NCBI RefSeq assembly: GCF_055900595.2
Contig: NZ_CM148325.1
Strand: one strand, 5' to 3'
Length of the DNA stretch: 64,000 nt
Shown here: positions 1 to 64,000 of the stretch, piece by piece
Layout: every line of letters begins with the position of its first letter
Numbering within the stretch: the first letter of the stretch is position 1
Notes under the pieces: model-generated
What the model saw: the letters and a program-made list of their open reading frames with translations, nothing else
Told to the model about the DNA's origin: nothing
Databases searched by the model: none
Made by a program: the position numbers and the translations under genes

Positions 1-349
1 TCATAATCGCCATCACCAGCAGGACCCAGAAAATCAGCAGGCCGATGGTTTTCAGCAGAATCAATAAACCGGCAATCCAAATGATTGGCAGGAAGGTCAC
101 CACTTTAAACAGCACGATGGCTTTAATGAAACTGAGAATATAGGCAACCAGCAGCGAGGCGCTATCAATGGGGCCCATTGCCGGAATAACGCGGCGCAGT
201 GGCCCGATAATCGGCTGCGTTACCTTCACTACAAACTGTGAGAAGGGGTTGTAAAAATCACAATGAGCCCACTGCATCCAGATGCGTAATAACAGCACCA
301 TGGTATACAGCTCAATGACCGTTGAAAGCAGGAAAGTCAACGTATTCAT
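1..349 (-). CDS. yggT: YggT-family integral membrane protein, N-terminal part only; gene runs off the window start
   Basis: Minus-strand ATG at 347-349; translation MNTLTFLLSTVIELYTMVLLLRIWMQWAHCDFYNP... stays open to position 2. Absent from ORF track because there is no in-window stop. Confidence 0.85.
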   Translation of the reverse strand, partial: MNTLTFLLSTVIELYTMVLLLRIWMQWAHCDFYNPFSQFVVKVTQPIIGPLRRVIPAMGPIDSASLLVAYILSFIKAIVLFKVVTFLPIIWIAGLLILLKTIGLLIFWVLLVMAIM

Positions 350-366
350 GGCGTTCCTTTAATTCC

Positions 367-1071
367 TTATTTTTTAGAGTAATCACGCGCACCAAAAATT
401 GCAGTGCCGATACGAACCATCGTGCTACCTGCCGCAATGGCGGCTTCCATATCGTCCGACATTCCCAGAGAGAGCGTGTCGATATGCGGGTAGCGCGTTT
501 TCAGTCCGGCAAATGCTACAGCCATTTGGCGTGCAACTTCAAACTGCCTTACATATTCTGACTCAGGCGCAGGGATTGCCATCAGCCCGCGCAGACGTAA
601 ACGCGGTAGTTCAGCGACCGCAGCTGCCAGCTCGTCCAGTTCAGCCAGTTGAATCCCGGACTTACTGTTTTCATCACTAATGTTAATTTGAATCAGTACG
701 TTAAGAGGGGGAAGTTCTGCCGGGCGCTGGTCGTTCAGACGGGTAGCGATGCGCAAACGGTCGATGGTATGACACCAGTCGAAATGCTCTGCCACCAGGC
801 GGCTTTTATTAGACTGCAACGGGCCAATAAAATGCCATTCTAATCCTGTTACGCCCAGTTCCTGAAAGTGGCGAATTTTATCTACCCCTTCCTGAACGTA
901 GTTTTCACCAAATTGACGCTGCCCGGCATCAATGGCTTCTGCGATGGCGCTCGCAGGTTTTGTTTTACTGACTGCAAGCAGCGTAATTTCTTCTGGAGAA
1001 CGGCCGCAACGCGTTGCAGCCGCTGAGATTTTGTCCCGGACCTGTGCCAGGTTATGCGCAATATCGTTCAT
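367..1071 (-). CDS. yggS: PLP-homeostasis protein YggS (234 aa)
   Basis: ORF-track protein matches my recollection of YggS full length; sits between yggT and yggR as in E. coli. Confidence 0.93.
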   Translation of the reverse strand: MNDIAHNLAQVRDKISAAATRCGRSPEEITLLAVSKTKPASAIAEAIDAGQRQFGENYVQEGVDKIRHFQELGVTGLEWHFIGPLQSNKSRLVAEHFDWCHTIDRLRIATRLNDQRPAELPPLNVLIQINISDENSKSGIQLAELDELAAAVAELPRLRLRGLMAIPAPESEYVRQFEVARQMAVAFAGLKTRYPHIDTLSLGMSDDMEAAIAAGSTMVRIGTAIFGARDYSKK

Positions 1072-1088
1072 TTTCCGAGGATCTTAGT

Positions 1089-2069
1089 ATGAATATGGAA
1101 GAAATTGTGGCCCTTAGTGTAAAGCATAACGTCTCGGATCTACACCTGTGCAGCGCCTGGCCCGCACGATGGCGCATTCGCGGGCGAATGGAAGCTGCGC
1201 CGTTTGATGCGCTGGACGTCGAAGAGCTACTGCGGGAGTGGCTGGATGACGATCAGCGGACAATATTGCTGGAGAATGGTCAGTTGGATTTTGCTGTGTC
1301 GCTGGCGGAAAACCAGCGGTTGCGTGGCAGTGCGTTCGCGCAACGGCAAGGTATTTCTCTGGCATTACGGTTGTTACCTTCGCACTGTCCACAGCTCGAA
1401 CAGCTTGGTGCGCCACCGGTATTGCCGGAATTACTCAAGAGCGAGAATGGCCTGATTCTGGTGACGGGGGCGACGGGGAGCGGCAAATCTACCACGCTGG
1501 CGGCGATGGTTGGCTATCTCAATCAACATGCCGATGCGCATATTCTGACGCTGGAAGATCCTGTGGAATATCTCTATACCAGTCAGCGATGTTTGATCCA
1601 ACAGCGGGAGATTGGTTTGCACTGTATGACTTTCGCATCGGGATTGCGGGCTGCATTGCGGGAAGATCCTGATGTGATTTTGCTCGGAGAGCTGCGTGAT
1701 AGCGAGACAATCCGTCTGGCGCTGACGGCGGCAGAAACCGGGCATCTGGTGCTGGCGACATTACACACGCGCGGCGCAGCGCAGGCAGTTGAGCGACTGG
1801 TGGATTCGTTTCCGGCGCAGGAAAAAGATCCCGTGCGTAATCAACTGGCAGGTAGTTTACGGGCGGTGTTGTCACAAAAGCTGGAAGTGGATAAACAGGA
1901 AGGACGCGTGGCGCTGTTTGAATTACTGATTAACACACCCGCGGTGGGGAATTTGATTCGTGAAGGGAAAACCCACCAGTTACCGCATGTTATTCAAACC
2001 GGGCAGCAGGTGGGGATGATAACGTTTCAGCAGAGTTATCAGCAGCGGGTGAAAGAAGGGCGCTTGTGA
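1089..2069 (+). CDS. yggR: PilT-like type IV pilus retraction ATPase YggR (326 aa)
   Basis: Track ORF trimmed by 25 codons to ATG at 1089 (MNMEEIVALSV...); Walker A GATGSGKST visible. Confidence 0.9.
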   Translation: MNMEEIVALSVKHNVSDLHLCSAWPARWRIRGRMEAAPFDALDVEELLREWLDDDQRTILLENGQLDFAVSLAENQRLRGSAFAQRQGISLALRLLPSHCPQLEQLGAPPVLPELLKSENGLILVTGATGSGKSTTLAAMVGYLNQHADAHILTLEDPVEYLYTSQRCLIQQREIGLHCMTFASGLRAALREDPDVILLGELRDSETIRLALTAAETGHLVLATLHTRGAAQAVERLVDSFPAQEKDPVRNQLAGSLRAVLSQKLEVDKQEGRVALFELLINTPAVGNLIREGKTHQLPHVIQTGQQVGMITFQQSYQQRVKEGRL

Positions 2070-2097
2070 CGTTGCTGTGTCTGATACGAATTGTAAA

Positions 2098-2200
2098 TAT
2101 GCCCGATGCGCAAGCTTATCGGGCCTACAAGGGAAGCGTAACTTTGAATTCGCACTCACTGTAGGTTGGATAAGGCGTTTACGCCGCATCCAACATGAAA
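2098..2200. repeat. REP/BIME palindromic units
   Basis: gcccgatgcgcaagcttatcgggcctaca and inverted tgtaggttggataaggcgtttacgccgcatcc match the REP consensus family; convergent gene ends on both sides. Confidence 0.7.
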
Positions 2201-2242
2201 CAACGAGCACATTGTCAGAAATCTGTGCGCTAGTAAATCGCC

Positions 2243-2659
2243 TTAATATCCCTGCTCGAAATAGCTTTCGAGAATAATAACCGCAGAGGCAGAGTCGACT
2301 TTGCCTTTGTTGAGCGCCCGATAGCCGCCCTGTTCAAACAGACCGGAACGTGCCTCCACGGTGCTAAGACGCTCGTCATGGAGCTTTACTTCAACACCGA
2401 AACGACCATGAATACGGTTGGCAAATTTACGCGCTCTGGCGGTTAACGGCTGTTCGGTGCCGTCCATATTCAGCGGCAAACCGACGATGATTTCGTCCGG
2501 CTGCCACTCTTTCAGTAAACGCTCGATAATGTTCCAGTCCGGCGTACCGTCCTGCGCTTTAATTGCAGGCAAAGGGCGAGCGGTGCCGGTAATGCGTTGG
2601 CCGACCGCTACGCCAATGCTTTTGGTGCCGAAGTCGAAGGCGAGTAAGGTTCCACTCAT
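2243..2659 (-). CDS. ruvX: Holliday-junction-resolvase-like RNase RuvX/YqgF (138 aa)
   Basis: Track ORF trimmed to [20 protein letters not shown]...; start overlaps yqgE stop by 1 nt. Confidence 0.9.
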
Positions 2660-3222
2660 CAGGCGTGTCCTGCCACACCAGGCATGGTGAGAATATCCAC
2701 ACCAATCAGTTTTGCCGCCTCGCGCCAGCGGTCGGCAATCGGCGTTTTGAACAGAATATTCAGATCTGCCGGGGCCGTTAGCCACGCGTTATCGAGAATT
2801 TCTTGTTCCAGTTGACCTTTCTCCCAGGAGGCATAACCCAGAGCCACCAATACGTCAGACGGTTGTTTATCGGTGCCGAGCGTTTCCAGCACATCGCGGG
2901 AAGTGGTCATCACTGTGTTGTCTGAAATGCGAATGCTGGAAGCAAAATTGGAAGGCGGAGTATGCAAAATAAACCCGCGATCTTCAGCCAGCGGACCGCC
3001 GAGCATAACCGGTTTATCCAGACGGATTGATTCATCACGCGGCTCCGGCGTGATCTTCAGCTTTTCCAGAATCCCTTCAATTTTGAGATTTTCCAGCGGC
3101 TTGTTGACGATGATCCCCATTGCACCATTGGTATTATGTTCGCAAATGTAGACCACGGAACGACGGAAAATCGGATCCTGGAGAGCAGGCATGGCAATAA
3201 GAAAGTGATGCTGTAAATTCAT
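2659..3222 (-). CDS. yqgE: YqgE/AlgH family protein (187 aa)
   Basis: Track ORF trimmed to [17 protein letters not shown]...; cat at 3220-3222. Confidence 0.88.
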
Positions 3223-3330
3223 TGTCAGAGGTTCTGTTTCCTGGTTCAAAAAAGCAACAGCGCCCAGTATGCGTGGAAAGAAGGGCGCTGTCACTCAGAG
3301 TCTCAACGAGATCCTTCTCGCTAAGGTGGG

Positions 3331-4281
3331 TTACTGCTGCTGTAAACGTGCTTCGATGGCATCCATTAACATTCCGGTAATCGACACCGGAAACTCTGCT
3401 TCAATCTCACGAATACAGGTTGGGCTGGTGACGTTAATTTCAGTCAGACGGTCGCCGATGATATCCAGACCAACAAAAATCAGCCCTTTTTCTTTCAGCG
3501 TCGGCCCAATCTGACGGGCGATTTTCCAGTCACTTTCCGTCAGCGGACGAGGTTCACCGCGACCACCGGCAGCCAGATTGCCACGGGTTTCGCCCCCCTG
3601 CGGAATACGCGCCAGGCAATACGGCACCGGCTCGCCATCCACTACCAGCACGCGTTTGTCGCCATCTTTAATGGCTGGCAGGTAATTTTGCGCCATGCAG
3701 TAGCGAGTGCCATGCTCAGTCAGGGTTTCGGCAATCACGCCGAGGTTTGGATCACCTTCTTTCACGCGGAAAATCGACGCGCCGCCCATACCGTCCAGCG
3801 GCTTAAGAATGATGTCGCTGTGTTTTTCCCAGAAAGCTTTTAGCTGCGCTTTATTGCGTGTGACCAGCGTTTCTGGTGTTAAGTCAGAGAACCAGGCAGT
3901 GAACAGTTTTTCGTTACAATCGCGCAGGCTCTGCGGCTTGTTAACGATCAGCGTCCCTTTATCTTCGGCACGTTCCAGAATATAGGTCGAGTAGATAAAC
4001 TCGGTATCAAACGGCGGGTCTTTACGCATCAGGATCACATCGAGATCGGCCAGCGGCAGATCCTGCTCACCCGTGAACTCGTACCATTTATCGTAGTTCT
4101 GTTCGACGCTCAAAGTACGGGTACGAGCGCGAGCCTCACCATTGATCAAATAGAGATCGGCCATCTCCATATAGTGAAGTTCGTAACCACGACGCTGTGC
4201 TTCCAGCAACATAGCGAAACTGGAATCTTTCTTGATGTTGATGTTTGCGATGGGGTCCATCACGATGCCGAGCTTGATCAT
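3331..4281 (-). CDS. gshB: glutathione synthetase (316 aa)
   Basis: MIKLGIVMDPIANINIKKDSSFAMLLEAQRRGYELHYMEM... matches GshB full length; ATP-grasp fold. Confidence 0.95.
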   Translation of the reverse strand: MIKLGIVMDPIANINIKKDSSFAMLLEAQRRGYELHYMEMADLYLINGEARARTRTLSVEQNYDKWYEFTGEQDLPLADLDVILMRKDPPFDTEFIYSTYILERAEDKGTLIVNKPQSLRDCNEKLFTAWFSDLTPETLVTRNKAQLKAFWEKHSDIILKPLDGMGGASIFRVKEGDPNLGVIAETLTEHGTRYCMAQNYLPAIKDGDKRVLVVDGEPVPYCLARIPQGGETRGNLAAGGRGEPRPLTESDWKIARQIGPTLKEKGLIFVGLDIIGDRLTEINVTSPTCIREIEAEFPVSITGMLMDAIEARLQQQ

Positions 4282-4293
4282 TATTCTTCTCCG

Positions 4294-5025
4294 TTAGCCC
4301 AAATCGCCAAAACGCACTTGTAGCGCGGTAATGGCGGTGAGCGCAGTTGTCTCAGTACGCAAAACGCGAGGTCCCAACAGGATATCAGTAAATTGATAGC
4401 GGGCAGTCATGGCAATTTCATCTGCCGATAAACCGCCTTCCGGGCCAATCAGCAGGCGGACGCGTTCGACCGGTAACGGCAACGTATTGATGCTGTTACT
4501 GGCGCGCGGGTGAAGATTCAGTTTCAGTCCTTCATCCTGCTCTGCACACCAGGCTTCCAGATCCATCGCTGGACGGATTTCCGGCACCCGGTTACGGCCA
4601 CACTGCTCACAGGCAGCAATTGCAATCTTCTGCCACTGCTGGAGCTTCTTGTTCAGACGTTCACTATCCAGTTTAACGCCGCAGCGCTCAGAAAAAAGTG
4701 GCGTAATGAGGCTTACACCGAGTTCGATCGATTTCTGGATAGTAAATTCCATTTTTTCACCACGCGACATCACCTGACCGAGGTGAATATGCAGCGGAGA
4801 TTCGCGATCGTCGATCTGGCCTTCCAGCACCTTCACTTCCACGCTTTTTTTGCTGGCGCTGGTAATTTCGGCGTCAAAGACCTGGTTGCTGCCGTCAAAC
4901 AATTGCAGCGCCTGTCCCGGCCCCATACGCAGTACGCGCCCGATATGGTTGGCGGCATCTTCGCAAAGCGCGATGTGAGAATGGCTGGTCAGTGGTTCAG
5001 GATGATAAATGCGGGGGATACGCAT
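4294..5025 (-). CDS. rsmE: 16S rRNA m3U1498 methyltransferase RsmE (243 aa)
   Basis: Track ORF trimmed 9 codons to [12 protein letters not shown]... Confidence 0.9.
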
Positions 5026-5045
5026 AGTTAAAAATCCGCGTCGTC

Positions 5046-5069
5046 TCCCCACGCGGTTGTACGCGTGGG
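5046..5069 (-). other. GC-rich hairpin between endA and rsmE
   Basis: ccccacgcg-gttgta-cgcgtgggg perfect 9-bp inverted repeat; a short T-run follows on the minus strand after about 10 nt. Confidence 0.3.
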
Positions 5070-5104
5070 GTAGGGGTTAACAAAAAGAATCCCGCTAGTG
5101 TAGG

Positions 5105-5812
5105 TTAGCTCTTTCGCGCCTGGCAAGCGCGTTGCACATACGGGTTATGATTGCCCTGCACCTTCGCGATGCGTTCATCACGTTCGCACTCCCAGTCGGT
5201 AACTGGATACATCTTGTCCCATGCGTTGAACAGCTGCGTTTGCTGACGAGAGAGTGTCAGGTTGTATTGGTCACGCATATAGAAGTAGGTGCGCGCAATG
5301 GCACCGCGTGCACGCGCTGGTGGTTCGGCAACTTTTTCTTTGAAATCGACCTTCATGGCGCATTGACCGTACTGGCCTTCACCGCCATTCCACTGGCTGT
5401 ACATAAAGTTGCCGCGATCGCCATTCACCTCACCGACTGACGGCTGCAGGTTATGCATATCGCTTTCCATCTTGCGATAGACCGGATCTTTGGCGCAATT
5501 TTTACGTCCACCGTCCTGCCAGCACTGGCGCTGGTGACCGAATTGCCAGGCAGGAACGACGTGTTCCCACTCTACGCGGCTGGCACGGTTTTCATTTTTT
5601 CGCACCTGATAGCCGCACGATTGCAGATCAACAACGCCTTTTTTGCCCTGCCAGTTAATTTTACATCCGCAATAAAACGTACCGGGCGCGTCAGCGTGGA
5701 CTTTTACCGCCGCGGCTTTCGCTTGAGAAAAACTATTGATACCTTCGGCCAATGCCGGGCCGGAAAATGCTGTGCTCAGTACCACCGCAGCAATAGACAA
5801 ATAACGGTACAT
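5105..5812 (-). CDS. endA: periplasmic endonuclease I (about 235 aa)
   Basis: [22 protein letters not shown] signal peptide then conserved EndA body; start taken at the second Met of the track ORF, so start is uncertain by one codon. Confidence 0.9.
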
Positions 5813-5906
5813 CACTTACTCCGTGTTAAAACGAGCCAGCAACGTAGCGAAAGTTGTTTTGGTATGCAATCAGCCAGATCAGGAAAGTTCCTGATAGTTC
5901 AGGTGG

Positions 5907-6404
5907 TTATTTCGCAACCAGCTGTTCGCCGCAGTGAACACAGCGATAGACGGCTTCGCCACGAACTACGCGATTATGACGGCGTACGGTAAGCTGATGC
6001 TCCTGGCACTTGCAGCGGTAGGGGAAGGTGTTGCGGCGCACGGATTGCAGTTCGAACTGATGCGTACGACGGGCGGGAACGCCCAGCACGCTTTCCATCA
6101 TCCACTTCCACTCTTTGCCATGTGGCGCTACGCGGCCGAAATGTTTCCATACCAGCAAATGTGCCAGTTCGTGCGGCACCACTTCTTCAATAAAGGCTTC
6201 ACTGTTTTCCAACAGCAAAACGGGATTGAGACGAATTTCATAGCTTTCCAGCCAGGCTGTTCCGGCAGAGGTTCCGCGCTGGGTGTAAGAGAGTTTTGGC
6301 TCCGGGTAGTTACGCCCTAGCTTCAGGTTGGCCTGGGCGAGTTTTTCCCGCAGGCGACGCATAACGGCCTGTTGGATGGCGATAGGGAGACGGGATGTTT
6401 TCAT
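5907..6404 (-). CDS. sprT: SprT zinc-metallopeptidase-like protein (165 aa)
   Basis: Track ORF trimmed to [14 protein letters not shown]...; HELAH motif visible. Confidence 0.88.
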
Positions 6405-6480
6405 AGCGGCAGAGGATAGAGCGAAGAAAAGATGACTGCAAGAGGTGGCTTCCTCCATGATGGGAGGAAGCCTGAGGAGA

Positions 6481-7875
6481 TTAATCGTGAGCGCCGATTT
6501 CGCGCAGTTTACGACCTTTCATCAGATTACGTTCAATATGTTCCAGCGAAACGTGTTTGGTTTCCGGTACCAGCCACAATGTCAGCAGGATAAACAGTAC
6601 GTTCAGAGCAGCATACACCCAGAAGGTGTTGGCGTTACCCAGCGTGTTGAGCATGGTCAGGAACGTTGCGCCAACGATCATGTTGGCAATCCAGTTGGTG
6701 GCAGTGGAGCAGGTGATGCCAAAATCGCGGCCTTTCAGCGGCTGAATTTCGGAGCACAGTACCCAAATCAGCGGACCGGCACTCATGGCAAAACCGACAA
6801 TAAACATCAGCAGCATGGCGATGGCGAAATACTGCGCCGACGGAGAGTGGATACCGATATGCATCATTGTACCGAGTACGCCCATACCAGCAGCCATCAC
6901 CAGGAAGCCCAGCGTTAGCGTTGGTTTACGTCCCCAGCGGTCAACAAGGCCGATTGCGATAAAGGTGGCAAGTACGTTGGTCAGGCCGACAATCACTGTC
7001 CCCCACATTTGCTCGGTGGTGTTGGTATAACCCGCCAGTTCGAAGATTTTCGGCGCGTAATACATGATGACGTTCATCCCGGTGAATTGCTGCATTACCT
7101 GCAATAGTACGCCAAGGAACACCGCGCGGCGGAAGTTGCTATTCTCTTTAAACAGCGCCCAGCCACTCTGTTTAACCTGCAAACTTTCACGGATTTCATC
7201 CAGTTCGCGTTTCGCTTCCGCGCTGGTGTCACGCAGGCGTAGCAGCACGCGTTCGGCATCAACAAAACGGCGTTTGGCGGCAAACCAACGTGGGCTGTCT
7301 GGCAGGAAGAAGACACCAATCAGCAGCAAAATTGCCGGGATGATAATCACACCCAGCATCCAGCGCCATGCACCGGTGTAGCTGAAGGCGGTATCAGAAA
7401 GATAAGCGCCGAGGATCCCGATAGTGATCATCAACTGATACATCGAGATCATACTGCCGCGAATTTTTTCCGGCGCAATTTCTGACAGGTACAGTGGTGC
7501 GGTATAAGAGGCCACACCCACCGCCAGCCCCAGCAGAACGCGGGAAAGAATCAGTACTTCAACGTTTGGCGCAGCCGCAGAGAACAGTGAACCGGCAACA
7601 AACAGGATTGCGCCGATCATCAGGCTCTTTTTGCGCCCGAGTTTAAAGGAGAGCCAGCCGCTGCCCACCGCACCGACTGCCGCACCGAACATCATGGAGC
7701 TTACGACCCATTCTTGCGTGTGCGAAGTAATCTGGAATTCATCTGCAATAAACGGCAGTGCGCCAGCAATTACACCGATATCCAGGCCAAAGAGTAATCC
7801 CGCCAGAGCGGCAAGGAAGCAGACGAAAAACGTCATTGCCTTGTTTGACCGCCCCTGTTTTTTAGCGTCAGGCAT
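6481..7875 (-). CDS. galP: galactose:H+ symporter, MFS sugar porter (464 aa)
   Basis: Track ORF trimmed to [24 protein letters not shown]...; 12-TM MFS layout. Confidence 0.95.
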
Positions 7876-8250
7876 GATGCCCTCCAATATGGTTATTTTT
7901 TATTGTGAATTAAGATAGGTGAGTACGACGTAAAAAGATGTGAAGCAAATCACATCAGTGTAATCGCTTACACTAACATTTATCTTAGTTATGATTTAAG
8001 TGCATGAAAATAATTGAGTTATATCATCATAGATTAAAGGTTGTTATCTGCAATTAAGACTTTACTGAAAAGAAATGTAACAACTGTGAAAGCTGAATAA
8101 TAATATGAAAATATTACAAATATTTGGCTGGTGTGGTTGGTGTAATCGATTTCAGTAGTGATGATAATTTGCGGTAAAACGTGTTGAGGAAGAATGATGT
8201 TATTGTGCGGGCGGTTTTTTGCCGGATGCGGCGTGAACGCCTGTCCACTG
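7876..8250 (-). promoter_or_regulatory. AT-rich galP upstream control region
   Basis: Long AT-rich spacer upstream of galP; the known galP promoter region of E. coli lies here. Individual operator sites not mapped. Confidence 0.4.
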
Positions 8251-8257
8251 CGGTGAG

Positions 8258-8290
8258 GTAAAAGAAAAAGGCCAGCGCGAGGCTGGCCTT
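8258..8290 (-). terminator. metK rho-independent terminator
   Basis: Minus strand reads aaaggccagcctcgcgctggccttt followed by tttcttttt, immediately 3' of the metK stop. Confidence 0.65.
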
Positions 8291-8310
8291 TGAAAGCAGG
8301 TGAAGAAAGA

Positions 8311-9465
8311 TTACTTCAGACCGGCAGCATCACGCAGCAGCTGCGCTTTGTCGGTTTTTTCCCACGGGAAATGTTCACGACCAAAGTGACCGTATGCTGC
8401 GGTTTCTTTGTAGATCGGGTGCAGCAGATCCAGCATCTGAATCAGACCGTATGGGCGCAGGTCGAAGAATTCACGTACCAGCAGAGTCAGTTGTTCAGAA
8501 GGCACTTTCTCAGTACCGAAAGTTTCTACCATGATGGAAGTCGGTTCAGCCACGCCGATTGCGTAGGAAACCTGAATTTCACAACGATCGGCCAGGCCAG
8601 CAGCAACAATGTTTTTCGCGACATAACGTGCTGCGTAGGCTGCGGAACGGTCCACTTTTGATGGATCTTTACCGGAGAACGCACCGCCACCATGACGCGC
8701 CATGCCGCCGTAGGTATCAACGATGATTTTACGACCAGTCAGACCGCAGTCACCCATCGGGCCACCGATAACGAAACGACCGGTCGGGTTGATGAAGAAT
8801 TTGGTGGCAGAAGTCAGCCATTCAGCGGGCAGAATCGGCTTGATGATCTCTTCCATTACCGCTTCTTGCAGCGATTTCTGGTCGATCTCTTCAGAGTGCT
8901 GAGTGGAAAGCACGACAGCATCAATGCCAACGATTTTGCCGTCGTCATACTGGAAAGTCACCTGGCTTTTCGCGTCCGGGCGCAGCCACGGCAGAGTGCC
9001 GTTTTTACGCACTTCAGCCTGACGCTGTACCAGACGGTGTGCATAAGTGATAGGTGCTGGCATCAGCACGTCGGTTTCATTAGTTGCGTAGCCAAACATC
9101 AGCCCCTGGTCGCCCGCGCCCTGTTCCAGCGGATCGGCACGGTCAACGCCCTGGTTGATGTCAGGAGACTGTTTACCGATGGCGCTCAGAACCGCACAGG
9201 AGTTAGCGTCAAAGCCCATGTCGGAATGCACATAGCCAATTTCGCGAACGGTATTACGGGTGATCTCTTCGATGTCTACCCAGGCGCTGGTGGTGATTTC
9301 GCCGCCAACTAAAACCATGCCGGTTTTTACGTAGGTTTCGCAAGCAACGCGTGCTTTCGGATCCTGTTCGAGGATCGCGTCTAAAACGGCATCAGAGATT
9401 TGGTCAGCAATTTTGTCAGGATGCCCTTCAGAGACGGACTCGGACGTAAAAAGGTGTTTTGCCAT
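8311..9465 (-). CDS. metK: S-adenosylmethionine synthetase (384 aa)
   Basis: Track ORF trimmed 4 codons to [18 protein letters not shown]... Confidence 0.96.
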
Positions 9466-9505
9466 ATTTAATATCACCTAAAGAGAATTTGGTTAGCTCA
9501 AACTG

Positions 9506-9772
9506 TTGTGTGGATTTTCTGTGGTAGCGGATCCTACCACGACTCTGCAGGTTAAAAACACTGGCAGTCTGAGTGTTAATCGGTATGGATGGATTAACAT
9601 CTGGATGGCTATTTTAGGTCAGTTCTTCACCCAATTTCCACTTTTTTTTGAATCGTGTCTCATTCTGTTAAAAACGTGGCTGGAAATTTTTCCTGACAAT
9701 GCTGGCATTCTGCGTATTTATCTTTTGCAATTTTCTGCCATTGTGGGGTATAAAACGCGGCGCGCGGCTTAA
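9506..9772 (+). CDS. yqgD: small ORF at the position of K-12 yqgD; coding status doubtful
   Basis: Track ORF in the metK upstream region; position and strand match the doubtful K-12 gene. No motifs. Confidence 0.25.
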
Positions 9773-9984
9773 ATAAAAAGCACACGACGTTTCTTTCGTG
9801 TTGCCACTTCCAGCCGGGTTGAAAACAGAGTTTTGGCTTGTGGGTTCGTCTTAACAGGCGGCCGTGGAGGTGATACGAAATAATGAACCGTTGTCTGCTG
9901 CTTAACCTGTCTCACCGTTCTGGTGAAGATTCGTTCCCCGCACTCTGCATCTCTGCTTTGCATACCTGCCGATGTTATACCCAT
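9769..9984 (-). CDS. yqgC: small ORF at the position of K-12 yqgC (71 aa); coding status doubtful
   Basis: 71-aa track ORF, same length, position and strand as K-12 yqgC as I recall it. Confidence 0.3.
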
Positions 9985-10119
9985 CTCGGCGCTTCTCAGG
10001 ATTCAAGAGCTGGTTACAGCTACTGAGGACTGAACAAGGGCGCTCTTGTAAAAACAAGAGTTTTCTCGTGGTTTCGCCGAACTGTCACACTTACGTTCGG
10101 TTATGTGCTTAATAATGTT

Positions 10120-10251
10120 ATGAAAAAGAAACCGGTTGCGCAGTTGGAGCGTCAGCATTCACTGCTGGAAAATCCATGTGCTTATGGGTTGTTATCGCAG
10201 TTCCAGGCTGCGATAGTCGTTAACTGTTTTACACTTAATAAAATAATTTGA
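10120..10251 (+). CDS. yqgB: small acid-stress protein YqgB (43 aa)
   Basis: ATG at 10120; [43 protein letters not shown], immediately upstream of speA. Too short for the ORF track. Confidence 0.65.
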
Positions 10252-10259
10252 GGTTCGCT

Positions 10260-12236
10260 ATGTCTGACGACATGTCTATGGGTTTGCCTTCGTCAGCGGG
10301 CGAACACGGTGTACTACGCTCCATGCAGGAGGTTGCAATGAGCTCCCAGGAAGCCAGCAAGATGCTGCGTACTTACAATATTGCCTGGTGGGGCAATAAC
10401 TACTATGACGTTAACGAGCTGGGCCACATCAGCGTGTGCCCGGACCCGGACGTCCCGGAAGCTCGCGTCGATCTCGCGCAGTTAGTGAAAACTCGCGAAG
10501 CACAGGGTCAGCGTCTGCCTGCACTGTTCTGTTTCCCACAGATCCTGCAGCACCGTTTGCGTTCCATTAACGCCGCGTTCAAACGAGCGCGGGAATCCTA
10601 CGGCTATAACGGCGATTACTTCCTCGTTTATCCGATCAAAGTTAACCAGCACCGCCGCGTGATTGAGTCCCTGATTCATTCGGGCGAACCGCTGGGCCTG
10701 GAAGCCGGTTCCAAAGCCGAGTTGATGGCGGTGCTGGCACATGCTGGCATGACCCGTAGCGTCATCGTCTGCAACGGTTATAAGGACCGCGAATATATCC
10801 GCCTGGCATTAATTGGCGAGAAGATGGGCCACAAGGTCTATCTGGTCATTGAGAAGATGTCAGAAATTGCCATTGTGCTGGATGAAGCAGAACGTCTGAA
10901 TGTCGTTCCTCGTCTGGGCGTGCGTGCACGTCTGGCTTCGCAGGGCTCGGGTAAATGGCAGTCCTCCGGCGGGGAAAAATCGAAGTTTGGCCTGGCGGCG
11001 ACTCAAGTACTGCAACTGGTTGAAACGCTGCGTGAAGCCGGGCGTCTCGACAGCCTGCAACTGCTGCACTTCCACCTCGGTTCGCAGATGGCGAATATTC
11101 GCGATATCGCGACAGGCGTTCGTGAATCCGCGCGTTTCTATGTGGAACTGCACAAGCTGGGCGTCAATATTCAGTGCTTCGACGTCGGCGGCGGTCTGGG
11201 CGTGGACTATGAAGGCACCCGTTCTCAGTCTGACTGCTCCGTAAACTACGGCCTCAATGAATACGCCAACAACATCATCTGGGCGATTGGTGATGCGTGT
11301 GAAGAAAATGGTCTGCCACATCCGACGGTAATCACCGAATCGGGTCGTGCGGTGACTGCGCATCACACCGTGCTGGTGTCGAATATCATCGGCGTGGAAC
11401 GTAACGAATACACGGTGCCGACCGCGCCTGCAGAAGATGCACCGCGCGCCCTGCAAAGCATGTGGGAAACCTGGCAGGAAATGCACGAACCGGGAACTCG
11501 CCGTTCTCTGCGTGAATGGTTACACGACAGCCAGATGGATCTGCACGACATTCATATCGGCTACTCTTCCGGCACCTTTAGCCTGCAAGAACGCGCATGG
11601 GCTGAGCAGCTTTATTTGAGCATGTGCCATGAAGTGCAAAAGCAGCTGGATCCGCAAAACCGTGCTCATCGTCCGATTATCGACGAGCTGCAGGAACGTA
11701 TGGCGGACAAAATGTACGTCAACTTCTCGCTGTTCCAGTCGATGCCGGATGCGTGGGGGATCGACCAGTTGTTCCCGGTTCTGCCGCTGGAAGGGCTGGA
11801 TCAAGTGCCGGAACGCCGCGCTGTGCTGCTGGATATTACCTGTGACTCAGACGGTGCTATCGACCACTATATTGATGGTGACGGTATTGCCACGACAATG
11901 CCTATGCCGGAGTACGATCCGGAGAATCCGCCGATGCTCGGTTTCTTTATGGTCGGCGCATATCAGGAGATCCTCGGCAACATGCACAACCTGTTCGGTG
12001 ATACCGAAGCGGTTGACGTGTTCGTCTTCCCTGATGGTAGCGTAGAGGTAGAACTGTCTGACGAAGGCGATACCGTGGCGGACATGCTGCAATATGTGCA
12101 GCTCGATCCGAAAACGCTGTTAACTCAGTTCCGCGATCAGGTGAAGAAAACCGATCTTGATGCTGAACTGCAACAACAGTTCCTGGAAGAGTTCGAGGCA
12201 GGTTTGTACGGTTATACCTATCTTGAAGATGAATAA
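10260..12236 (+). CDS. speA: biosynthetic arginine decarboxylase (658 aa)
   Basis: Track ORF (TTG-extended) trimmed to ATG at 10260, [20 protein letters not shown]... Confidence 0.96.
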
Positions 12237-12257
12237 TTAAGATTATTCTGCTGGCGG

Positions 12258-12300
12258 GGCGATTTATTTACGTAAATCGGCCCGCTTTCTTTTTATATAT
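12258..12300 (+). terminator. probable speA terminator
   Basis: gcggggcgattta...taaatcggcccgc imperfect hairpin followed by tttctttttat. Confidence 0.5.
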
Positions 12301-12318
12301 TCTTAAAAATAATTTAGC

Positions 12319-12327
12319 TGCTTTTCT
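12319..12327. repeat. IS1 target-site duplication, left copy (tgcttttct)
   Basis: Identical 9-mer abuts both IS1 ends. Confidence 0.9.
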
Positions 12328-12382
12328 GGTGATGCTGCCAACTTACTGATTTAGTGTATGATGGTGTTTTTGAGGTGCTCCA

Positions 12383-12658
12383 GTGGCTTCTGTTTCTATC
12401 AGCTGTCCCTCCTGTTCAGCTACTGACGGGGTGGTGCGTAACGGCAAAAGCACCGCCGGACATCAGCGCTATCTCTGCTCTCACTGCCGTAAAACATGGC
12501 AACTGCAGTTCACTTACACCGCTTCTCAACCCGGTACGCACCAGAAAATCATTGATATGGCCATGAATGGCGTTGGATGCCGGGCAACCGCCCGCATTAT
12601 GGGCGTTGGCCTCAACACGATTTTCCGCCATTTAAAAAACTCAGGCCGCAGTCGGTAA
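12383..12658 (+). CDS. insA: IS1 InsA (91 aa)
   Basis: [40 protein letters not shown]... zinc-finger N-terminus of IS1 InsA. Confidence 0.92.
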
Positions 12659-13080
12659 CCTCGCGCATACAGCCGGGCAGTGACGTCATCGTCTGCGCGG
12701 AAATGGACGAACAGTGGGGATACGTCGGGGCTAAATCGCGCCAGCGCTGGCTGTTTTACGCGTATGACAGGCTCCGGAAGACGGTTGTTGCGCACGTATT
12801 CGGTGAACGCACTATGGCGACGCTGGGGCGTCTTATGAGCCTGCTGTCACCCTTTGACGTGGTGATATGGATGACGGATGGCTGGCCGCTGTATGAATCC
12901 CGCCTGAAGGGAAAGCTGCACGTAATCAGCAAGCGATATACGCAGCGAATTGAGCGGCATAACCTGAATCTGAGGCAGCACCTGGCACGGCTGGGACGGA
13001 AGTCGCTGTCGTTCTCAAAATCGGTGGAGCTGCATGACAAAGTCATCGGGCATTATCTGAACATAAAACACTATCAATAA
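12577..13080 (+). CDS. insB: IS1 InsB reading frame (joined to InsA by -1 frameshift to give the InsAB' transposase)
   Basis: Track ORF with the IS1 InsB body (...[33 protein letters not shown]...); the 5' boundary of the track ORF is not a real start. Confidence 0.85.
12631..12639 (+). other. IS1 A6C-type -1 frameshift window (ttaaaaaac)
   Basis: ttaaaaaactc lies at the insA 3' end inside the insA/insB overlap. Confidence 0.6.
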
Positions 13081-13095
13081 GTTGGAGTCATTACC

Positions 13096-13104
13096 TGCTT
13101 TTCT
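13096..13104. repeat. IS1 target-site duplication, right copy (tgcttttct)
   Basis: Identical to 12319-12327. Confidence 0.9.
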
Positions 13105-13158
13105 TATTAAATAATCTCCCTACAATCGCTGCATTAATTAAATGCAGAGGGAACGGTT

Positions 13159-13890
13159 ATGAAAAAATGGAAAGTACGTAGCGCGTTGGTGGCATTAATC
13201 GTGCTGCTGGCTGGTTGTTCCAGTAATGCGCAGTATAATAGCAGTGCATCAGGCAATGTCGGCACCGCCTGGGGTGGGGATGTGCACTCAACGGTTCAGG
13301 GCGTATCTGCTGAACGAGCCTGGCGCGATCCGGCAGAGATGATCGTTATTAGTTATTCGACTAATGTTCCTTCCGGCTACGACCGCGTTTATAGCATTCG
13401 TATTAACGAACTGGAATATGCTATTCGCGATGGTAATTTTAATTCTCTACCTATTACGCGGGTTTATGATTCATCCAATAATGAACCACGCTATATTGTC
13501 CATGCCAGAGTCGGAATGAATTATCAATTATATGTCCGTAATTACAGTCGTAACACCAACTACGAGATCGTTGCTACGGTTGATGGCCTGGATGTGCTGA
13601 ACGGCAAGCAAGGTTCGCTGAATAACAACGGTTATATTGTGAATGCCGGAGATTCGTTAGCGATTAAAGGATTCCGCAAAGATAAACATACCGAAGCGGC
13701 TTTTCAGTTCGCCAACGTTGCTGATTCCTACGCAGCCAATTCGGCGCAAGGCGATGTGCGTAATACCGGTGTAATCGGCTTTGCCGCCTTTGAATTACAA
13801 GGCCCGGCGAAAAACGCGCTGCCGCCGTGCTCTGGACAAGCCTTTCCGGCAGATAACAATGGCTATGCGCCGCCACCGTGTCGGAAATAG
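13159..13890 (+). CDS. predicted lipoprotein, 243 aa, function unknown; not part of the K-12 speA-speB arrangement
   Basis: ATG at 13159 with upstream agagggaa RBS; N-terminus MKKWKVRSALVALIVLLAGCSSN has a signal peptide plus lipobox LAGC; Asn/Tyr/Ser-rich body; two Cys near the C-terminus. Confidence 0.7.
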   Translation: MKKWKVRSALVALIVLLAGCSSNAQYNSSASGNVGTAWGGDVHSTVQGVSAERAWRDPAEMIVISYSTNVPSGYDRVYSIRINELEYAIRDGNFNSLPITRVYDSSNNEPRYIVHARVGMNYQLYVRNYSRNTNYEIVATVDGLDVLNGKQGSLNNNGYIVNAGDSLAIKGFRKDKHTEAAFQFANVADSYAANSAQGDVRNTGVIGFAAFELQGPAKNALPPCSGQAFPADNNGYAPPPCRK

Positions 13891-13950
13891 CAACCTCGCT
13901 TGATGCCTCGCCCATTTAAGGCGATAATTAGCACAAACTTGTGTTTCACA

Positions 13951-13997
13951 AATCCAACCCTTCCTCGTCGGGCCTAACGACGCGGAAGGGTTTTTTT
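13951..13997 (+). terminator. strong hairpin plus T7 run about 30 bp upstream of speB
   Basis: cccttcctcgtcgggcctaacgacgcggaaggg followed by ttttttt. Confidence 0.55.
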
Positions 13998-14025
13998 ATA
14001 TCGACTTTGTAATAGGAGTCCATCC

Positions 14026-14946
14026 ATGAGCACCTTAGGTCATCAATACGATAACTCACTGGTTTCCAACGCCTTTGGTTTTTTACGCCTGCCGATGAAC
14101 TTCCAGCCATATGACAGCGATGCTGACTGGGTGATTACTGGCGTGCCGTTCGATATGGCCACTTCTGGTCGTGCGGGTGGTCGCCACGGTCCGGCAGCGA
14201 TCCGTCAGGTTTCGACGAATCTGGCCTGGGAACACAATCGCTTCCCGTGGAATTTCGACATGCGTGAGCGCCTGAACGTCGTGGACTGCGGCGATCTGGT
14301 ATATGCCTTCGGAGATGCCCGTGAGATGAGCGAGAAGCTGCAGGCGCACGCCGAGAAGCTGCTGGCTGCCGGTAAGCGTATGCTCTCCTTCGGTGGTGAC
14401 CACTTTGTTACGCTGCCGCTGCTGCGCGCTCATGCGAAGCATTTCGGCAAAATGGCGTTGGTACACTTTGATGCCCACACCGATACCTACGCTAACGGTT
14501 GTGAATTTGACCACGGCACCATGTTCTATACCGCGCCGAAAGAAGGTCTGATCGACCCGAATCATTCTGTGCAGATTGGTATTCGTACCGAGTTTGATAA
14601 AGACAACGGCTTTACCGTGCTGGACGCCTGCCAGGTGAACGATCGCAGCGTGGATGACATTATCGCCCAGGTGAAACAGATTGTGGGTGATATGCCGGTT
14701 TACCTGACCTTTGATATCGACTGCCTGGATCCTGCTTTTGCACCAGGCACCGGTACGCCGGTAATTGGCGGCCTGACCTCCGATCGCGCCATTAAACTGG
14801 TACGCGGCTTGAAAGATCTCAACATCGTTGGGATGGACGTAGTGGAGGTGGCTCCGGCATACGATCAGTCGGAAATCACCGCTCTGGCTGCGGCGACGCT
14901 GGCGCTGGAGATGCTGTATATCCAGGCGGCGAAAAAGGGCGAGTAA
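14026..14946 (+). CDS. speB: agmatinase (306 aa)
   Basis: [43 protein letters not shown]... full-length match to SpeB; aggagt RBS. Confidence 0.96.
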
Positions 14947-14979
14947 GCGCCAGATAAGAGGCGCGCGGGTGATGTGCCA

Positions 14980-15135
<156 letters not shown>

Positions 15136-15149
15136 GGCACTACCTGGCT

Positions 15150-15908
15150 TTACTTAACTCCATCCGCGCTCATACGATCGCGAATATGCTGGGCGCGTTC
15201 GGCGGATGCAGGATGGTCGTCAAACATTGAGCTTTGGCGGCCTTCTTCCAGTTTCGCCAGTTTTTCAAAGCTGGTGGCAAGACCTGCCGGGCTGATACCG
15301 CGTTGGCGCAGCAAATCGTAGGAGTAATCATCGGCCTCTGATTCCTGACGTTGGGTAAATTGCGAATTGACTAGCTTTTCGCCCAGGTCTCCCAGTTGTG
15401 ATTGTGACAAACTGCCGACAATTCCGCCTGCAGAGGCCGCCGCAACGCGAATTGCGTTTGTACCAAGTGCTACCTGCATTCCTTTCTTCACATGGCCTAA
15501 TGCCACGTGCCCCATTTCGTGACCGAGCACCGCTTCGACTTCGTTATCCGTCATCATATCCATCAGCCCGCTATAGACGCGGATACAGCCGTTAGCCATT
15601 GCAAAGGCGTTCACATCCTTCGCCATATACACTTTGTAATTCACCGGCTGACCGTTGATGTTATCGCCTAACGCGCGAGAAATTGTCGTCAGACGTCTAG
15701 CATATTCGCTATTGGCTGGCGCAATCGTCGCTTTGCTGTCCATCTCCTGGCATGCCTGATCGCTCAGTTTTTTCACCTGCGCATCACTCAAACTGTAAGC
15801 CTGAAAAGCTTCCGCTCCTGATGAGAGCAGTCCACTGGAGTCCATATTCTGGCAACCGGTCAGCACCGTAGCCACGCTCATTGCTACCAATAAGGCGCGA
15901 ATTTTCAT
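15150..15908 (-). CDS. loiP: M48 metalloprotease LoiP/YggG (252 aa)
   Basis: Track ORF trimmed 73 codons to MKIRALLVAMSVATVLTGC (lipoprotein signal); HEMGH zinc motif visible. Confidence 0.9.
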   Translation of the reverse strand: MKIRALLVAMSVATVLTGCQNMDSSGLLSSGAEAFQAYSLSDAQVKKLSDQACQEMDSKATIAPANSEYARRLTTISRALGDNINGQPVNYKVYMAKDVNAFAMANGCIRVYSGLMDMMTDNEVEAVLGHEMGHVALGHVKKGMQVALGTNAIRVAAASAGGIVGSLSQSQLGDLGEKLVNSQFTQRQESEADDYSYDLLRQRGISPAGLATSFEKLAKLEEGRQSSMFDDHPASAERAQHIRDRMSADGVK

Positions 15909-16185
15909 GTTTTCTCTTCCGCACAAGGTCAGGATTATTCTAAAAATGCGCCGTTTGCAGGTGAATCGACGCTCAGTCTCAGTATAAGGAAAAGCGCAGC
16001 GGACGGGCGAGTGGATTGCGCAACATGCGAGCATGATCCAGAGATTTCTGAAGCGGCAAAAGGATGTTCCATGTACATGACGAGCGGCTTGCGGTAAATT
16101 GTTGGCAAATTTTCCGGCGTAGCCCAAAACGCGCTGTCGTCAAGTCGTTAAGGGCGTGCCCTTCATCATCCGATCTGGAGTCAAA

Positions 16186-18177
16186 ATGTCCTCACGTAAA
16201 GAGCTTGCCAATGCTATTCGTGCGCTGAGCATGGACGCAGTACAGAAAGCCAAATCCGGTCACCCGGGTGCCCCTATGGGTATGGCTGACATTGCCGAAG
16301 TCCTGTGGCGTGATTTCCTGAAACACAACCCGCAGAATCCGTCCTGGGCTGACCGTGACCGCTTCGTGCTGTCCAACGGCCACGGCTCCATGCTGATCTA
16401 CAGCCTGCTGCACCTCACCGGTTACGATCTGCCGATGGAAGAACTGAAAAACTTCCGTCAGCTGCACTCTAAAACTCCGGGTCACCCGGAAGTGGGTTAC
16501 ACCGCAGGTGTAGAAACCACCACCGGTCCGCTGGGTCAGGGTATTGCCAACGCAGTCGGTATGGCGATTGCAGAAAAAACGCTGGCGGCGCAGTTTAACC
16601 GTCCGGGCCACGACATCGTCGACCACTACACCTACGCCTTCATGGGCGACGGCTGCATGATGGAAGGCATCTCCCACGAAGTTTGCTCTCTGGCGGGTAC
16701 GCTGAAGCTGGGTAAACTGATTGCGTTCTACGATGACAACGGTATTTCTATCGATGGTCACGTTGAAGGCTGGTTTACCGACGACACCGCAATGCGTTTC
16801 GAAGCTTACGGCTGGCACGTTATTCGCGATATCGACGGTCATGACGCGGCATCCATCAAACGCGCAGTAGAAGAAGCGCGCGCAGTGACTGACAAACCGT
16901 CCCTGCTGATGTGCAAAACCATCATCGGTTTCGGTTCCCCGAACAAAGCCGGTACCCACGACTCCCACGGTGCGCCGCTGGGCGACGCTGAAATTGCCCT
17001 GACCCGCGAACAGCTGGGCTGGAAATACGCGCCGTTCGAAATCCCGTCTGAAATCTATGCTCAGTGGGATGCGAAAGAAGCAGGCCAGGCGAAAGAATTC
17101 GCATGGAACGAGAAATTCGCTGCTTACGCGAAAGCTTATCCGCAGGAAGCTGCTGAATTTACCCGCCGTATGAAAGGCGAAATGCCGTCTGACTTCGATG
17201 CCAAAGCGAAAGAATTCATCGCTAAACTGCAGGCTAATCCGGCGAAAATCGCCAGCCGTAAAGCGTCTCAGAATGCGATTGAAGCGTTCGGCCCGCTGTT
17301 GCCGGAATTCCTCGGCGGCTCTGCTGACCTGGCACCGTCTAACCTGACCCTGTGGTCTGGTTCTAAAGCAATCAACGAAGATGCTGCGGGTAATTACATC
17401 CACTACGGTGTTCGCGAGTTCGGTATGACCGCGATTGCTAACGGTATCTCCCTGCACGGTGGCTTCCTGCCGTACACCTCCACCTTCCTGATGTTCGTGG
17501 AATACGCACGTAACGCCGTACGTATGGCTGCGCTGATGAAACAGCGTCAGGTGATGGTTTACACCCACGACTCCATCGGTCTGGGCGAAGATGGCCCGAC
17601 TCACCAGCCGGTAGAGCAGGTCGCTTCTCTGCGCGTGACCCCGAACATGTCCACATGGCGTCCGTGTGACCAGGTTGAATCCGCGGTCGCGTGGAAATAC
17701 GGCGTTGAGCGTCAGGACGGCCCGACTGCGCTTATCCTCTCCCGTCAGAACCTGGCGCAGCAGGAACGTACTGAAGAGCAGCTGGCAAACATCGCGCGCG
17801 GTGGTTATGTGCTGAAAGACTGTGCCGGTCAGCCGGAACTGATCTTCATCGCTACCGGTTCTGAAGTTGAACTGGCGGTTGCTGCCTACGAAAAACTGAC
17901 TGCTGAAGGCGTGAAAGCGCGCGTGGTTTCCATGCCGTCTACCGACGCATTCGACAAGCAGGATGCGGCTTACCGTGAGTCTGTACTGCCGAAAGCGGTT
18001 ACTGCACGCGTTGCGGTGGAAGCTGGCATTGCTGACTACTGGTACAAGTATGTTGGCCTGAACGGTGCTATCGTCGGCATGACCACCTTCGGTGAATCTG
18101 CTCCGGCAGAGCTGCTGTTTGAAGAGTTCGGCTTCACCGTTGACAACGTTGTTGCGAAAGCAAAAGAACTGCTGTAA
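16186..18177 (+). CDS. tktA: transketolase 1 (663 aa)
   Basis: Track ORF trimmed 10 codons to [35 protein letters not shown]... Confidence 0.96.
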
Positions 18178-18194
18178 TCGGTAAGATGCTTTGT

Positions 18195-18222
18195 GAGAAG
18201 GGCCGCGAAAGCGGCCCTTTTT
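18195..18222. terminator. bidirectional terminator shared by tktA and the convergent SPFH gene
   Basis: agggccgcgaaagcggccct then ttttttt on the + strand; the SPFH stop codon abuts the T-run on the other strand. Confidence 0.7.
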
Positions 18223-19131
18223 TTACTTAGTAGAGATAAACGGAACTGTACTGCCGGGGATCATGGTATCGGGTAGCTTACCGTCCCAACGCTCAGCAGT
18301 GGTGAGGGCAACAAGTCCGGGATTATCCCGCAGAGCTTCACCGCGCAGGCGGATCGCTTCTGCTTCAGCCGCACTTTTTAAACGAATAGTTTCAGCCTCT
18401 GCCGCGCCTCTTACGCGAATAGTCTCAGCTTCTGCTTTGGCTGCCGCCAGTTTACTGTCTGCTTCTGCCTGGGCCTGAGTTACCGCTATTTGCGCCTGGA
18501 TTTTCTCTGTTTCCAGATTTTGCTTACGTGTGGCAATGGCGACTTCTGCTTTCATTCGATCTTCAATCGATTTTTCATAAGCGTCAGAAAAATCAATATT
18601 TTCAATCTGGACACCATCAATCACCACCGGGCCAACAACGGCTTTACGCATTGCATTTTGCAGATCCTGAACCAGTTTTGTACGATCCTGTACCGCGCTG
18701 ATGGCGGTATATTGGCCGAAAACGTTCTCCAGTTGAGTTGGCAACTGACGGACAATCAGACGATCTTTTAATGCTTCAATGGTGTTGTAGGTGGTATAAA
18801 CCGCGCCTGCTTCTGAAGGTTTAATGTGGAAGCTGACTGATACTGTCATTTGTGCCGGTTGCTGGTCGCGGCTGTAGGCCTGTAATCCCTGATAAACCAC
18901 AGCCTGATTACGCGTGGAAATTTTCTCTACGCTTTCCATAAAAGGGATCTTAAAACCCAGACCCGGCTCGGCAACTTTTACGATTTTTCCGTAGCGCAGC
19001 AAAATGCCGCGTTCACCTTCATTAACGGTGTAATACGAGAGAAATGGCAGCACAACCACGGTAATCACGCCAATGGCGATAGCAATAGATTTTTGTGGGC
19101 GAAATGAGGTTATTGAAACAGGTGCTTTCAT
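18223..19131 (-). CDS. SPFH/band-7 (prohibitin/HflC-like) membrane protein, 302 aa; not part of the K-12 tktA-cmtB arrangement
   Basis: aaggaag RBS 7 nt upstream of the ATG; N-terminal TM segment (IAIAIGVITVVVLPFLSYY), SPFH-like core (NEGERGILLRYGKI...), C-terminal Ala/Glu-rich 11-residue repeats. Confidence 0.8.
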   Translation of the reverse strand: MKAPVSITSFRPQKSIAIAIGVITVVVLPFLSYYTVNEGERGILLRYGKIVKVAEPGLGFKIPFMESVEKISTRNQAVVYQGLQAYSRDQQPAQMTVSVSFHIKPSEAGAVYTTYNTIEALKDRLIVRQLPTQLENVFGQYTAISAVQDRTKLVQDLQNAMRKAVVGPVVIDGVQIENIDFSDAYEKSIEDRMKAEVAIATRKQNLETEKIQAQIAVTQAQAEADSKLAAAKAEAETIRVRGAAEAETIRLKSAAEAEAIRLRGEALRDNPGLVALTTAERWDGKLPDTMIPGSTVPFISTK

Positions 19132-19506
19132 GAGAATCTTCCTTGAGTAAAGCGTGGGAATATGTCACATGAGGTGAGGAGAAAACAGCCAACAGGTGAG
19201 AATTCAGAATCTATAAAGGGGGAGAGCGAAAAACATCGGCTAAAAAAGTATGTTTTCGAACATTCAATAGATAAATAGAGATATGCATCACAAATACATA
19301 GGCAGATAAAACATTGGTTTTGTGATAAACATAGCAAACACAAACTTGACTTTATAAGTATAAATTTCATGTTGTTGTTATTTAACATTTTATTATTTTG
19401 GTTCATGTTTTTTTTCTTCTCGCGTGCCCAATTGCTTTCATTAAATCGCACGAGTATTTTATTTTTACCGCCGGACGGTACCCTAAAAATAAAATAAGGA
19501 TAATTT

Positions 19507-19950
19507 ATGCGGCTTATTGATTATTTTCCAGAATCATCAATCTCAGTTATACATTCAGCAAAAGATTGGCAGGAAGCTATCAATTTCTCGATGGCATCAT
19601 TGCTGGATAAAAACTATATCAGCGAGAATTACATTCAGGCTATTAAAGATTCCACCATTAACAATGGCCCTTATTATATTCTCGCACCAGGCGTGGCAAT
19701 GCCTCATGCGCGACCGGAATGTGGGGCGCTTAAAACCGGGATGTCTTTGACGTTACTTAAACCAGGCGTTTATTTTCCGGGGAATGACGAACCGATTAAA
19801 TTACTTATCGGTCTTTCTGCTGCCGATGCCGATTCGCACATTGGTGCTATTCAGGCGTTAAGTGAATTGCTGTGCGAAGAAGAAATACTTGAACAACTCT
19901 TAACTGCAACATCAGAAAAACAATTAGCGGACATTATCAGCCGCGAATAA
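19507..19950 (+). CDS. cmtB: PTS mannitol-family EIIA component, cryptic (147 aa)
   Basis: MRLIDYFPESSISVIHSAKDWQEAINFSMASLLDKNYISENYIQAIKDSTINNGPYYILAPGVAMPHARPE... matches CmtB. Confidence 0.9.
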   Translation: MRLIDYFPESSISVIHSAKDWQEAINFSMASLLDKNYISENYIQAIKDSTINNGPYYILAPGVAMPHARPECGALKTGMSLTLLKPGVYFPGNDEPIKLLIGLSAADADSHIGAIQALSELLCEEEILEQLLTATSEKQLADIISRE

Positions 19951-19977
19951 TGACTCTCTCCTCTACAGGATAATATT

Positions 19978-21366
19978 ATGGAAAACAAGTCTGCTCGTGC
20001 AAAGGTCCAGGCTTTTGGGGGCTTTTTGACGGCAATGGTCATCCCCAATATTGGTGCTTTTATTGCCTGGGGTTTTATTACTGCATTATTTATTCCTACT
20101 GGTTGGCTGCCTAACGAACATTTCGCCAAAATTGTCGGCCCGATGATTACCTATTTATTGCCCGTAATGATTGGTTCTACCGGTGGCCATTTAGTCGGCG
20201 GTAAACGCGGCGCAGTCATGGGCGGAATAGGGACAATTGGTGTAATCGTCGGCGCAGAAATCCCGATGTTCCTTGGTTCAATGATCATGGGACCGTTAGG
20301 TGGGCTGGTCATAAAATATGTCGATAAGGCACTGGAAAAACGCATACCTGCTGGTTTTGAGATGGTTATCAATAACTTCTCATTAGGTATCACCGGGATG
20401 CTCCTTTGTCTGCTGGGTTTTGAAGTAATCGGCCCGGCGGTGTTAATTGCCAATACTTTCGTCAAAGAGTGTATTGAGGCGCTGGTACATGCGGGCTATC
20501 TGCCTTTGCTGTCAGTCATCAATGAACCGGCGAAAGTGCTTTTCCTCAATAACGCGATAGATCAGGGCGTCTATTACCCGTTGGGGATGCAACAGGCTTC
20601 AGTTAACGGTAAATCCATCTTCTTTATGGTGGCGTCCAACCCTGGGCCTGGCTTAGGACTGCTGTTGGCGTTTACTTTGTTTGGTAAAGGGATGAGTAAA
20701 CGTTCTGCGCCCGGGGCGATGATTATTCACTTCCTCGGTGGGATCCACGAACTGTATTTCCCGTATGTGCTGATGAAGCCGCTGACCATTATTGCCATGA
20801 TTGCCGGCGGTATGTCTGGCACCTGGATGTTTAACTTACTGGACGGTGGTCTGGTGGCTGGTCCAAGTCCGGGGTCTATCTTTGCTTACCTTGCACTGAC
20901 GCCGAAAGGCTCGTTCCTGGCGACAATTGCCGGTGTTACGGTAGGTACCCTGGTGTCCTTTGCTATCACTTCCGTAATACTGAAGATGGAAAAAACGGTG
21001 GAAACGGAGAGCGAAGATGAGTTTGTGCAGTCCGCCAATGCGGTTAAGGCGATGAAACAAGAAGGTACATTCTCGTTAAGCCGGGTTAAGCGTATCGCCT
21101 TTGTTTGCGATGCGGGAATGGGCTCCAGCGCGATGGGCGCAACCACCTTCCGTAAGCGCCTGGAAAAAGCGGGGCTGGCAATAGAAGTAAAACATTACGC
21201 GATAGAAAACGTGCCTGCAGATGTGGATATCGTCGTTACTCACGCTAGTCTGGAAGGGCGCGTGAAACGTGTGACGGATAAACCGCTGATATTGATTAAT
21301 AACTATATTGGCGATCCCAAACTCGACACTTTATTTAATCAATTAACCGCTGAACATAAAAACTGA
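19978..21366 (+). CDS. cmtA: PTS mannitol-family EIICB component, cryptic (462 aa)
   Basis: Full-length match to CmtA; multi-TM EIIC followed by EIIB. Confidence 0.9.
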   Translation: MENKSARAKVQAFGGFLTAMVIPNIGAFIAWGFITALFIPTGWLPNEHFAKIVGPMITYLLPVMIGSTGGHLVGGKRGAVMGGIGTIGVIVGAEIPMFLGSMIMGPLGGLVIKYVDKALEKRIPAGFEMVINNFSLGITGMLLCLLGFEVIGPAVLIANTFVKECIEALVHAGYLPLLSVINEPAKVLFLNNAIDQGVYYPLGMQQASVNGKSIFFMVASNPGPGLGLLLAFTLFGKGMSKRSAPGAMIIHFLGGIHELYFPYVLMKPLTIIAMIAGGMSGTWMFNLLDGGLVAGPSPGSIFAYLALTPKGSFLATIAGVTVGTLVSFAITSVILKMEKTVETESEDEFVQSANAVKAMKQEGTFSLSRVKRIAFVCDAGMGSSAMGATTFRKRLEKAGLAIEVKHYAIENVPADVDIVVTHASLEGRVKRVTDKPLILINNYIGDPKLDTLFNQLTAEHKN

Positions 21367-21380
21367 TTGCCGAGGTAAAA

Positions 21381-22658
21381 ATGAAAACCAAAGTTGCTGC
21401 TATTTATGGCAAGCGGGATGTCCGTCTGCGCGAATTTGAACTGCCCGAAATTACCGATAATGAACTGCTGGTGAGTGTAATTTCTGACAGTGTGTGTTTA
21501 TCGACCTGGAAAGCGGCGTTACTCGGTAGCGAACATAAACGGGTGCCCGACGATTTAGAAAATCATCCGGTCATTACCGGGCATGAATGTGCCGGGATTA
21601 TTGTTGAAGTGGGGAAAAATCTTACCGACAAATATAAAAAAGGCCAACGTTTTGTATTGCAACCGGCGATGGGGCTACCAAGCGGGTATTCTGCGGGATA
21701 CAGCTACGAATATTTTGGCGGTAATGCTACCTATATGATTATTCCGGAGATCGCCATTAACCTGGGCTGCGTATTACCGTATCACGGATCTTATTTTGCT
21801 GCGGCGTCTCTGGCAGAGCCGATGTGCTGCATTATTGGCGCTTATCATGCCAATTATCACACCACGCAATATGTTTATGAGCATCGCATGGGCGTGAAAC
21901 CTGGTGGCAATATTGCGCTGCTGGCGTGTGCTGGCCCGATGGGGATAGGCGCTATCGATTACGCTATTAACGGCGGCATACAACCGTCGCGGGTAGTGGT
22001 GGTCGATATCGACGACAAACGCCTGGCACAGGTGCAGAAGCTGCTGCCGGTGGAGCTGGCGGCCAGCAAAGGCATTGAGCTGATATATGTGAATACCAAA
22101 GGAATGGCCGATCCGGTACAGAAGCTGCGGGCGCTGACAGGAGATGCTGGGTTCGATGACATTTTTGTTTATGCGGCGGTGCCTGCTGTCGTTGAGATGG
22201 CTGACGAATTACTGGCGGAAGATGGCTGCCTGAACTTCTTTGCCGGGCCGACGGATAAAAACTTCAAAGTGCCGTTTAATTTCTACAACGTCCATTACAA
22301 CAGCACGCACGTCGTCGGTACATCGGGTGGTTCAACGGACGATATGAAAGAGGCGATTGCCCTGAGCGCCACGGGGCAGTTGCAACCGTCGTTTATGGTG
22401 ACGCATATCGGTGGCCTGGATGCAGTGCCAGAAACCGTTCTCAATTTACCGGATATCCCCGGTGGTAAAAAACTCATTTACAACGGCGTTACCATGCCGC
22501 TCACCGCCATTGCCGATTTTGCCGAAAAAGGTAAAACAGATCCGCTGTTTAAAGAGCTTGCGCGGCTGGTTGAGGAAACGCACGGCATCTGGAATGAACA
22601 GGCCGAGAAATATCTGCTGGCGCAATTTGGCGTTGATATCGGGGAGGCCGCGCAATGA
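21381..22658 (+). CDS. yggP: Zn-dependent medium-chain dehydrogenase-like protein YggP (425 aa)
   Basis: Full-length match to K-12 YggP as recalled; immediately downstream of cmtA. Confidence 0.85.
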   Translation: MKTKVAAIYGKRDVRLREFELPEITDNELLVSVISDSVCLSTWKAALLGSEHKRVPDDLENHPVITGHECAGIIVEVGKNLTDKYKKGQRFVLQPAMGLPSGYSAGYSYEYFGGNATYMIIPEIAINLGCVLPYHGSYFAAASLAEPMCCIIGAYHANYHTTQYVYEHRMGVKPGGNIALLACAGPMGIGAIDYAINGGIQPSRVVVVDIDDKRLAQVQKLLPVELAASKGIELIYVNTKGMADPVQKLRALTGDAGFDDIFVYAAVPAVVEMADELLAEDGCLNFFAGPTDKNFKVPFNFYNVHYNSTHVVGTSGGSTDDMKEAIALSATGQLQPSFMVTHIGGLDAVPETVLNLPDIPGGKKLIYNGVTMPLTAIADFAEKGKTDPLFKELARLVEETHGIWNEQAEKYLLAQFGVDIGEAAQ

Positions 22659-23620
22659 TGTCCCTGGCGTGGCCATTATTTCGCGTTACGGAGCAGGCAG
22701 CGTTGGCTGCCTGGCCGCAAACCGGATGTGGCAACAAAAATAAAATTGATGGCCTGGCGGTCACCGCGATGCGCCAGGCATTAAACGATGTCGCTTTTCG
22801 TGGGCGAGTGGTCATCGGCGAGGGAGAAATTGACCATGCGCCGATGCTGTGGATTGGCGAAGAGGTGGGCAAAGGCGATGGGCCAGAAGTCGATATCGCG
22901 GTTGACCCGATTGAAGGCACGCGGATGGTGGCGATGGGGCAGAGCAATGCGCTGGCGGTAATGGCTTTCGCCCCACGAGGCAGCCTGTTACACGCGCCCG
23001 ATATGTATATGAAAAAGCTGGTCGTTAATCGGCTGGCGGCGGGCGCGATTGATCTGGCGTTACCCCTGGCGGACAACTTGCGCAATGTGGCGAAAGCGTT
23101 AGGCAAACCGCTGGACCAGCTACGTATGGTTACGCTGGATAAACCGCGCCTGAGAGCCGCAATTGAGGAAGCGACACAACTGGGCGTGAAGGTTTTTGCC
23201 CTGCCAGATGGCGATGTCGCCGCCAGCGTGCTGACCTGCTGGCAGGATAATCCTTACGACGTGATGTACACCATCGGCGGCGCGCCGGAAGGAGTTATTT
23301 CTGCCTGTGCTGTTAAAGCATTGGGTGGGGATATGCAGGCCGAGCTGATTGATTTTTGTCAGGCCAAAGGGGATTACACGGAAAATCGGCAGATTGCAGA
23401 ACAGGAACGCCAGCGTTGCAAGGCAATGGGCGTTGACGTTAACCGTGTGTACTCGCTCGATGAACTGGTGAGGGGGAACGATATCCTCTTTAGCGCTACG
23501 GGCGTGACGGGCGGCGAGTTGGTGAATGGTATCCAACAGACGGCGAATGGGGTGCGGACGCAGACATTACTGATCGGCGGCGCGGACCAAACGTGTAATA
23601 TAATAAACTCCCTGCATTGA
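22655..23620 (+). CDS. yggF: class II fructose-1,6-bisphosphatase, GlpX paralogue (321 aa)
   Basis: Full-length match to YggF; start overlaps yggP stop by 4 nt. Confidence 0.85.
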   Translation: MMSLAWPLFRVTEQAALAAWPQTGCGNKNKIDGLAVTAMRQALNDVAFRGRVVIGEGEIDHAPMLWIGEEVGKGDGPEVDIAVDPIEGTRMVAMGQSNALAVMAFAPRGSLLHAPDMYMKKLVVNRLAAGAIDLALPLADNLRNVAKALGKPLDQLRMVTLDKPRLRAAIEEATQLGVKVFALPDGDVAASVLTCWQDNPYDVMYTIGGAPEGVISACAVKALGGDMQAELIDFCQAKGDYTENRQIAEQERQRCKAMGVDVNRVYSLDELVRGNDILFSATGVTGGELVNGIQQTANGVRTQTLLIGGADQTCNIINSLH

Positions 23621-23641
23621 TGGTGATCTATCGGAAGACGA

Positions 23642-24151
23642 ATGGCGACGCTGACAGAAGATGATGTGCTTGAGCAACTGGACGCACAGGACAATTTATT
23701 GTCATTTATGAAAACTGCATATGCCATTTTGCTCCAGGGGATACGCCAGTTTCTGCCGTCGCTGTTTGTCGATAATGATGAAGAGATCGTGGAATATGCA
23801 GTGAAGCCGTTACTCGCTCAAAGCGGCCCGCTTGACGATATTGATGTTGCGCTACGTTTGATTTTTGCGCTGGGGAAAATGGACAAATGGCTGTATGCCG
23901 ATATCACGCACTTTTCCCAGTTCTGGCATTACCTGAATGAACAGGATGAAACGCCCGGATTTGCCGATGACATTACCTGGGATTTTATCAGCAACGTCAA
24001 TAGCATAACCCGCAATGCGACGCTCTATGACGCGTTAAAAGCGATGAAGTTCGCTGATTTCGCCGTCTGGTCAGAGGTGCGTTTTAGTGGGATGGTCAAA
24101 ACGGCGCTGACGCTGGCAGTAACGACCACCTTAAAGGAATTAACGCCGTGA
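23642..24151 (+). CDS. yggD: MtlR-family putative regulator YggD (169 aa)
   Basis: MATLTEDDVLEQLDAQDNLLSFMKTAYAILLQGIRQ... matches YggD. Confidence 0.85.
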   Translation: MATLTEDDVLEQLDAQDNLLSFMKTAYAILLQGIRQFLPSLFVDNDEEIVEYAVKPLLAQSGPLDDIDVALRLIFALGKMDKWLYADITHFSQFWHYLNEQDETPGFADDITWDFISNVNSITRNATLYDALKAMKFADFAVWSEVRFSGMVKTALTLAVTTTLKELTP

Positions 24152-24861
24152 AAATCGAACTGACGGTGAATGGATTGAAGGTACAGGCGCAGTACCCGAA
24201 CGAAGAGATTGAAAATGTGCATAAACCGTTGCTGCGTATGCTGGCAGCCTTACAGACGGTAAATCCGCAGCGGCGTACCGTGGTTTTTCTTTGCGCTCCG
24301 CCGGGGACGGGTAAATCTACCCTAACCACTTTCTGGGAATATCTCGCGCAACAAGACCCGGAACTACCCGCTATTCAGACGCTGCCGATGGATGGTTTTC
24401 ACCATTACAATAGCTGGCTGGACGCGCATCAATTGCGCCCCTTCAAAGGCGCACCAGAGACATTTGACGTTGCGAAACTGGCGGAAAATCTGCGCCAGGT
24501 CGTGGAAGGGGATTGTACGTGGCCGCAGTACGATCGACAAAAGCATGATCCTGTTGAAGATGTGTTGCACGTTACCGCACCACTCGTCATCGTCGAAGGA
24601 AACTGGTTGTTGCTGGATGACGAGAAGTGGCGGGCGTTGGCATCGTTCTGCGATTTTTCTGTTTTTATTCATGCCCCCGTTCAAATTCTGCGGGAACGCT
24701 TGATTAGTCGTAAAATTGCGGGGGGATTATCGCGGGATGAAGCCGAAGCTTTTTATGCCCGAACCGATGGTCCCAATGTCGAGCGTGTGCTGCTGAATAG
24801 TTGTCAGGCCAATCTGATATTAGAGATGACGGAAGAAGGCAGGTATAACTTCATAAGCTGA
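24148..24861 (+). CDS. yggC: P-loop kinase-like protein YggC (237 aa)
   Basis: Walker A CAPPGTGKST visible; 4-nt overlap with yggD. Confidence 0.85.
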   Translation: MKIELTVNGLKVQAQYPNEEIENVHKPLLRMLAALQTVNPQRRTVVFLCAPPGTGKSTLTTFWEYLAQQDPELPAIQTLPMDGFHHYNSWLDAHQLRPFKGAPETFDVAKLAENLRQVVEGDCTWPQYDRQKHDPVEDVLHVTAPLVIVEGNWLLLDDEKWRALASFCDFSVFIHAPVQILRERLISRKIAGGLSRDEAEAFYARTDGPNVERVLLNSCQANLILEMTEEGRYNFIS

Positions 24862-25145
24862 CAATTTATTCCAGTTATTGTGCGGTTATTATTACGCCAG
24901 TCTGGAATAAAGCCTCCTGCAAGAAGGGAAGAAAGTGTGATACAAGTCAGATAATTGTCTTCTTTGACTGGACAATCATTCCTTTTATTCCACGTTTCGC
25001 TTATCCTAGCTGAAGCGTTTCAGTCGATTAAATGTTCGACAATTAACCAATCAGTCGCAGTTTGCGACAGGTAAGGTTTCCCCGGACGATTTGCTGGATT
25101 ACTCTGTCTGGCAAATTTGCTCAGGGAAAACCTTGCAGGAGATCT

Positions 25146-26165
25146 ATGACCGTACGCGTAGCGATAAATGGCTTCGGTCGCATCGGGCGTAATGTGGTTC
25201 GTGCTTTGTATGAATCCGGACGCCGGGCGGAAATTACCGTGGTGGCAATCAACGAACTGGCGGATGCTGCGGGCATGGCGCATTTGTTGAAATATGACAC
25301 CAGTCATGGCCGTTTTGCATGGGAAGTACGACAGGAACGCGATCAACTTTTTGTTGGTGATGACGCCATCCGCGTATTGCACGAACGTTCACTGCAATCG
25401 CTCCCATGGCGTGAACTTGGCGTCGATGTGGTTCTTGACTGCACCGGCGTATATGGCTCCCGCGAGCATGGCGAAGCGCATATTGCCGCCGGGGCCAAAA
25501 AAGTGCTCTTTTCACATCCTGGCAGTAACGATCTCGACGCGACCGTGGTTTACGGCGTCAATCAGGATCAACTTCGTGCGGAACACCGCATCGTTTCTAA
25601 CGCTTCCTGTACCACGAATTGCATAATTCCCGTCATCAAATTGTTAGATGATGCGTACGGTATTGAGTCCGGCACAGTGACCACAATTCACTCCGCCATG
25701 CACGATCAACAGGTTATTGATGCATACCATCCTGACCTGCGTCGCACCCGGGCAGCCAGCCAGTCGATCATTCCAGTCGATACTAAACTGGCCGCCGGTA
25801 TCACACGATTTTTTCCGCAATTTAACGATCGCTTTGAAGCGATTGCGGTGCGTGTACCAACCATAAATGTGACGGCAATCGATTTAAGCGTGACGGTGAA
25901 GAAACCTGTAAAAGCCAATGAAGTCAACCTGTTGCTGCAAAAAGCAGCACAAGGTGCATTTCATGGTATAGTTGACTATACGGAATTGCCGTTGGTCTCT
26001 GTAGATTTTAACCACGATCCGCACAGTGCCATTGTCGATGGCACCCAAACCCGGGTCAGTGGCGCGCACCTGATCAAAACGTTGGTCTGGTGCGATAACG
26101 AATGGGGCTTTGCTAACCGAATGCTCGACACGACGTTAGCTATGGCTACTGTTGCTTTCAGGTAA
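25146..26165 (+). CDS. epd: erythrose-4-phosphate dehydrogenase (339 aa)
   Basis: Track ORF trimmed 28 codons to [25 protein letters not shown]... Confidence 0.93.
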
Positions 26166-26214
26166 GACGCAAGCAGCGTCTGCAAAACTTTTAGAATCAA
26201 CGAGAGGATTCACC

Positions 26215-27378
26215 ATGTCTGTAATTAAGATGACCGATCTGGATCTTGCTGGGAAACGTGTATTTATCCGTGCGGATCTGAACGTACCAGTAAAAGACGG
26301 GAAAGTAACCAGCGACGCGCGTATCCGTGCTTCTCTGCCGACCATCGAACTGGCCCTGAAACAAGGCGCGAAAGTGATGGTAACTTCCCACCTGGGTCGT
26401 CCTACCGAAGGCGAGTACAACGAAGAATTCTCTCTGCTGCCGGTTGTTAACTACCTGAAAGACAAACTGTCTAACCCGGTTCGTCTGGTTAAAGATTACC
26501 TCGACGGCGTTGACGTTGCTGAAGGTGAACTGGTTGTTCTGGAAAACGTTCGCTTCAACAAAGGCGAGAAGAAAGACGACGAAACCCTGTCCAAAAAATA
26601 TGCTGCACTGTGTGACGTGTTCGTAATGGACGCATTCGGTACTGCTCACCGCGCGCAGGCTTCTACTCACGGTATCGGTAAATTCGCTGATGTTGCGTGC
26701 GCAGGCCCGCTGCTGGCAGCTGAACTGGACGCGCTGGGTAAAGCACTGAAAGAACCTGCTCGCCCGATGGTGGCTATCGTTGGTGGTTCTAAAGTATCTA
26801 CCAAACTGACCGTTCTGGATTCCCTGTCCAAAATCGCTGACCAGCTGATCGTGGGTGGTGGTATCGCTAACACCTTTATCGCGGCACAAGGCCACGATGT
26901 GGGTAAATCCCTGTACGAAGCTGACCTGGTTGACGAAGCAAAACGTCTGCTGACCACCTGCAACATTCCGGTTCCGTCTGACGTTCGCGTAGCAACTGAG
27001 TTCTCTGAAACTGCACCGGCTACCCTGAAATCTGTTAACGATGTGAAAGCTGACGAGCAGATCCTGGATATCGGCGATGCTTCTGCGCAGGAACTGGCTG
27101 AAATCCTGAAGAATGCGAAAACCATTCTGTGGAACGGCCCGGTTGGCGTGTTCGAATTCCCGAACTTCCGCAAAGGTACTGAAATCGTGGCTAACGCTAT
27201 CGCAGACAGCGAAGCGTTCTCCATCGCTGGTGGCGGTGACACTCTGGCAGCAATCGACCTGTTCGGCATTGCTGACAAAATCTCCTACATCTCCACTGGC
27301 GGCGGCGCATTCCTCGAATTCGTGGAAGGTAAAGTACTGCCTGCAGTAGCGATGCTCGAAGAGCGCGCTAAGAAGTAA
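26215..27378 (+). CDS. pgk: phosphoglycerate kinase (387 aa)
   Basis: Track ORF trimmed 21 codons to [25 protein letters not shown]... Confidence 0.96.
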
Positions 27379-27440
27379 AAAATCACAGGGCAGGGAAACC
27401 TGCCCTTGTTGCAGCGCGCTTTTAGAGCACGCATTTTTTC

Positions 27441-27566
27441 ATACTCTAAATAATTCGAGTTGCAGGAAGGCGACAAGAGAGTGAATCCCCAGGAGCTTAC
27501 ATAAGTAAGTGACTGGGGTGAGCGAACGCAGACGCAGCACATGCAACTTGAAGTATGACGAGTATA
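27441..27566 (+). repeat. ERIC (intergenic repeat unit) element
   Basis: Contains gtgaatccccaggagcttacat and aagtaagtgactggggtgagcg, the two sequences targeted by the standard ERIC primers; near-identical inverted copy at 39383-39507. Confidence 0.85.
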
Positions 27567-27592
27567 AGGCCCGACGATACAGGACAAGAGAC

Positions 27593-28672
27593 ATGTCTAA
27601 GATTTTTGATTTCGTAAAACCTGGCGTAATCACTGGTGATGACGTACAGAAAGTTTTCCAGGTAGCAAAAGAAAACAACTTCGCACTGCCAGCAGTAAAC
27701 TGCGTCGGTACTGACTCCATCAACGCCGTACTGGAAACCGCGGCTAAAGTTAAAGCGCCGGTTATCGTTCAGTTCTCCAACGGTGGTGCTTCCTTTATCG
27801 CTGGTAAAGGCGTGAAATCTGACGTTCCGCAGGGTGCTGCTATCCTGGGTGCGATCTCTGGTGCGCATCACGTTCACCAGATGGCTGAACACTATGGTGT
27901 TCCAGTGATCCTGCACACCGACCACTGCGCGAAAAAACTGCTGCCGTGGATCGACGGTCTGCTGGACGCGGGTGAAAAACACTTCGCAGCTACCGGTAAG
28001 CCGTTGTTCTCTTCTCACATGATCGACCTGTCTGAAGAATCTCTGCAAGAGAACATCGAAATCTGCTCTAAATACCTGGAGCGTATGTCCAAAATCGGCA
28101 TGACTCTGGAAATCGAACTGGGTTGCACCGGTGGTGAAGAAGACGGCGTGGACAACAGCCACATGGACGCTTCTGCACTGTACACCCAGCCGGAAGACGT
28201 TGATTACGCATACACCGAGCTGAGCAAAATCAGCCCGCGCTTCACCATCGCAGCGTCCTTCGGTAACGTACACGGCGTATACAAGCCGGGTAACGTTGTT
28301 CTGACTCCGACCATCCTGCGTGACTCTCAGGAATATGTTTCTAAGAAACACAACCTGCCGCACAACAGCCTGAACTTCGTATTCCACGGCGGTTCCGGTT
28401 CTACTGCTCAGGAAATCAAAGACTCCGTAAGCTACGGCGTAGTGAAAATGAACATCGATACCGATACCCAATGGGCAACCTGGGAAGGTGTTCTGAACTA
28501 CTACAAAGCGAACGAAGCTTATCTGCAGGGTCAGTTGGGCAACCCGAAAGGCGAAGATCAGCCGAACAAGAAATACTACGATCCGCGCGTATGGCTGCGT
28601 GCCGGTCAGACTTCGATGATCGCTCGTCTGGAAAAAGCATTCCAGGAACTGAACGCGATCGACGTTCTGTAA
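27593..28672 (+). CDS. fbaA: class II fructose-bisphosphate aldolase (359 aa)
   Basis: Track ORF trimmed 28 codons to MSKIFDFVKPGVITGDDVQKVF... Confidence 0.96.
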   Translation: MSKIFDFVKPGVITGDDVQKVFQVAKENNFALPAVNCVGTDSINAVLETAAKVKAPVIVQFSNGGASFIAGKGVKSDVPQGAAILGAISGAHHVHQMAEHYGVPVILHTDHCAKKLLPWIDGLLDAGEKHFAATGKPLFSSHMIDLSEESLQENIEICSKYLERMSKIGMTLEIELGCTGGEEDGVDNSHMDASALYTQPEDVDYAYTELSKISPRFTIAASFGNVHGVYKPGNVVLTPTILRDSQEYVSKKHNLPHNSLNFVFHGGSGSTAQEIKDSVSYGVVKMNIDTDTQWATWEGVLNYYKANEAYLQGQLGNPKGEDQPNKKYYDPRVWLRAGQTSMIARLEKAFQELNAIDVL

Positions 28673-28696
28673 GATATTCCTTTCTGCTTATCTCAA

Positions 28697-28720
28697 GGCC
28701 CGCTCTGCGGGTCTTTTTTT
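28697..28720 (+). terminator. fbaA rho-independent terminator
   Basis: ggcccgctctgcgggtc followed by ttttttt. Confidence 0.65.
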
Positions 28721-28730
28721 CGCCAAAAGA

Positions 28731-28845
28731 AAAAATGCCTGATGCGCTACGCTTATCAGGCCTACACGTATCCTGCAATATACTGAATTTACAGGCTTTT
28801 GTAGGTCTGGTAAGGCGTTAAAGCCGCATCCAGTATGACAAATCG
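28731..28845. repeat. REP/BIME units
   Basis: gcctgatgcgctacgcttatcaggcctac and inverted gtaggtctggtaaggcgttaaagccgcatcc. Confidence 0.75.
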
Positions 28846-28864
28846 CACATTGCTATCTGTCTGA

Positions 28865-28887
28865 GGCCCGCTCTGCGGATCTTTTTT
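28865..28887 (+). terminator. second, near-identical copy of the fbaA terminator hairpin
   Basis: ggcccgctctgcggatc followed by tttttt on the far side of the REP cluster. Confidence 0.5.
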
Positions 28888-29029
28888 CACCAAAAGCAAG
28901 GTGATGCAGATGAGAAATCTGTGATCTATTTGGCAAAATTATGCTTTATTGTTTACCCTTGTCAGACTGCCCGTCATAAGGCGGCGGAGTGTATTTCTCC
29001 ATTTTGAGTCAGTTGAAAAGGAATATTGA

Positions 29030-29890
<861 letters not shown>

Positions 29891-30028
29891 TCAACGCTGA
29901 GGCCAGATAATACTCTCTGGCCTCTCTCTTATTAGTTTTTCTGATTGCCAATTAATATTATCAATTTCCGCTAATAACAATCCCGCGATATAGTCTCTGC
30001 ATCAGATACTTAATTCGGAATATCCAAC

Positions 30029-30664
30029 GTGTTTTCTTATTACTTTCAAGGTCTTGCCCTTGGGGCGGCTATGATCCTACCGCTCGGTCCACAAAATGCT
30101 TTTGTGATGAATCAGGGCATACGTCGTCAGTACCACATTATGATTGCCTTACTTTGTGCTATCAGCGATTTGGTCCTGATTTGCGCCGGGATTTTTGGTG
30201 GCAGTGCGTTATTGATGCAGTCGCCGTGGTTGCTTGCGCTGGTCACCTGGGGCGGCGTAGCCTTCTTGCTGTGGTATGGTTATGGCGCTTTTAAAACAGC
30301 AATGAGCAGTAATATTGAGTTAGCCAGTGCCGAAGTCATGAAGCAAGGCAGATGGAAAATTATCGCCACCATGCTGGCAGTGACCTGGCTGAATCCGCAT
30401 GTTTACCTGGATACTTTTGTTGTACTGGGCAGCCTTGGTGGGCAGCTTGACGTCGAACCAAAACGTTGGTTTGCGCTCGGGACAATTAGCGCCTCTTTCC
30501 TCTGGTTCTTTGGTCTGGCTCTTCTCGCAGCCTGGCTGGCACCGCGTCTGCGTACGGCAAAAGCACAGCGCATTATCAATCTGGTAGTGGGATGTGTTAT
30601 GTGGTTTATTGCCTTGCAGCTGGCGAGAGACGGTATTGCGCATGCACAAGCCTTGTTCAGTTAG
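30029..30664 (+). CDS. argO: arginine exporter (211 aa)
   Basis: GTG start; [34 protein letters not shown]... LysE-family layout. Confidence 0.9.
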
Positions 30665-30756
30665 GCGCTATCTGATGGAAAAATAAAACAGAGGCGCTAA
30701 GCTTGCCTCCAGAGGTCCTGAATTTTGGGCAAGTCAATTAACACGGAGAGACTAAC

Positions 30757-31497
30757 GTGAAGTTCAAAGTTATCGCCCTGGCGGCATTAATGGGTATTAG
30801 CGGGATGGCAGCGCAGGCTAACGAATTGCCGGATGGACCGCATATTGTCACCTCCGGTACGGCAAGCGTGGATGCGGTGCCAGACATTGCCACTCTTGCG
30901 ATTGAAGTCAACGTGGCCGCGAAGGATGCCGCTACTGCCAAGAAACAGGCGGATGAGCGCGTCGCACAATACATTTCCTTCCTTGAACTCAATCAGATCG
31001 CGAAAAAAGATATCAGCTCAGCGAACTTACGCACCCAGCCAGATTATGATTATCAGGATGGTAAAAGTATCCTGAAAGGCTACCGTGCTGTGAGAACGGT
31101 GGAAGTCACGCTCCGTCAGTTAGACAAACTGAATTCCTTGCTGGATGGTGCGCTGAAGGCGGGTCTTAACGAAATTCGTTCTGTATCGCTGGGCGTGGCG
31201 CAGCCGGATGCCTATAAAGACAAAGCGCGTAAGGCAGCGATTGATAACGCGATTCATCAGGCGCAGGAACTGGCGAACGGCTTTCATCGTAAACTAGGGC
31301 CGGTATATAGCGTGCGCTACCATGTTTCCAACTATCAGCCCAGCCCAATGGTGCGGATGATGAAAGCCGATGCCGCGCCGGTCTCAGCCCAGGAAACTTA
31401 CGAGCAGGCTGCTATTCAGTTTGATGATCAGGTCGATGTGGTCTTCCAGTTAGAACCTGTGGATCAACAACCCGCTAAAACACCTGCCGCACAATAA
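30757..31497 (+). CDS. yggE: DUF541 periplasmic protein YggE (246 aa)
   Basis: GTG start; signal peptide MKFKVIALAALMGISGMAAQA; full-length match. Confidence 0.9.
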   Translation: MKFKVIALAALMGISGMAAQANELPDGPHIVTSGTASVDAVPDIATLAIEVNVAAKDAATAKKQADERVAQYISFLELNQIAKKDISSANLRTQPDYDYQDGKSILKGYRAVRTVEVTLRQLDKLNSLLDGALKAGLNEIRSVSLGVAQPDAYKDKARKAAIDNAIHQAQELANGFHRKLGPVYSVRYHVSNYQPSPMVRMMKADAAPVSAQETYEQAAIQFDDQVDVVFQLEPVDQQPAKTPAAQ

Positions 31498-31664
31498 TAC
31501 TTGTAGCCCGACGTATTGGTCGGGCTAATGCCTTTACCCGATATTGCCTCCTTTTTCTGTAATTTTCTGTAAAACCATGACGTAATCACCTATCTTTGCT
31601 CGCGGTTTCATCAAGGATAGGCTAACTGAAACGGTTAAGCGGACAAGGATGCGGGGGAGCTGGG

Positions 31665-32561
31665 ATGGACATTTTTATTTCGAAAAAGATGCGCAATTTC
31701 ATTTTATTAGCGCAAACTAATAATATTGCCCGGGCGGCAGAAAAAATCCATATGACGGCTTCGCCATTTGGCAAAAGCATTGCCGCGCTGGAAGAACAAA
31801 TTGGCTATACGCTATTTACCCGCAAAGATAATAATATCAGCCTCAATAAAGCCGGGCAGGAACTGTATCAAAAACTGTTCCCGGTTTATCAACGGCTTTC
31901 TGCGATTGATAATGAAATCCATAACTCAGGACGTTGTTCACGAGAAATTGTGATAGGCATAGATAATACTTATCCGACCATTATTTTTGATCAGTTGATT
32001 AGTCTCGGAGATAAGTACGAAGGCGTGACCGCCCAGCCAGTTGAGTTCAGCGAAAACGGCGTTATCGATAATCTTTTTGACCGTCAGTTAGATTTTATAA
32101 TCTCCCCACAGCATGTATCTGCACGAGTTCAGGAACTGGAAAACCTGACTATTAGTGAACTACCACCGCTGCGATTGGGCTTTCTCGTTTCTCGCCGTTA
32201 TGAAGAGCGACAAGAGCAAGAGTTGCTTCAGGAGCTACCCTGGCTACAAATGCGCTTTCAGAACCGGGCCAACTTCGAAGCAATGATTGATGCGAATATG
32301 CGTCCTTGTGGGATCAATCCCACCATTATTTATCGACCTTACAGTTTTATGGCCAAAATCAGCGCCGTGGAGCGCGGACATTTTCTGACGGTGATCCCGC
32401 ATTTTGCCTGGCGACTGGTTAATCCGGCAACGCTGAAATATTTTGATGCGCCGCACAGGCCGATGTATATGCAGGAATATCTTTATTCAATCAGAAATCA
32501 TCGTTATACCGCCACGATGCTTCAGCATATTGCTGAAGATCGTGACGGGACGAGTCATTAA
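31665..32561 (+). CDS. ygfI: LysR-family transcriptional regulator YgfI (298 aa)
   Basis: N-terminal HTH region and LysR substrate-binding domain length; 3' end overlaps the convergent scpC stop by 4 nt. Confidence 0.85.
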   Translation: MDIFISKKMRNFILLAQTNNIARAAEKIHMTASPFGKSIAALEEQIGYTLFTRKDNNISLNKAGQELYQKLFPVYQRLSAIDNEIHNSGRCSREIVIGIDNTYPTIIFDQLISLGDKYEGVTAQPVEFSENGVIDNLFDRQLDFIISPQHVSARVQELENLTISELPPLRLGFLVSRRYEERQEQELLQELPWLQMRFQNRANFEAMIDANMRPCGINPTIIYRPYSFMAKISAVERGHFLTVIPHFAWRLVNPATLKYFDAPHRPMYMQEYLYSIRNHRYTATMLQHIAEDRDGTSH

Positions 32562-34036
32562 CCCAGCATCGAGCCGGTTGCAATTAAATTACGGTGTAAA
32601 TCGAAGACGTGGCTAAGATCGTGGTGAATATGTCCGCCGGGCGCATTTTCCAGATAGCGATGCAGATAATCCCTATACATAGGATGTGCACAATTATCAA
32701 TGATGGTGCGGGCGCGTTGAAGCGGGGAAAGACCACGCAGATCGGCGATCCCTTGTTCGGTGATGATCACTTTGACGCTGTGTTCGCTGTGATCAACATG
32801 GCTGCACATTGGCACGACGGTTGAGATCTTGCCTTCTTTAGCAATCGACGGGGCCATAAAGATCGACAGATACGCGTTGCGTTCAAAATCACCGCTGCCA
32901 CCGATGCCGTTCATCAGATCGACCCCGGCTACGTGCGTTGAGTTGGCATGCCCGTAAATATCAAACTCCAGGCCGACGTTCAGAGCGATGACGCCCAGAC
33001 GACGGATGATTTCCGGGTTATTGGAAATCTCCTGCGGACGCAACACAATGCGGCTGGCAAAGTAATCCATATTGTCGTAAATCTTGCGCAGGGAATCGGC
33101 CGAGATAGTCAGGCTGGAGGCGCTGGCCCCGCTGATTTTGCCCGTTTCCAGTAAATGCACCACCGATTCCTGTAGCACTTCCGAATACATCATGAACGGA
33201 GGAATTTCCGGGTTTTCCCCTAGTCGCGCCATGACTGCATTATTGATATTGCCCACGCCACTTTGCAGCGGCAGAAATTCCGGTGGAATACGCCCATGCG
33301 CCATTTCCTGCAACAAGAACGTGACCACGTTATCGGCAATCTGCTGGCACATGGGATTTTGCTTATCCAGCATATTACCGGCGTCGGGCAAGTTGGTTTC
33401 CACGACGGCGACAATCTTTTTCGGATCGATTTGCACATAGCGGGTACCGACGCGATCCATTGCATGGAAGATCGACACGCTATTGCGCCGCGGTGGCGCG
33501 CCAGGAATCACAATATCCGCCAGTTCTGCAACGCGCGGATCGTGATAGTGATTGAGTTCAATGATCACTTTCTTCGCCCGCAGCAGCCAGGTCGGCGCAT
33601 TACCGATCCCGCTGGTTAACCAGACTCGGCCATCCGGTGCCAGTGCCGATGCTTCAATGACGGCAACATCAATTTCGCCGAAGAAACCGTAATTGACCAT
33701 TTGCGCCACTTCGCTCAAATGCAGGTCAACGAAACTCACCGCGCCCTGATTGATCTTTTTACGTAAACCGGACGATGTTTGATATGGCGCACGCCAGGAA
33801 ACAGCATCGGCGTCAGAAAGTACATCGTCAGCGGCGGCGCTGATTGACGCCCCCGTCAGCAGGCGAATTTGATACGGCTTTTTGGCCTCATGCTGTTCGT
33901 TAGCTCTGCGGGCAATCGCGTTGGGTAGGGCTTTCGGCGAACCCGCCGGGGTAAAGCCGCTAAATGCCACCATGTCGTTATGCTGGATAATTTCTGCCGC
34001 TTCATCGGCGGTCATCCTTGTCCACTGAGTTTCCAT
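32558..34036 (-). CDS. scpC: propionyl-CoA:succinate CoA-transferase (492 aa)
   Basis: Full-length match to ScpC/YgfH. Confidence 0.9.
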   Translation of the reverse strand: METQWTRMTADEAAEIIQHNDMVAFSGFTPAGSPKALPNAIARRANEQHEAKKPYQIRLLTGASISAAADDVLSDADAVSWRAPYQTSSGLRKKINQGAVSFVDLHLSEVAQMVNYGFFGEIDVAVIEASALAPDGRVWLTSGIGNAPTWLLRAKKVIIELNHYHDPRVAELADIVIPGAPPRRNSVSIFHAMDRVGTRYVQIDPKKIVAVVETNLPDAGNMLDKQNPMCQQIADNVVTFLLQEMAHGRIPPEFLPLQSGVGNINNAVMARLGENPEIPPFMMYSEVLQESVVHLLETGKISGASASSLTISADSLRKIYDNMDYFASRIVLRPQEISNNPEIIRRLGVIALNVGLEFDIYGHANSTHVAGVDLMNGIGGSGDFERNAYLSIFMAPSIAKEGKISTVVPMCSHVDHSEHSVKVIITEQGIADLRGLSPLQRARTIIDNCAHPMYRDYLHRYLENAPGGHIHHDLSHVFDLHRNLIATGSMLG

Positions 34037-34059
34037 TTTTACTCCTTCGTTCGCAGGGA

Positions 34060-34845
34060 TTAATGACCAACGAAATTAGGTTTACGTTTTTCGAGGAAAG
34101 CGTTCATCCCTTCCTGGTAATCTTCGCTGTCATAAACCGCGCGGCGCATCCCCTGAATACGTTCAAATTCATCGGAGTTCATGGTGTGCGCTTCGCCCAG
34201 TACACGCAGTTCTTCTTTGATAACGGCAATGGCTAACGGCGCTTTCTCAGAGATGTGGTGCGCCATTTGTAAGGTGAAATCTTCCAGTTCTTCCACTTCC
34301 ACAACATGGTTGAGGATGCCGACAGCCAGCGCGCGCTGGGCTGTGATTGGCGAAGCGGTAAAAATCAGCTCTTTGACAATGTGGAAGCCCGCGTCGCGGG
34401 TCAGGTTGTGAATGCCGACCAGGTTATACGGGACGCCGAGGTTTACAGGCGTCATTGAGAAGGTTGAGGTACTGGCGGCGATGATCAGATCGGAATTCAT
34501 GATCATTTCAAATGCGCCCCCCCAAACACTACCTTCCACCATCGAAATGATCGGTTTCGGGAATTTTTGGATCATGCGGGTGATTTGACGCAACGGATCA
34601 TCATAGGAGAGCGGATCGCGACCGCCAGACGGCAGTTCGTGAATATCGTGACCTGCGGAGAAGACTTTGGATCCACTCGGCGCGCGCAAAATGATACAGC
34701 GAATTTCCGGCCGGTTGAGATCGCTTAATGCCTGCATAAGATCATCAATAAAGACTTTACTTAAGGCATTAAGTTTTCGGCCATAGTTAAACTCAATGAC
34801 CGCCACTTTGTTGATAGTGACAACGTTCACATACTGATAAGACAT
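34060..34845 (-). CDS. scpB: methylmalonyl-CoA decarboxylase, crotonase fold (261 aa)
   Basis: Track ORF trimmed 14 codons to MSYQYVNVVTINKVAVIEF... Confidence 0.9.
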   Translation of the reverse strand: MSYQYVNVVTINKVAVIEFNYGRKLNALSKVFIDDLMQALSDLNRPEIRCIILRAPSGSKVFSAGHDIHELPSGGRDPLSYDDPLRQITRMIQKFPKPIISMVEGSVWGGAFEMIMNSDLIIAASTSTFSMTPVNLGVPYNLVGIHNLTRDAGFHIVKELIFTASPITAQRALAVGILNHVVEVEELEDFTLQMAHHISEKAPLAIAVIKEELRVLGEAHTMNSDEFERIQGMRRAVYDSEDYQEGMNAFLEKRKPNFVGH

Positions 34846-34855
34846 AAAAATTCCT

Positions 34856-35851
34856 TTAATCAAAATATTGCGTCTGGATAAATTCACTGAGCTGTCGCAG
34901 GCCGGTGCGCGGTGAGAGCGTATTGTTTTTGACCGCTAAAAGCGTCTGGCGGTAATAGCGATCGAAATCTTCATTCGCGAACAGGTGATTCAGTACTTCT
35001 TCTTCGGTTTGTTTACGCAGCCATTCCACCGATTGTTGTTGCCGCACTTGCTGTAAACGACCACTGGCAGTTAGCGCGGTTTTGAAGTCGATGATGGCGT
35101 GCCAGATCTCATCGATTCCACGTTTTTCCAGTGCGCTACAAGTCAGAACTCGTGGCTGCCATTCGTCGTATTTACGTCGCAGAATATGCAGGGCACTCTC
35201 GTACATATGCCGGGCAATGGCGACATTGGTATGGTTATCGCCATCGTCTTTGTTGATAACGATCAGATCTGCCACTTCCATCAGCCCCTTTTTAATCCCC
35301 TGCAGATCATCGCCGCCACCGGCAATTTGCAACGAGATAAAACAGTCCACCATGCGGGCGACTTCCGTTTCCGACTGTCCGACGCCAACCGTTTCGACAA
35401 TCACTACGTCATAACCCGCCGCTTCGCATAACAGCATTAATTCCCGCGCTCGCTGACTGGCACCGCCCAGATGGCCGGAGGATGGTACCGGGCGAATAAA
35501 CGCCGCCTCGGCACGCGCCAGGTCATTCATGCGGGTTTTATCTCCGAGAATGCTACCGCCAGTGACCGGGCTGCTGGGATCGACCGCAATAACTGCAACC
35601 TTTAGTCCCTCACGAATCAACAACATGCCAAAGGCTTCAAGAAAGGTACTTTTCCCCGCGCCGGGTGTGCCGGTAACACCCAGTCGCAGGGCGTTACCAC
35701 AGAACGGCATAATGGCATCAAGCAGTTGCGTACTTAGCGCCTGATGACGCGGGTGACGGCTTTCCACCAGCGTCATGGCCTGGGCGAGCGTGGCACGCTC
35801 ACCCTGACGTAAGCGGCGAATACTTTCTGCCAGCGTAGCTTCATTAATCAT
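34856..35851 (-). CDS. argK: MeaB-like G-protein chaperone of methylmalonyl-CoA mutase (331 aa)
   Basis: P-loop GTPGAGKST visible; full length. Confidence 0.9.
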
Positions 35852-37988
35852 GATGCTGGCTTATCAGATTCAGTACGTCGCGCACGCTGTCGAGCATAGG
35901 CGTACCTGGACCATAAATCGCCGCCACGCCGCGCTCCTGCAGGAAGGCGTAATCCTGCGGCGGAATGACGCCACCCGCGACCACGCAGATATCTTCGCGT
36001 CCCCATTTTTTCAGCGCTTCGACCAGTTCCGGGATCAGCGTTTTATGACCGGCAGCCAGTGAAGATGCGCCCACTACGTGAACGTCGTTTTCTACTGCCA
36101 GGCGGGCGATCTCTTCAGGTGTAGAGAACATCGGGCTTAAATCTACGTCGAAACCGAGATCGGAATAGGCGCTGGCGATCACTTTCGCGCCGCGATCGTG
36201 CCCATCCTGGCCCATTTTGGCGATCAGAATGCGCGGGCGACGACCATTGTCGGCAAGGAACTGCTCCGTTTGCGCAACAATGGCATCGAACTCGGAGGCC
36301 GATTTCTCAGACTGATGATAGCTTTGCGCAATCACGCCGGTAACACACTGGCTTGGCACCAGATAACGGTCGAAAGCGGCTTCCAGCGCATCGGAAATTT
36401 CACCCAGGGTGGCGCGAACGCGAGCGGCATTAACAGCGGCAGCCAGCAGGTTTTCGTTATGCTGTGCGGCGTGAGTCAGGGCGTTCAACGCGGCGGTTAC
36501 GGCGGCATCATCACGGGTGGCGCGAATGCGTTCCAGCGAAGCAATTTGCTCGTTACGCACCATCACGTTGTCGATCTCAAGTACATCGGTTTCGTCTTCG
36601 TGATCCAGTTTGTACTTGTTGACACCAACGATGACACGTTTTCCCTGATCGATCAGCGACTGTTCACGCGCTGAGGCTTCTTCGATCATTCGTTTTGGCA
36701 GACCTGCTTCGATCGCTTTCGCCATACCTCCGGCTTCGTTGATCTGTTGGATAATGGCTCTGGCTTGTTTGACGATTTGATCGGTCAGCGATTCAACGTA
36801 ATAGGATCCGGCCAGTGGATCGACGGTGCGGCAGAGTTCTGATTCTTCCTGAATGATGATCTGGGTATTGCGGGCAATGCGTGCTGAGAAATCGGTAGGC
36901 AAACCAAGCGCTTCATCAAAGGCGTTGGTATGCAGTGACTGAGTACCGCCCAGCGTTGCAGCCAGTGCTTCAATGGTGGTGCGGATAACGTTGTTATACG
37001 GATCCTGTTCAGTCAGGCTCCAGCCTGAGGTCTGGCAGTGGGTACGCAGCGCCAGTGATTTCGGATCCTGTGCGCCAAATCCACTGACCGCTTCGCTCCA
37101 TAAATAACGTGCCGCACGCAACATGGCGACGTTCATAAACAGATCCATGCCAATGCCGAAGAAAAACGACAGGCGAGGAGCGAAGTCATCAATTTTCAGC
37201 CCAGCGGAGATTGCTGCTTTGATGTACTCAATCCCATCAGCGAGCGTAAATGCTACCTGCTGCACGCAGTTGGCACCCGCTTCACCCATATGGTAACCGC
37301 TGATACTGATGGTATTAAATCGCGGCATGTTGCCGGAACACCAGGCGATGATGTCTGCGATAATACGCATTGACGGTTTTGGCGGGTAAATATAGGTGTT
37401 GCGGCAAAGATACTCTTTGAGGATATCGTTCTGAATGGTGCCTGTCAGTTTATCGGGCGTAACTCCTTGCTCTTCTGCGGCGACGATATAAAACGCCAGT
37501 ACGGGTAACACTGCGCCATTCATGGTCATCGAAACCGACATTTTATCCAGCGGGATCTGGTCGAACAGGACTTTCATATCTTCCACGGTGTCGATAGCAA
37601 CGCCCGCTTTGCCGACGTCGCCCGCCACGCGCGGGTTATCGGAGTCGTAGCCACGGTGGGTGGCAAGGTCAAACGCAACGGAAAGACCTTTTTGCCCGGC
37701 GGCCAGGTTACGGCGATAAAAAGCGTTAGACTCTTTTGCTGTCGAGAAACCGGCATACTGACGGATAGTCCACGGTTGGGCGGTATACATAGTGGCACGC
37801 GGGCCACGAACGTAGGGTGGCAAACCAGGAAGGGTACCAGTCACTTCCAGATTATCGAGATCGGCTTCAGTATACAGCGGCTTGATGGCGATCCCTTCTG
37901 CGGTTTGCTGAACCAGCGAGTCGACAGTTTTCTCCCGACGACTCAATTCCTTGTTGGCAATCTGTTGCCACTCCTGCACGTTAGACAT
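35844..37988 (-). CDS. scpA: B12-dependent methylmalonyl-CoA mutase, 'sleeping beauty mutase' (714 aa)
   Basis: Track ORF trimmed 7 codons to MSNVQEWQQ...; 8-nt overlap with argK. Confidence 0.92.
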
Positions 37989-38191
37989 TATTTGCTCCAT
38001 AAAACGCAATCAAAATGAGGGTATTTGCGCTTACGGTGAGCTTTTTACGTGGGTTTGTCGCCAGCAAAAAAAATGCATCCAGACGTCGTTTTTTGCCGCC
38101 TGAGATTTGTCTATTTTGTGATGTGATTCAAGGAATACAAAAAGAACTGGAGGTGATGCCTGGTATGTATTACCAGGCATTATTTGATGGA

Positions 38192-39085
38192 TTATTCCTG
38201 ACGAAGAACTTTGTGACCATAATCGAGCAACGCATCAGTGACTTTACGCATCATGCGGCTTTCAGGAGCAAAGCGGTGCCAGTAGAGCATCCGGCGTTGA
38301 AATAGCCCTGGCGTTAAGTCAATCAGTTCGCCGCTGGCCAGCTCTTTCTCGATTTGCAGGTGCGGGATCATACAGCAGGTGGTGCCCTGACGAGCAAGTT
38401 GCACGAATGCTTCCGAAGAATTAACGATATGGCACGGTACGCTGCCTGGGGGCAGATCGAAGTTTTGCTGCAAAAAGGCCTGGTGCATATCGTCAAGATG
38501 GTCAAAGGCGACCACAGGTGCTTTCAATAATGCCGAACGCGTTACGCCGTTAGGGAAATATTTTTCGGCAAACGGTTTTGAGCTGACGAACAGATAGTCA
38601 AGCGCACCGAGCTTATCGACAAGACAACTCGGCAGCGCCTGATGTTGAATACTCACCGCGCCGACCACTTCGCCGCGGCGCAGACGTTCCTGAGTGCGGG
38701 TTTCATCTTCTACCTGCAAGTTGAGGCGGATAGGCGAATCAGCTAACACAGGAGCCAGCGCCGGAAGCAACCACGTCGCCAGACTGTCAGCGTTGACCGC
38801 CAGTGAAAGCAGCAGCGGAGTTGAACCGGTTTGTTCATCGCCCAGCCACTCTTCTTCCAGTAACTCCACCTGGCGTAGCAGTGCCAGCAGTTTTTGCCCT
38901 TGTTCCGTCGGGCGCGGCGGTACGGTACGCACCAACAGCGGCTGCCCGAACATATTTTCCAGTTGCTTAATGCGCTGTGAGACGGCTGATTGTGTAATGC
39001 ACAGCTTTTGTGCCGCGCGCTCAAATCCTCGTTCACGTATCACCGCATCCAGTGCCTGTAATGTTCTGTAGTCCGGGCGTTTCAT
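38192..39085 (-). CDS. argP: LysR-family regulator ArgP/IciA (297 aa)
   Basis: Track ORF trimmed 22 codons to [28 protein letters not shown]... Confidence 0.92.
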
Positions 39086-39382
39086 TGCTGTTGTCTGCTC
39101 CTGGTAAATGCTTTTTCCTGCACTATGACACAATTTTGCGTCAGGTTGCATATACCGAAGCCGTCGGCGGGTACATTTGTATCAGTGGTTAAACACGCAG
39201 CTTAAAAGATCAGGGATTTGCGCTATTGCATTTCGCTCAGCGAGTTCGCGCCCTGGAGCGGCATACCCAGACCTTTATATGCTTTATTTGCCGGGCGAAA
39301 GGGGATGCCCGCCATTGCGCGATATTTTATGGATGAGTTAACCACGCGGCTTGCCAACGGGGTCTGAATCGCTTTTTTTGTA

Positions 39383-39507
39383 TATACTCGTCATACTTCA
39401 AGTTGCATGTGCTGTGTCTGCGTTCGCTCACCCCAGTCACTTACTTCTGTAAGCTCCTGGGGATTCACTCTCTTGTCGCCTTCCTGCAACTCGAATTATT
39501 TAGAGTA
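39383..39507 (-). repeat. ERIC element, inverted relative to the copy at 27441-27566
   Basis: Reverse complement of the pgk-fbaA ERIC with only a couple of mismatches by eye. Confidence 0.85.
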
Positions 39508-39545
39508 TAATGCGAGTGAAATTTCATACCACAGGCGAAACGATC

Positions 39546-40205
39546 ATGACGCAGGATGAATTGAAAAAAGCAGTAGGATGGGCGGCACTTCAGTATGTTC
39601 AGCCCGGCACCATTGTTGGTGTAGGTACAGGTTCCACCGCCGCACACTTTATTGATGCGCTCGGCACGATGAAAGGCCAGATTGAAGGGGCCGTTTCCAG
39701 TTCGGATGCGTCCACTGAAAAACTGAAAAGCCTCGGCATTCACGTTTTTGATCTCAACGAAGTCGACAGCCTTGGCATCTACGTTGATGGCGCAGATGAA
39801 ATCAACGGCCACATGCAAATGATCAAAGGCGGCGGCGCGGCGCTGACCCGTGAAAAAATCATTGCTTCGGTTGCGGAAAAATTTATCTGTATTGCAGACG
39901 CTTCTAAGCAGGTTGATATTCTGGGCAAATTCCCGCTGCCAGTAGAAGTTATCCCGATGGCACGTAGTGCAGTGGCGCGCCAGCTGGTGAAACTGGGCGG
40001 TCGTCCGGAATACCGTCAGGGCGTGGTGACCGATAACGGCAACGTGATCCTCGACGTCCACGGCATGGAAATCCTTGACCCGATAGCGATGGAAAACGCC
40101 ATAAATGCGATTCCGGGCGTGGTGACTGTTGGCTTGTTTGCTAACCGTGGCGCGGACGTTGCGCTGATTGGCACACCTGACGGTGTCAAAACCATTGTGA
40201 AATGA
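39546..40205 (+). CDS. rpiA: ribose-5-phosphate isomerase A (219 aa)
   Basis: Track ORF trimmed 12 codons to [35 protein letters not shown]... Confidence 0.95.
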
Positions 40206-40460
40206 TCTGACGGGGGAACCTCCCCCGTTAAAAAAATTCTCTTCATTAAATTTGGTGACATGTGTCACGTTTTTACCTGGCTATTGTCGATTGCTCTAAA
40301 TAAATCCTCTAATCCAGCATATTCATCCAAGAAAAACCTTTGCGTGATATTTCCTCAACATCGCGACGCAAACGTTCATATTGCCGCAATATTATTTTTT
40401 GATATGTTGAAAGGCGGATGCAAATCCGCACACAACATTTCAAAAGACAGGATTGGGTAA

Positions 40461-41693
40461 ATGGCAAAGGTATCGCTGGAGAAAGACAAGATTAAGTTTC
40501 TGCTGGTAGAAGGCGTGCACCAAAAGGCGCTGGAAAGCCTTCGTGCAGCGGGTTACACCAACATCGAATTTCACAAAGGCGCGCTGGATGATGAACAATT
40601 AAAAGAATCCATCCGCGATGCCCACTTCATCGGCCTGCGATCCCGTACCCATCTGACTGAAGACGTGATCAACGCCGCAGAAAAACTGGTCGCTATTGGC
40701 TGTTTCTGTATCGGAACGAACCAGGTTGATCTGGATGCAGCTGCAAAACGCGGGATCCCGGTATTTAACGCACCGTTCTCTAATACGCGCTCTGTTGCGG
40801 AGCTGGTAATTGGCGAACTTCTGCTGCTATTGCGCGGCGTACCGGAAGCCAACGCTAAAGCGCACCGTGGTGTCTGGAACAAGCTGGCAGCTGGCTCTTT
40901 TGAAGCGCGCGGCAAAAAGCTGGGTATCATCGGCTATGGTCATATTGGTACACAGTTGGGCATTCTGGCTGAATCGCTGGGAATGTATGTTTACTTTTAT
41001 GATATTGAAAACAAACTGCCGCTGGGCAACGCCACTCAGGTACAGCATCTTTCTGATCTGCTGAATATGAGCGATGTGGTGAGTTTGCATGTGCCAGAGA
41101 ATCCGTCTACCAAAAATATGATGGGCGCGAAAGAGATTTCGCTAATGAAGCCCGGCTCGTTGCTGATTAATGCCTCGCGCGGAACGGTGGTGGATATTCC
41201 GGCACTGTGTGATGCGCTGGCGAGCAAACACCTGGCAGGTGCGGCAATCGATGTCTTTCCGACGGAACCGGCGACCAACAGCGATCCGTTTACCTCTCCG
41301 CTGTGCGAGTTCGATAACGTCCTTCTGACGCCACATATTGGCGGTTCGACTCAGGAAGCACAGGAGAATATCGGTCTGGAAGTTGCAGGTAAATTAATCA
41401 AGTACTCTGACAATGGCTCAACGCTCTCTGCGGTGAACTTCCCGGAAGTCTCGCTGCCACTGCATGGTGGGCGTCGTCTGATGCACATCCACGAAAACCG
41501 TCCGGGCGTGTTAACTGCGCTGAACAAAATCTTCGCCGAGCAGGGCGTTAACATCGCTGCACAGTATCTGCAAACCTCAGCGCAGATGGGTTATGTGGTT
41601 ATTGATATTGAAGCTGACGAAGACGTTGCCGAAAAAGCGCTGCAGGCAATGAAAGCTATTCCGGGCACCATTCGCGCCCGTCTGCTGTACTGA
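40461..41693 (+). CDS. serA: D-3-phosphoglycerate dehydrogenase (410 aa)
   Basis: MAKVSLEKDKIKFLLVEGVHQKALESLRAAGYTNIEFHKGALDDEQLKESIRDAHFIGLRSRT... full-length match. Confidence 0.96.
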   Translation: MAKVSLEKDKIKFLLVEGVHQKALESLRAAGYTNIEFHKGALDDEQLKESIRDAHFIGLRSRTHLTEDVINAAEKLVAIGCFCIGTNQVDLDAAAKRGIPVFNAPFSNTRSVAELVIGELLLLLRGVPEANAKAHRGVWNKLAAGSFEARGKKLGIIGYGHIGTQLGILAESLGMYVYFYDIENKLPLGNATQVQHLSDLLNMSDVVSLHVPENPSTKNMMGAKEISLMKPGSLLINASRGTVVDIPALCDALASKHLAGAAIDVFPTEPATNSDPFTSPLCEFDNVLLTPHIGGSTQEAQENIGLEVAGKLIKYSDNGSTLSAVNFPEVSLPLHGGRRLMHIHENRPGVLTALNKIFAEQGVNIAAQYLQTSAQMGYVVIDIEADEDVAEKALQAMKAIPGTIRARLLY

Positions 41694-41714
41694 TCTCCCT
41701 TCTTTAATAATCAA

Positions 41715-41744
41715 CGGGCAAGTCACTGGCTTGCCCGTTTTTTT
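41715..41744 (+). terminator. serA rho-independent terminator
   Basis: cgggcaagtcactggcttgcccg followed by ttttttt. Confidence 0.75.
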
Positions 41745-41756
41745 GTGCACAGAAAA

Positions 41757-42460
41757 CCCCCAGCTAGGCTGGGGGTTCCGGAAAGCTTTCAGCTTTGAGC
41801 CAGTTATTAAAACCCCTTTTGATTTGTTAAAACACCTTGCGGTCTGGCAACTGCAAGTGTCAAACAAGAAATCAAAAGGGGGTCCCAATGGGGGACGAAA
41901 AGAGCTTAGCGCACACCCGCTGGAACTGTAAATATCACATAGTTTTTGCGCCGAAATACCGAAGACTGGCGTTTTACGGAGAGAAGCGTAGGGCGATAGG
42001 CAGTATTTTGAGAAAGCTGTGTGAGTGGAAAAGCGTACGGATTCTGGAAGCAGAGTGCTGCGCAGATCATATCCATATGCTTGTGGAAATCCCACCCAAA
42101 ATGAGCGTATCCGGCTTTATGGGATATCTGAAAGGGAAAAGCAGTCTGATGCTTTACGAGCAGTTTGGGGATTTGAAATTCAAATACAGAAACAGGGAGT
42201 TCTGGTGCCGAGGGTACTATGTCGATACGGTGGGTAAGAACACGGCGAAGATACAGGACTACATAAAGCACCAGCTTGAAGAGGATAAAATGGGGGAGCA
42301 GTTATCGATTCCATATCCGGGCAGCCCGTTTACGGGCCGTAAGTAACGAAGTTGAATGCAAATGTCAGATCGTATGCGCCTGTTAGGGCGCGGCTGGTAA
42401 CAGAGCCTTACAGGCGCATTTGAAAAACCTCCGGCTATGCCGGAGGATATTTATTATCCC
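41757..42460 (+). mobile_element. IS200-like (IS200/IS605 family) element; boundaries approximate to about 30 bp
   Basis: Left-end palindrome cccccagctaggctggggg, a stem-loop covering the tnpA RBS, a 152-aa Y1/HUH transposase, and right-end hairpins (cctccggctatgccggagg). No terminal inverted repeats, as expected for this family. Confidence 0.75.
41888..42346 (+). CDS. tnpA: IS200-type Y1 (HUH) transposase TnpA (152 aa)
   Basis: Track ORF trimmed to MGDEKSLAHTRWNCKYHIVFAPKYRR...; HUH motif HIHMLV and catalytic-Tyr region conserved. Confidence 0.92.
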   Translation: MGDEKSLAHTRWNCKYHIVFAPKYRRLAFYGEKRRAIGSILRKLCEWKSVRILEAECCADHIHMLVEIPPKMSVSGFMGYLKGKSSLMLYEQFGDLKFKYRNREFWCRGYYVDTVGKNTAKIQDYIKHQLEEDKMGEQLSIPYPGSPFTGRK

Positions 42461-42599
42461 TTTTCCCGCGCATGTCACTGCCATTTGTAATGCGCTGCAA
42501 TTGCCTTTGCGAGTCTGCTCGAAGAAATAAATCAAAGCCAGATCAATGCGTTGTGCTTATTTAAAGAGAGTTTACGATGGCAGGGCAGCATGGGGCTGT

Positions 42600-42740
42600 A
42601 ACGGTAAAGCCCTCACCGAAGCGAGGGCTTGAAGGAGAAGGGTTATGATGCGACTCGTCATCATACTGATTGTACTGTTACTGATAAGTTTGCCAGCTTA
42701 TTAACAGTCAGTCACAGGGGAGGAGTCATCCTCCCTTACC
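42600..42740 (-). ncRNA. sibC: SibC antisense sRNA (antitoxin of ibsC); ends approximate
   Basis: Region antisense to ibsC ending in hairpin aagccctcgcttcggtgagggctt on the minus strand; position between serA and ygfA matches K-12 sibC. Confidence 0.45.
42645..42704 (+). CDS. ibsC: type I toxin IbsC, 19-aa hydrophobic peptide
   Basis: atgatgcgactcgtcatcatactgattgtactgttactgataagtttgccagcttattaa = MMRLVIILIVLLLISLPAY*, matching the Ibs toxin family as recalled. Too short for the ORF track. Confidence 0.65.
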   Translation: MMRLVIILIVLLLISLPAY

Positions 42741-42804
42741 CTTACTCACTAAATTAGGTTAAAGAATCAACGATGTCAATCAGGGCGATGCAGGTGTGTC
42801 GCCC

Positions 42805-43353
42805 TTACCACTCCCAGACTTTCGACGGTGTAACCACCGCAGGAAGTGGGATATCCCACTCTTCAACGGGGAGTTTTTCCACCAACTGACAATCATGCGC
42901 ATAACCCACCGGTTGCATTTGATAGCTCTGCCAGTTTTGTAAGGTCCGATCATAAAAACCACCGCCCATTCCCAGGCGCTGACCGTACTCATCAAAGGCG
43001 ACCAGCGGTGTGATCAACACGTCTAATCGGGAAAGGGGTAGCACGTCACGCACATCCAGTTTTGGCTCATGGATCTTCAACCTGTTCATCACCAGTTCGC
43101 TTTGCGGATGGTAATTCAGGAACAGCAAATTACCGGCACTAAAGGGATGCAAAACTGGAAGATATACGCGCTTACCGGCGCGCCAGAGTTGTTCTATGAG
43201 TGGCTGGGTGTCGAGTTCGCCATCAAAAGAGAGGAATACAGCGACCGTATGTGCCATCACCACCGGGGGATACGTCATCATCCGGGTAGCGGCTTGTTGA
43301 CCCATTTCCTGCTGTTGTTCCGGCGTTAACGCACGACGACGTTGCCGAATCAT
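42805..43353 (-). CDS. ygfA: 5-formyltetrahydrofolate cyclo-ligase (182 aa)
   Basis: Track ORF trimmed 18 codons to MIRQRRRALTPEQQQEMGQQAATRMM...; start choice uncertain. Confidence 0.85.
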   Translation of the reverse strand: MIRQRRRALTPEQQQEMGQQAATRMMTYPPVVMAHTVAVFLSFDGELDTQPLIEQLWRAGKRVYLPVLHPFSAGNLLFLNYHPQSELVMNRLKIHEPKLDVRDVLPLSRLDVLITPLVAFDEYGQRLGMGGGFYDRTLQNWQSYQMQPVGYAHDCQLVEKLPVEEWDIPLPAVVTPSKVWEW

Positions 43354-43427
43354 TTTGCGGATTTCTTGTCGAGATAATGTCAGTGGGATTTCTGGTAGTT
43401 GCGTCATGGCTGGTGCCAGATAAGAAG

Positions 43428-43610
43428 GGAATCTCCGAGATGCCGCCGCAGGCTGTAACCCTTGAACCCTTGGTTCAAGGTGAATGTGTCGTCACAGTTT
43501 TAAGGCTTCTCGGACGGACCGAGCATGCTCACCAACCGCGGAGCGCCACATTCTTGTGGTATGAAATATCGGCTCAGGGGACTGGCCCGCTTGCGAACAT
43601 CTCAGAGAAA
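43428..43610 (-). ncRNA. ssrS: 6S RNA
   Basis: Minus strand reads atttctctgagatgttcgcaagcgggccagtcccctgagccgatatttcataccacaagaatgtggcgctccgcggttggtgagcatgctcggtccgtccgagaagcc..., matching E. coli 6S RNA; located between zapA and ygfA. Confidence 0.88.
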
Positions 43611-43652
43611 TTTTGTCTTCACGGTTACTCTACCACAGTAAACCGAAAAGTG

Positions 43653-44048
<396 letters not shown>

Positions 44049-44149
44049 CTATAGCTACCCTGATGAGAAGAGACAAGCCCTTTTCTGGTCCACCAGGGCC
44101 CAAAGTGGTAGCATATCATGAATATTCCTCCCTTTGACGACGAATGCTT

Positions 44150-44728
44150 ATGTCTATACAGAACGAAATGCCTGGTTACAACGAAATGAACCAGTATCTG
44201 AACCAACAAGGGACGGGTCTGACCCCTGCTGAGATGCATGGTTTAATCAGTGGGATGATATGTGGTGGTAACGATGACAGCTCATGGCTGCCGCTGCTTC
44301 ACGACCTGACGAACGAAGGCATGGCTTTCGGTCATGAGCTGGCACAGGCATTGCGCAAAATGCACTCTGCTACCAGCGATGCCCTGCAGGATGACGGCTT
44401 CCTTTTTCAGCTTTATCTGCCTGATGGCGATGATGTCAGCGTTTTCGATCGGGCTGATGCGCTGGCAGGTTGGGTTAATCACTTCCTGCTTGGTCTTGGC
44501 GTTACGCAACCGAAGCTGGACAAAGTGACCGGCGAAACCGGTGAAGCCATCGACGATCTGCGTAACATCGCGCAGCTGGGCTACGACGAAGACGAAGATC
44601 AGGAAGAGCTGGAAATGTCGCTTGAAGAGATCATCGAGTACGTCCGTGTTGCCGCGCTGTTATGCCACGACACCTTTACTCATCCGCAACCGACCGCGCC
44701 AGAAGTACAAAAACCGACTCTACACTAA
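44150..44728 (+). CDS. ygfB: UPF0149 family protein YgfB (192 aa)
   Basis: Track ORF trimmed 2 codons to [21 protein letters not shown]... Confidence 0.85.
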
Positions 44729-44753
44729 AAACAAAAAACGTAAGGAGAGTGTT

Positions 44754-46079
44754 ATGAGTGAGATATCCCGGCAAGAGTTTCAGCGTCGCCGTCAGGCCCT
44801 GGTGGAGCAAATGCAACCCGGCAGCGCCGCGCTGATTTTTGCTGCACCAGAAGTAACACGTAGCGCCGACAGCGAATACCCCTATCGTCAGAACAGTGAC
44901 TTCTGGTACTTCACCGGCTTTAACGAACCGGAAGCGGTGCTGGTGCTGATTAAAAGTGATGACACTCATAACCACAGCGTTCTGTTTAACCGCGTACGCG
45001 ACCTGACGGCAGAGATCTGGTTTGGTCGCCGCTTAGGTCAGGATGCTGCACCGGATAAACTGGGCGTTGATCGCGCACTGGCGTTCAGCGAAATCAATCA
45101 GCAACTTTATCAACTACTTAATGGTCTGGATGTGGTGTACCACGCCCAGGGCGAATATGCATATGCTGATGAAATCGTGAACAGCGCGCTTGAAAAACTG
45201 CGTAAAGGTTCGCGACAGAATCTCACCGCCCCGGCAACGATGATCGACTGGCGTCCCATTGTTCATGAAATGCGCCTGTTCAAATCACCAGAAGAGATTG
45301 CCGTACTTCGCCGCGCGGGGGAAATCACCGCCCTGGCGCATACCCGGGCGATGGAAAAATGCCGTCCGGGAATGTTCGAGTACCATCTGGAAGGCGAAAT
45401 TCACCACGAATTTAACCGCCACGGTGCGCGCTATCCGTCCTATAACACCATTGTCGGCAGCGGTGAAAACGGCTGCATTCTGCACTACACCGAAAACGAG
45501 AGTGAACTGCGCGACGGTGACCTGGTGTTGATTGACGCGGGTTGTGAATACAAAGGTTACGCGGGCGATATTACCCGCACCTTCCCTGTTAACGGTAAAT
45601 TCACTCAGGCTCAGCGTGAAATCTACGACATTGTGCTGGAGTCTCTTGAAACCAGCCTGCGCCTGTATCGTCCGGGAACGTCCATTCAGGAAGTCACCGG
45701 TGAAGTGGTGCGCATCATGGTTAGCGGCCTGGTAAAACTCGGCATCCTGAAAGGTGATGTTGATGAACTGATCGCTCAGAACGCCCATCGTCCTTTCTTT
45801 ATGCATGGCCTTAGCCACTGGTTAGGACTGGATGTCCATGACGTTGGCGTTTATGGCCAGGATCGCTCGCGCATTCTGGAACCGGGCATGGTACTGACCG
45901 TAGAGCCGGGGCTGTATATTGCGCCGGATGCAGAAGTGCCAGAACAATATCGCGGTATCGGCATTCGTATTGAAGACGACATTGTGATTACCGAAACCGG
46001 TAACGAAAACCTCACCGCCAGCGTGGTGAAAAAGCCGGAAGAAATCGAAGCGTTGATGGCATCTGCGAGAAAGCAATGA
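44754..46079 (+). CDS. pepP: Xaa-Pro aminopeptidase (441 aa)
   Basis: Track ORF trimmed 71 codons to MSEISRQEFQRRRQALVEQMQPGSAALIF... Confidence 0.93.
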   Translation: MSEISRQEFQRRRQALVEQMQPGSAALIFAAPEVTRSADSEYPYRQNSDFWYFTGFNEPEAVLVLIKSDDTHNHSVLFNRVRDLTAEIWFGRRLGQDAAPDKLGVDRALAFSEINQQLYQLLNGLDVVYHAQGEYAYADEIVNSALEKLRKGSRQNLTAPATMIDWRPIVHEMRLFKSPEEIAVLRRAGEITALAHTRAMEKCRPGMFEYHLEGEIHHEFNRHGARYPSYNTIVGSGENGCILHYTENESELRDGDLVLIDAGCEYKGYAGDITRTFPVNGKFTQAQREIYDIVLESLETSLRLYRPGTSIQEVTGEVVRIMVSGLVKLGILKGDVDELIAQNAHRPFFMHGLSHWLGLDVHDVGVYGQDRSRILEPGMVLTVEPGLYIAPDAEVPEQYRGIGIRIEDDIVITETGNENLTASVVKKPEEIEALMASARKQ

Positions 46080-47254
46080 GCGTAATCATCGTCGGTGGCG
46101 GCATGGCGGGCGCGACGCTGGCGCTGGCTATTTCCCGGTTAAGTCACGGGGCGCTGCCGGTACATTTGATTGAAGCGACCGCGCCAGAGTCTCATGCTCA
46201 TCCGGGCTTTGATGGACGGGCTATTGCGTTGGCGGCGGGCACCTGTCAGCAACTGGCGCGCATCGGCGTCTGGCAATCTCTGGCAGATTGCGCAACCGCC
46301 ATCACTACCGTTCATGTCAGCGATCGTGGTCATGCCGGATTCGTCACCCTCGCCGCAGAAGATTACCAACTGGCGGCGCTGGGGCAGGTTGTCGAATTGC
46401 ATAATGTCGGGCAACGGCTGTTTGCATTGCTGCGCAAAGCACCTGGCGTAACGCTGCATTGCCCTGATCGCGTGGCTAACGTTGCCCGTGCTCAGAGTCA
46501 CGTTGAAGTGACGCTGGAGAGTGGCGAGACGCTGACGGGCTGCGTGCTGGTAGCCGCTGATGGCACCCATTCCGCGTTAGCCACCGCGTGCGGCGTTGAC
46601 TGGCAGCAGGAGCCTTACGAACAACTGGCTGTGATTGCTAACGTTGCGACTTCCGTTGCGCACGAAGGGCGCGCTTTTGAACGCTTTACGCAACATGGCC
46701 CGCTGGCGATGTTGCCGATGTCTGACGGACGCTGTTCGCTGGTCTGGTGTCATCCACTGGAACGGCGCGAAGAGGTGCTGTCGTGGAGCGACGAGACGTT
46801 TTGCCGTGAACTCCAGTCGGCCTTTGGTTGGCGACTTGGGAAAATTACCCACGCTGGTAAACGCAGTGCTTACCCGCTGGCGTTAACCCGCGCCGCCAGA
46901 CCTATTACCCATCGTACCGTGCTGGTGGGCAATGCGGCGCAAACTCTGCACCCGATTGCCGGGCAAGGGTTCAACCTCGGTATGCGGGATGTCATGAGCC
47001 TTGCGGAAACGCTGACTCAGGCTCAGGCACGTGAAGATGACATCGGTGATTACGGCGTATTGTGCCGTTATCAGCAGCGTCGGCAGAGCGATCGCGAAGC
47101 AACCATCGGTGTCACGGACAGCCTTGTACATCTTTTTGCCAACCGTTGGACGCCGCTGGTTGTCGGGCGCAACATCGGGCTGATGGCAATGGAATTATTC
47201 ACTCCGGCACGCGATGTGCTGGCGCAGCGCACCCTCGGTTGGGTGGCGCGTTAA
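46076..47254 (+). CDS. ubiH: 2-octaprenyl-6-methoxyphenol hydroxylase (392 aa)
   Basis: FAD-binding GxGxxG (IIVGGGMAGATLA); 4-nt overlap with pepP. Confidence 0.92.
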   Translation: MSVIIVGGGMAGATLALAISRLSHGALPVHLIEATAPESHAHPGFDGRAIALAAGTCQQLARIGVWQSLADCATAITTVHVSDRGHAGFVTLAAEDYQLAALGQVVELHNVGQRLFALLRKAPGVTLHCPDRVANVARAQSHVEVTLESGETLTGCVLVAADGTHSALATACGVDWQQEPYEQLAVIANVATSVAHEGRAFERFTQHGPLAMLPMSDGRCSLVWCHPLERREEVLSWSDETFCRELQSAFGWRLGKITHAGKRSAYPLALTRAARPITHRTVLVGNAAQTLHPIAGQGFNLGMRDVMSLAETLTQAQAREDDIGDYGVLCRYQQRRQSDREATIGVTDSLVHLFANRWTPLVVGRNIGLMAMELFTPARDVLAQRTLGWVAR

Positions 47255-47276
47255 AGGCGGCTTTAAGGAATAAACA

Positions 47277-48479
47277 ATGCAAAGTGTTGATGTAGCCATT
47301 GTTGGCGGCGGCATGGTGGGGCTGGCGGTTGCCTGCGGCTTGCAGGGCAGCGGCTTACGCGTTGCCGTACTGGAGCAGCGCGTACCGGAACCCCTGGCGG
47401 CGGATGCACCACCACAACTGCGCGTTTCGGCTATCAATGCCGCCAGCGAAAAATTACTCACCCGTCTTGGCGTCTGGCAGGACATTCTCTCTCGTAGGGC
47501 CAGTTGTTATCACGGTATGGAAGTGTGGGACAAAGACAGTTTTGGTCACATTTCGTTTGACGATCAAAGCATGGGCTATAGCCATCTTGGGCATATCGTT
47601 GAAAACTCAGTGATTCACTACGCGCTGTGGAACAAAGCGCAGCAGTCGTCAGATATCACTCTGTTGGCCCCCGCAGAATTACAGCAGGTCGCCTGGGGAG
47701 AAAATGAAACCTTCCTGACGCTGAAAGATGGCAGCATGTTAACGGCGCGTCTGGTAATTGGCGCAGACGGCGCTAATTCCTGGTTGCGCAACAAAGCCGA
47801 TATTCCGCTGACTTTCTGGGATTATCTGCATCACGCGCTGGTGGCGACCATTCGCACGGAAGAACCGCATGATGCGGTGGCGCGACAGGTTTTCCATGGC
47901 GAAGGCATTCTGGCCTTTTTGCCGCTTAGCGATCCGCATCTTTGCTCAATTGTCTGGTCACTGTCGCCAGAGGAAGCACAGCGGATGCAGCAGGCAGGCG
48001 AAGACGAATTTAACCGCGAGTTAAATATCGCTTTTGATAATCGCCTGGGCTTATGCAAGGTTGAGAGTGAACGCCTGGTGTTCCCGCTGACTGGGCGTTA
48101 TGCGCGCCAGTTTGCCGCGCACCGTCTGGCGCTGGTGGGCGACGCCGCGCATACCATTCACCCGTTGGCGGGGCAGGGGGTGAATCTCGGCTTTATGGAT
48201 GCTGCAGAGCTGATTGCTGAACTGAAACGGTTGCATCGTCAGGGTAAAGACATCGGGCAGTACATTTACCTGCGTCGCTATGAGCGTAGCCGCAAGCACA
48301 GTGCGGCGCTGATGCTGGCAGGTATGCAGGGATTCCGCGATCTGTTTTCCGGGGCTCATCCGGCGAAAAAACTGCTGCGTGATATTGGCCTGAAACTGGC
48401 CGACACGCTTCCTGGCGTTAAACCACAACTTATCCGCCAGGCAATGGGATTAAACGATTTGCCTGAATGGCTGCGTTAA
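47277..48479 (+). CDS. ubiI: 2-octaprenylphenol hydroxylase UbiI/VisC (400 aa)
   Basis: FAD-binding VAIVGGGMVGLAVA; paralogue directly downstream of ubiH. Confidence 0.92.
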   Translation: MQSVDVAIVGGGMVGLAVACGLQGSGLRVAVLEQRVPEPLAADAPPQLRVSAINAASEKLLTRLGVWQDILSRRASCYHGMEVWDKDSFGHISFDDQSMGYSHLGHIVENSVIHYALWNKAQQSSDITLLAPAELQQVAWGENETFLTLKDGSMLTARLVIGADGANSWLRNKADIPLTFWDYLHHALVATIRTEEPHDAVARQVFHGEGILAFLPLSDPHLCSIVWSLSPEEAQRMQQAGEDEFNRELNIAFDNRLGLCKVESERLVFPLTGRYARQFAAHRLALVGDAAHTIHPLAGQGVNLGFMDAAELIAELKRLHRQGKDIGQYIYLRRYERSRKHSAALMLAGMQGFRDLFSGAHPAKKLLRDIGLKLADTLPGVKPQLIRQAMGLNDLPEWLR

Positions 48480-48559
48480 AAATTTCTCCTCTGTTGTTTA
48501 TTTGATACCCATCACACTTTCATCTCCCGGTTTTTTCGCCGGGAGATTTTCCTCATTTG

Positions 48560-48926
48560 AAATAAACTAATTTCACCTCCGTTTTCGCATTATATTTTCT
48601 AATGTCACGAATTTTTGATTTAGTGTTTTTTGACATTTTTTCAGTTCTTAATATTGCCTTATTCAAATTAAGTTTCTCATCACATCATCTTTGTATAGAA
48701 AATGGAATGTTTTTTGGTTTTTTATTCTGTTGTTATTCTGGCGTTTTTTAACCATAAGCTAATGTGATGATCAATTTTACCTTATGGTTAACAGTCTGTT
48801 TCGGTGGTAAGTTCAGGGAAAAGAGAACGATTGCGTTGGGGACCGGGAGTGGCTCCGATGCTGGGTTTCGTGGTGATAATTTCGCCATGGAAAAGTTGTC
48901 AGCCCCGCTTATTCAATGAGGACAAG
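48560..48926 (+). promoter_or_regulatory. AT-rich gcvTHP upstream control region
   Basis: About 400 bp AT-rich spacer between the ubiI terminator hairpin (tctcccggttttttcgccgggaga) and gcvT; in E. coli this region holds the gcv promoter and its regulator-binding sites. Sites not individually mapped. Confidence 0.4.
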
Positions 48927-50021
48927 ATGGCACAACAGACTCCTTTGTACGAACAACACACGCTTTGCGGCGCTCGCATGGTGGATTTCCACGGCTGGAT
49001 GATGCCGCTGCATTACGGTTCGCAAATCGACGAACATCATGCGGTACGTACCGATGCCGGAATGTTTGATGTGTCACATATGACCATCGTCGATCTTCGC
49101 GGCAGTCGCACCCGGGAGTTTCTGCGTTATCTGCTGGCGAACGATGTGGCGAAGCTCACCAAAAGCGGCAAAGCCCTTTACTCGGGGATGTTGAATGCCT
49201 CTGGCGGTGTGATAGATGATCTCATCGTTTACTACTTTACTGAAGATTTCTTCCGCCTCGTTGTTAACTCCGCCACCCGCGAAAAAGACCTCTCCTGGAT
49301 TACCCAACACGCTGAACCCTTCGGTATCGAAATTACCGTTCGTGATGACCTTTCCATGATTGCCGTACAAGGGCCGAATGCGCAGGCAAAAGCTGCCACA
49401 CTGTTTAATGATGCTCAGCGTCAGGCGGTGGAAGGGATGAAACCCTTCTTTGGCGTGCAGGCGGGCGCTCTGTTTATTGCCACCACCGGTTATACCGGTG
49501 AAGTGGGCTACGAAATTGCGCTGCCCAATGAAAAAGCGGCGGATTTCTGGCGTGCGCTGGTGGAAGCGGGCGTTAAGCCCTGCGGTCTGGGCGCGCGTGA
49601 CACGCTGCGTCTGGAAGCGGGTATGAATCTTTATGGTCAGGAGATGGACGAAACCATTTCTCCTTTAGCAGCCAACATGGGCTGGACCATCGCGTGGGAA
49701 CCGGCTGATCGTGACTTTATCGGTCGTGAAGCTCTGGAAGCGCAGCGTGAACATGGCACAGAAAAACTGGTTGGTCTGGTGATGACCGAAAAAGGCGTGC
49801 TGCGTAATGAACTGCCGGTACGTTTTACCGATGCGCAGGGCAATCAGCATGAAGGCATTATCACCAGCGGTACTTTCTCCCCGACGTTGGGTTACAGCAT
49901 TGCGCTGGCACGCGTGCCGGAAGGTATTGGCGAAACGGCGATTGTGCAAATTCGCAACCGTGAAATGCCGGTAAAAGTGACGAAACCTGTTTTTGTGCGT
50001 AACGGCAAAGCCGTCGCGTGA
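48927..50021 (+). CDS. gcvT: glycine cleavage system T protein, aminomethyltransferase (364 aa)
   Basis: Track ORF trimmed 41 codons to [27 protein letters not shown]... Confidence 0.95.
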
Positions 50022-50044
50022 TTTACTTTTTTGGAGATTAATTG

Positions 50045-50434
50045 ATGAGCAACGTACCAGCAGAACTGAAATACAGCAAAGAACACGAATGGCTGCGTAA
50101 AGAAGCCGACGGCACTTACACTGTTGGCATCACTGAGCACGCTCAGGAGCTGTTAGGCGATATGGTGTTTGTTGACCTGCCGGAAGTGGGCGCAACGGTA
50201 AGCGCGGGCGATGACTGCGCGGTTGCCGAATCGGTAAAAGCGGCGTCAGACATTTATGCGCCAGTAAGCGGTGAAATCGTGGCGGTAAACGACGCACTGA
50301 GCGATTCTCCGGAACTGGTGAACAGCGAACCGTATGCAGGCGGCTGGATCTTCAAAATCAAAGCCAGCGATGAAAGCGAACTGGAATCACTGCTGGATGC
50401 GACCGCATACGAAGCATTGTTAGAAGACGAGTAA
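50045..50434 (+). CDS. gcvH: glycine cleavage system H protein (129 aa)
   Basis: [34 protein letters not shown]...; lipoyl-lysine region present. Confidence 0.95.
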
Positions 50435-50552
50435 CGGCTTTATTCCTCTTCTGCGGAAGAGGATTAGGGTGAGGAACATTTACGCCTCACCCTCACTCTC
50501 TTCGCAAGGAGAGAGGTTCACAATTCACTGCACGTTTCAGGAACCATCGCTC

Positions 50553-53426
50553 ATGACACAGACGTTAAGCCAGCTTGAAAACAGCGGCGCTTTTATTGAA
50601 CGCCATATCGGACCGGACGCCGCGCAACAGCAAGAAATGCTGAATGCCGTTGGCGCACAATCGTTAAACGCGCTGACCGGCCAGATTGTGCCGAAAGATA
50701 TTCAGCTTGCGATACCACCGCAGGTTGGCGCACCGGCGACCGAATACGCCGCGCTGGCGGAACTCAAGGCTATTGCCAGTCGCAATAAACGCTTCACGTC
50801 TTACATCGGCATGGGTTACACCGCCGTGCAGCTACCGCCGGTTATCCTGCGTAACATGCTGGAAAATCCGGGCTGGTATACCGCGTATACTCCGTATCAA
50901 CCTGAAGTCTCCCAGGGCCGCCTTGAAGCACTGCTCAACTTCCAGCAGGTAACGCTGGATTTGACCGGGCTGGATATGGCTTCGGCTTCTCTTCTTGACG
51001 AAGCCACTGCTGCTGCCGAAGCAATGGCGATGGCAAAACGCGTCAGTAAACTGAAAAATGCCAACCGCTTCTTCGTTGCTTCTGACGTGCATCCGCAAAC
51101 TTTAGATGTAGTACGTACACGCGCAGAAACCTTTGGTTTTGAAGTGATTGTCGATGATGCACAAAAAGTGCTCGATCACCAGGACGTCTTCGGCGTGCTG
51201 TTACAGCAGGTCGGCACTACCGGTGAAATTCACGACTACACTGCGCTTATCAGCGAACTGAAATCACGCAAAATTGTAGTCAGCGTCGCCGCCGATATTA
51301 TGGCGCTGGTGCTGTTAACTGCACCGGGTAAACAGGGCGCGGATATTGTCTTTGGTTCGGCGCAACGCTTTGGCGTACCGATGGGCTACGGTGGCCCACA
51401 TGCGGCATTCTTTGCAGCGAAAGATGAATACAAACGCTCAATGCCGGGCCGTATTATTGGCGTATCGAAAGATGCCGCGGGCAATACTGCGCTGCGCATG
51501 GCGATGCAGACTCGCGAGCAACATATTCGCCGTGAGAAAGCGAACTCCAACATTTGTACTTCCCAGGTACTGCTGGCTAACATCGCCAGCCTGTATGCCG
51601 TTTATCACGGTCCGGTTGGCCTGAAACGTATCGCTAACCGCATCCACCGTCTGACCGATATCCTGGCTGCAGGTCTGCAACAAAAAGGTCAGAAGCTGCG
51701 CCATGCGCACTATTTCGATACTTTGTGTGTGGAAGTGGCCGACAAAGCGGGCGTGCTGGCGCGTGCCGAAGCGGCTGAAATCAACCTGCGTAGCGATATT
51801 CTGAATGCGGTGGGGATCACCCTTGATGAAACCACCACGCGCGAAAACGTGATGCAGCTTTTCAGCGTACTGCTGGGCGATAATCACGGACTGGACATCG
51901 ACACGCTGGACAAAGACGTGGCTCACGACAGCCGTTCTATTCAGCCTGCAATGCTGCGCGATGACGAAATTCTCACCCATCCGGTGTTTAATCGCTACCA
52001 CAGCGAAACCGAAATGATGCGCTATATGCACTCGCTGGAGCGTAAAGATCTGGCGCTGAATCAGGCGATGATCCCGCTGGGTTCCTGCACCATGAAACTG
52101 AACGCCGCCGCCGAGATGATCCCAATCACCTGGCCGGAATTTGCCGAACTGCACCCGTTCTGCCCGCCGGAACAGGCCGAAGGTTATCAGCAGATGATCG
52201 CCCAACTGGCTGACTGGCTGGTGAAACTGACCGGTTACGACGCCGTCTGTATGCAGCCGAACTCTGGCGCTCAGGGCGAATACGCGGGGCTGCTGGCGAT
52301 TCGTCATTATCATGAAAGCCGCAACGAAGGGCATCGCGATATCTGCCTGATCCCGGCTTCTGCGCATGGCACTAACCCGGCTTCCGCGCATATGGCAGGA
52401 ATGCAGGTGGTGGTTGTGGCGTGTGATAAAAACGGCAACATCGATCTGACTGACCTGCGCGCGAAAGCGGAGCAGGCGGGCGATAATCTCTCCTGCATTA
52501 TGGTGACCTATCCTTCCACCCACGGCGTGTACGAAGAAACGATCCGTGAAGTGTGTGAAATCGTGCATAAGTTCGGCGGTCAGGTTTACCTTGATGGCGC
52601 GAACATGAACGCCCAGGTTGGCATCACTTCGCCGGGCTTTATTGGCGCGGACGTTTCGCACCTTAACCTGCATAAAACTTTCTGCATTCCGCACGGCGGT
52701 GGTGGTCCGGGTATGGGACCGATCGGCGTGAAAGCGCATTTGGCACCGTTTGTTCCGGGTCATAGCGTGGTGCAAATCGAAGGCATGTTAACCCGTCAGG
52801 GCGCGGTTTCTGCGGCACCGTTCGGTAGCGCTTCTATTCTGCCAATTAGCTGGATGTACATCCGCATGATGGGCGCAGAAGGGCTGAAAAAAGCAAGCCA
52901 GGTGGCAATCCTCAACGCCAACTATATTGCCAGCCGCCTGCAGGATGCTTTCCCGGTGCTGTATACCGGTCGCGACGGTCGCGTGGCGCATGAATGTATT
53001 CTTGATATTCGTCCGTTGAAAGAAGAAACCGGCATCAGCGAGCTGGATATTGCCAAGCGCCTGATCGACTATGGTTTCCACGCGCCGACTATGTCGTTCC
53101 CGGTGGCGGGGACGCTGATGGTTGAACCGACTGAATCTGAAAGCAAAGTGGAACTGGATCGCTTTATTGATGCGATGCTGTCTATCCGCGCAGAAATCGA
53201 CCAGGTGAAAGCCGGTGTTTGGCCGCTGGAAGATAACCCGCTGGTGAACGCGCCGCACATTCAGAGCGAACTGGTCGCCGAGTGGGCGCATCCGTACAGC
53301 CGTGAAGTTGCAGTATTCCCGGCAGGCGTGGCAGACAAATACTGGCCAACAGTGAAACGTCTGGATGATGTTTACGGCGACCGTAACCTGTTCTGCTCCT
53401 GCGTACCGATTAGCGAATACCAGTAA
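50553..53426 (+). CDS. gcvP: glycine dehydrogenase (decarboxylating), P protein (957 aa)
   Basis: Track ORF trimmed 28 codons to [22 protein letters not shown]... Confidence 0.96.
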
Positions 53427-53448
53427 TTTACTGATTCGACTATCTTCT

Positions 53449-53468
53449 AAAGGCGCTTCGGCGCCTTT
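53449..53468 (+). other. hairpin aaaggcgcttcggcgccttt, first copy, no T-run
   Basis: Perfect GC-rich stem 20 nt after the gcvP stop; identical stem repeated at 53622-53641. Confidence 0.5.
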
Positions 53469-53487
53469 GACACTGATGTCAAACTCA

Positions 53488-53598
53488 ACATTGCCTGATG
53501 CACCTCGTTTATCAGGCCTACATAGTCTGTGCAATGTATTGAATTTGCACGATCTTGTAGGCTGGATAAGGCGTTCACGCCGCATCCGGCATAATAAA
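53488..53598. repeat. REP/BIME units
   Basis: gcctgatgcacctcgtttatcaggcctaca and inverted gtaggctggataaggcgttcacgccgcatccggc. Confidence 0.75.
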
Positions 53599-53621
53599 AG
53601 CACTTTGTCATCAATAATTTG

Positions 53622-53649
53622 AAAGGCGCTTCGGCGCCTTTATTTTTTT
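53622..53649 (+). terminator. rho-independent terminator, second copy of the hairpin with T-run
   Basis: aaaggcgcttcggcgccttt followed by attttttt. Confidence 0.65.
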
Positions 53650-53659
53650 AGGAAAACAA

Positions 53660-54403
53660 ATGACTATAGCACTTGTGACCGGTGGCAGTCGCGGCATCGG
53701 GCGGGCAACTGCATTACTGTTGGCGCAAGAAGGGTATACGGTGGCGGTTAATTATCAGCAAAACCTCCACGCGGCGCAGGAAGTGGTGAAGTTAATCACG
53801 CAAGCCGGTGGCAAGGCATTCGTGCTTCAGGCGGATATCAGCGACGAAAATCAGGTCATCGCAATGTTTACAGCAATCGATCAGCACGATGAACCGCTAG
53901 CCGCGCTGGTCAATAACGCCGGGATCTTGTTTACCCAGTGCACCGTAGAAAACCTTACCGCAGAGCGAATCAACCGGGTACTTTCCACCAATGTGACGGG
54001 ATATTTTCTCTGTTGCCGCGAGGCGGTAAAACGCATGGCGCTTAAAAATGGCGGTAATGGCGGTGCTATCGTCAACGTCTCGTCAGTGGCCTCACGGCTG
54101 GGATCGCCGGGAGAATACGTTGACTATGCGGCATCGAAAGGGGCGATTGATACGTTAACCACCGGACTATCGCTGGAAGTCGCCGCGCAGGGGATCCGCG
54201 TTAACGGCGTGCGGCCAGGGTTTATTTATACCGAAATGCACGCCAGCGGTGGCGAGCCTGGACGCGTTGATCGCGTTAAGTCGAACATCCCCATGCAGCG
54301 TGGCGGACAGGCGGAAGAGGTCGCGCAGGCCATCGTCTGGCTGTTAAGTGATAAAGCCTCTTATGTTACGGGAAGTTTTATCGATTTGGCGGGCGGGAAA
54401 TAA
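53660..54403 (+). CDS. ygfF: short-chain dehydrogenase/reductase YgfF (247 aa)
   Basis: TGGSRGIG cofactor-binding motif at the N-terminus; full length. Confidence 0.88.
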   Translation: MTIALVTGGSRGIGRATALLLAQEGYTVAVNYQQNLHAAQEVVKLITQAGGKAFVLQADISDENQVIAMFTAIDQHDEPLAALVNNAGILFTQCTVENLTAERINRVLSTNVTGYFLCCREAVKRMALKNGGNGGAIVNVSSVASRLGSPGEYVDYAASKGAIDTLTTGLSLEVAAQGIRVNGVRPGFIYTEMHASGGEPGRVDRVKSNIPMQRGGQAEEVAQAIVWLLSDKASYVTGSFIDLAGGK

Positions 54404-54464
54404 AACAGGACAGTTGTCTGACCGGATGCAACGCAACAAGTATTGCATCCGGTACTTCATCGAC

Positions 54465-55925
<1,461 letters not shown>

Positions 55926-55942
55926 TTACAGGAAATAGTACC

Positions 55943-56254
55943 ATGCAGCCAAACGACATCACTTTTTTTCAACGATTCCAGGATGACATTCTGGCTGGGT
56001 GTAAAACCATCACCATCCGCGACGAGTCTGAATCGCACTTCAAAACGGGTGATGTGCTTCGTGTCGGGCGATTTGAAGATGACGGTTATTTTTGCACGAT
56101 TGAAGTCACCGCAACCTCAACCGTAACGCTGGATACACTGACGGAAAAACATGCAGAGCAGGAAAATATGACCCTGACTGATCTGAAAAAGGTCATTGCC
56201 GATATCTATCCCGGCCAGACACAGTTTTATGTGATTGAATTTAAATGCCTTTAA
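55943..56254 (+). CDS. yqfB: ASCH-domain protein YqfB (103 aa)
   Basis: [44 protein letters not shown]... full length. Confidence 0.85.
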
Positions 56255-56414
56255 ATTGAACTCACGCCTGTTAGTTGAAATTTCGCATTTAATTTCATGA
56301 TTTTTCGGAGATTAGTCTCAAATCAGAATTTATTTTAGCTAACAGGTGTTCACTGGAACTATTCTCAGTTACGCTGGAGAGGTATACATGTGCGTGTACG
56401 TTTCTCCGGAGTAA

Positions 56415-57077
<663 letters not shown>

Positions 57078-57087
57078 TTGGTGCGCC

Positions 57088-57147
57088 GTTGTAGGCATGA
57101 TAAGACGCGTCAGCGTCGCATCAGGCGATAAATGCCTGATGCGATAC
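57088..57147. repeat. REP units
   Basis: gttgtaggcatgataagacgcgtcagcgtcgcatcaggcgataaatgcctgatgcgatac. Confidence 0.7.
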
Positions 57148-57153
57148 AGAGAT

Positions 57154-58134
57154 TTACTCTTCCAGCGAATAGGGCAGCGGCTCGATATGCAATGTATTCG
57201 CATCGTCGCGTACGCGGAAGATGCTGTCCGGTTCCATATCGTTATTCATGACGACCTGTACCACTACCTGGCCATCTTCCAGTTTTACCGCAGCCAGCAC
57301 CGTACCGGTACGACGCCAGTTCTCGCCCATTTTCAGCTCTAAATCTTCACCTGCTTCCGGCAGTCGACTGGCGCTACCTGCCAGCAGCCAGAGGGCACGT
57401 TTGTTGGCACCGCGGAATTTAGCTCGTGCCACCATCTCTTGTCCGGTATAGCAGCCTTTTTTAAAGCTGATGCCGCCCAGCGCCTGGAGGTTGGTCGCCT
57501 GTGGGATAAACTGCCCGCTGTTGGCGGCATCAATCACCGGAAAACCCGCTTCAATGTTTAATGCCAGCCACTGTTGGCTATTGTTCAGTTCCGCTTCACC
57601 GCGCAGTTTATCGGTCAGCGTATTGGCGGTAGCTTCATCGGTTACGATCAGGAAACGTTCTGCTGGGTGTTCAAACCATAGCAGGGTAGTCGCACCTTCT
57701 CTGATAACCTGCTTTTCCTTCGAAGGTAATTCACTAAAGAGGTTAGCCAGCGCAGCGCGTGCCTGAAAACCGGCAACACCAAGCAGCACACGTTCATCGT
57801 CTGGCGCGATGGTCACTTTAGAGAACACCGCATATTTTTTCAGTTCAGTCAGTTGCGACTCGCGCACGCTGCGCCGTTCAATCCACGCAAAGCCATCGCC
57901 GTCGCGGAACAGACGTAAATTGCTCCACATTTTACCTTTGGCGTCGCAATGGGCGGCGAGCAGGTGCTGATCTTCTGTCATCTGGCTGACATCTGCTGTC
58001 ACCTGACCCTGCATATATTTTTCGCTGTCCGTGCCAGTAATGGTGGCAAGCGCCCAGTCATCAAGCGTCATCAGCGTCAGCGGTAAACGGGCAGAAGCCG
58101 TAGGCTGACGGGGAGGAAAAGGTGTAAAAGCCAT
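57154..58134 (-). CDS. ygfZ: folate-binding tRNA-modification protein YgfZ (326 aa)
   Basis: Track ORF trimmed 22 codons to [27 protein letters not shown]... Confidence 0.9.
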
Positions 58135-58373
58135 AATGGAGTCCTGTTTTACAAACGGCGTATTTATGACTAATGGTAAAAGAGCTATGAGGCAATGCAA
58201 GTGCTTTCACTACGCGATCTGTGCCTTCTGATATGCTTTGCGAGGCGACTTCCAAAAAAATGAAGCCCTTGAAATATTGTGGGTTAATTTCGCGATCGCG
58301 ATTGTGTTTACTGATATTCCCGCAAAAGAAGTCGAAAAACACGTTACAATAGCCTGGTACTGGATTTTCGTGA

Positions 58374-59040
<667 letters not shown>

Positions 59041-59079
59041 AGATGACGGCAAAGGCTGTGTGCTAAGCCGTCAGTGACA

Positions 59080-59601
59080 TCAGGCGTAATGCTCTGCCAT
59101 TTCGTTGAGGATTTGCTCGCACCAGCTCTGAATACGCTCGTCGCTAAGGTCATACTGGTTAGTTTCGTCCAGTGCCAGACCCACGAACAGTTGCCCGTCA
59201 GCAATCACCGGTTTCGGGCTGGTAAACTCATATCCTTCCGTTGGCCAGTAGCCGACGAACTTCACGCCTTTGGTCGAGAGTTTGTCATGCAGCATGCCGA
59301 GCGCATCGAGGAACCACTCGCCATACCCCAGTTGATCGCCAAGCCCATACAGCGCAACAATTTTACCTTCGAGATTCAGGTCGTCGAGCTGATCCCAGAC
59401 GGCTTCCCAGTCTTCCTGGATTTCGCCAAAATCCCAGGTCGGGATACCCAGAATGAGCACATCGTACTGCTCCATTAATTTCGGGGAGTCGTCCTTGAGG
59501 TTATGTAAGGTCACCAGTTCTGGGCCGATAATATCGCGGATTTTTTCTGCCGCCATTTCGGTATAACAGGTGCTGGAACCATAAAAAAGACCCATATTCA
59601 T
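59080..59601 (-). CDS. fldB: flavodoxin 2 (173 aa)
   Basis: [38 protein letters not shown]... flavodoxin fold signature. Confidence 0.92.
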
Positions 59602-59712
59602 AACGTAAGCTTCTCGATTCTGCTGTGGCTTTTGCGGCTAGTGTATCAGAATCGCTTTAGTCACGGCACAATAAGGCATAATGGATCAAATGAGTGACCA
59701 TAAGGGGCGCAA

Positions 59713-60609
59713 GTGAAACAGGATCTGGCACGCATCGAGCAGTTTCTTGATGCTCTGTGGCTGGAAAAAAATCTGGCTGAAAATACGTTGAACGCATACC
59801 GTCGCGATCTGTCAATGATGGTGGAGTGGTTGCATCACCGCGGGTTGACGCTGGCGACGGCGCAAAGTGACGATTTGCAGGCATTACTGGCAGAACGGCT
59901 GGAGGGTGGGTATAAAGCCACCAGCTCAGCGCGTTTGCTGAGTGCAGTGCGCCGATTGTTCCAGTATCTTTATCGCGAAAAGTTTCGTGAAGACGATCCC
60001 AGCGCGCATCTCGCTTCGCCGAAATTGCCCCAGCGTTTGCCAAAAGATTTAAGCGAAGCGCAGGTCGAACGATTATTACAGGCACCATTAATTGATCAGC
60101 CACTGGAGCTGCGCGATAAAGCCATGCTTGAAGTGTTGTATGCTACCGGGCTGCGAGTCTCTGAACTGGTCGGGCTGACAATGAGTGATATCAGCCTGCG
60201 TCAGGGCGTAGTGCGGGTCATTGGTAAAGGCAACAAAGAACGCCTTGTGCCGTTAGGTGAAGAGGCGGTTTACTGGCTGGAAACTTATCTGGAACACGGG
60301 CGACCGTGGTTGCTAAACGGTGTGTCAATTGACGTGTTGTTTCCCAGCCAGCGCGCGCAGCAGATGACGAGACAAACCTTCTGGCACCGCATTAAACATT
60401 ATGCTGTGCTGGCGGGGATCGACAGCGAAAAGTTGTCACCGCATGTGTTGCGTCACGCCTTTGCCACTCATTTATTAAATCATGGTGCGGATTTACGCGT
60501 GGTTCAGATGCTACTGGGCCACAGCGATCTCTCTACCACGCAAATTTATACGCATGTCGCTACCGAGCGTCTGCGGCAACTTCATCAACAGCATCACCCG
60601 CGGGCGTGA
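59713..60609 (+). CDS. xerD: site-specific tyrosine recombinase XerD (298 aa)
   Basis: GTG start; catalytic region HVLRHAFATHLLNHGADLRVVQMLLGHSDLSTTQIYTH. Confidence 0.96.
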   Translation: MKQDLARIEQFLDALWLEKNLAENTLNAYRRDLSMMVEWLHHRGLTLATAQSDDLQALLAERLEGGYKATSSARLLSAVRRLFQYLYREKFREDDPSAHLASPKLPQRLPKDLSEAQVERLLQAPLIDQPLELRDKAMLEVLYATGLRVSELVGLTMSDISLRQGVVRVIGKGNKERLVPLGEEAVYWLETYLEHGRPWLLNGVSIDVLFPSQRAQQMTRQTFWHRIKHYAVLAGIDSEKLSPHVLRHAFATHLLNHGADLRVVQMLLGHSDLSTTQIYTHVATERLRQLHQQHHPRA

Positions 60610-60633
60610 TGTCTGAAAAGAACGGGAAGATTT

Positions 60634-61344
60634 ATGAAGAAAGGTTTTATGTTATTTACGTTGTTGGCGGCGTTTTCAGGCTTTGCTCAGGCGGATGACG
60701 CGGCAATTCAACAAACGTTAGCCAAAATGGGCATCAAAAGCAGTGATATTCAGCCTGCGCCCGTGGCTGGTATGAAGACAGTTCTGACTAACAGCGGTGT
60801 GTTGTACATCACTGATGATGGTAAACATATCATTCAGGGACCAATGTATGACGTTAGCGGAACGACTCCGGTCAATGTCACTAATAAGATGTTGTTAAAG
60901 CAGCTGAACGCGCTTGAAAACGAGATGATCGTTTATAAAGCGCCGCAGGAAAAACACGTCATTACCGTGTTTACTGATATTACCTGTGGTTACTGCCACA
61001 AACTGCATGAGCAAATGGCAGACTACAACGCGCTGGGGATCACCGTGCGTTATCTTGCTTTCCCGCGCCAGGGGCTGGAGAGCCAGGCTGAGCAACAAAT
61101 GAAAGCCATCTGGTGTGCGAAAGATAAAAAGAAAGCATTTGATGATGTGATGGCGGGTAAAGCTGCCACTCCGGCAAGTTGCGATATCGATATTGCCGAT
61201 CATTACGCACTTGGCGTCCAGCTTGGCGTTAGTGGCACTCCGGCAATTGTGCTGAGCAATGGCACACTTGTTCCGGGTTACCAGCCGCCGAAAGAGATGA
61301 AAGAATTCCTCGACGAACACCAAAAAATGACCAGCGGTAAATAA
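60634..61344 (+). CDS. dsbC: periplasmic disulfide isomerase DsbC (236 aa)
   Basis: Signal peptide; active site CGYC. Confidence 0.96.
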   Translation: MKKGFMLFTLLAAFSGFAQADDAAIQQTLAKMGIKSSDIQPAPVAGMKTVLTNSGVLYITDDGKHIIQGPMYDVSGTTPVNVTNKMLLKQLNALENEMIVYKAPQEKHVITVFTDITCGYCHKLHEQMADYNALGITVRYLAFPRQGLESQAEQQMKAIWCAKDKKKAFDDVMAGKAATPASCDIDIADHYALGVQLGVSGTPAIVLSNGTLVPGYQPPKEMKEFLDEHQKMTSGK

Positions 61345-61349
61345 TTCGC

Positions 61350-63083
61350 GTGAAACAACAGATACAACTTCGTCGCCGTGAAGTCGATGAAACGGCAGAC
61401 TTGCCCGCTGAATTGCCTCCCTTGCTGCGCCGTTTATATGCCAGCCGGGGAGTACGCAGTGCGCAAGAACTGGAACGTAGTGTAAAAGGTATGCTGCCCT
61501 GGCAGCAACTGAGCGGCGTCGAAAAGGCCGTTGAGATCCTTTACAACGCTTTTCGCGAAGGAACGCGGATTATGGTGGTCGGTGACTTCGACGCCGACGG
61601 TGCCACCAGCACGGCTCTAAGCGTGCTGGCGATGCGCTCGCTTGGTTGCAGCAATATCGACTACCTGGTACCAAACCGGTTCGAAGACGGTTACGGCTTA
61701 AGCCCGGAAGTGGTTGATCAGGCCCATGCCCGTGGCGCGCAGTTAATTGTCACGGTGGATAACGGTATTTCCTCCCATGCGGGGGTTGAACACGCTCGCT
61801 CGTTGGGCATTCCGGTTATTGTTACCGATCACCATTTGCCGGGCGAAACATTACCCGCGGCGGAAGCGATCATTAACCCTAACTTGCGCGACTGCAATTT
61901 CCCGTCGAAATCACTGGCAGGCGTGGGGGTGGCGTTTTATTTAATGCTGGCGCTGCGCACCTTTTTGCGTGATCAGGGCTGGTTTGATGAGCGTGGTATC
62001 GCAATTCCTAACCTGGCAGAACTGCTGGATCTGGTCGCATTGGGGACAGTGGCAGACGTCGTGCCGCTGGATGCTAATAATCGCATTCTGACCTGGCAGG
62101 GGATGAGTCGCATCCGTGCCGGAAAGTGCCGTCCAGGGATTAAAGCGCTGCTGGAAGTGGCCAACCGCGATGCGCAAAAACTCGCCGCCAGCGATTTAGG
62201 TTTTGCGCTGGGGCCACGTCTCAATGCTGCCGGGCGACTGGATGATATGTCCGTTGGTGTGGCGCTGTTGCTGTGCGACAACATCGGCGAAGCGCGCGTA
62301 CTGGCAAATGAACTCGATGCGCTAAACCAGACGCGAAAAGAGATCGAACAGGGAATGCAGGTTGAAGCCCTGACCCTGTGCGAGAAACTGGAGCGCAGCC
62401 GCGAGACACTACCCGGCGGGCTGGCAATGTATCACCCGGAATGGCATCAGGGCGTGGTTGGTATTCTGGCTTCGCGTATTAAAGAGCGTTTTCACCGTCC
62501 GGTTATCGCTTTTGCGCCTGCGGGTGACGGTACGCTGAAAGGTTCCGGTCGCTCCATTCAGGGGCTGCATATGCGTGATGCGCTGGAGCGGCTAGACACA
62601 CTCTACCCCGGCATGATGCTGAAATTTGGCGGTCATGCGATGGCGGCAGGCCTGTCGCTGGAAGAGGATAAATTCGAACTCTTTCAGCAACGGTTTGGCG
62701 AACTGGTTACTGAGTGGCTGGACCCTTCGCTATTGCAAGGCGAAGTGGTGTCAGACGGTCCGCTAAGCCCAGCCGAAATGACCATGGAAGTGGCGCAGCT
62801 GCTGCGCGATGCTGGCCCGTGGGGGCAGATGTTCCCGGAGCCGCTGTTTGACGGTCATTTCCGTCTGCTGCAACAGCGACTGGTGGGTGAACGTCATTTG
62901 AAAGTCATGGTCGAACCGGTCGGCGGCGGTCCGCTGCTGGACGGTATTGCTTTTAATGTCGATACCGCCCTCTGGCCGGATAATGGCGTGCGCGAAGTGC
63001 AACTGGCTTACAAGCTGGATATCAACGAGTTTCGTGGCAACCGCAGCCTGCAAATTATCATCGACAATATCTGGCCAATTTAG
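61350..63083 (+). CDS. recJ: ssDNA 5'-3' exonuclease RecJ (577 aa)
   Basis: GTG start at 61350; DHH motifs (VVGDFDADGATS, VTDHH). Confidence 0.96.
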   Translation: MKQQIQLRRREVDETADLPAELPPLLRRLYASRGVRSAQELERSVKGMLPWQQLSGVEKAVEILYNAFREGTRIMVVGDFDADGATSTALSVLAMRSLGCSNIDYLVPNRFEDGYGLSPEVVDQAHARGAQLIVTVDNGISSHAGVEHARSLGIPVIVTDHHLPGETLPAAEAIINPNLRDCNFPSKSLAGVGVAFYLMLALRTFLRDQGWFDERGIAIPNLAELLDLVALGTVADVVPLDANNRILTWQGMSRIRAGKCRPGIKALLEVANRDAQKLAASDLGFALGPRLNAAGRLDDMSVGVALLLCDNIGEARVLANELDALNQTRKEIEQGMQVEALTLCEKLERSRETLPGGLAMYHPEWHQGVVGILASRIKERFHRPVIAFAPAGDGTLKGSGRSIQGLHMRDALERLDTLYPGMMLKFGGHAMAAGLSLEEDKFELFQQRFGELVTEWLDPSLLQGEVVSDGPLSPAEMTMEVAQLLRDAGPWGQMFPEPLFDGHFRLLQQRLVGERHLKVMVEPVGGGPLLDGIAFNVDTALWPDNGVREVQLAYKLDINEFRGNRSLQIIIDNIWPI

Positions 63084-63173
63084 CGTCATATTATCTATAA
63101 AAAAGAGCGTGGATTCGGTACAATCCCGCTCTTATCACCGCATTTTGACTAGCTCAATAAAAGAAATCAGACC

Positions 63174-64000
63174 ATGTTTGAAATTAATCCGGTAAATAAT
63201 CGCATTCAGGACCTCACGGAACGCTCCGACGTTCTTAGGGGGTATCTTTGACTACGACGCCAAGAAAGAGCGTCTGGAAGAAGTAAACGCCGAGCTGGAA
63301 CAGCCGGATGTCTGGAACGAACCCGAACGCGCACAGGCGCTGGGTAAAGAGCGTTCCTCCCTCGAAGCCGTTGTCGACACCCTCGACCAAATGAAACAGG
63401 GGCTGGAAGATGTTTCTGGTCTGCTGGAGCTGGCTGTAGAAGCTGACGACGAAGAAACCTTTAACGAAGCCGTTACTGAACTCGACGCCCTGGAAGAAAA
63501 ACTGGCGCAGCTTGAGTTCCGTCGTATGTTCTCTGGCGAATATGATAGCGCCGACTGCTACCTCGATATTCAGGCAGGTTCTGGCGGTACGGAAGCACAG
63601 GACTGGGCGAGCATGCTTGAGCGTATGTATCTGCGCTGGGCTGAATCGCGTGGTTTCAAAACTGAAATCATCGAAGAGTCGGAAGGTGAAGTGGCGGGTA
63701 TTAAATCCGTGACTATCAAAATCTCCGGCGATTACGCTTACGGCTGGCTGCGTACTGAAACCGGCGTTCACCGCCTGGTGCGCAAGAGCCCGTTTGACTC
63801 CGGCGGTCGTCGCCACACGTCGTTCAGCTCCGCGTTTGTTTACCCGGAAGTCGATGATGATATCGATATCGAAATCAATCCGGCGGATCTGCGCATCGAC
63901 GTTTATCGCGCATCCGGCGCGGGTGGTCAGCACGTTAACCGTACCGAATCTGCGGTGCGTATTACTCACATCCCAACCGGGATTGTGACCCAATGCCAGA
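63174..64000 (+). CDS. prfB: peptide chain release factor 2, partial (runs off window end); needs +1 frameshift after codon 25
   Basis: ATG at 63174, 25 codons ([25 protein letters not shown]), in-frame TGA at 63249-63251, then +1 frame from 63250 ([12 protein letters not shown]...) with SPF and GGQ motifs. Absent from ORF track because there is no in-window stop in the second frame. Confidence 0.92.
63237..63252 (+). other. prfB programmed +1 frameshift site
   Basis: agggggtatctttgac: internal Shine-Dalgarno-like aggggg, slippery CUU, then UGA C. Confidence 0.88.

Follow-up and report, generated by a model that had tools for sequence, protein, structure and literature searches.

The short dispersed repeats of Escherichia coli that go by the name of BoxC are said to have been named by Bachellier and Hofnung, and PIT elements were reportedly described by Hoyne and Maher in 2000. 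To our knowledge, the BoxC/PIT/TMECO repeats have gone ∼30 years without an assigned function.

BoxC, the PIT elements of the Maher laboratory and TMECO are one and the same family (Holder et al. 2015, PMC4666352). The MG1655 genome holds 23 TMECO copies, with inverted pairs at five sites, and the repeat is absent from Salmonella while being very abundant in some Enterobacter (PMC4666352). Its single strand forms an intrastrand triplex in vitro, a structure that in-vivo footprinting did not support; neither promoter nor terminator activity was detected, and no function was assigned (PMC4666352). Canonical TMECO sites are unchanged in just 38% of strain comparisons, and local variability is raised around them (PMC4666352). 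According to the Maher laboratory work, as it is cited in PMC4666352, PIT/BoxC has no terminator activity and leaves RNA polymerase unaffected.

The second point of departure is the REP element, for which the paradigm is malE-malF (Newbury et al. 1987; Khemici and Carpousis 2004; both as cited in Dar and Sorek 2018). In the description of Dar and Sorek (2018), precise RNA ends that lie past stable stem-loops devoid of a U-tract result from trimming by PNPase and RNase II down to the protective structure, and REP elements are placed in this class of trimmed stem-loops.

Both the BoxC family and the mechanism by which REP and other stem-loops stabilise RNA are therefore already known. What appears to be unreported is the presence of a degenerate BoxC pair between gcvH and gcvP, along with two further points: that this pair marks the dominant 3' end of the operon, and that canonical BoxC copies share this signature. 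A literature search on the gcvH-gcvP spacer found nothing. The data below concern this spacer as it occurs in a 64-kb stretch of E. coli DNA, all of which was analysed and which is called here the window, together with its counterparts in E. coli K-12 and in other species.

The gcvH-gcvP spacer and its three hairpins

A first-pass annotation of the window had listed three inverted repeats in the 118-nt spacer, and all three are present with the sequences given there (Table 1). Some details change: the middle loop counts 10 nt and not 11, and the spacer, described as "intracistronic", is intercistronic. The same annotation missed the palindromic nature of the cluster and its membership in a dispersed repeat family.

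Table 1. Features of the gcv operon and of the hairpin element, in window coordinates
Feature	Position	Strand	Description
gcvT	48927..50021	+	ORF; 364 aa, 40.1 kDa; first gene of gcvTHP; aligns with K-12 gcvT
gcvH	50045..50434	+	129 aa; stop TAA 50432-50434
gcvH-gcvP intercistronic spacer	50435..50552	+	118 nt, from gcvH stop to gcvP ATG
Left BoxC/TMECO-like unit	50444..50474	-	reads CCTCACCCTAATCCTCTTCCGCAGAAGAGGA on the minus strand
Hairpin 1	50444..50463	+	8 bp, loop UGCG, -11.3 kcal/mol; tcctcttc/tgcg/gaagagga; from left BoxC-like unit
Hairpin 2	50466..50493	+	9 bp, 10-nt loop aacatttacg, -15.6 kcal/mol; agggtgagg/cctcaccct
Right BoxC/TMECO-like unit	50485..50516	+	CCTCACCCT-CA-CTCTCTTC-GCAA-GGAGAGAGG
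Hairpin 3	50496..50515	+	8 bp including one U.G pair, loop GCAA, -12.2 kcal/mol; ctctcttc/gcaa/ggagagag
Dominant K-12 3' end	50497 (K-12 3049097, minus strand)	+	Term-seq; 4 nt past last hairpin 2 pair
gcvP translation-initiation region	50523..50552	+	ATTCACTGCACGTTTCAGGAACCATCGCTC; AGGAA ~8 nt upstream of ATG
gcvP	50553..53426	+	957 aa; ATG at 50553

RNA folding, which had been proposed as a check, returns the same picture. When positions 50425-50565 are folded with RNAfold, the structure of minimum free energy (MFE) consists of exactly hairpins 1, 2 and 3, with an energy of -47.9 kcal/mol against -33.1 +/- 3.7 for 200 dinucleotide shuffles (z = -4.0), none of which is as stable (0/200). The pattern AGGGTGAGG-N4-20-CCTCACCCT has one match in the 64-kb window where 0 are expected. 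Taken together, the hairpins make one imperfect palindrome, whose 29-nt arms (50446-74 and 50485-513) are 76% complementary; consequently, hairpins 1 and 3 can pair arm to arm in one long nested hairpin, an alternative that is near-isoenergetic. This nested fold is the MFE structure in the E. coli variants L087 and L113 and in all of the canonical Enterobacter elements, where the duplex is of about 30 bp.

With regard to the surroundings of the hairpins, the initiation region of gcvP is near-invariant in the spacers of Escherichia, Citrobacter, Enterobacter, Lelliottia and Kluyvera, and everything upstream of it has been replaced. A small ORF, or an upstream gcvP start at the in-frame GTG 50469, was considered and rejected because the conserved AGGAA-ATG region and the 957-aa product match K-12. 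A promoter scan gave no plus-strand site in the gcvH-gcvP spacer.

Within E. coli the spacer is almost universal: by blastn, 5425 of 5426 complete genomes carry it at an identity of at least 90% and in a single copy. The same search against the 5,426 genomes found the orthologous copy only, at one place per genome; the gcv copy has diverged so far that blastn does not connect it with other copies, so that similarity search alone would call the spacer unique. The window and K-12 spacers align without gaps, and all 5 differences fall inside the hairpin element. In one E. coli strain, the spacer has been expanded by inverted duplication to five hairpins.

Relationship to the BoxC repeats

The element resembled a dispersed enterobacterial repeat, and the first lead to its identity was a 34-nt repeat consensus, which was then tested against published copies. 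In an E. coli genome this consensus matches intergenic DNA at a median of 18 places, the family being a dispersed one; three of the four consensus-match regions examined turned out to be the same ugpB-ugpA locus.

The assignment itself comes from two kinds of models. A BoxC profile HMM was built from the 22 E. coli BoxC sequences of Petrillo et al. 2008 (supplementary file 69, PMC2267715) and run with nhmmer, without filters, on both strands of the window (128 kb searched). The best match runs from 50474 to 50455 on the minus strand (E = 0.0075; the profile reads CCCCTCACCC-TAA-CCCTCTCCCC-loop-GGGGCGAGGGG), and the second covers 50481-50516 on the plus strand (E = 0.054), with the next ones at E = 30 and 55. 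Each of these two matches is weak singly, but they are adjacent, inverted and the sole ones with E < 1. The other model, the covariance model R1, was made from the canonical gcvH-gcvP elements of Enterobacter and Pseudocitrobacter alone, with no Escherichia sequence included; its whole length aligns to 50442-50517, with a score of 44.9 bits (E ~1e-7), and the runner-up in the 64 kb scores 13.8 bits. It is the two weak nhmmer matches together with the R1 match that carry the BoxC assignment.

The relationship to the family is thus directly observed, and it accounts for the geometry as well: two opposed units, each with its own hairpin, the left with hairpin 1 and the right with hairpin 3, face each other with their heads across a short loop, and hairpin 2 is the pairing of the two CCTCACCCT heads. 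Judged by sequence, the three hairpins are best described as a degenerate head-to-head pair of BoxC repeat units. The same head-to-head architecture is found in K-12 TMECO 10 and 11, just downstream of gcvP.

How degenerate the pair is can be read from the definitions that it escapes. The strict TMECO pattern, CCCTCNCCC N3-6 GGGNGAGGG N3 GGGNGAGGG, is matched nowhere in the 64 kb, against twice in K-12, past the end of gcvP, and once or twice in the gcvH-gcvP spacers of Enterobacter. The definition of the family tolerates a single mismatched triplet in the intrastrand triplex; a simple count of purine-motif pairing, which is not a thermodynamic measure, gives 6/9 triplets for the left unit (7/9 in K-12) and 6/8 for the right unit, with 9/9 for the consensus. 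Nor does the rule that couples a type A unit (second loop TTA) to a type B unit (CCG) hold: in the window the second loops are TTA on the left and TGA on the right (minus strand), in the K-12 gcv element they are TCA and TGA, and the Enterobacter elements at gcvH-gcvP have CAG or CCG together with TTA. The gcv copy is also absent from the published sets, namely the 22 BoxC copies (PMC2267715) and the 23 MG1655 TMECOs, for which Table 1 of PMC4666352 has no entry near 3,049,1xx.

Other families were searched for as well. A scan of positions 48000-54000 with Rfam 15, at E up to 10, gave no match in the spacer (50435-50552); the REP-derived families ES036 and naRNA4 match 53514-53601, downstream of gcvP. 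The REP core (GCCGGATG...CATCCGGC / GTAGGCC) is absent from the gcvH-gcvP spacer.

The same spacer in other lineages

Spacers from other species were extracted by way of GcvH relatives (80 species representatives, identity 71-98%) and of a 24-nt motif at the gcvP start (120 metagenome contigs). Canonical BoxC/TMECO pairs occur between gcvH and gcvP in Enterobacter cloacae, E. asburiae, Pseudocitrobacter, Buttiauxella, Siccibacter and further lineages; they start 8-10 nt past the gcvH stop, ahead of a conserved ATTCACTGCACGTTTCAGGAACC, and some are strict TMECO pairs. The same place is occupied by REP/BIME in Citrobacter, Lelliottia and Kluyvera, and by ERIC, either full-length or internally deleted, in several Citrobacter, in a Klebsiella-like group and in Serratia. 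In Cedecea, Phytobacter and some Enterobacter, one CCCTCTCCC hairpin is found by itself, as if a pair had collapsed by recombination between hairpins 1 and 3.

In Photorhabdus, Providencia, Serratia, Yersinia, Dickeya, Pectobacterium, Pantoea, Shewanella and Idiomarina, the spacer has a GC-rich hairpin followed by a T-run; the count of such terminator-like spacers follows our own criteria, and the terminator scan missed the hairpin of Yersinia nurmii, whose loop is longer than 8 nt. Spacers that are both short (8-23 nt) and unstructured occur in Erwinia and Rosenbergiella only. When the 75 spacers from other species that reach at least 40 nt are folded, the median z is -2.7, and 52 of them fall below -2.

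Exchange of occupants is not limited to this spacer. Within E. coli, some strains carry a BoxC pair at ugpB-ugpA, a place where K-12 has a REP-like sequence. Likewise, downstream of gcvP, K-12 has the TMECO pair and the window strain has REPs; in the window, a copy of the gcvP terminator hairpin stands on either side of the REP block. This last arrangement is expected if such repeats insert into hairpins.

Maintenance of the structure

Is the structure kept, or is it only a remnant? Pairs were counted on a covariance-model alignment (A6), which is fitted to the structure and mixes both strands, so the sense rows were recounted separately; MAFFT alignments, in which the CT/GA runs of the elements fell out of register, were excluded from the counts. 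In A6, 94.5% of the cells are paired, against 57-70% when the partners are slid by 1-3 columns; 22 of the 28 pairs have changed on both sides, and 0/500 shuffles reach the observed values. The 30 distinct sense-strand rows are paired at 95.4%, with both-side changes at 16 of the 28 pairs, part of these changes being register differences among element subtypes. All these counts refer to related sequences rather than to independent events, and lineages may hold independently inserted family members instead of in-place compensation. Compensatory changes are clear in hairpin 2, where U-A becomes C-G in elements L107 and L037, and G-C becomes A-U in L103, L175 and L179.

The variation inside E. coli was examined on six distinct rows, these being the window, K-12 and four other variants among 42 metagenomic copies. 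Seven columns vary: one in a stem, six among the 22 unpaired positions of the element, and none in the 46 flank positions. On these six rows, again of related sequences, Fisher's test gives p = 0.003 for stems versus loops and p = 0.0007 for loops versus flanks. One of the variable places is the loop of hairpin 3, which is GCAA or GUAA depending on the strain. The sole variable stem position is 50457, where the window has an A, giving U-A, and K-12, like most E. coli, has a G, giving U.G; the U.G form lies between the canonical C-G pair and U-A. Because the wobble pairs function on the sense strand only, the antisense is the less stable of the two RNAs: in every E. coli variant the sense form exceeds it in stability by 5-8.6 kcal/mol, and over all elements the sense strand has the advantage in 24 of 30.

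The conservation of the stems, the strand bias and the near-fixation in E. coli favour the maintenance of the hairpins in the sense RNA. That selection keeps the element for an effect on expression is a step further, one which we regard as possible although we would not count on it.

An RNA 3' end past the second hairpin

The most informative data on the RNA come from the curated list of dominant Term-seq 3' ends of MG1655 (Adams et al. 2021, supplementary file 1, PMC7815308). The list contains an end at 3049097(-), in all three growth conditions and in the class "orphan", with a flanking sequence that is that of the gcv spacer and with read scores given as two values, 412,219 and 171,112 (PMC7815308). 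It was transferred to the window by means of the gapless alignment, in which the gcvP start, 3049041 in K-12, corresponds to 50553. The mapped end is a direct observation, and it bears out the suggestion of the first-pass annotation that the structures could be a processing or stabilising site, at least in the sense that processed ends exist.

For the 3' end at the gcvP terminator, 3046123, the list has an entry in a single condition, with a score of 36,065 (PMC7815308). The spacer end scores 11 times as much, with Term-seq scores not being calibrated abundances. As Adams et al. keep the strongest peak per 100 bp, ends past hairpins 1 and 3 may be hidden. Their text mentions neither gcv nor BoxC; their Rho table has no gcvH or gcvP entry, and an end internal to gcvP was scored as not Rho-dependent (PMC7815308). 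The supplements of SMRT-Cappable-seq have no gcv entries.

Six canonical BoxC/TMECO copies also have dominant 3' ends, at 164636+, 632098+, 847200-, 3781065+, 3959467- and 4231270-, and five of these six sit 3-4 nt beyond the hairpin of the unit. Two of the six coincide with TMECO 17 and 20, and 164636 coincides with TMECO 2 (Holder Table 1). With six canonical copies showing like ends, the gcv end becomes one instance of a signature of the whole family.

Protein output of the operon

The first-pass annotation had also suggested that the structures set the ratio of the H to the P protein. Proteome fractions are available in Dataset EV9 of Mori et al. 2021, and in its first seven conditions they are ~3.6-4.6e-4 for GcvH, ~6.2-6.4e-4 for GcvP and ~2.6-2.9e-4 for GcvT. 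After division by the molecular weights computed from the window, the molar ratio GcvH:GcvP is 4.2-5.6, and GcvT:GcvP is 1.05-1.18.

GcvH does exceed GcvP, some 4 to 6 times. That the structures set this ratio is doubtful: gcvT lies with gcvH on the same segment upstream of the hairpins, and with T:P at ~1.1 the excess of GcvH cannot be due to a step in mRNA level between TH and P alone. The roughly fivefold excess must be largely translational, and the ratio of ~1.1 argues against a large effect of the element on protein output.

What the hairpins may do

What, then, produces the end at 50497? The absence of a T-run, the lack of terminator activity reported for PIT and the precedent of Dar and Sorek together make an exonuclease barrier the best reading. 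We consider it somewhat probable that the hairpins act, by analogy with REP, as a barrier to 3' exonucleases, thereby forming the precise steady-state RNA 3' end past hairpin 2. After transcription of the operon, RNA extending into gcvP, produced by decay cuts or by diffuse downstream termination, would be trimmed by 3'-to-5' exonucleases (PNPase, RNase II) until these stall at the hairpins; the stem-loops would in this way set a precise and abundant steady-state end 4 nt past hairpin 2, and the upstream gcvT-gcvH segment, or fragments of it, would outlast the RNA of gcvP. We infer blockage rather than termination as the origin of the end, and any consequence for protein output would be a further inference of the same kind. 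Two caveats accompany the exonuclease barrier. An enzyme moving in from the gcvP side would run into hairpin 3 before hairpin 2, and yet it is after hairpin 2 that the end is reported; moreover, the end could belong to short decay fragments and not to a translatable gcvTH mRNA.

The most serious competitor is that the element is a neutral passenger: a selfish or mobile palindromic repeat, decayed in a transcribed spacer that tolerates it, and perhaps one that had targeted an older hairpin. It would stall exonucleases no more specifically than other stable stem-loops do, with the 3' ends being resistant decay debris and no selected effect on gcv expression. The turnover of occupants between and within genera (BoxC pair, REP/BIME, ERIC, single hairpin) is also what neutral hairpin-seeking mobile repeats would produce, and the polymorphism of other BoxC sites within E. 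coli (ugpB-ugpA, downstream of gcvP), the REP block set between two copies of the terminator hairpin, the GcvT:GcvP ratio with its lack of any sign of discoordinate output and the failure of published work to assign the family a function (PMC4666352) all agree with a passenger. Against a passenger speak its presence in 5425 of 5426 E. coli genomes, where canonical TMECO sites are unchanged in just 38% of strain comparisons, and the keeping of its stems while loops and linkers vary (p = 0.003). Also at odds with it are the coexistence of U-A and U.G variants at one pair, the greater stability of the sense RNA, and the finding that most of the 75 other species have a stable structure after gcvH, which in distant taxa includes terminator-like hairpins. 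On balance, neutrality is unlikely, though it deserves to be kept in mind.

The first-pass annotation had named a partial terminator as another candidate. Here RNA polymerase would stop in the spacer, through a non-canonical cluster of hairpins or through Rho acting on the untranslated spacer. The strength and precision of the 3' end fit such an attenuator, and so do the spacers with a hairpin and a T-run in Photorhabdus, Serratia, Yersinia, Dickeya, Pantoea, Providencia and Shewanella. One paper reportedly proposes termination by clusters of hairpins, which counts for the same side. BIMEs, in turn, have been linked to transcription attenuation (Espeli 2001, as cited in Dar and Sorek 2018). 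Against this, the E. coli spacer has no T-run: the terminator scan of the plus strand over 49900-50900 gave none, the tails of the three hairpins being TTAGGG, CACTCT and GTTCAC, and the end lies 4 nt past a stem instead of in a U-tract. In the work cited in PMC4666352, PIT/BoxC neither showed terminator activity nor affected RNA polymerase, and no Rho region is recorded for gcvH/gcvP, the nearby end internal to gcvP not being Rho-dependent (PMC7815308). We find this origin of the end improbable, and the proposal of the annotation is not supported.

Similarly poor are the prospects of an endonucleolytic cut, made by RNase III on the nested hairpin or by RNase E in the CACU/CUC linker, which would leave a gcvTH RNA with two hairpins at its 3' end and a gcvP RNA with hairpin 3 at its start. 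It would explain why the end is found between hairpins 2 and 3 and not past hairpin 3; in addition, the 5' hairpin would protect the downstream gcvP RNA, and the nested fold that RNase III would need is near-isoenergetic in E. coli, and the MFE structure in L087, L113 and the canonical Enterobacter elements. But if RNase III cut both arms of the nested duplex, the gcvTH RNA would end within hairpin 1 instead of at 50497; RNase E favours AU-rich single strands, and the linker is not of that kind; and single canonical BoxC units, which are incapable of a nested duplex, show the same +3/+4 ends.

Finally, non-B DNA (an intrastrand triplex or a cruciform) acting on replication, recombination or supercoiling might be invoked from the stable in vitro triplexes of canonical TMECO oligonucleotides and the raised variability of their loci (PMC4666352), and from the inverted-duplication expansion to five hairpins in one E. 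coli strain, but it is very improbable here, where triplex complementarity is degraded (6 of 8-9 triplets versus 9/9) while the Watson-Crick stems are kept, G.U pairs work in the sense RNA alone, and in-vivo footprinting gave no support for a triplex even in canonical copies (PMC4666352).

Implications

Three hairpins that had no explanation now have a specific identity, that of a decayed inverted BoxC pair, and this identity is tied to an RNA phenotype that can be measured. The exonuclease barrier makes a direct prediction, namely a stable gcvTH RNA species ending in the spacer. If BoxC hairpins generally cap 3' ends, the consequences are wider: an orphan family would gain a role open to testing, and part of the "orphan" ends in the Term-seq data of E. 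coli would be explained.

A broader proposal can be put forward, tentatively and in the knowledge that it may well fail: that BoxC/PIT/TMECO is a second family of 3'-end stabiliser hairpins in the Enterobacteriaceae, beside REP, and that gcvH-gcvP is a selected "structured-RNA slot". The occupant of such a slot would have been swapped repeatedly, from the terminator-like hairpin of distant Enterobacterales to the REP, ERIC or BoxC pair of the Enterobacteriaceae, while the need for a stable stem-loop behind gcvH would have remained all along.

Comparison with known systems

How does the gcv element compare with the described systems? Like an intrinsic terminator, it offers a GC-containing hairpin right after a stop codon; unlike one, it has no T-run at any of its three hairpins, and its mapped end falls 4 nt past the stem. 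It also has features in common with the stem-loops of Dar and Sorek, which cap Rho-dependent transcripts: the stem is stable, the uridine tract is missing and a precise end lies directly downstream. The difference is that the gcv element is located inside an operon, before a translated gene, and has no recorded Rho dependence.

With canonical BoxC/PIT/TMECO the element shares the order of the blocks, that is, a CCTCACCC head, a linker of 2-3 nt (TTA in the left unit of the window) and a CT-rich/GA-rich hairpin; it also shares the arrangement as an inverted pair, seen at five MG1655 sites, and an intergenic, transcribed location. It departs from them in its AT-richer stems (TCCTCTTC, CTCTCTTC), in the loss of triplex complementarity and in being nearly fixed in E. 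coli, where the canonical sites vary among strains.

The last comparison is with the REP/BIME stabilisers of the malE-malF paradigm. The sequence family is another one, without the GCCGGATG/GTAGGCC core, and the stabilising effect, which is established for REP, is putative for BoxC. Yet in both cases the elements are dispersed palindromes, placed between cistrons and free of a U-tract, with RNA 3' ends at their base; and the two families occupy the same sites interchangeably, at gcvH-gcvP across genera and at ugpB-ugpA and downstream of gcvP within E. coli.

Variation of the element within and beyond E. coli

Within E. coli, polymorphism in the degenerate head-to-head BoxC pair between gcvH and gcvP clusters in the loops and the linker of the element (window 50465, 50477, 50483 and 50505, and the same columns in spacer variants L086, L087, L113 and L169) and is largely C/T, and the 46 flanking spacer positions show no variation. 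The loops may be mutational hot spots, and deamination of exposed single-stranded cytosines may serve as an example of a cause.

The spacer of E. coli VTB96775v (L206 228-397) has 170 nt and five hairpins, in the order H1, H2, inverted H3, a second H2, and H3; here the element has been expanded by inverted duplication. Some spacers of 55-72 nt hold a single CCCTCTCCC/GGGAGAGGG hairpin (metagenome contigs L121, L129 and L162; loci L024, L025, L027 and L042). These look like BoxC pairs collapsed through recombination between H1 and H3, the first and third hairpins of the element, where a single palindrome is repeated in direct orientation.

Sequences along the gcv operon

The 30 nt preceding the gcvP ATG (window 50523-50552, ATTCACTGCACGTTTCAGGAACCATCGCTC) are nearly unchanged across Escherichia, Citrobacter, Enterobacter, Kluyvera and Lelliottia, and all the sequence upstream is replaced. 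This conservation exceeds the need of a Shine-Dalgarno sequence alone, which makes the segment a possible regulatory or sRNA target site.

At the other end of the operon, Term-seq of K-12 MG1655 places a strong RNA 3' end 65 nt inside gcvT (window 48992 = K-12 3050602, minus strand; scores 105,625 and 81,687), scored as not Rho-dependent, and another in the gcvT leader (window 48871 = K-12 3050723, minus strand; score 80,101) (Adams et al., PMC7815308). Together they suggest premature 3'-end formation at the operon start.

Another point of difference between strains is the gcvP-ygfF intergenic region (window 53427-53660 versus K-12 3045902-3046167, L001 3903-4168). In K-12, the gcvP terminator is followed by a canonical head-to-head TMECO (BoxC) pair, numbers 10 and 11, whereas the window strain has REP elements in its place (Rfam ES036 and naRNA4 matches, 53514-53601). 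These REP elements lie between two copies of the terminator hairpin aaaggcgcttcggcgccttt, as if the repeat block had been inserted into the terminator, duplicating it.

Elsewhere in the window, the three-hairpin covariance model gave two weak matches, probably ordinary terminators rather than BoxC; the higher-scoring one includes back-to-back GC hairpins with a T-run.

Terminator hairpins and weak model matches in the window
Feature	Window position	Remarks
Terminator hairpin aaaggcgcttcggcgccttt, copy 1	~53450-53469	One side of REP elements
Terminator hairpin aaaggcgcttcggcgccttt, copy 2	~53624-53644	Other side of REP elements
Weak three-hairpin-model match	41711-41778	13.8 bits, E about 0.2-0.4
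Weak three-hairpin-model match	42373-42449	12.9 bits, E about 0.2-0.4

Other repeats and other spacers

In a Klebsiella-like group, made up of L090 and 14 related metagenome loci with a GcvH C-terminus that shares 75% identity with that of E. coli, the gcvH-gcvP spacer has 206 nt and carries ERIC plus one REP. In two members the ERIC has an internal deletion and the spacer has 145 nt, so that ERIC occurs at this one locus in both a long and a short form.

A further intra-operon spacer with a BoxC pair separates the binding-protein and permease genes ugpB and ugpA (E. coli CFSAN061763, L002 267-441). K-12 has REP-like sequence at this position (K-12 3590983), so that BoxC and REP alternate at one site within E. 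coli; a Term-seq 3' end lies downstream of ugpB in K-12. The heads of the ugpB-ugpA pair point outward, ~70 nt apart, an arrangement opposite to that of the gcvH-gcvP pair.

Follow-up and report, generated by a model that had tools for sequence, protein, structure and literature searches.

Duplicated Terminator Hairpins Flank BIME-1 Elements at gcvP-ygfF and at Other Loci

Results

The gcvP-ygfF Intergenic Region

The window analyzed here is a stretch of 64,000 nucleotides of contig NZ_CM148325.1 (RefSeq assembly GCF_055900595.2), in which gcvP, encoding glycine dehydrogenase, lies on the plus strand at 50553..53426 and is followed on the same strand by ygfF, encoding an SDR family oxidoreductase (53660..54403, ATG at 53660). 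The gcvP open reading frame ends at 53426 (stop codon at 53424-53426), and its start at 50553 was taken from the 2874-nt RefSeq gcvP at the homologous place in Escherichia coli N96 and others. At this place the window segment is 100% identical to E. coli strains N96 and EC42405.

Two exact copies of a 20-mer hairpin, AAAGGCGCTTCGGCGCCTTT, lie between the genes with a spacing of 173 bp. Both copies (53449..53468 and 53622..53641, plus strand) have the same sequence, an 8-bp stem closed by a tetraloop (AAAGGCGC-TTCG-GCGCCTTT), and since the loop reads TTCG on the plus strand in each, they are direct rather than inverted repeats. They are the only matches in the 64-kb window and remain the only two when up to two mismatches are allowed, where 0.02 matches are expected and none of 100 shuffles reached two. 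Copy 1 starts 22 nt past the gcvP stop codon and has GACACTG, not a T-run, directly 3' of it. Copy 2 ends 18 nt upstream of the ygfF ATG and is followed directly by ATTTTTTT, an A and a run of seven T (53642..53649, plus strand) that adjoins the distal hairpin only and that we take for the original T-run of the gcvP terminator. The first-pass annotation had described a hairpin after gcvP without a T-run that recurs with one past the REP units, and both copies and the T-run pattern were found as described. In our scan only copy 2 (53622-53649) was called terminator-like, with its GC-rich 8-bp stem, tetraloop and A plus seven T; the combination that marks an intrinsic terminator, a GC-rich stem-loop and an immediate T-run, is present at copy 2 and absent at copy 1. 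A promoter-like TTGAAA-16-TATTTT overlapping copy 2 was taken as a chance consensus match.

The 153 bp between the hairpin copies (53469-53621) hold five parts. A short Z REP and, after it, an inverted Y REP are joined by an L linker, and the pair is bounded by end motifs on the left and on the right. The left end motif (24 nt, 53469..53492, plus strand) reads GACACTGATGTCAAACTCAACATT and is diverged in this copy (GACACTGATGTCAAA) from the family consensus GAGACTGATGACAAACGCAAAAyT; its 24 nt equal the modal spacer between flanking repeat and Z REP in the census presented below. The short Z-type REP (53493..53521, plus strand; GCCTGATGCACCTCGTTTATCAGGCCTAC as read from the sequence) is also diverged, with more than three mismatches to the consensus GCCTGATGCGCTACGCTTATCAGGCCTAC, which the element at fbaA matches exactly. 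Within the L linker (35 nt, 53522..53556, plus strand) we recognized the L core with one mismatch and an IHF-type motif, GTGCAATGTATTGAATTTGCA, at 53529-53549; a candidate IHF site on the minus strand, AATTCAATACATTG, is by eye one base off the consensus WATCAANNNNTTR. The inverted Y-type REP (53557..53590, minus strand) has one mismatch to GCCGGATGCGGCGTGAACGCCTTATCCGGCCTAC. It is followed by the right end motif (31 nt, 53591..53621, plus strand), ATAATAAAAGCACTTTGTCATCAATAATTTG, which ends in ...GCACTTTGTCATCAATAATTTG, has the family consensus ATGAACAAAGCGCACTTTGTCAGCAATCTG and fits the modal spacer of 30-31 nt from Y REP to flanking repeat. The terminal inverted repeats are imperfect, with 12/15 matches between the consensus ends of the family (GAGACTGATGACAAA vs. 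CAGATTGCTGACAAA).

Folded as RNA, the segment 53427-53655, which holds the whole hairpin-element-hairpin unit, is predicted to form a single extended and imperfect stem-loop (-83.8 kcal/mol, z = -6.7) in which the left end pairs with the right end and Z with Y. The Rfam family ES036/CssrF matches 53514-53556 on the minus strand (38.4 bits vs. a gathering score of 37.6), and naRNA4 partially matches the Y REP. No REP or RIP repeat features are annotated in the RefSeq record of MG1655.

BIME-1 elements are defined as single-copy units of one Y and one short Z REP with a long conserved L linker carrying an IHF site (PMC3333891), and elements of this type, about 140 bp long, vary in presence and absence among isolates (PMC1187871). 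The gcvP element has convergent Y and short Z REPs, a long L linker and a single copy. It starts 43 nt after the gcvP stop, in the terminator region, a position that agrees with the 3' ends of transcription units named in the title of Boccard and Prentki (1993). Taken by itself, the gcvP-ygfF locus belongs to a known element family and is unexceptional within it. In strain 2017-02-2CC, IS621 sits inside the Z REP of this locus; boxC and IS elements inserted into BIMEs were reportedly seen by Bachellier and colleagues in 1997.

Occupied and Unoccupied Alleles at gcvP-ygfF

The arrangement of the window at gcvP was found in 8 of 5426 complete E. coli genomes. An unoccupied gcvP-ygfF allele was recovered from three genomes (2020CK-00188, MFDS1022581 and MFDS1019527), which match the 301-bp query at 100% identity over 128 bp. 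The unoccupied sequence, ...TCTTCT-AAAGGCGCTTCGGCGCCTTT-ATTTTTTTAGGAAAACAAATG, has a single hairpin with the T-run (ATTTTTTT) directly 3' of it, giving the terminator sequence ...TCTTCTAAAGGCGCTTCGGCGCCTTTATTTTTTT.... With flanks identical, the occupied allele differs from it by the 153-bp element and a second 20-bp hairpin. Since the unoccupied allele has a single hairpin and the occupied one has it as two perfect direct repeats abutting the element ends, the 20 bp constitute a target-site duplication, and the existence of a single-hairpin allele with 100% identical flanks indicates that the second hairpin came or went with the REP element. These REP-free alleles, with which the first-pass annotation had proposed a comparison, have one hairpin each and tie the duplication to the element.

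A hairpin of the AAAGGCGCTTCGGCGCCTTT type is the sole gcvP terminator hairpin in K-12, CFT073, O157 and the unoccupied allele. In K-12, a boxC cluster lies downstream of the single hairpin, between motifs that resemble the left and the right end, and past these comes an apparent decayed second hairpin, which has 11/20 matches in a manual alignment count and differs mostly by changes of G/C to A/T. We considered whether boxC itself shares the BIME-1 end motifs and rejected this, as Pseudocitrobacter boxC copies lack such ends; on the same grounds, the K-12 allele is better read as a boxC within an old BIME-1. Both CFT073 and O157:H7 lack ygfF, and past the hairpin an apparent inverted BIME-1 remnant can be made out by eye.

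The occupied gcvP allele is found on at least four haplotypes that are up to ~6% apart over the 301-bp segment, and the window and two other occupied strains share ~96% identity in the surrounding 30 kb. The closest relative of the window that we found is an unoccupied strain, with ~98-98.5% identity in the 30-kb comparison. Because the occupied haplotypes are diverged and an unoccupied strain is the nearest, the unoccupied genomes are likelier to be secondary losses than never to have been occupied, and all three are probably precise losses through the 20-bp repeats. Insertion and excision at gcvP cannot be cleanly separated, given that even the nearest relative is 1.5-2% diverged.

Parallel Arrangements at Other Loci

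The window holds one other L-motif element, a BIME-1 between fbaA and mscS (28696..28896, plus strand). It is flanked by direct repeats of 34 and 33 nt, AGGCCCGCTCTGCGGGTCTTTTTTTCGCCAAAAG at 28696-28729 and AGGCCCGCTCTGCGGATCTTTTTTCACCAAAAG at 28864-28896, each of which comprises a terminator hairpin, its T-run and CGCCAAAAG; little of the left end motif is present. The parallel between the two loci that had been proposed from the window alone therefore holds, in that hairpin-bearing direct repeats flank a BIME-1 at 28696-28896 too. The fbaA-mscS site is occupied in 3718 genomes, and unoccupied alleles (e.g., strain M-17) have a single copy of the repeat, the span being 314 bp vs. 481 bp when occupied. 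The fbaA element is common to E. coli, E. albertii and E. whittamii (loci L021 and L101).

A third pair of alleles was found at yddM-fdnI, which is occupied in 2070 genomes and has one hairpin in its unoccupied allele. Similarity searching also revealed a matching architecture at the prohibitin/tkt locus, where a hairpin of its own, AAGGGCCGCTTTCGCGGCCCTT, occurs twice. The elements at tkt and fdnI, 79-82% identical to the gcvP element, each lie between hairpins of another sequence.

Census of L-Motif Elements

For a census that was unbiased as to flanks, we searched one genome per species with an exact L-motif pattern and obtained 119 loci (1.03 Mb) from E. coli, E. albertii, E. whittamii, two further Escherichia species, three Pseudocitrobacter species and a few likely contaminant contigs. 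Its results apply to elements that match this one exact pattern in a handful of species. At single-copy loci, the 85 nt to the left of the element were compared with the 85 nt to the right, and a direct repeat with a score of at least 24 was counted as positive; 140-nt flanks were dropped in favor of 85 nt because neighboring REPs and tandem arrays contaminated the null.

Such a flanking repeat was present in 48 of 104 single-copy elements with full flanks (46%). When left and right flanks were mismatched, 3.0% of 3000 pairs scored as high. Merging of orthologous sites left 70, of which 36 were positive (binomial P ~1e-35). The repeats differ from site to site; in local alignments their length ranges from 12 to 55 nt, with a median of 23 and a typical span of 17-34. 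Of the 48, 43 contain a hairpin with six or more pairs, and in 26/48 the repeat coincides with the palindrome to within 2 nt. As a rule, the duplicated segment is a palindrome, rich in GC and 17-30 nt long, with its centre on the hairpin axis; in 18 canonical cases it overhangs the palindrome by no more than 3 nt per side. Modal distances are 24 nt from repeat to Z REP and 30-31 nt from Y REP to repeat, and from these fixed distances it follows that the repeats directly abut conserved element termini, GAGACTGATGAC... / ...CAGCAATCTG (also given as GAGACTGATGACAAAC... / ...CTTTGTCAGCAATCTG). Relative to the run outside the repeats, the element occurs in both orientations (T-run only, 8; A-run only, 13; both, 9). 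Tandem arrays of [element + hairpin] units were seen at four loci (L114, L120, L072 and L073).

About half of the census sites lack a clear duplication; there, the repeats could have decayed, one of the two could have been lost, or the insertion could have produced no duplication. Among 53 elements with both end motifs, a hairpin was present at one end only in 14 and at neither end in 6; the background measure of a hairpin abutting a point was too permissive here (18/54).

The association is specific to elements with the L linker. Hairpin duplication was detected at 0/71 REP clusters without an L linker, where all eight high scores came from neighboring REP/BIME pieces, as against 31/65 strict Z-L-Y pairs (Fisher P = 8e-13). 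We also scanned 1.01 Mb blindly for duplicated non-REP hairpins 20-400 nt apart. This yielded 17 pairs, 13 of which enclose a BIME-1, 12 being placed around an L-motif BIME-1 and one around a decayed BIME-1. The gaps of the 12 L-motif pairs are 145-157 nt for adjacent copies, with one pair within the L114 tandem array spanning 307 nt; of the other four of the 17, three lie inside boxC and one is formed by tandem tRNA genes. At gaps of less than 20 nt, the 1.01 Mb held no tandem hairpin duplicates that lacked an element. The scan had been set beforehand as the test on which the idea could fail, had duplicated hairpins been no more frequent beside REP clusters than elsewhere, and the idea passed it.

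Hairpin duplication is thus a family-wide signature of BIME-1. The first-pass annotation had gone further and suggested a general mechanism of REP insertion at or next to terminators. The part of this suggestion that stands is that the pattern is linked to insertion and general (36/70 sites and three allele pairs); it extends to BIME-1 only and not to REP clusters at large (0/71), and on the latter result we limit the rule to elements composed of Z REP, L linker, Y REP and conserved ends.

Discussion

Origin of the Hairpin Pair

We consider it likely that window positions 53469-53621 are a 153-bp BIME-1 that was inserted at the intrinsic terminator of gcvP, with the terminator hairpin duplicated as the target site. 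The data support a reading of the hairpin pair as one target hairpin that was duplicated, leaving the T-run on the distal side, and not as two independent terminators. That two terminators evolved or were selected independently, and were kept as a useful double terminator or RNA-stabilizing design, might be suspected from the effects of REPs and BIMEs on termination and mRNA stability that are reported in passages of PMC3333891 and PMC3184786, and from the intact state of both hairpin copies across diverged occupied haplotypes. However, the copies agree at 20 of 20 bases including the loop, beyond what convergence would give at 0.02 expected matches, and the proximal copy has no T-run. The architecture also recurs at no fewer than 36 sites, each with a different hairpin of its own, and what separates the unoccupied allele from the occupied one is precisely the element and one hairpin. 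As an origin of the pair this explanation is already refuted, and we regard it as extremely improbable. The order of events could instead have been reversed, so that slippage or unequal exchange doubled the hairpin and a REP element later landed, or was preferentially retained, between the copies. Slippage can generate direct repeats, and unequal exchange does take place at such loci, as seen from the tandem [element + hairpin] arrays; yet element-free duplicates of non-REP hairpins, whether less than 20 or 20-400 nt apart, were absent from the 1.01 Mb except for boxC and tRNA. A prior duplication would also have to account for repeats that abut the element termini at fixed distances of 24 and 30-31 nt, and would call for a pair of rare events at every one of 36 or more sites, whereas unoccupied alleles have exactly one copy. 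We therefore judge it very unlikely.

Import by recombination, in which a block of hairpin and BIME was gene-converted from another locus with the same hairpin serving as homology, has hardly any chance of being correct. A role of gene conversion in REP evolution is raised as a question ("evolution by gene conversion?") in the title of the review by Higgins et al. (1988), and similar elements do exist at tkt and fdnI (79-82% identity). Still, the 20-mer is confined to gcvP within the 64-kb window, the closest other E. coli elements lie at other loci between different hairpins of their own, and each census site has its own repeat sequence. Nor was a donor locus seen among the element matches from 5426 genomes. 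A last alternative reverses the direction of change: the occupied state would be ancestral and the "empty" alleles would be deletions between pre-existing repeats, uninformative on insertion. The presence of the occupied gcvP allele on several diverged haplotypes is in its favor, and Bachellier and colleagues are said to have described "excisions of a whole BIME-1" in 1997. In addition, because the fbaA element is common to E. albertii and E. whittamii, many unoccupied alleles are probably secondary losses. This alternative, however, bears only on the direction of change at single loci, where it is compatible with the explanation preferred here, and the repeats that enable deletion still need an origin, for which their fixed register to the element ends points to insertion. 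Moreover, K-12, CFT073 and O157 keep a single intact hairpin on the gcvP side. As a replacement for insertion with duplication of the target hairpin, we find it unlikely.

Possible Mechanism

How REPs are disseminated was still described as unknown in a 2021 paper. The BIME-1 footprint implies that both strands are processed, that structure rather than sequence is recognized and that the cuts are symmetric. One possibility, which we put forward tentatively, is that BIME-1 is a structure-targeting miniature transposon whose machinery recognizes terminator hairpins regardless of their sequence, in extruded or single-stranded form, and cleaves each strand at a hairpin foot, so that the length of the target-site duplication is that of the hairpin. 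As to the integration step, we infer a staggered cut at both feet of the target hairpin, probably while this is extruded or single-stranded, after which repair of the gaps copies the hairpin in full and so produces the duplication. If, on each strand, the cut fell at the 3' foot of that strand's own hairpin and the 3'-OH thus freed were joined to the 5' end of an element strand, the product would be hairpin-element-hairpin, with a polarity that would match HUH/Y1 chemistry of the RayT type. The terminal inverted repeats together with the duplication would resemble a DDE-type MITE just as much. The fbaA case departs from a strict rule of cuts at the hairpin feet: its repeat is 33-34 nt long, extends over the T-run and beyond, is off-centre and adjoins an element whose left end motif is missing.

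With regard to candidate enzymes, rayT is a single-copy gene in E. coli, and its flanks in K-12 are of the BIME-2 type, without L linker and without the end motifs. Because of these BIME-2-type flanks, the K-12 locus lends no support to a link with RayT. Y1 transposases of the IS200/IS605 family have been reported to act without larger target duplications (PMC2817692), and RayT, the proposed mobilizing enzyme, is of a transposase class that leaves none, which speaks against a role for it. A search for an autonomous partner detected no inward-facing pair of end motifs around a gene-sized segment in the 1.01 Mb of fetched sequence.

Consequences and Significance

As the proximal gcvP hairpin lacks a T-run, it should, judging from sequence, terminate poorly, and transcripts would stop at the distal hairpin, so that the 3' end of gcvP transcripts would include the BIME-1. 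Through the direct repeats, an element could be lost precisely, leaving an unoccupied allele, and [element + hairpin] units could multiply in tandem. For annotation, this calls for caution, as the stem-loop nearest to a stop codon may be a relic without T-run and the working terminator may lie ~170 bp downstream.

The footprint is reproducible and constrains the mechanism: a whole terminator hairpin is duplicated at fixed BIME-1 ends, at about half of the sampled sites and in three allele pairs. It explains the location of BIME-1 at operon 3' ends, its precise gain and loss and the tandem amplification of [element + hairpin] units, and it supplies defined substrates for tests in vitro and in vivo. 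If the structure-targeting reading is true, the REP/BIME family would thereby gain its first insertion footprint, the question of REP dissemination would become a direct assay, and 3' ends would turn out to be systematically rebuilt, with a T-run-less hairpin, a BIME-1 in the 3' UTR and a distal terminator.

In the REP/BIME literature that we covered, we found no description of terminator-hairpin duplication at BIME-1; key papers of the 1990s (Gilson, 1991; Boccard and Prentki, 1993; Bachellier, 1997) fall outside that coverage, and earlier notice is possible. Flanking repeats may well have been apparent, for a few loci, in the whole-BIME-1 excisions reportedly described by Bachellier (1997). 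The family-wide duplication of the hairpin is possibly an under-reported footprint that bears on the spread of REPs.

Comparison With Known Systems

Copy 2 at gcvP resembles an intrinsic (Rho-independent) terminator, whereas copy 1 differs from one in having lost its T-run to the insertion. Group IIC introns insert after intrinsic terminators. Like BIME-1, they land at a DNA stem-loop and not at a given primary sequence, in intergenic 3'-end positions, and so do IS1397/ISKpn1 and elements of the IS621/IS110 family. To our knowledge, a hairpin is not duplicated as a whole by any of these; they enter it or land next to it, and duplications, where present, are short. REPs are the insertion sites reported for IS1397/ISKpn1 and IS621/IS110-family elements (PMC1525189).

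Bacterial MITEs (PMC3184786) have in common with BIME-1 that they are short and non-coding, have imperfect terminal inverted repeats and flanking direct repeats and are known in both allele states. BIME-1 has such terminal inverted repeats (12/15 in the family consensus) and lacks a short target-site duplication of fixed length: the duplications of MITEs are short, fixed in length and set by the transposase, whereas those of BIME-1 are variable and follow the size of the target hairpin. REPINs, which are mobilized by RAYT/TnpA_REP (Nunvar, 2010; Bertels and Rainey, 2011; Ton-Hoang, 2012; Corneloup, 2021), share with BIME-1 two inverted REPs, conserved flanks and a fold into one long hairpin, and they are likewise non-coding and polymorphic for presence and absence. 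The gcvP element also has the two inverted REPs folding into a long hairpin by which REPINs are recognized. From the BIME-1, RIB or RIP elements described previously (Gilson, 1991; Boccard and Prentki, 1993; Oppenheim, 1993; Bachellier, 1994, 1997, 1999), the gcvP element itself does not differ; what is added here is the duplicated, site-specific terminator hairpin that forms its boundary.

Alleles at the gcvP Terminator

The site downstream of gcvP takes several forms among the Escherichia coli strains compared. The K-12 DH10B gcvP-ygfF allele (locus L001, 500-745) carries a single terminator hairpin. After it come a left-end-like motif (AGTCAGATGACAAAGTACAAAAGTGC) and, beyond a boxC-type inverted pair, a right-end-like motif (CCAGTTTGTTAGCAATCTC); the stretch that follows, AAAGATACGTCAACGAATTA, aligns by manual count with hairpin copy 2, the downstream copy of the duplicated terminator stem-loop, at 11 of 20 positions. 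The allele looks like an old BIME-1 site with a boxC invasion. The alleles of CFT073, O157:H7 and WP5-S18-ESBL-07 (L002-L004, 1377-1545) are without ygfF, and the convergent bglA directly follows gcvP. Their 165-bp gcvP-bglA spacer contains the hairpin and, after it, a sequence that by eye looks like an inverted remnant of BIME-1, in which the right end motif (AAAGTGCGCTTTGT) and an L-like core seem to be reversed and a putative Z-like REP is also present. Over window positions 32834-63569, the closest strain found is 97.6-99.2% identical, and two further E. coli strains reach only about 96% (comparison with L135-L137); the haplotype of the window strain is therefore rather divergent over gcvTHP-ygfF-bglA.

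A decayed element is present in E. albertii (L016, 4542-4741), where the left and right end motifs are recognizable, the REPs and L linker are degenerate, and the flanking hairpins are well kept (AAACGAGGGGGAAGCTCCTCGTTT and AAACGAGGAGAAAGCTCCTCGTTT). In this locus the hairpins appear to survive longer than the element core.

Insertion sequences were also seen in one BIME-1 and beside one terminator hairpin. E. coli 2017-02-2CC (L006, 440-620) has an IS621 element of the IS110 family inside the Z REP of the gcvP-ygfF BIME-1, equivalent to window positions ~53493-53518; beyond it the match to the window picks up again at CTACATAGTCTG, and hairpin copy 2 and ygfF are both intact. In E. coli AR_0006, IS200C (Y1 transposase family) lies directly at the 5' foot of the lone terminator hairpin in yddM-fdnI (L134, 160-880), an allele otherwise unoccupied, with the junction …GCAATAA|IS200C|AAAAAAATGGCGCTTCTTAAAGCGCCATTTT. 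This hairpin is the one duplicated around BIME-1 in other strains.

Species Range and Tandem Arrays

An exact pattern scan of 100,044 species representatives detected the L-motif (the L-linker pattern used for the census) only in Escherichia and Pseudocitrobacter species, likely contaminant contigs aside, and did not find it in their Salmonella, Citrobacter or Klebsiella members. Perfect flanking repeats are frequent around the Pseudocitrobacter copies (e.g., L034, L036, L044, and L053), which suggests recent activity of the element there. The short contigs with exact matches that are assigned to a Bacteroides MAG, Alkalicoccobacillus, a Collinsella MAG, Bacillus coahuilensis and Methylobacterium (L059, L067, L081, L082, and L110) most likely represent Escherichia contamination of those assemblies.

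Some copies form tandem arrays of two to six L-motif units. In two of these (L114, 38-378; L120, 13954-14646) the hairpin GTGAGGTTATCCCTCAC is repeated between units that are spaced ~162 bp apart, and in L072 (7940-8153) the fbaA-type repeat, the direct repeat flanking the second BIME-1 of the window, recurs. Units are spaced about 107-115 bp apart in L117 (1082-1876), L119 (7895-8515) and L128 (4779-5399); a further array lies in L073 (1766-1983).

Other Repeat and RNA-Family Matches

A REP cluster of another type, BIME-2-like, occupies window positions 14972-15140. Its two 56-nt units, in direct orientation at a distance of 113 bp, both contain a Y-like REP, and a further REP in inverted orientation separates them; no hairpin duplication flanks this cluster. 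Two known RNA families have matches within window positions 53514-53601: naRNA4 (CssrE) partially matches the Y REP below its gathering threshold (34.6 bits), and the minus strand of the L linker is recognized by the Rfam family ES036/CssrF sRNA with 38.4 bits, slightly over the gathering threshold of 37.6.

Follow-up and report, generated by a model that had tools for sequence, protein, structure and literature searches.

Gene arrangement and the inverted repeat

The window analysed here is a stretch of 64,000 nt of the E. coli chromosome, in which the genes yqfB and trhA (yqfA) are separated by an intergenic spacer of 163 nt. An inverted repeat lies within this spacer. The features of the region are given below in window positions, with distances counted from the trhA transcription start site (TSS) where these apply.

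55943-56254, + strand: yqfB CDS (N4-acetylcytidine amidohydrolase), from the ORF and the RefSeq annotation, ending in the stop codon TAA at 56252-56254
56259-56276: box 1, an inverted weak FabR-like box, AACTCACGCCTGTTAGTT, at -123 to -106, containing most of the left arm
56264-56281: left arm of the inverted repeat, ACGCCTGTTAGTTGAAAT, from a repeat search of the window
56290-56302, - strand: IHF-like core, AATCATGAAATTA, predicted from sequence, corresponding to WATCAANNNNTTR with T at position 6 and with an AAAA/A-tract 5' of the core
56326-56336, + strand: A/T tract, GAATTTATTTT, at about -56 to -46, contributing the outer, AT-rich portion of the right arm
56332-56349: right arm of the inverted repeat, ATTTTAGCTAACAGGTGT, from a repeat search of the window
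56337-56354: box 2, the validated FabR operator of the trhA promoter, AGCTAACAGGTGTTCACT, at -45 to -28
56347-56352: candidate -35 element, TGTTCA, within box 2
56370-56375, + strand: candidate -10 element, TACGCT, from its position relative to the TSS and from the alignment, TAnnnT being kept in all orthologues
56382, + strand: trhA TSS (K-12 position 3043184, reverse strand), from the SMRT-Cappable-seq supplementary table (PMC6131387), mapped to the window
56408-56411, + strand: Shine-Dalgarno sequence GGAG of trhA, invariant in all aligned spacers
56418-57077, + strand: trhA (yqfA) CDS, encoding a PAQR-family membrane homeostasis protein, the regulated gene

The sequence-only reading that preceded this work had reported two near-complementary arms in the yqfB-yqfA spacer, and both strings were present. 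Each arm comprises 18 nt, of which 15 (83%) are Watson-Crick complementary, and all three mismatches would be G.U pairs on the + strand. That the arms are separated was likewise borne out, although the intervening sequence measures 50 nt and not the approximately 55 bp first given. The repeat is not a chance match: among 1000 dinucleotide-preserving shuffles of the spacer, 0.2% gave an 18-nt inverted repeat with at least 15 matches, and an equally good repeat was found in 4 of 392 tiles of 163 nt taken from the window. A region of 181 nt around the repeat showed 100% identity across several E. coli strains. A dispersed repeat element (REP, ERIC or MITE) was excluded, the sequence being single-copy in each of 5425 E. 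coli genomes.

For comparison, 80 orthologous trhA loci were collected and 39 spacers, from Escherichia, Salmonella, Citrobacter, Klebsiella, Enterobacter and Kluyvera, were aligned. In these 39 enterobacterial spacers 84% of the arm-pair cells were complementary, versus 32-47% when the register was slid, and the arms are thus kept among enterobacteria, a point on which the sequence-only reading had proposed a check.

A second inverted repeat was observed at 56236-56248 and 56285-56297 (TGAATTTAAATGC / GCATTTAATTTCA), with 12 of 13 positions complementary and the arms 36 nt apart. The yqfB stop codon and box 1 lie between its arms; conservation of its right arm (56285-56297) outside Escherichia was absent in the alignment.

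Some observations concern the neighbouring genes. Two start sites of bglA map to the minus strand at about 56081 and 55928 of the window (K-12 3043485 and 3043638) (PMC6131387), and one of them lies inside yqfB on the opposite strand, which would provide bglA with a leader of about 159 nt, antisense to the 5' portion of that gene. Within the trhA (yqfA) CDS, Adams et al. (2021) list the 3' end of an antisense RNA, at about 56794 on the minus strand (K-12 3042772, +). The YqfB protein of the window was 98% identical to that of the E. albertii representative versus 94% to that of the E. coli representative genome, while for TrhA the order was reversed (99% E. coli, 97% E. albertii); this contrast suggests that within Escherichia yqfB is allelically diverse or has recombined.

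The right arm and the FabR operator of trhA

The right arm overlaps box 2, an 18-bp imperfect palindrome carrying the exact FabR core ACAnnTGTnnnnT as published (PMC4804515). Repression of trhA by FabR in E. coli was shown by operator mutation with the mutagenic primer CAGAATTTATTTTAGCTAGTGGGTGTTCACTGGAAC, which changes ACA to GTG; expression went up and the fabR- and oleate-dependent response was abolished (PMC9017321). The wild-type counterpart of this primer CAGAATTTATTTTAGCTAGTGGGTGTTCACTGGAAC is found at 56325-56360 of the window, and the mutated triplet, at 56342-56344, falls within the right arm. In Salmonella, ChIP and transcriptomics showed that FabR binds and represses yqfA (PMC4804515), and in a Klebsiella fabR mutant yqfA was derepressed (PMC11481535). 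Published results on the regulation of trhA by FabR in E. coli nevertheless conflict (PMC4804515, PMC9017321).

A FabR matrix (PWM) was built from 34 distinct orthologous trhA boxes together with the fabA and fabB operators of K-12. Box 2 scored 28.9 bits and was the sole match of at least 10 bits in 64 kb. It was found in 78 of the 80 orthologous trhA loci, lying about 71-85 nt before the trhA ATG in Enterobacteriaceae. The right arm is almost certainly the FabR operator of the trhA promoter, and this operator is the already known half of the finding. Among the members of the FabR regulon, trhA/yqfA is the third and least understood; the FabR (YijC) operators of fabA, fabB and yqfA/trhA were reportedly described by McCue in 2001, by Zhang in 2002 and by Feng & Cronan in 2011.

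The operators of K-12 fabA, AGCGTACACGTGTTAGCT, and fabB, GGCGTACAAGTGTACGCT, fit the same matrix as the trhA box. Upstream of K-12 fabB (locus positions about 1811-1828, inside the start of mnmC) a further match to the FabR matrix, GGGAAACAGGTGTACCCT, was seen at 9.3 bits, and the known fabB operator lies 157 bp downstream of it. In fabA the only extra match to the matrix was weak (6.2 bits).

The trhA promoter and leader

The mapped TSS lies 33 nt downstream of the right arm, leaving trhA a leader of 36 nt. In SMRT-Cappable-seq, b2899 (trhA) was recorded as a monocistronic unit and a yqfB-trhA unit was absent (PMC6131387). Box 2 overlaps the core promoter of the gene that it represses, and from its position at -45 to -28 it follows that bound FabR occludes the -35/UP region. 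A sigma-70 consensus scan of the spacer returned nothing, and the real promoter is evidently non-consensus. The A/T tract was near-invariant, as TTTATTTT, in the alignment of 39 spacers and resembles the distal UP-element consensus. The outer AT-rich ends of the arms appear to lie outside the operators, the right one corresponding to the conserved UP-like tract and the left one to a conserved TGAAA.

Between box 2 and the candidate -10 element, a block with the sequence GGAAyyATTCTCAGTTAC (56355-56372) was almost invariant in the 39 spacers from many genera, a conservation far above normal for the stretch between -35 and -10. The block holds a -10-like TATTCT/CATTCT (56360-56365), which would predict a TSS near 56372 versus the mapped one at 56382. 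Another protein may bind to this block, or the block may hold an alternative promoter.

Within the 36-nt trhA leader no conserved structure was detected; RNAalifold gave 0 pairs and the folding energy was ordinary (z = -1.06). The primary transcript begins with a small hairpin of 6 bp (56382-56399). In read-through RNA a second hairpin was predicted at 56374-56412 (CUGGAGAGG...UUUCUCCGG), which would sequester the Shine-Dalgarno sequence of trhA; as the mapped TSS is downstream of its 5' half, this hairpin cannot form in the primary transcript.

The left arm and a second FabR-like box

Most of the left arm is contained in box 1, whose core in the window, ACGccTGTtagtT (ACGccTGT), has one mismatch to ACAnnTGT. 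With 2.5 bits box 1 was the second-best PWM match in the spacer but weak in absolute terms, 23 of the approximately 64,000 window positions reaching 2 bits. The matrix penalises ACG heavily because its training boxes were selected with ACA. Since box 1 lies outside the promoter (-123 to -106), it could only be an auxiliary site.

Stronger versions were found in other genera. Roughly 25 orthologous loci carried a second exact core match about 76-78 bp upstream of box 2. When the best PWM match located 65-90 bp upstream of box 2 was scored in 78 loci, it reached at least 8 bits in 22 and fell within the top 5% of the background of its own locus in 41. The start-to-start spacing between box 1 and box 2 was 77 bp in 15 loci, 76 bp in 5, 75 bp in 2 and 78 bp in 2; in the E. 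coli window box 1 stands 78 bp upstream of box 2, while 77 bp is the distance in most genera. Box 1 of Kluyvera sichuanensis, AGTGTACACCTGTTAGCT, scored 28.1 bits, and its reverse complement is identical to E. coli box 2 at 17 of 18 positions. High scores were also obtained for K. ascorbata (TGCGTACATGTGTTAGCT, 19.1 bits), Citrobacter gillenii (18.2 bits) and Klebsiella spallanzanii (17.5 bits).

In the alignment of 39 spacers the columns of box 1 read A39 C39 R nn T38 G39 T39 .. G39, with AT-rich flanks that were saturated. The first T of TGT was kept in 38 spacers and replaced by C in E. albertii. Position 8 was A in 25 and G in 14 of the 39 spacers, while in box 2 it was always A; box 1 is looser at this position than a canonical half-site. 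Read as its reverse complement, box 1 agreed with box 2 at 12.3 of 18 positions, versus 10.0 of 18 when read directly, and in Klebsiella and Raoultella the opposite strand of box 1 shares the asymmetric half GTTCACT with box 2. The two boxes turn their strong half-sites, TGTTAGyT in box 1 and AGCTAACA in box 2, towards each other, and the inverted repeat arises from this arrangement. A pair of sites for a regulatory protein, one of the two possibilities raised by the sequence-only reading, agrees with these results, the right arm lying on the validated FabR operator and the left arm on a conserved inverted FabR-like box.

Box 1 was also kept at loci with a different upstream gene. In Enterobacter quasihormaechei, Superficieibacter and Phytobacter massiliensis, where yqfB is absent and a divergent RpiR-like gene lies upstream, both the ACAnnTGT core and the spacing were retained. 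An element belonging to the 3' end of yqfB was accordingly excluded, box 1 persisting without yqfB. Members of the Enterobacter cloacae complex, Superficieibacter, Phytobacter massiliensis and Trabulsiella have no yqfB upstream of trhA; the three such loci that were inspected had a divergent gene for an RpiR/SIS-like regulator of 244-245 aa upstream, and about 20 nt resembling the yqfB 3' end were left beside box 1 at loci lacking the gene.

In E. coli no FabR regulation is left once box 2 alone has been mutated (PMC9017321), and box 1 is consequently not sufficient; box 2 alone is necessary for FabR regulation in this organism. On balance, the comparison of orthologous loci leans towards the view that FabR binds box 1, at least in some genera. 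The papers examined all describe a single box and make no mention of a second FabR site at yqfA or of the IHF-like core described below, and the putative auxiliary operator upstream of trhA is apparently undescribed.

Two other readings of box 1 were weighed. It might be a conserved site for a different protein, or form an upstream module of promoter architecture with the TAA-N5-TGAT block described below, its likeness to a FabR half-site being incidental. The best-conserved part of box 1 consists of one half-site and a non-FabR flank (TGTTAGyTGAAA), its left half being loose; this, the weak PWM match in the window and the fact that box 2 alone explains FabR regulation in E. coli would all fit such a site. 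We nevertheless consider it unlikely, as the invariant register AC-N3-TGT coincides exactly with that of the FabR core and several genera have full-strength palindromes of the FabR type at the position of box 1. A by-eye comparison of box 1 with FadR and ArcA, using their consensus sequences, also gave no convincing match.

Alternatively, the left arm of E. coli might be a decaying relic, left from an inverted duplication of the operator in an ancestor and now unbound. The weakest versions of box 1 were indeed those of Escherichia and Salmonella (2.5, 3.0 and 1.1 bits, the last being Salmonella), with core changes to ACG and, in E. albertii, a further change of TGT to CGT, and box 2 fully accounts for the regulation seen in E. 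coli. Against decay, the AC and GT core columns were invariant in 39 of 39 spacers amid saturated neighbours, and the first T was lost in a single spacer. Moreover, ACG occurred in 14 of the 39 spacers across genera and also in Pantoea sp. 1.19, whose sole main operator, AGCTAACGCCTGTACTCT, has the same ACGCCTGT core as box 1 of the window; this looks like a tolerated variant rather than decay, and a relic seems to us quite unlikely.

The region between the two boxes

A single conserved block, TAA-N5-TGAT (56290-56301), was found between the boxes. It forms part of the IHF-like core, which sits near the midpoint between them. An IHF site has the consensus core WATCAANNNNTTR, preceded on its 5' side by an A/T-rich tract, and by the known geometry of such sites the bend here would be centred about 3 bp away from the point halfway between the two box centres. 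The IHF-like pattern WATCANNNNNTTR occurred at the same position and on the same strand in 30 of the 39 spacers, 12 of which had the strict consensus; the chance of meeting the pattern at any position and on either strand is 3.6% per spacer. The distance between box 1 and box 2 was also more constant than that between box 2 and the ATG (SD of 0.79 bp versus 1.98 bp).

Allowing one mismatch, box 1 and the IHF-like core occurred together (34/35 versus 6/43 loci), an association that is formally significant but confounded by shared ancestry and therefore discounted. Kosakonia, Cedecea, Buttiauxella, Pantoea, Erwinia and Pectobacterium were without both box 1 and the IHF-like core, and their upstream DNA was non-homologous, so that the co-occurrence shows a shared module and not independent co-evolution. 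In the IHF datasets searched, no occupancy was listed at the trhA spacer. A distance of 77 bp does not correspond to a whole number of 10.5-bp turns; it would take a helical repeat of about 11 bp for it to make 7.0 turns. We know of no documented case of looping by FabR, nor, to our knowledge, has looping been established for the TetR family.

Pairing of the arms in RNA

The sequence-only reading had offered a structured 5' leader for yqfA as its other possibility. This was not upheld: the TSS at 56382 lies downstream of both arms, so that neither is part of the primary trhA transcript, and no covariation was found. In the alignment of 39 sequences 84.0% of the arm positions were paired versus 83.8 +/- 0.6% after shuffling of partners, 190 of 500 shuffles being as high. 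The covariation score of the arm helix (0.103 versus 0.101 in shuffles) and the number of arm pairs with double changes (3 versus 3.6 expected) gave no signal either. Each arm keeps its own motif, and variable positions change independently. A structured cis-regulatory RNA leader is not supported, the arms being outside the primary transcript and without compensatory change.

Base pairing between the arms might still occur in RNA, if transcription reads through from yqfB into trhA or within the 3' UTR of yqfB, where a long hairpin could stabilise the yqfB 3' end, provide a processing site or modulate read-through into trhA. As a single sequence the spacer folds well (-51.9 kcal/mol, z = -4.86, none of 200 shuffles being as good), all three arm mismatches would be G.U pairs on the + strand, and at two of these positions G.U is more frequent across species than any other state. 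Read-through RNA is plausible in that yqfB and trhA have no intrinsic terminator between them; a search for an intrinsic terminator of yqfB gave no terminator-like site in 56150-56500, the loop of the repeat being 50 nt and its arms AT-rich. The comparative and transcript data nevertheless make pairing in RNA very unlikely. The paired fraction and the count of double changes were in line with chance, and the central dinucleotides, like the other variable positions, changed independently. Box 1 was kept where a co-directional upstream gene is absent, and the monocistronic trhA unit starting at 56382, without a yqfB-trhA unit, speaks against a read-through RNA (PMC6131387). The Term-seq tables searched showed no 3' end in the spacer, and a permissive Rfam scan of 55800-56800 returned only a spurious Xist match (E = 0.97). 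As a selected structure, the RNA hairpin was rejected by the pair-count test and by the position of the TSS.

Discussion

The repeat upstream of trhA is probably made up of the known FabR operator and a second, auxiliary one, and a bending protein may close a loop between them. When carrying an unsaturated acyl thioester, FabR represses trhA via box 2. Box 1 would be an auxiliary FabR site of lower affinity, 78 bp upstream in the window; a sharp bend at the IHF-like core could bring the two boxes side by side, and a second FabR dimer might then stabilise repression by cooperativity or looping. Box 1 of E. coli is degenerate, with ACG for ACA, and its contribution in this organism is probably small. 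Looping assisted by IHF, which is suggested by the position and spacing of the predicted core, is a doubtful part of this scheme. In its fullest form the scheme would amount to a three-part 'repressosome' on trhA, with two inverted FabR operators 77 bp apart clamped by an IHF-induced U-turn, a picture that we put forward tentatively and with low confidence. The extension of such a 'repressosome' to the Escherichia-Salmonella-Citrobacter-Klebsiella-Enterobacter-Kluyvera group may be contemplated with equal reserve.

In the descriptions examined, FabR promoters have one box each, whereas trhA adds a second, inverted and weaker copy 75-78 bp upstream. The fabA and fabB promoters have, in place of a second box, a site for the activator FadR immediately upstream of the FabR box. 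Loops closed by an architectural protein are known from the GalR-HU repressosome at gal OE/OI and from the NagC operators flanking a CAP site. The trhA spacer would resemble these systems in that two operators flank a conserved putative bend site near their midpoint with tight spacing. It differs from them in that FabR is a member of the TetR family, the bending protein would be IHF and the spacing is shorter (77 bp). With structured 5' leaders, riboswitches and attenuators the locus shares a long, thermodynamically stable hairpin upstream of a CDS; unlike in these, the hairpin lies outside the primary transcript, shows no covariation and belongs to no Rfam family.

The inverted repeat is thus largely explained, one half of it being a textbook operator, and annotation as an RNA element is unwarranted. 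If the proposed arrangement is true, a conserved auxiliary operator and bend site would mean that the trhA promoter is wired differently from those of fabA and fabB, which combine FabR and FadR, and the auxiliary operator could explain species- or condition-dependent differences in the strength of repression. A looped complex would be the first FabR repression complex assisted by an architectural protein to be described and would be unusual for a TetR-family regulator. Such a repressosome would couple the sensing of membrane lipids to the state of the nucleoid.

Follow-up and report, generated by a model that had tools for sequence, protein, structure and literature searches.

We analysed a 64,000-nucleotide stretch of DNA (the window, at its full length) that runs into the gene for release factor 2 (RF2) at its 3′ end. 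The open reading frame (ORF) at 61350-63083 is recJ, and the order recJ-prfB is the same as in E. coli, where lysS comes after prfB. The first reading frame of prfB, ORF0, occupies 63174-63251 on the plus strand and is identical to that of K-12. Read from the sequence, it begins with the ATG at 63174-63176, continues for 25 sense codons and meets an in-frame TGA (UGA in the mRNA) as codon 26 at 63249-63251. This TGA sits within the 16-mer AGGGGGTATCTTTGAC (63237-63252, plus strand), in agreement with the preliminary description of this DNA, which had placed an in-frame UGA at codon 26 inside a recoding motif. The 16-mer occurs a single time in the 64-kb window, on the plus strand, and 0.01 chance matches are expected there at two or fewer mismatches.

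Anatomy of the shift site

An internal Shine-Dalgarno (SD)-like AGGGGG is seen directly in the sequence at 63237-63242 (plus strand), and its pairing with the 3′ end of 16S rRNA can be extended to U63243. Since an Rfam scan at gathering thresholds detected no 16S rRNA gene within the window, the textbook 3′ end of E. coli 16S rRNA was assumed as the anti-SD partner, and the duplex between it and the AGGGGG region was predicted at -12.6 kcal/mol, which is among the strongest in prfB. The SD-like element is separated by the 3-nt spacer UAU (Tyr24; 63243-63245, plus strand) from the slippery CUU-U (63246-63249, plus strand), and the UGA that follows, an RF2-specific stop codon, is succeeded by a C at 63252, a context in which termination is weak (63249-63252, plus strand). 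All the elements that define a prfB +1 site, namely AGGGGG, UAU, CUU-U and UGA-C, are therefore present at the exact canonical spacing. In a survey of prfB frameshifting over more than 12,000 genomes, the elements of the site are given as an in-frame TGA at position 26 and a purine-rich SD-like sequence approaching AGGGGG, together with a slippery CTTT 3 nt downstream of the SD-like sequence, at a spacing of 3 nt that is conserved, and a C after the stop that leads to weak termination (PMC12421855).

In the same Rfam scan, which took in the whole window, the shift site was covered by no family, as expected, because the signal is a linear sequence and not a structured RNA. A scan of 62900-63400 for promoter and terminator consensus sequences returned two weak matches, one resembling a promoter and the other a terminator; both fall within recJ and do not exceed what shuffled sequences yield. 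In the recJ-prfB spacer, we also observed a 12-bp interrupted hairpin at 63103-63133 (AAGAGCGUGGAUU...AAUCCCGCUCUU; z = -2.4 versus shuffles), which has no U-run after it and carries a window-specific C at 63116 in its loop.

Reading frames and the joined RF2 product

Past the TGA, frame 0 reaches its next stop after 32 codons and then many more. The +1 frame, entered at the GAC at 63250, meets no stop in the 250 codons that remain before the window end; it covers RF2 residues 26-275 (63250-64000, plus strand), with the last complete codon ending at 63999, where the window end cuts the gene. Since the +1 ORF lacks a start codon and is still open where the window ends, the 25-aa ORF is the sole entry for prfB in the program-made ORF list, and it had been rightly anticipated that a naive ORF caller would miss or truncate the gene.

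When E. coli RF2 was compared with the window by tblastn, amino acids 1-25 matched 63174-63248 in frame 3, and amino acids 21-275 matched 63235-63999 in frame 1, the second match adjoining the first. Accordingly, the RF2 alignment across the junction, which the preliminary description had proposed as a check, runs in two frames, and the continuous single-frame alignment that it had named as the contrary outcome was not obtained. The joined product of 275 aa aligned over its whole length with the E. coli RF2 of PDB 1gqe_A, residues 1-275, at E = 3e-181, with no gap at the junction 25/26 and with A101T (Thr here) as the sole substitution. Moreover, it scored 385.5 bits against the NCBIfam model TIGR00020 (prfB; cut-off 370), though the protein is truncated, but only 229.2 bits against the prfA model (cut-off 423.25), and the scores for the RF1 models were all well below their cut-offs.

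The joined product contains the SPF tripeptide at residues 205-207 (63787-63795, plus strand), which is the stop-codon recognition motif of RF2. It also contains the catalytic GGQ motif of RF2 at residues 250-252 (63922-63930), at the end of a stretch that begins with Ala246 (GCA, 63910-63912; the whole at 63910-63930, plus strand). By its sequence, the joined product is identified as RF2. The window stops at codon 275 of the 365 codons of prfB, with the C-terminal 90 residues and the stop codon outside. The earlier wording that the frameshift is intact thus applies to the recoding site and to codons 1-275, but not to the whole gene, the remaining 3′ quarter of which lies beyond the window end.

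Comparison with annotated genomes and alternative explanations

No base differs between the window and K-12 MG1655 (100% identity) over the 312 nt at 63117-63428, which comprise a 57-nt leader, ORF0, the cassette and the next 60 codons. Over the 1024 nt compared there are 30 differences from K-12 MG1655, mostly synonymous, and none of them falls in 63117-63428. At the protein level, 273 of 275 RF2 residues are identical to K-12, the two exceptions being Thr101 (Ala in K-12) and Ala246 (Thr, encoded by ACG, in K-12). The Thr101 of the window (63475) stands where not only K-12 but also strain RMDEC465 and PDB 1gqe have Ala. Thr246 is peculiar to K-12 strains, while other E. coli lineages and other bacteria carry Ala or Ser (PMC5373646), and the Ala246 of the window is therefore the common natural allele at this position.

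We then considered how the same locus is annotated elsewhere. Of 5426 complete E. coli genomes, 5425 contain a single match to the 1001 nt at 63000-64000, lying under recJ and prfB features. In the closest genome, that of strain RMDEC465 (99.8% identical over 63000-64000), the prfB annotation joins two pieces, carries the note "programmed frameshift" and gives a product of 365 aa, and lysS follows the gene. The annotation was the same in 8 more genomes sampled across the identity ranking, and K-12 b2891 (prfB) is also annotated as a join. Recoding-aware annotation, the second check that had been proposed, thus gives a two-piece join in the RefSeq homologues, the note "programmed frameshift" standing in their PGAP-annotated records. 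Around the site itself, 5418 of the 5425 matching complete E. coli genomes share at least 99% identity with the window over the 117 nt at 63174-63290.

The lowest-identity E. coli match, NIPH17_0036 (L004, NZ_AP024561.1), was tried as a candidate for a prfB without frameshift and was ruled out, the cassette being intact and the defect lying mid-gene. There, a mid-gene stretch of prfB (about 1030-1095 of the locus) is scrambled and 26 nt shorter, and the gene is annotated as a pseudogene, "PCRF domain-containing protein"; the scrambled segment is possibly an assembly error.

The cassette was also found far outside E. coli. In a scan with one genome per species, the exact 16-mer AGGGGGTATCTTTGAC was present at no fewer than 120 loci in species genomes from several phyla, and the loci listed belong to Gammaproteobacteria, Betaproteobacteria, Bacteroidota, Nitrospirae and other groups. 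An RF2-like tblastn match adjoined the 16-mer on the same strand at 116 of the 120 loci listed, and a +1 ORF with both SPF and GGQ was present at 101 of these 120. Of the four other listed loci, two lie so close to a locus end that no gene would fit. The remaining two, in an Aminicenantes MAG (L051, 636-652) and a Cryomorphaceae MAG (L072, 7240-7255), have AGGGGGTATCTTTGAC without RF2 nearby and with a short +1 ORF after it, and these 16-mers are probably chance occurrences; by our own arithmetic, chance alone should produce a 16-mer roughly 140 times in 2 x 298 Gb.

Given that single-base frame breaks are a common artefact, the break in the window might be taken for a sequencing or assembly error, or for an inactivating 1-nt insertion, so that the locus would hold a pseudogene or a truly single-frame gene; one complete genome, the NIPH17_0036 described above, does carry a prfB annotated as a pseudogene. 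However, its defect lies elsewhere in prfB and not at the shift site, whereas the break in the window falls exactly in the canonical cassette, in surroundings that are identical to K-12 and nearly universal among the E. coli genomes matched, and RefSeq annotates the same break as programmed. We consider an error or a pseudogene highly improbable.

It would be just as surprising if the locus consisted of two separate genes, that is, a small ORF of 25 codons followed by an RF2 gene with its own start in the +1 frame. Taken alone, ORF0 does have its own start and stop codons and forms a complete small ORF, but the +1 frame is devoid of ATG, GTG and TTG from its upstream stop (63193) to 63391, and independent initiation would thus cost at least 72 N-terminal residues. 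Moreover, residues 1-25 of the solved E. coli RF2 are the ORF0 peptide and are continuous with residue 26. Slighter still is the chance that the UGA is bypassed in frame 0 by read-through or recoding (selenocysteine or a suppressor) with no change of frame: bacteria recode UGA more often than any other codon, but the stops that crowd frame 0 after its first 32 further codons come with no RF2 similarity, and the similarity to RF2 past the UGA is entirely in the +1 frame.

The sequence also suggests that the window comes from a divergent Escherichia lineage that is poorly represented among complete genomes. Its 63000-64000 region reaches at least 99% identity in only 11 complete E. coli genomes, and over 30000-50000 the best of the 5426 shows an identity of only about 97%. 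The query 30000-50000 found several to many matching places per genome, with 825 places on plasmids. Within the window, four RNAs scored above the Rfam gathering score: an STnc490 Hfq-binding RNA (41755-41878, plus strand), a Sib antitoxin RNA (42629-42779, minus strand), the 6S/SsrS RNA (43428-43611, minus strand) and an ES036 sRNA (53514-53556, minus strand). In strain CFSAN018748, the annotation of the matching region places an IS200/IS605 transposase gene and an Ibs toxin gene between serA and fau; STnc490 is therefore probably part of an IS200 copy, and Sib probably adjoins an ibs gene.

Proposed autoregulation at the site, and its invariant surroundings

Taken together, we assign the end of the window, with a probability of about 0.97, to the 5′ three quarters of prfB in an Escherichia chromosome, with the canonical autoregulatory +1 programmed ribosomal frameshift. 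The shift site is the textbook one, real, ordinary and already known, and the +1 frameshift reported for prfB in the preliminary description is borne out in all its elements, in the change of frame and in the RF2 product. The prfB frameshift was described in the 1980s and is a classic case of a product controlling its own synthesis. For the window, we infer slippage and feedback by RF2 from published work on the identical K-12 sequence, because 63117-63428 matches without a single difference the experimentally studied K-12 site, at which the frameshift mechanism was established (reviewed in PMC12421855).

By analogy with K-12, ribosomes would begin at the ATG at 63174 and read 25 codons, after which tRNA-Leu on CUU (63246-63248) would be in the P site and UGA (63249-63251, with C next) in the A site, while UAU (Tyr24) would be the E-site codon when the shift happens. 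When RF2 is plentiful, the UGA would be recognised and a 25-residue peptide released. When RF2 is scarce, the ribosome would wait at the weak UGA-C context, AGGGGG(U), 3 nt upstream of the slippery codon, would pair with the 3′ end of 16S rRNA, and the peptidyl-tRNA-Leu would slip from CUU to UUU, so that GAC (63250-63252) would be read as Asp26 and full-length RF2 would be made. The UGA-C would in this way serve as a sensor of the RF2 level, and a rise in RF2 would lower RF2 production.

Several known systems can be compared with the prfB of the window. The leader, ORF0, the series AGGGGG-UAU-CUU-UGA-C, the next 60 codons and the upstream recJ are all shared with prfB of K-12 MG1655 (b2891), which differs at the positions that are Thr101 and Ala246 here, and the copy in the window is truncated by the window end. 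Genes for RF2 without the frameshift, such as those of all surveyed Actinomycetota, have a single frame with no internal UGA (PMC12421855). They belong to the same protein family, whereas the prfB of the window needs the +1 shift. The -1 frameshift of E. coli dnaX also has an internal Shine-Dalgarno-like stimulator pairing with 16S rRNA. However, the heptamer on which dnaX shifts is A-AAA-AAG, its SD-like element stands farther away, a hairpin lies downstream, and no stop codon serves as sensor. In the window, prfB would shift by +1 at CUU-UGA, where the spacing is 3 nt and the predicted structure is not unusually stable. The eukaryotic antizyme gene (OAZ) likewise has an autoregulatory +1 shift at an in-frame UGA, the efficiency of which reports on the controlled pathway, but it senses polyamines and not a release factor, and it is stimulated by a downstream pseudoknot without SD/anti-SD pairing.

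The surroundings of the site are invariant over a longer stretch. When the window was aligned with 10 E. coli genomes drawn from across the identity ranking, 67 of 1317 columns varied overall, but none did in 63117-63428 (the 57-nt leader and codons 1-85), the flanks of which vary at about 5% of columns. A control of equal length to 63174-63290, taken at 63700-63816 (117 nt), is at least 99% identical in only 6 E. coli genomes, compared with 5418 for the former. Between genera, where the comparisons are phylogenetically non-independent, synonymous changes relative to K-12 were found in about 11-21% of those codons within 1-55 that encode the same amino acid in Citrobacter, Enterobacter and Superficieibacter, which is about half of the approximately 27-33% in the rest of their prfB. 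For E. albertii, the synonymous changes relative to K-12 numbered 0/55 in codons 1-55 and 36/120 mid-gene. For Yersinia, Photorhabdus and Providencia, little remains of the difference between codons 1-55 and the rest. The 3′ end of prfB, too, shows rather strong conservation when E. coli is compared with E. albertii.

Folding of 63117-63428 gave z = 0.08, versus -0.96 for the control 63429-63740, indicating no unusual mRNA stability; a stable mRNA structure thus does not account for the invariance, and we rejected it as the cause. The expression or recoding of prfB might instead depend on cis information well beyond the 16-nt cassette, which we regard as rather unlikely; such information could consist of codon-speed or ribosome-spacing requirements, or of an overlapping element. 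The more ordinary explanations would be a local sweep, recombination or chance, and the invariant stretch is a lead and not a result.

For the annotation of such genomes, the frame break in prfB is not to be reported as a pseudogene or an error: gene callers that are unaware of recoding split or truncate prfB, whereas recoding-aware pipelines annotate it routinely. With its Ala246 allele, the RF2 encoded here is of the natural, non-K-12 type, and the invariant stretch around its shift site may offer a small lead for studies of synonymous constraint at recoding sites.
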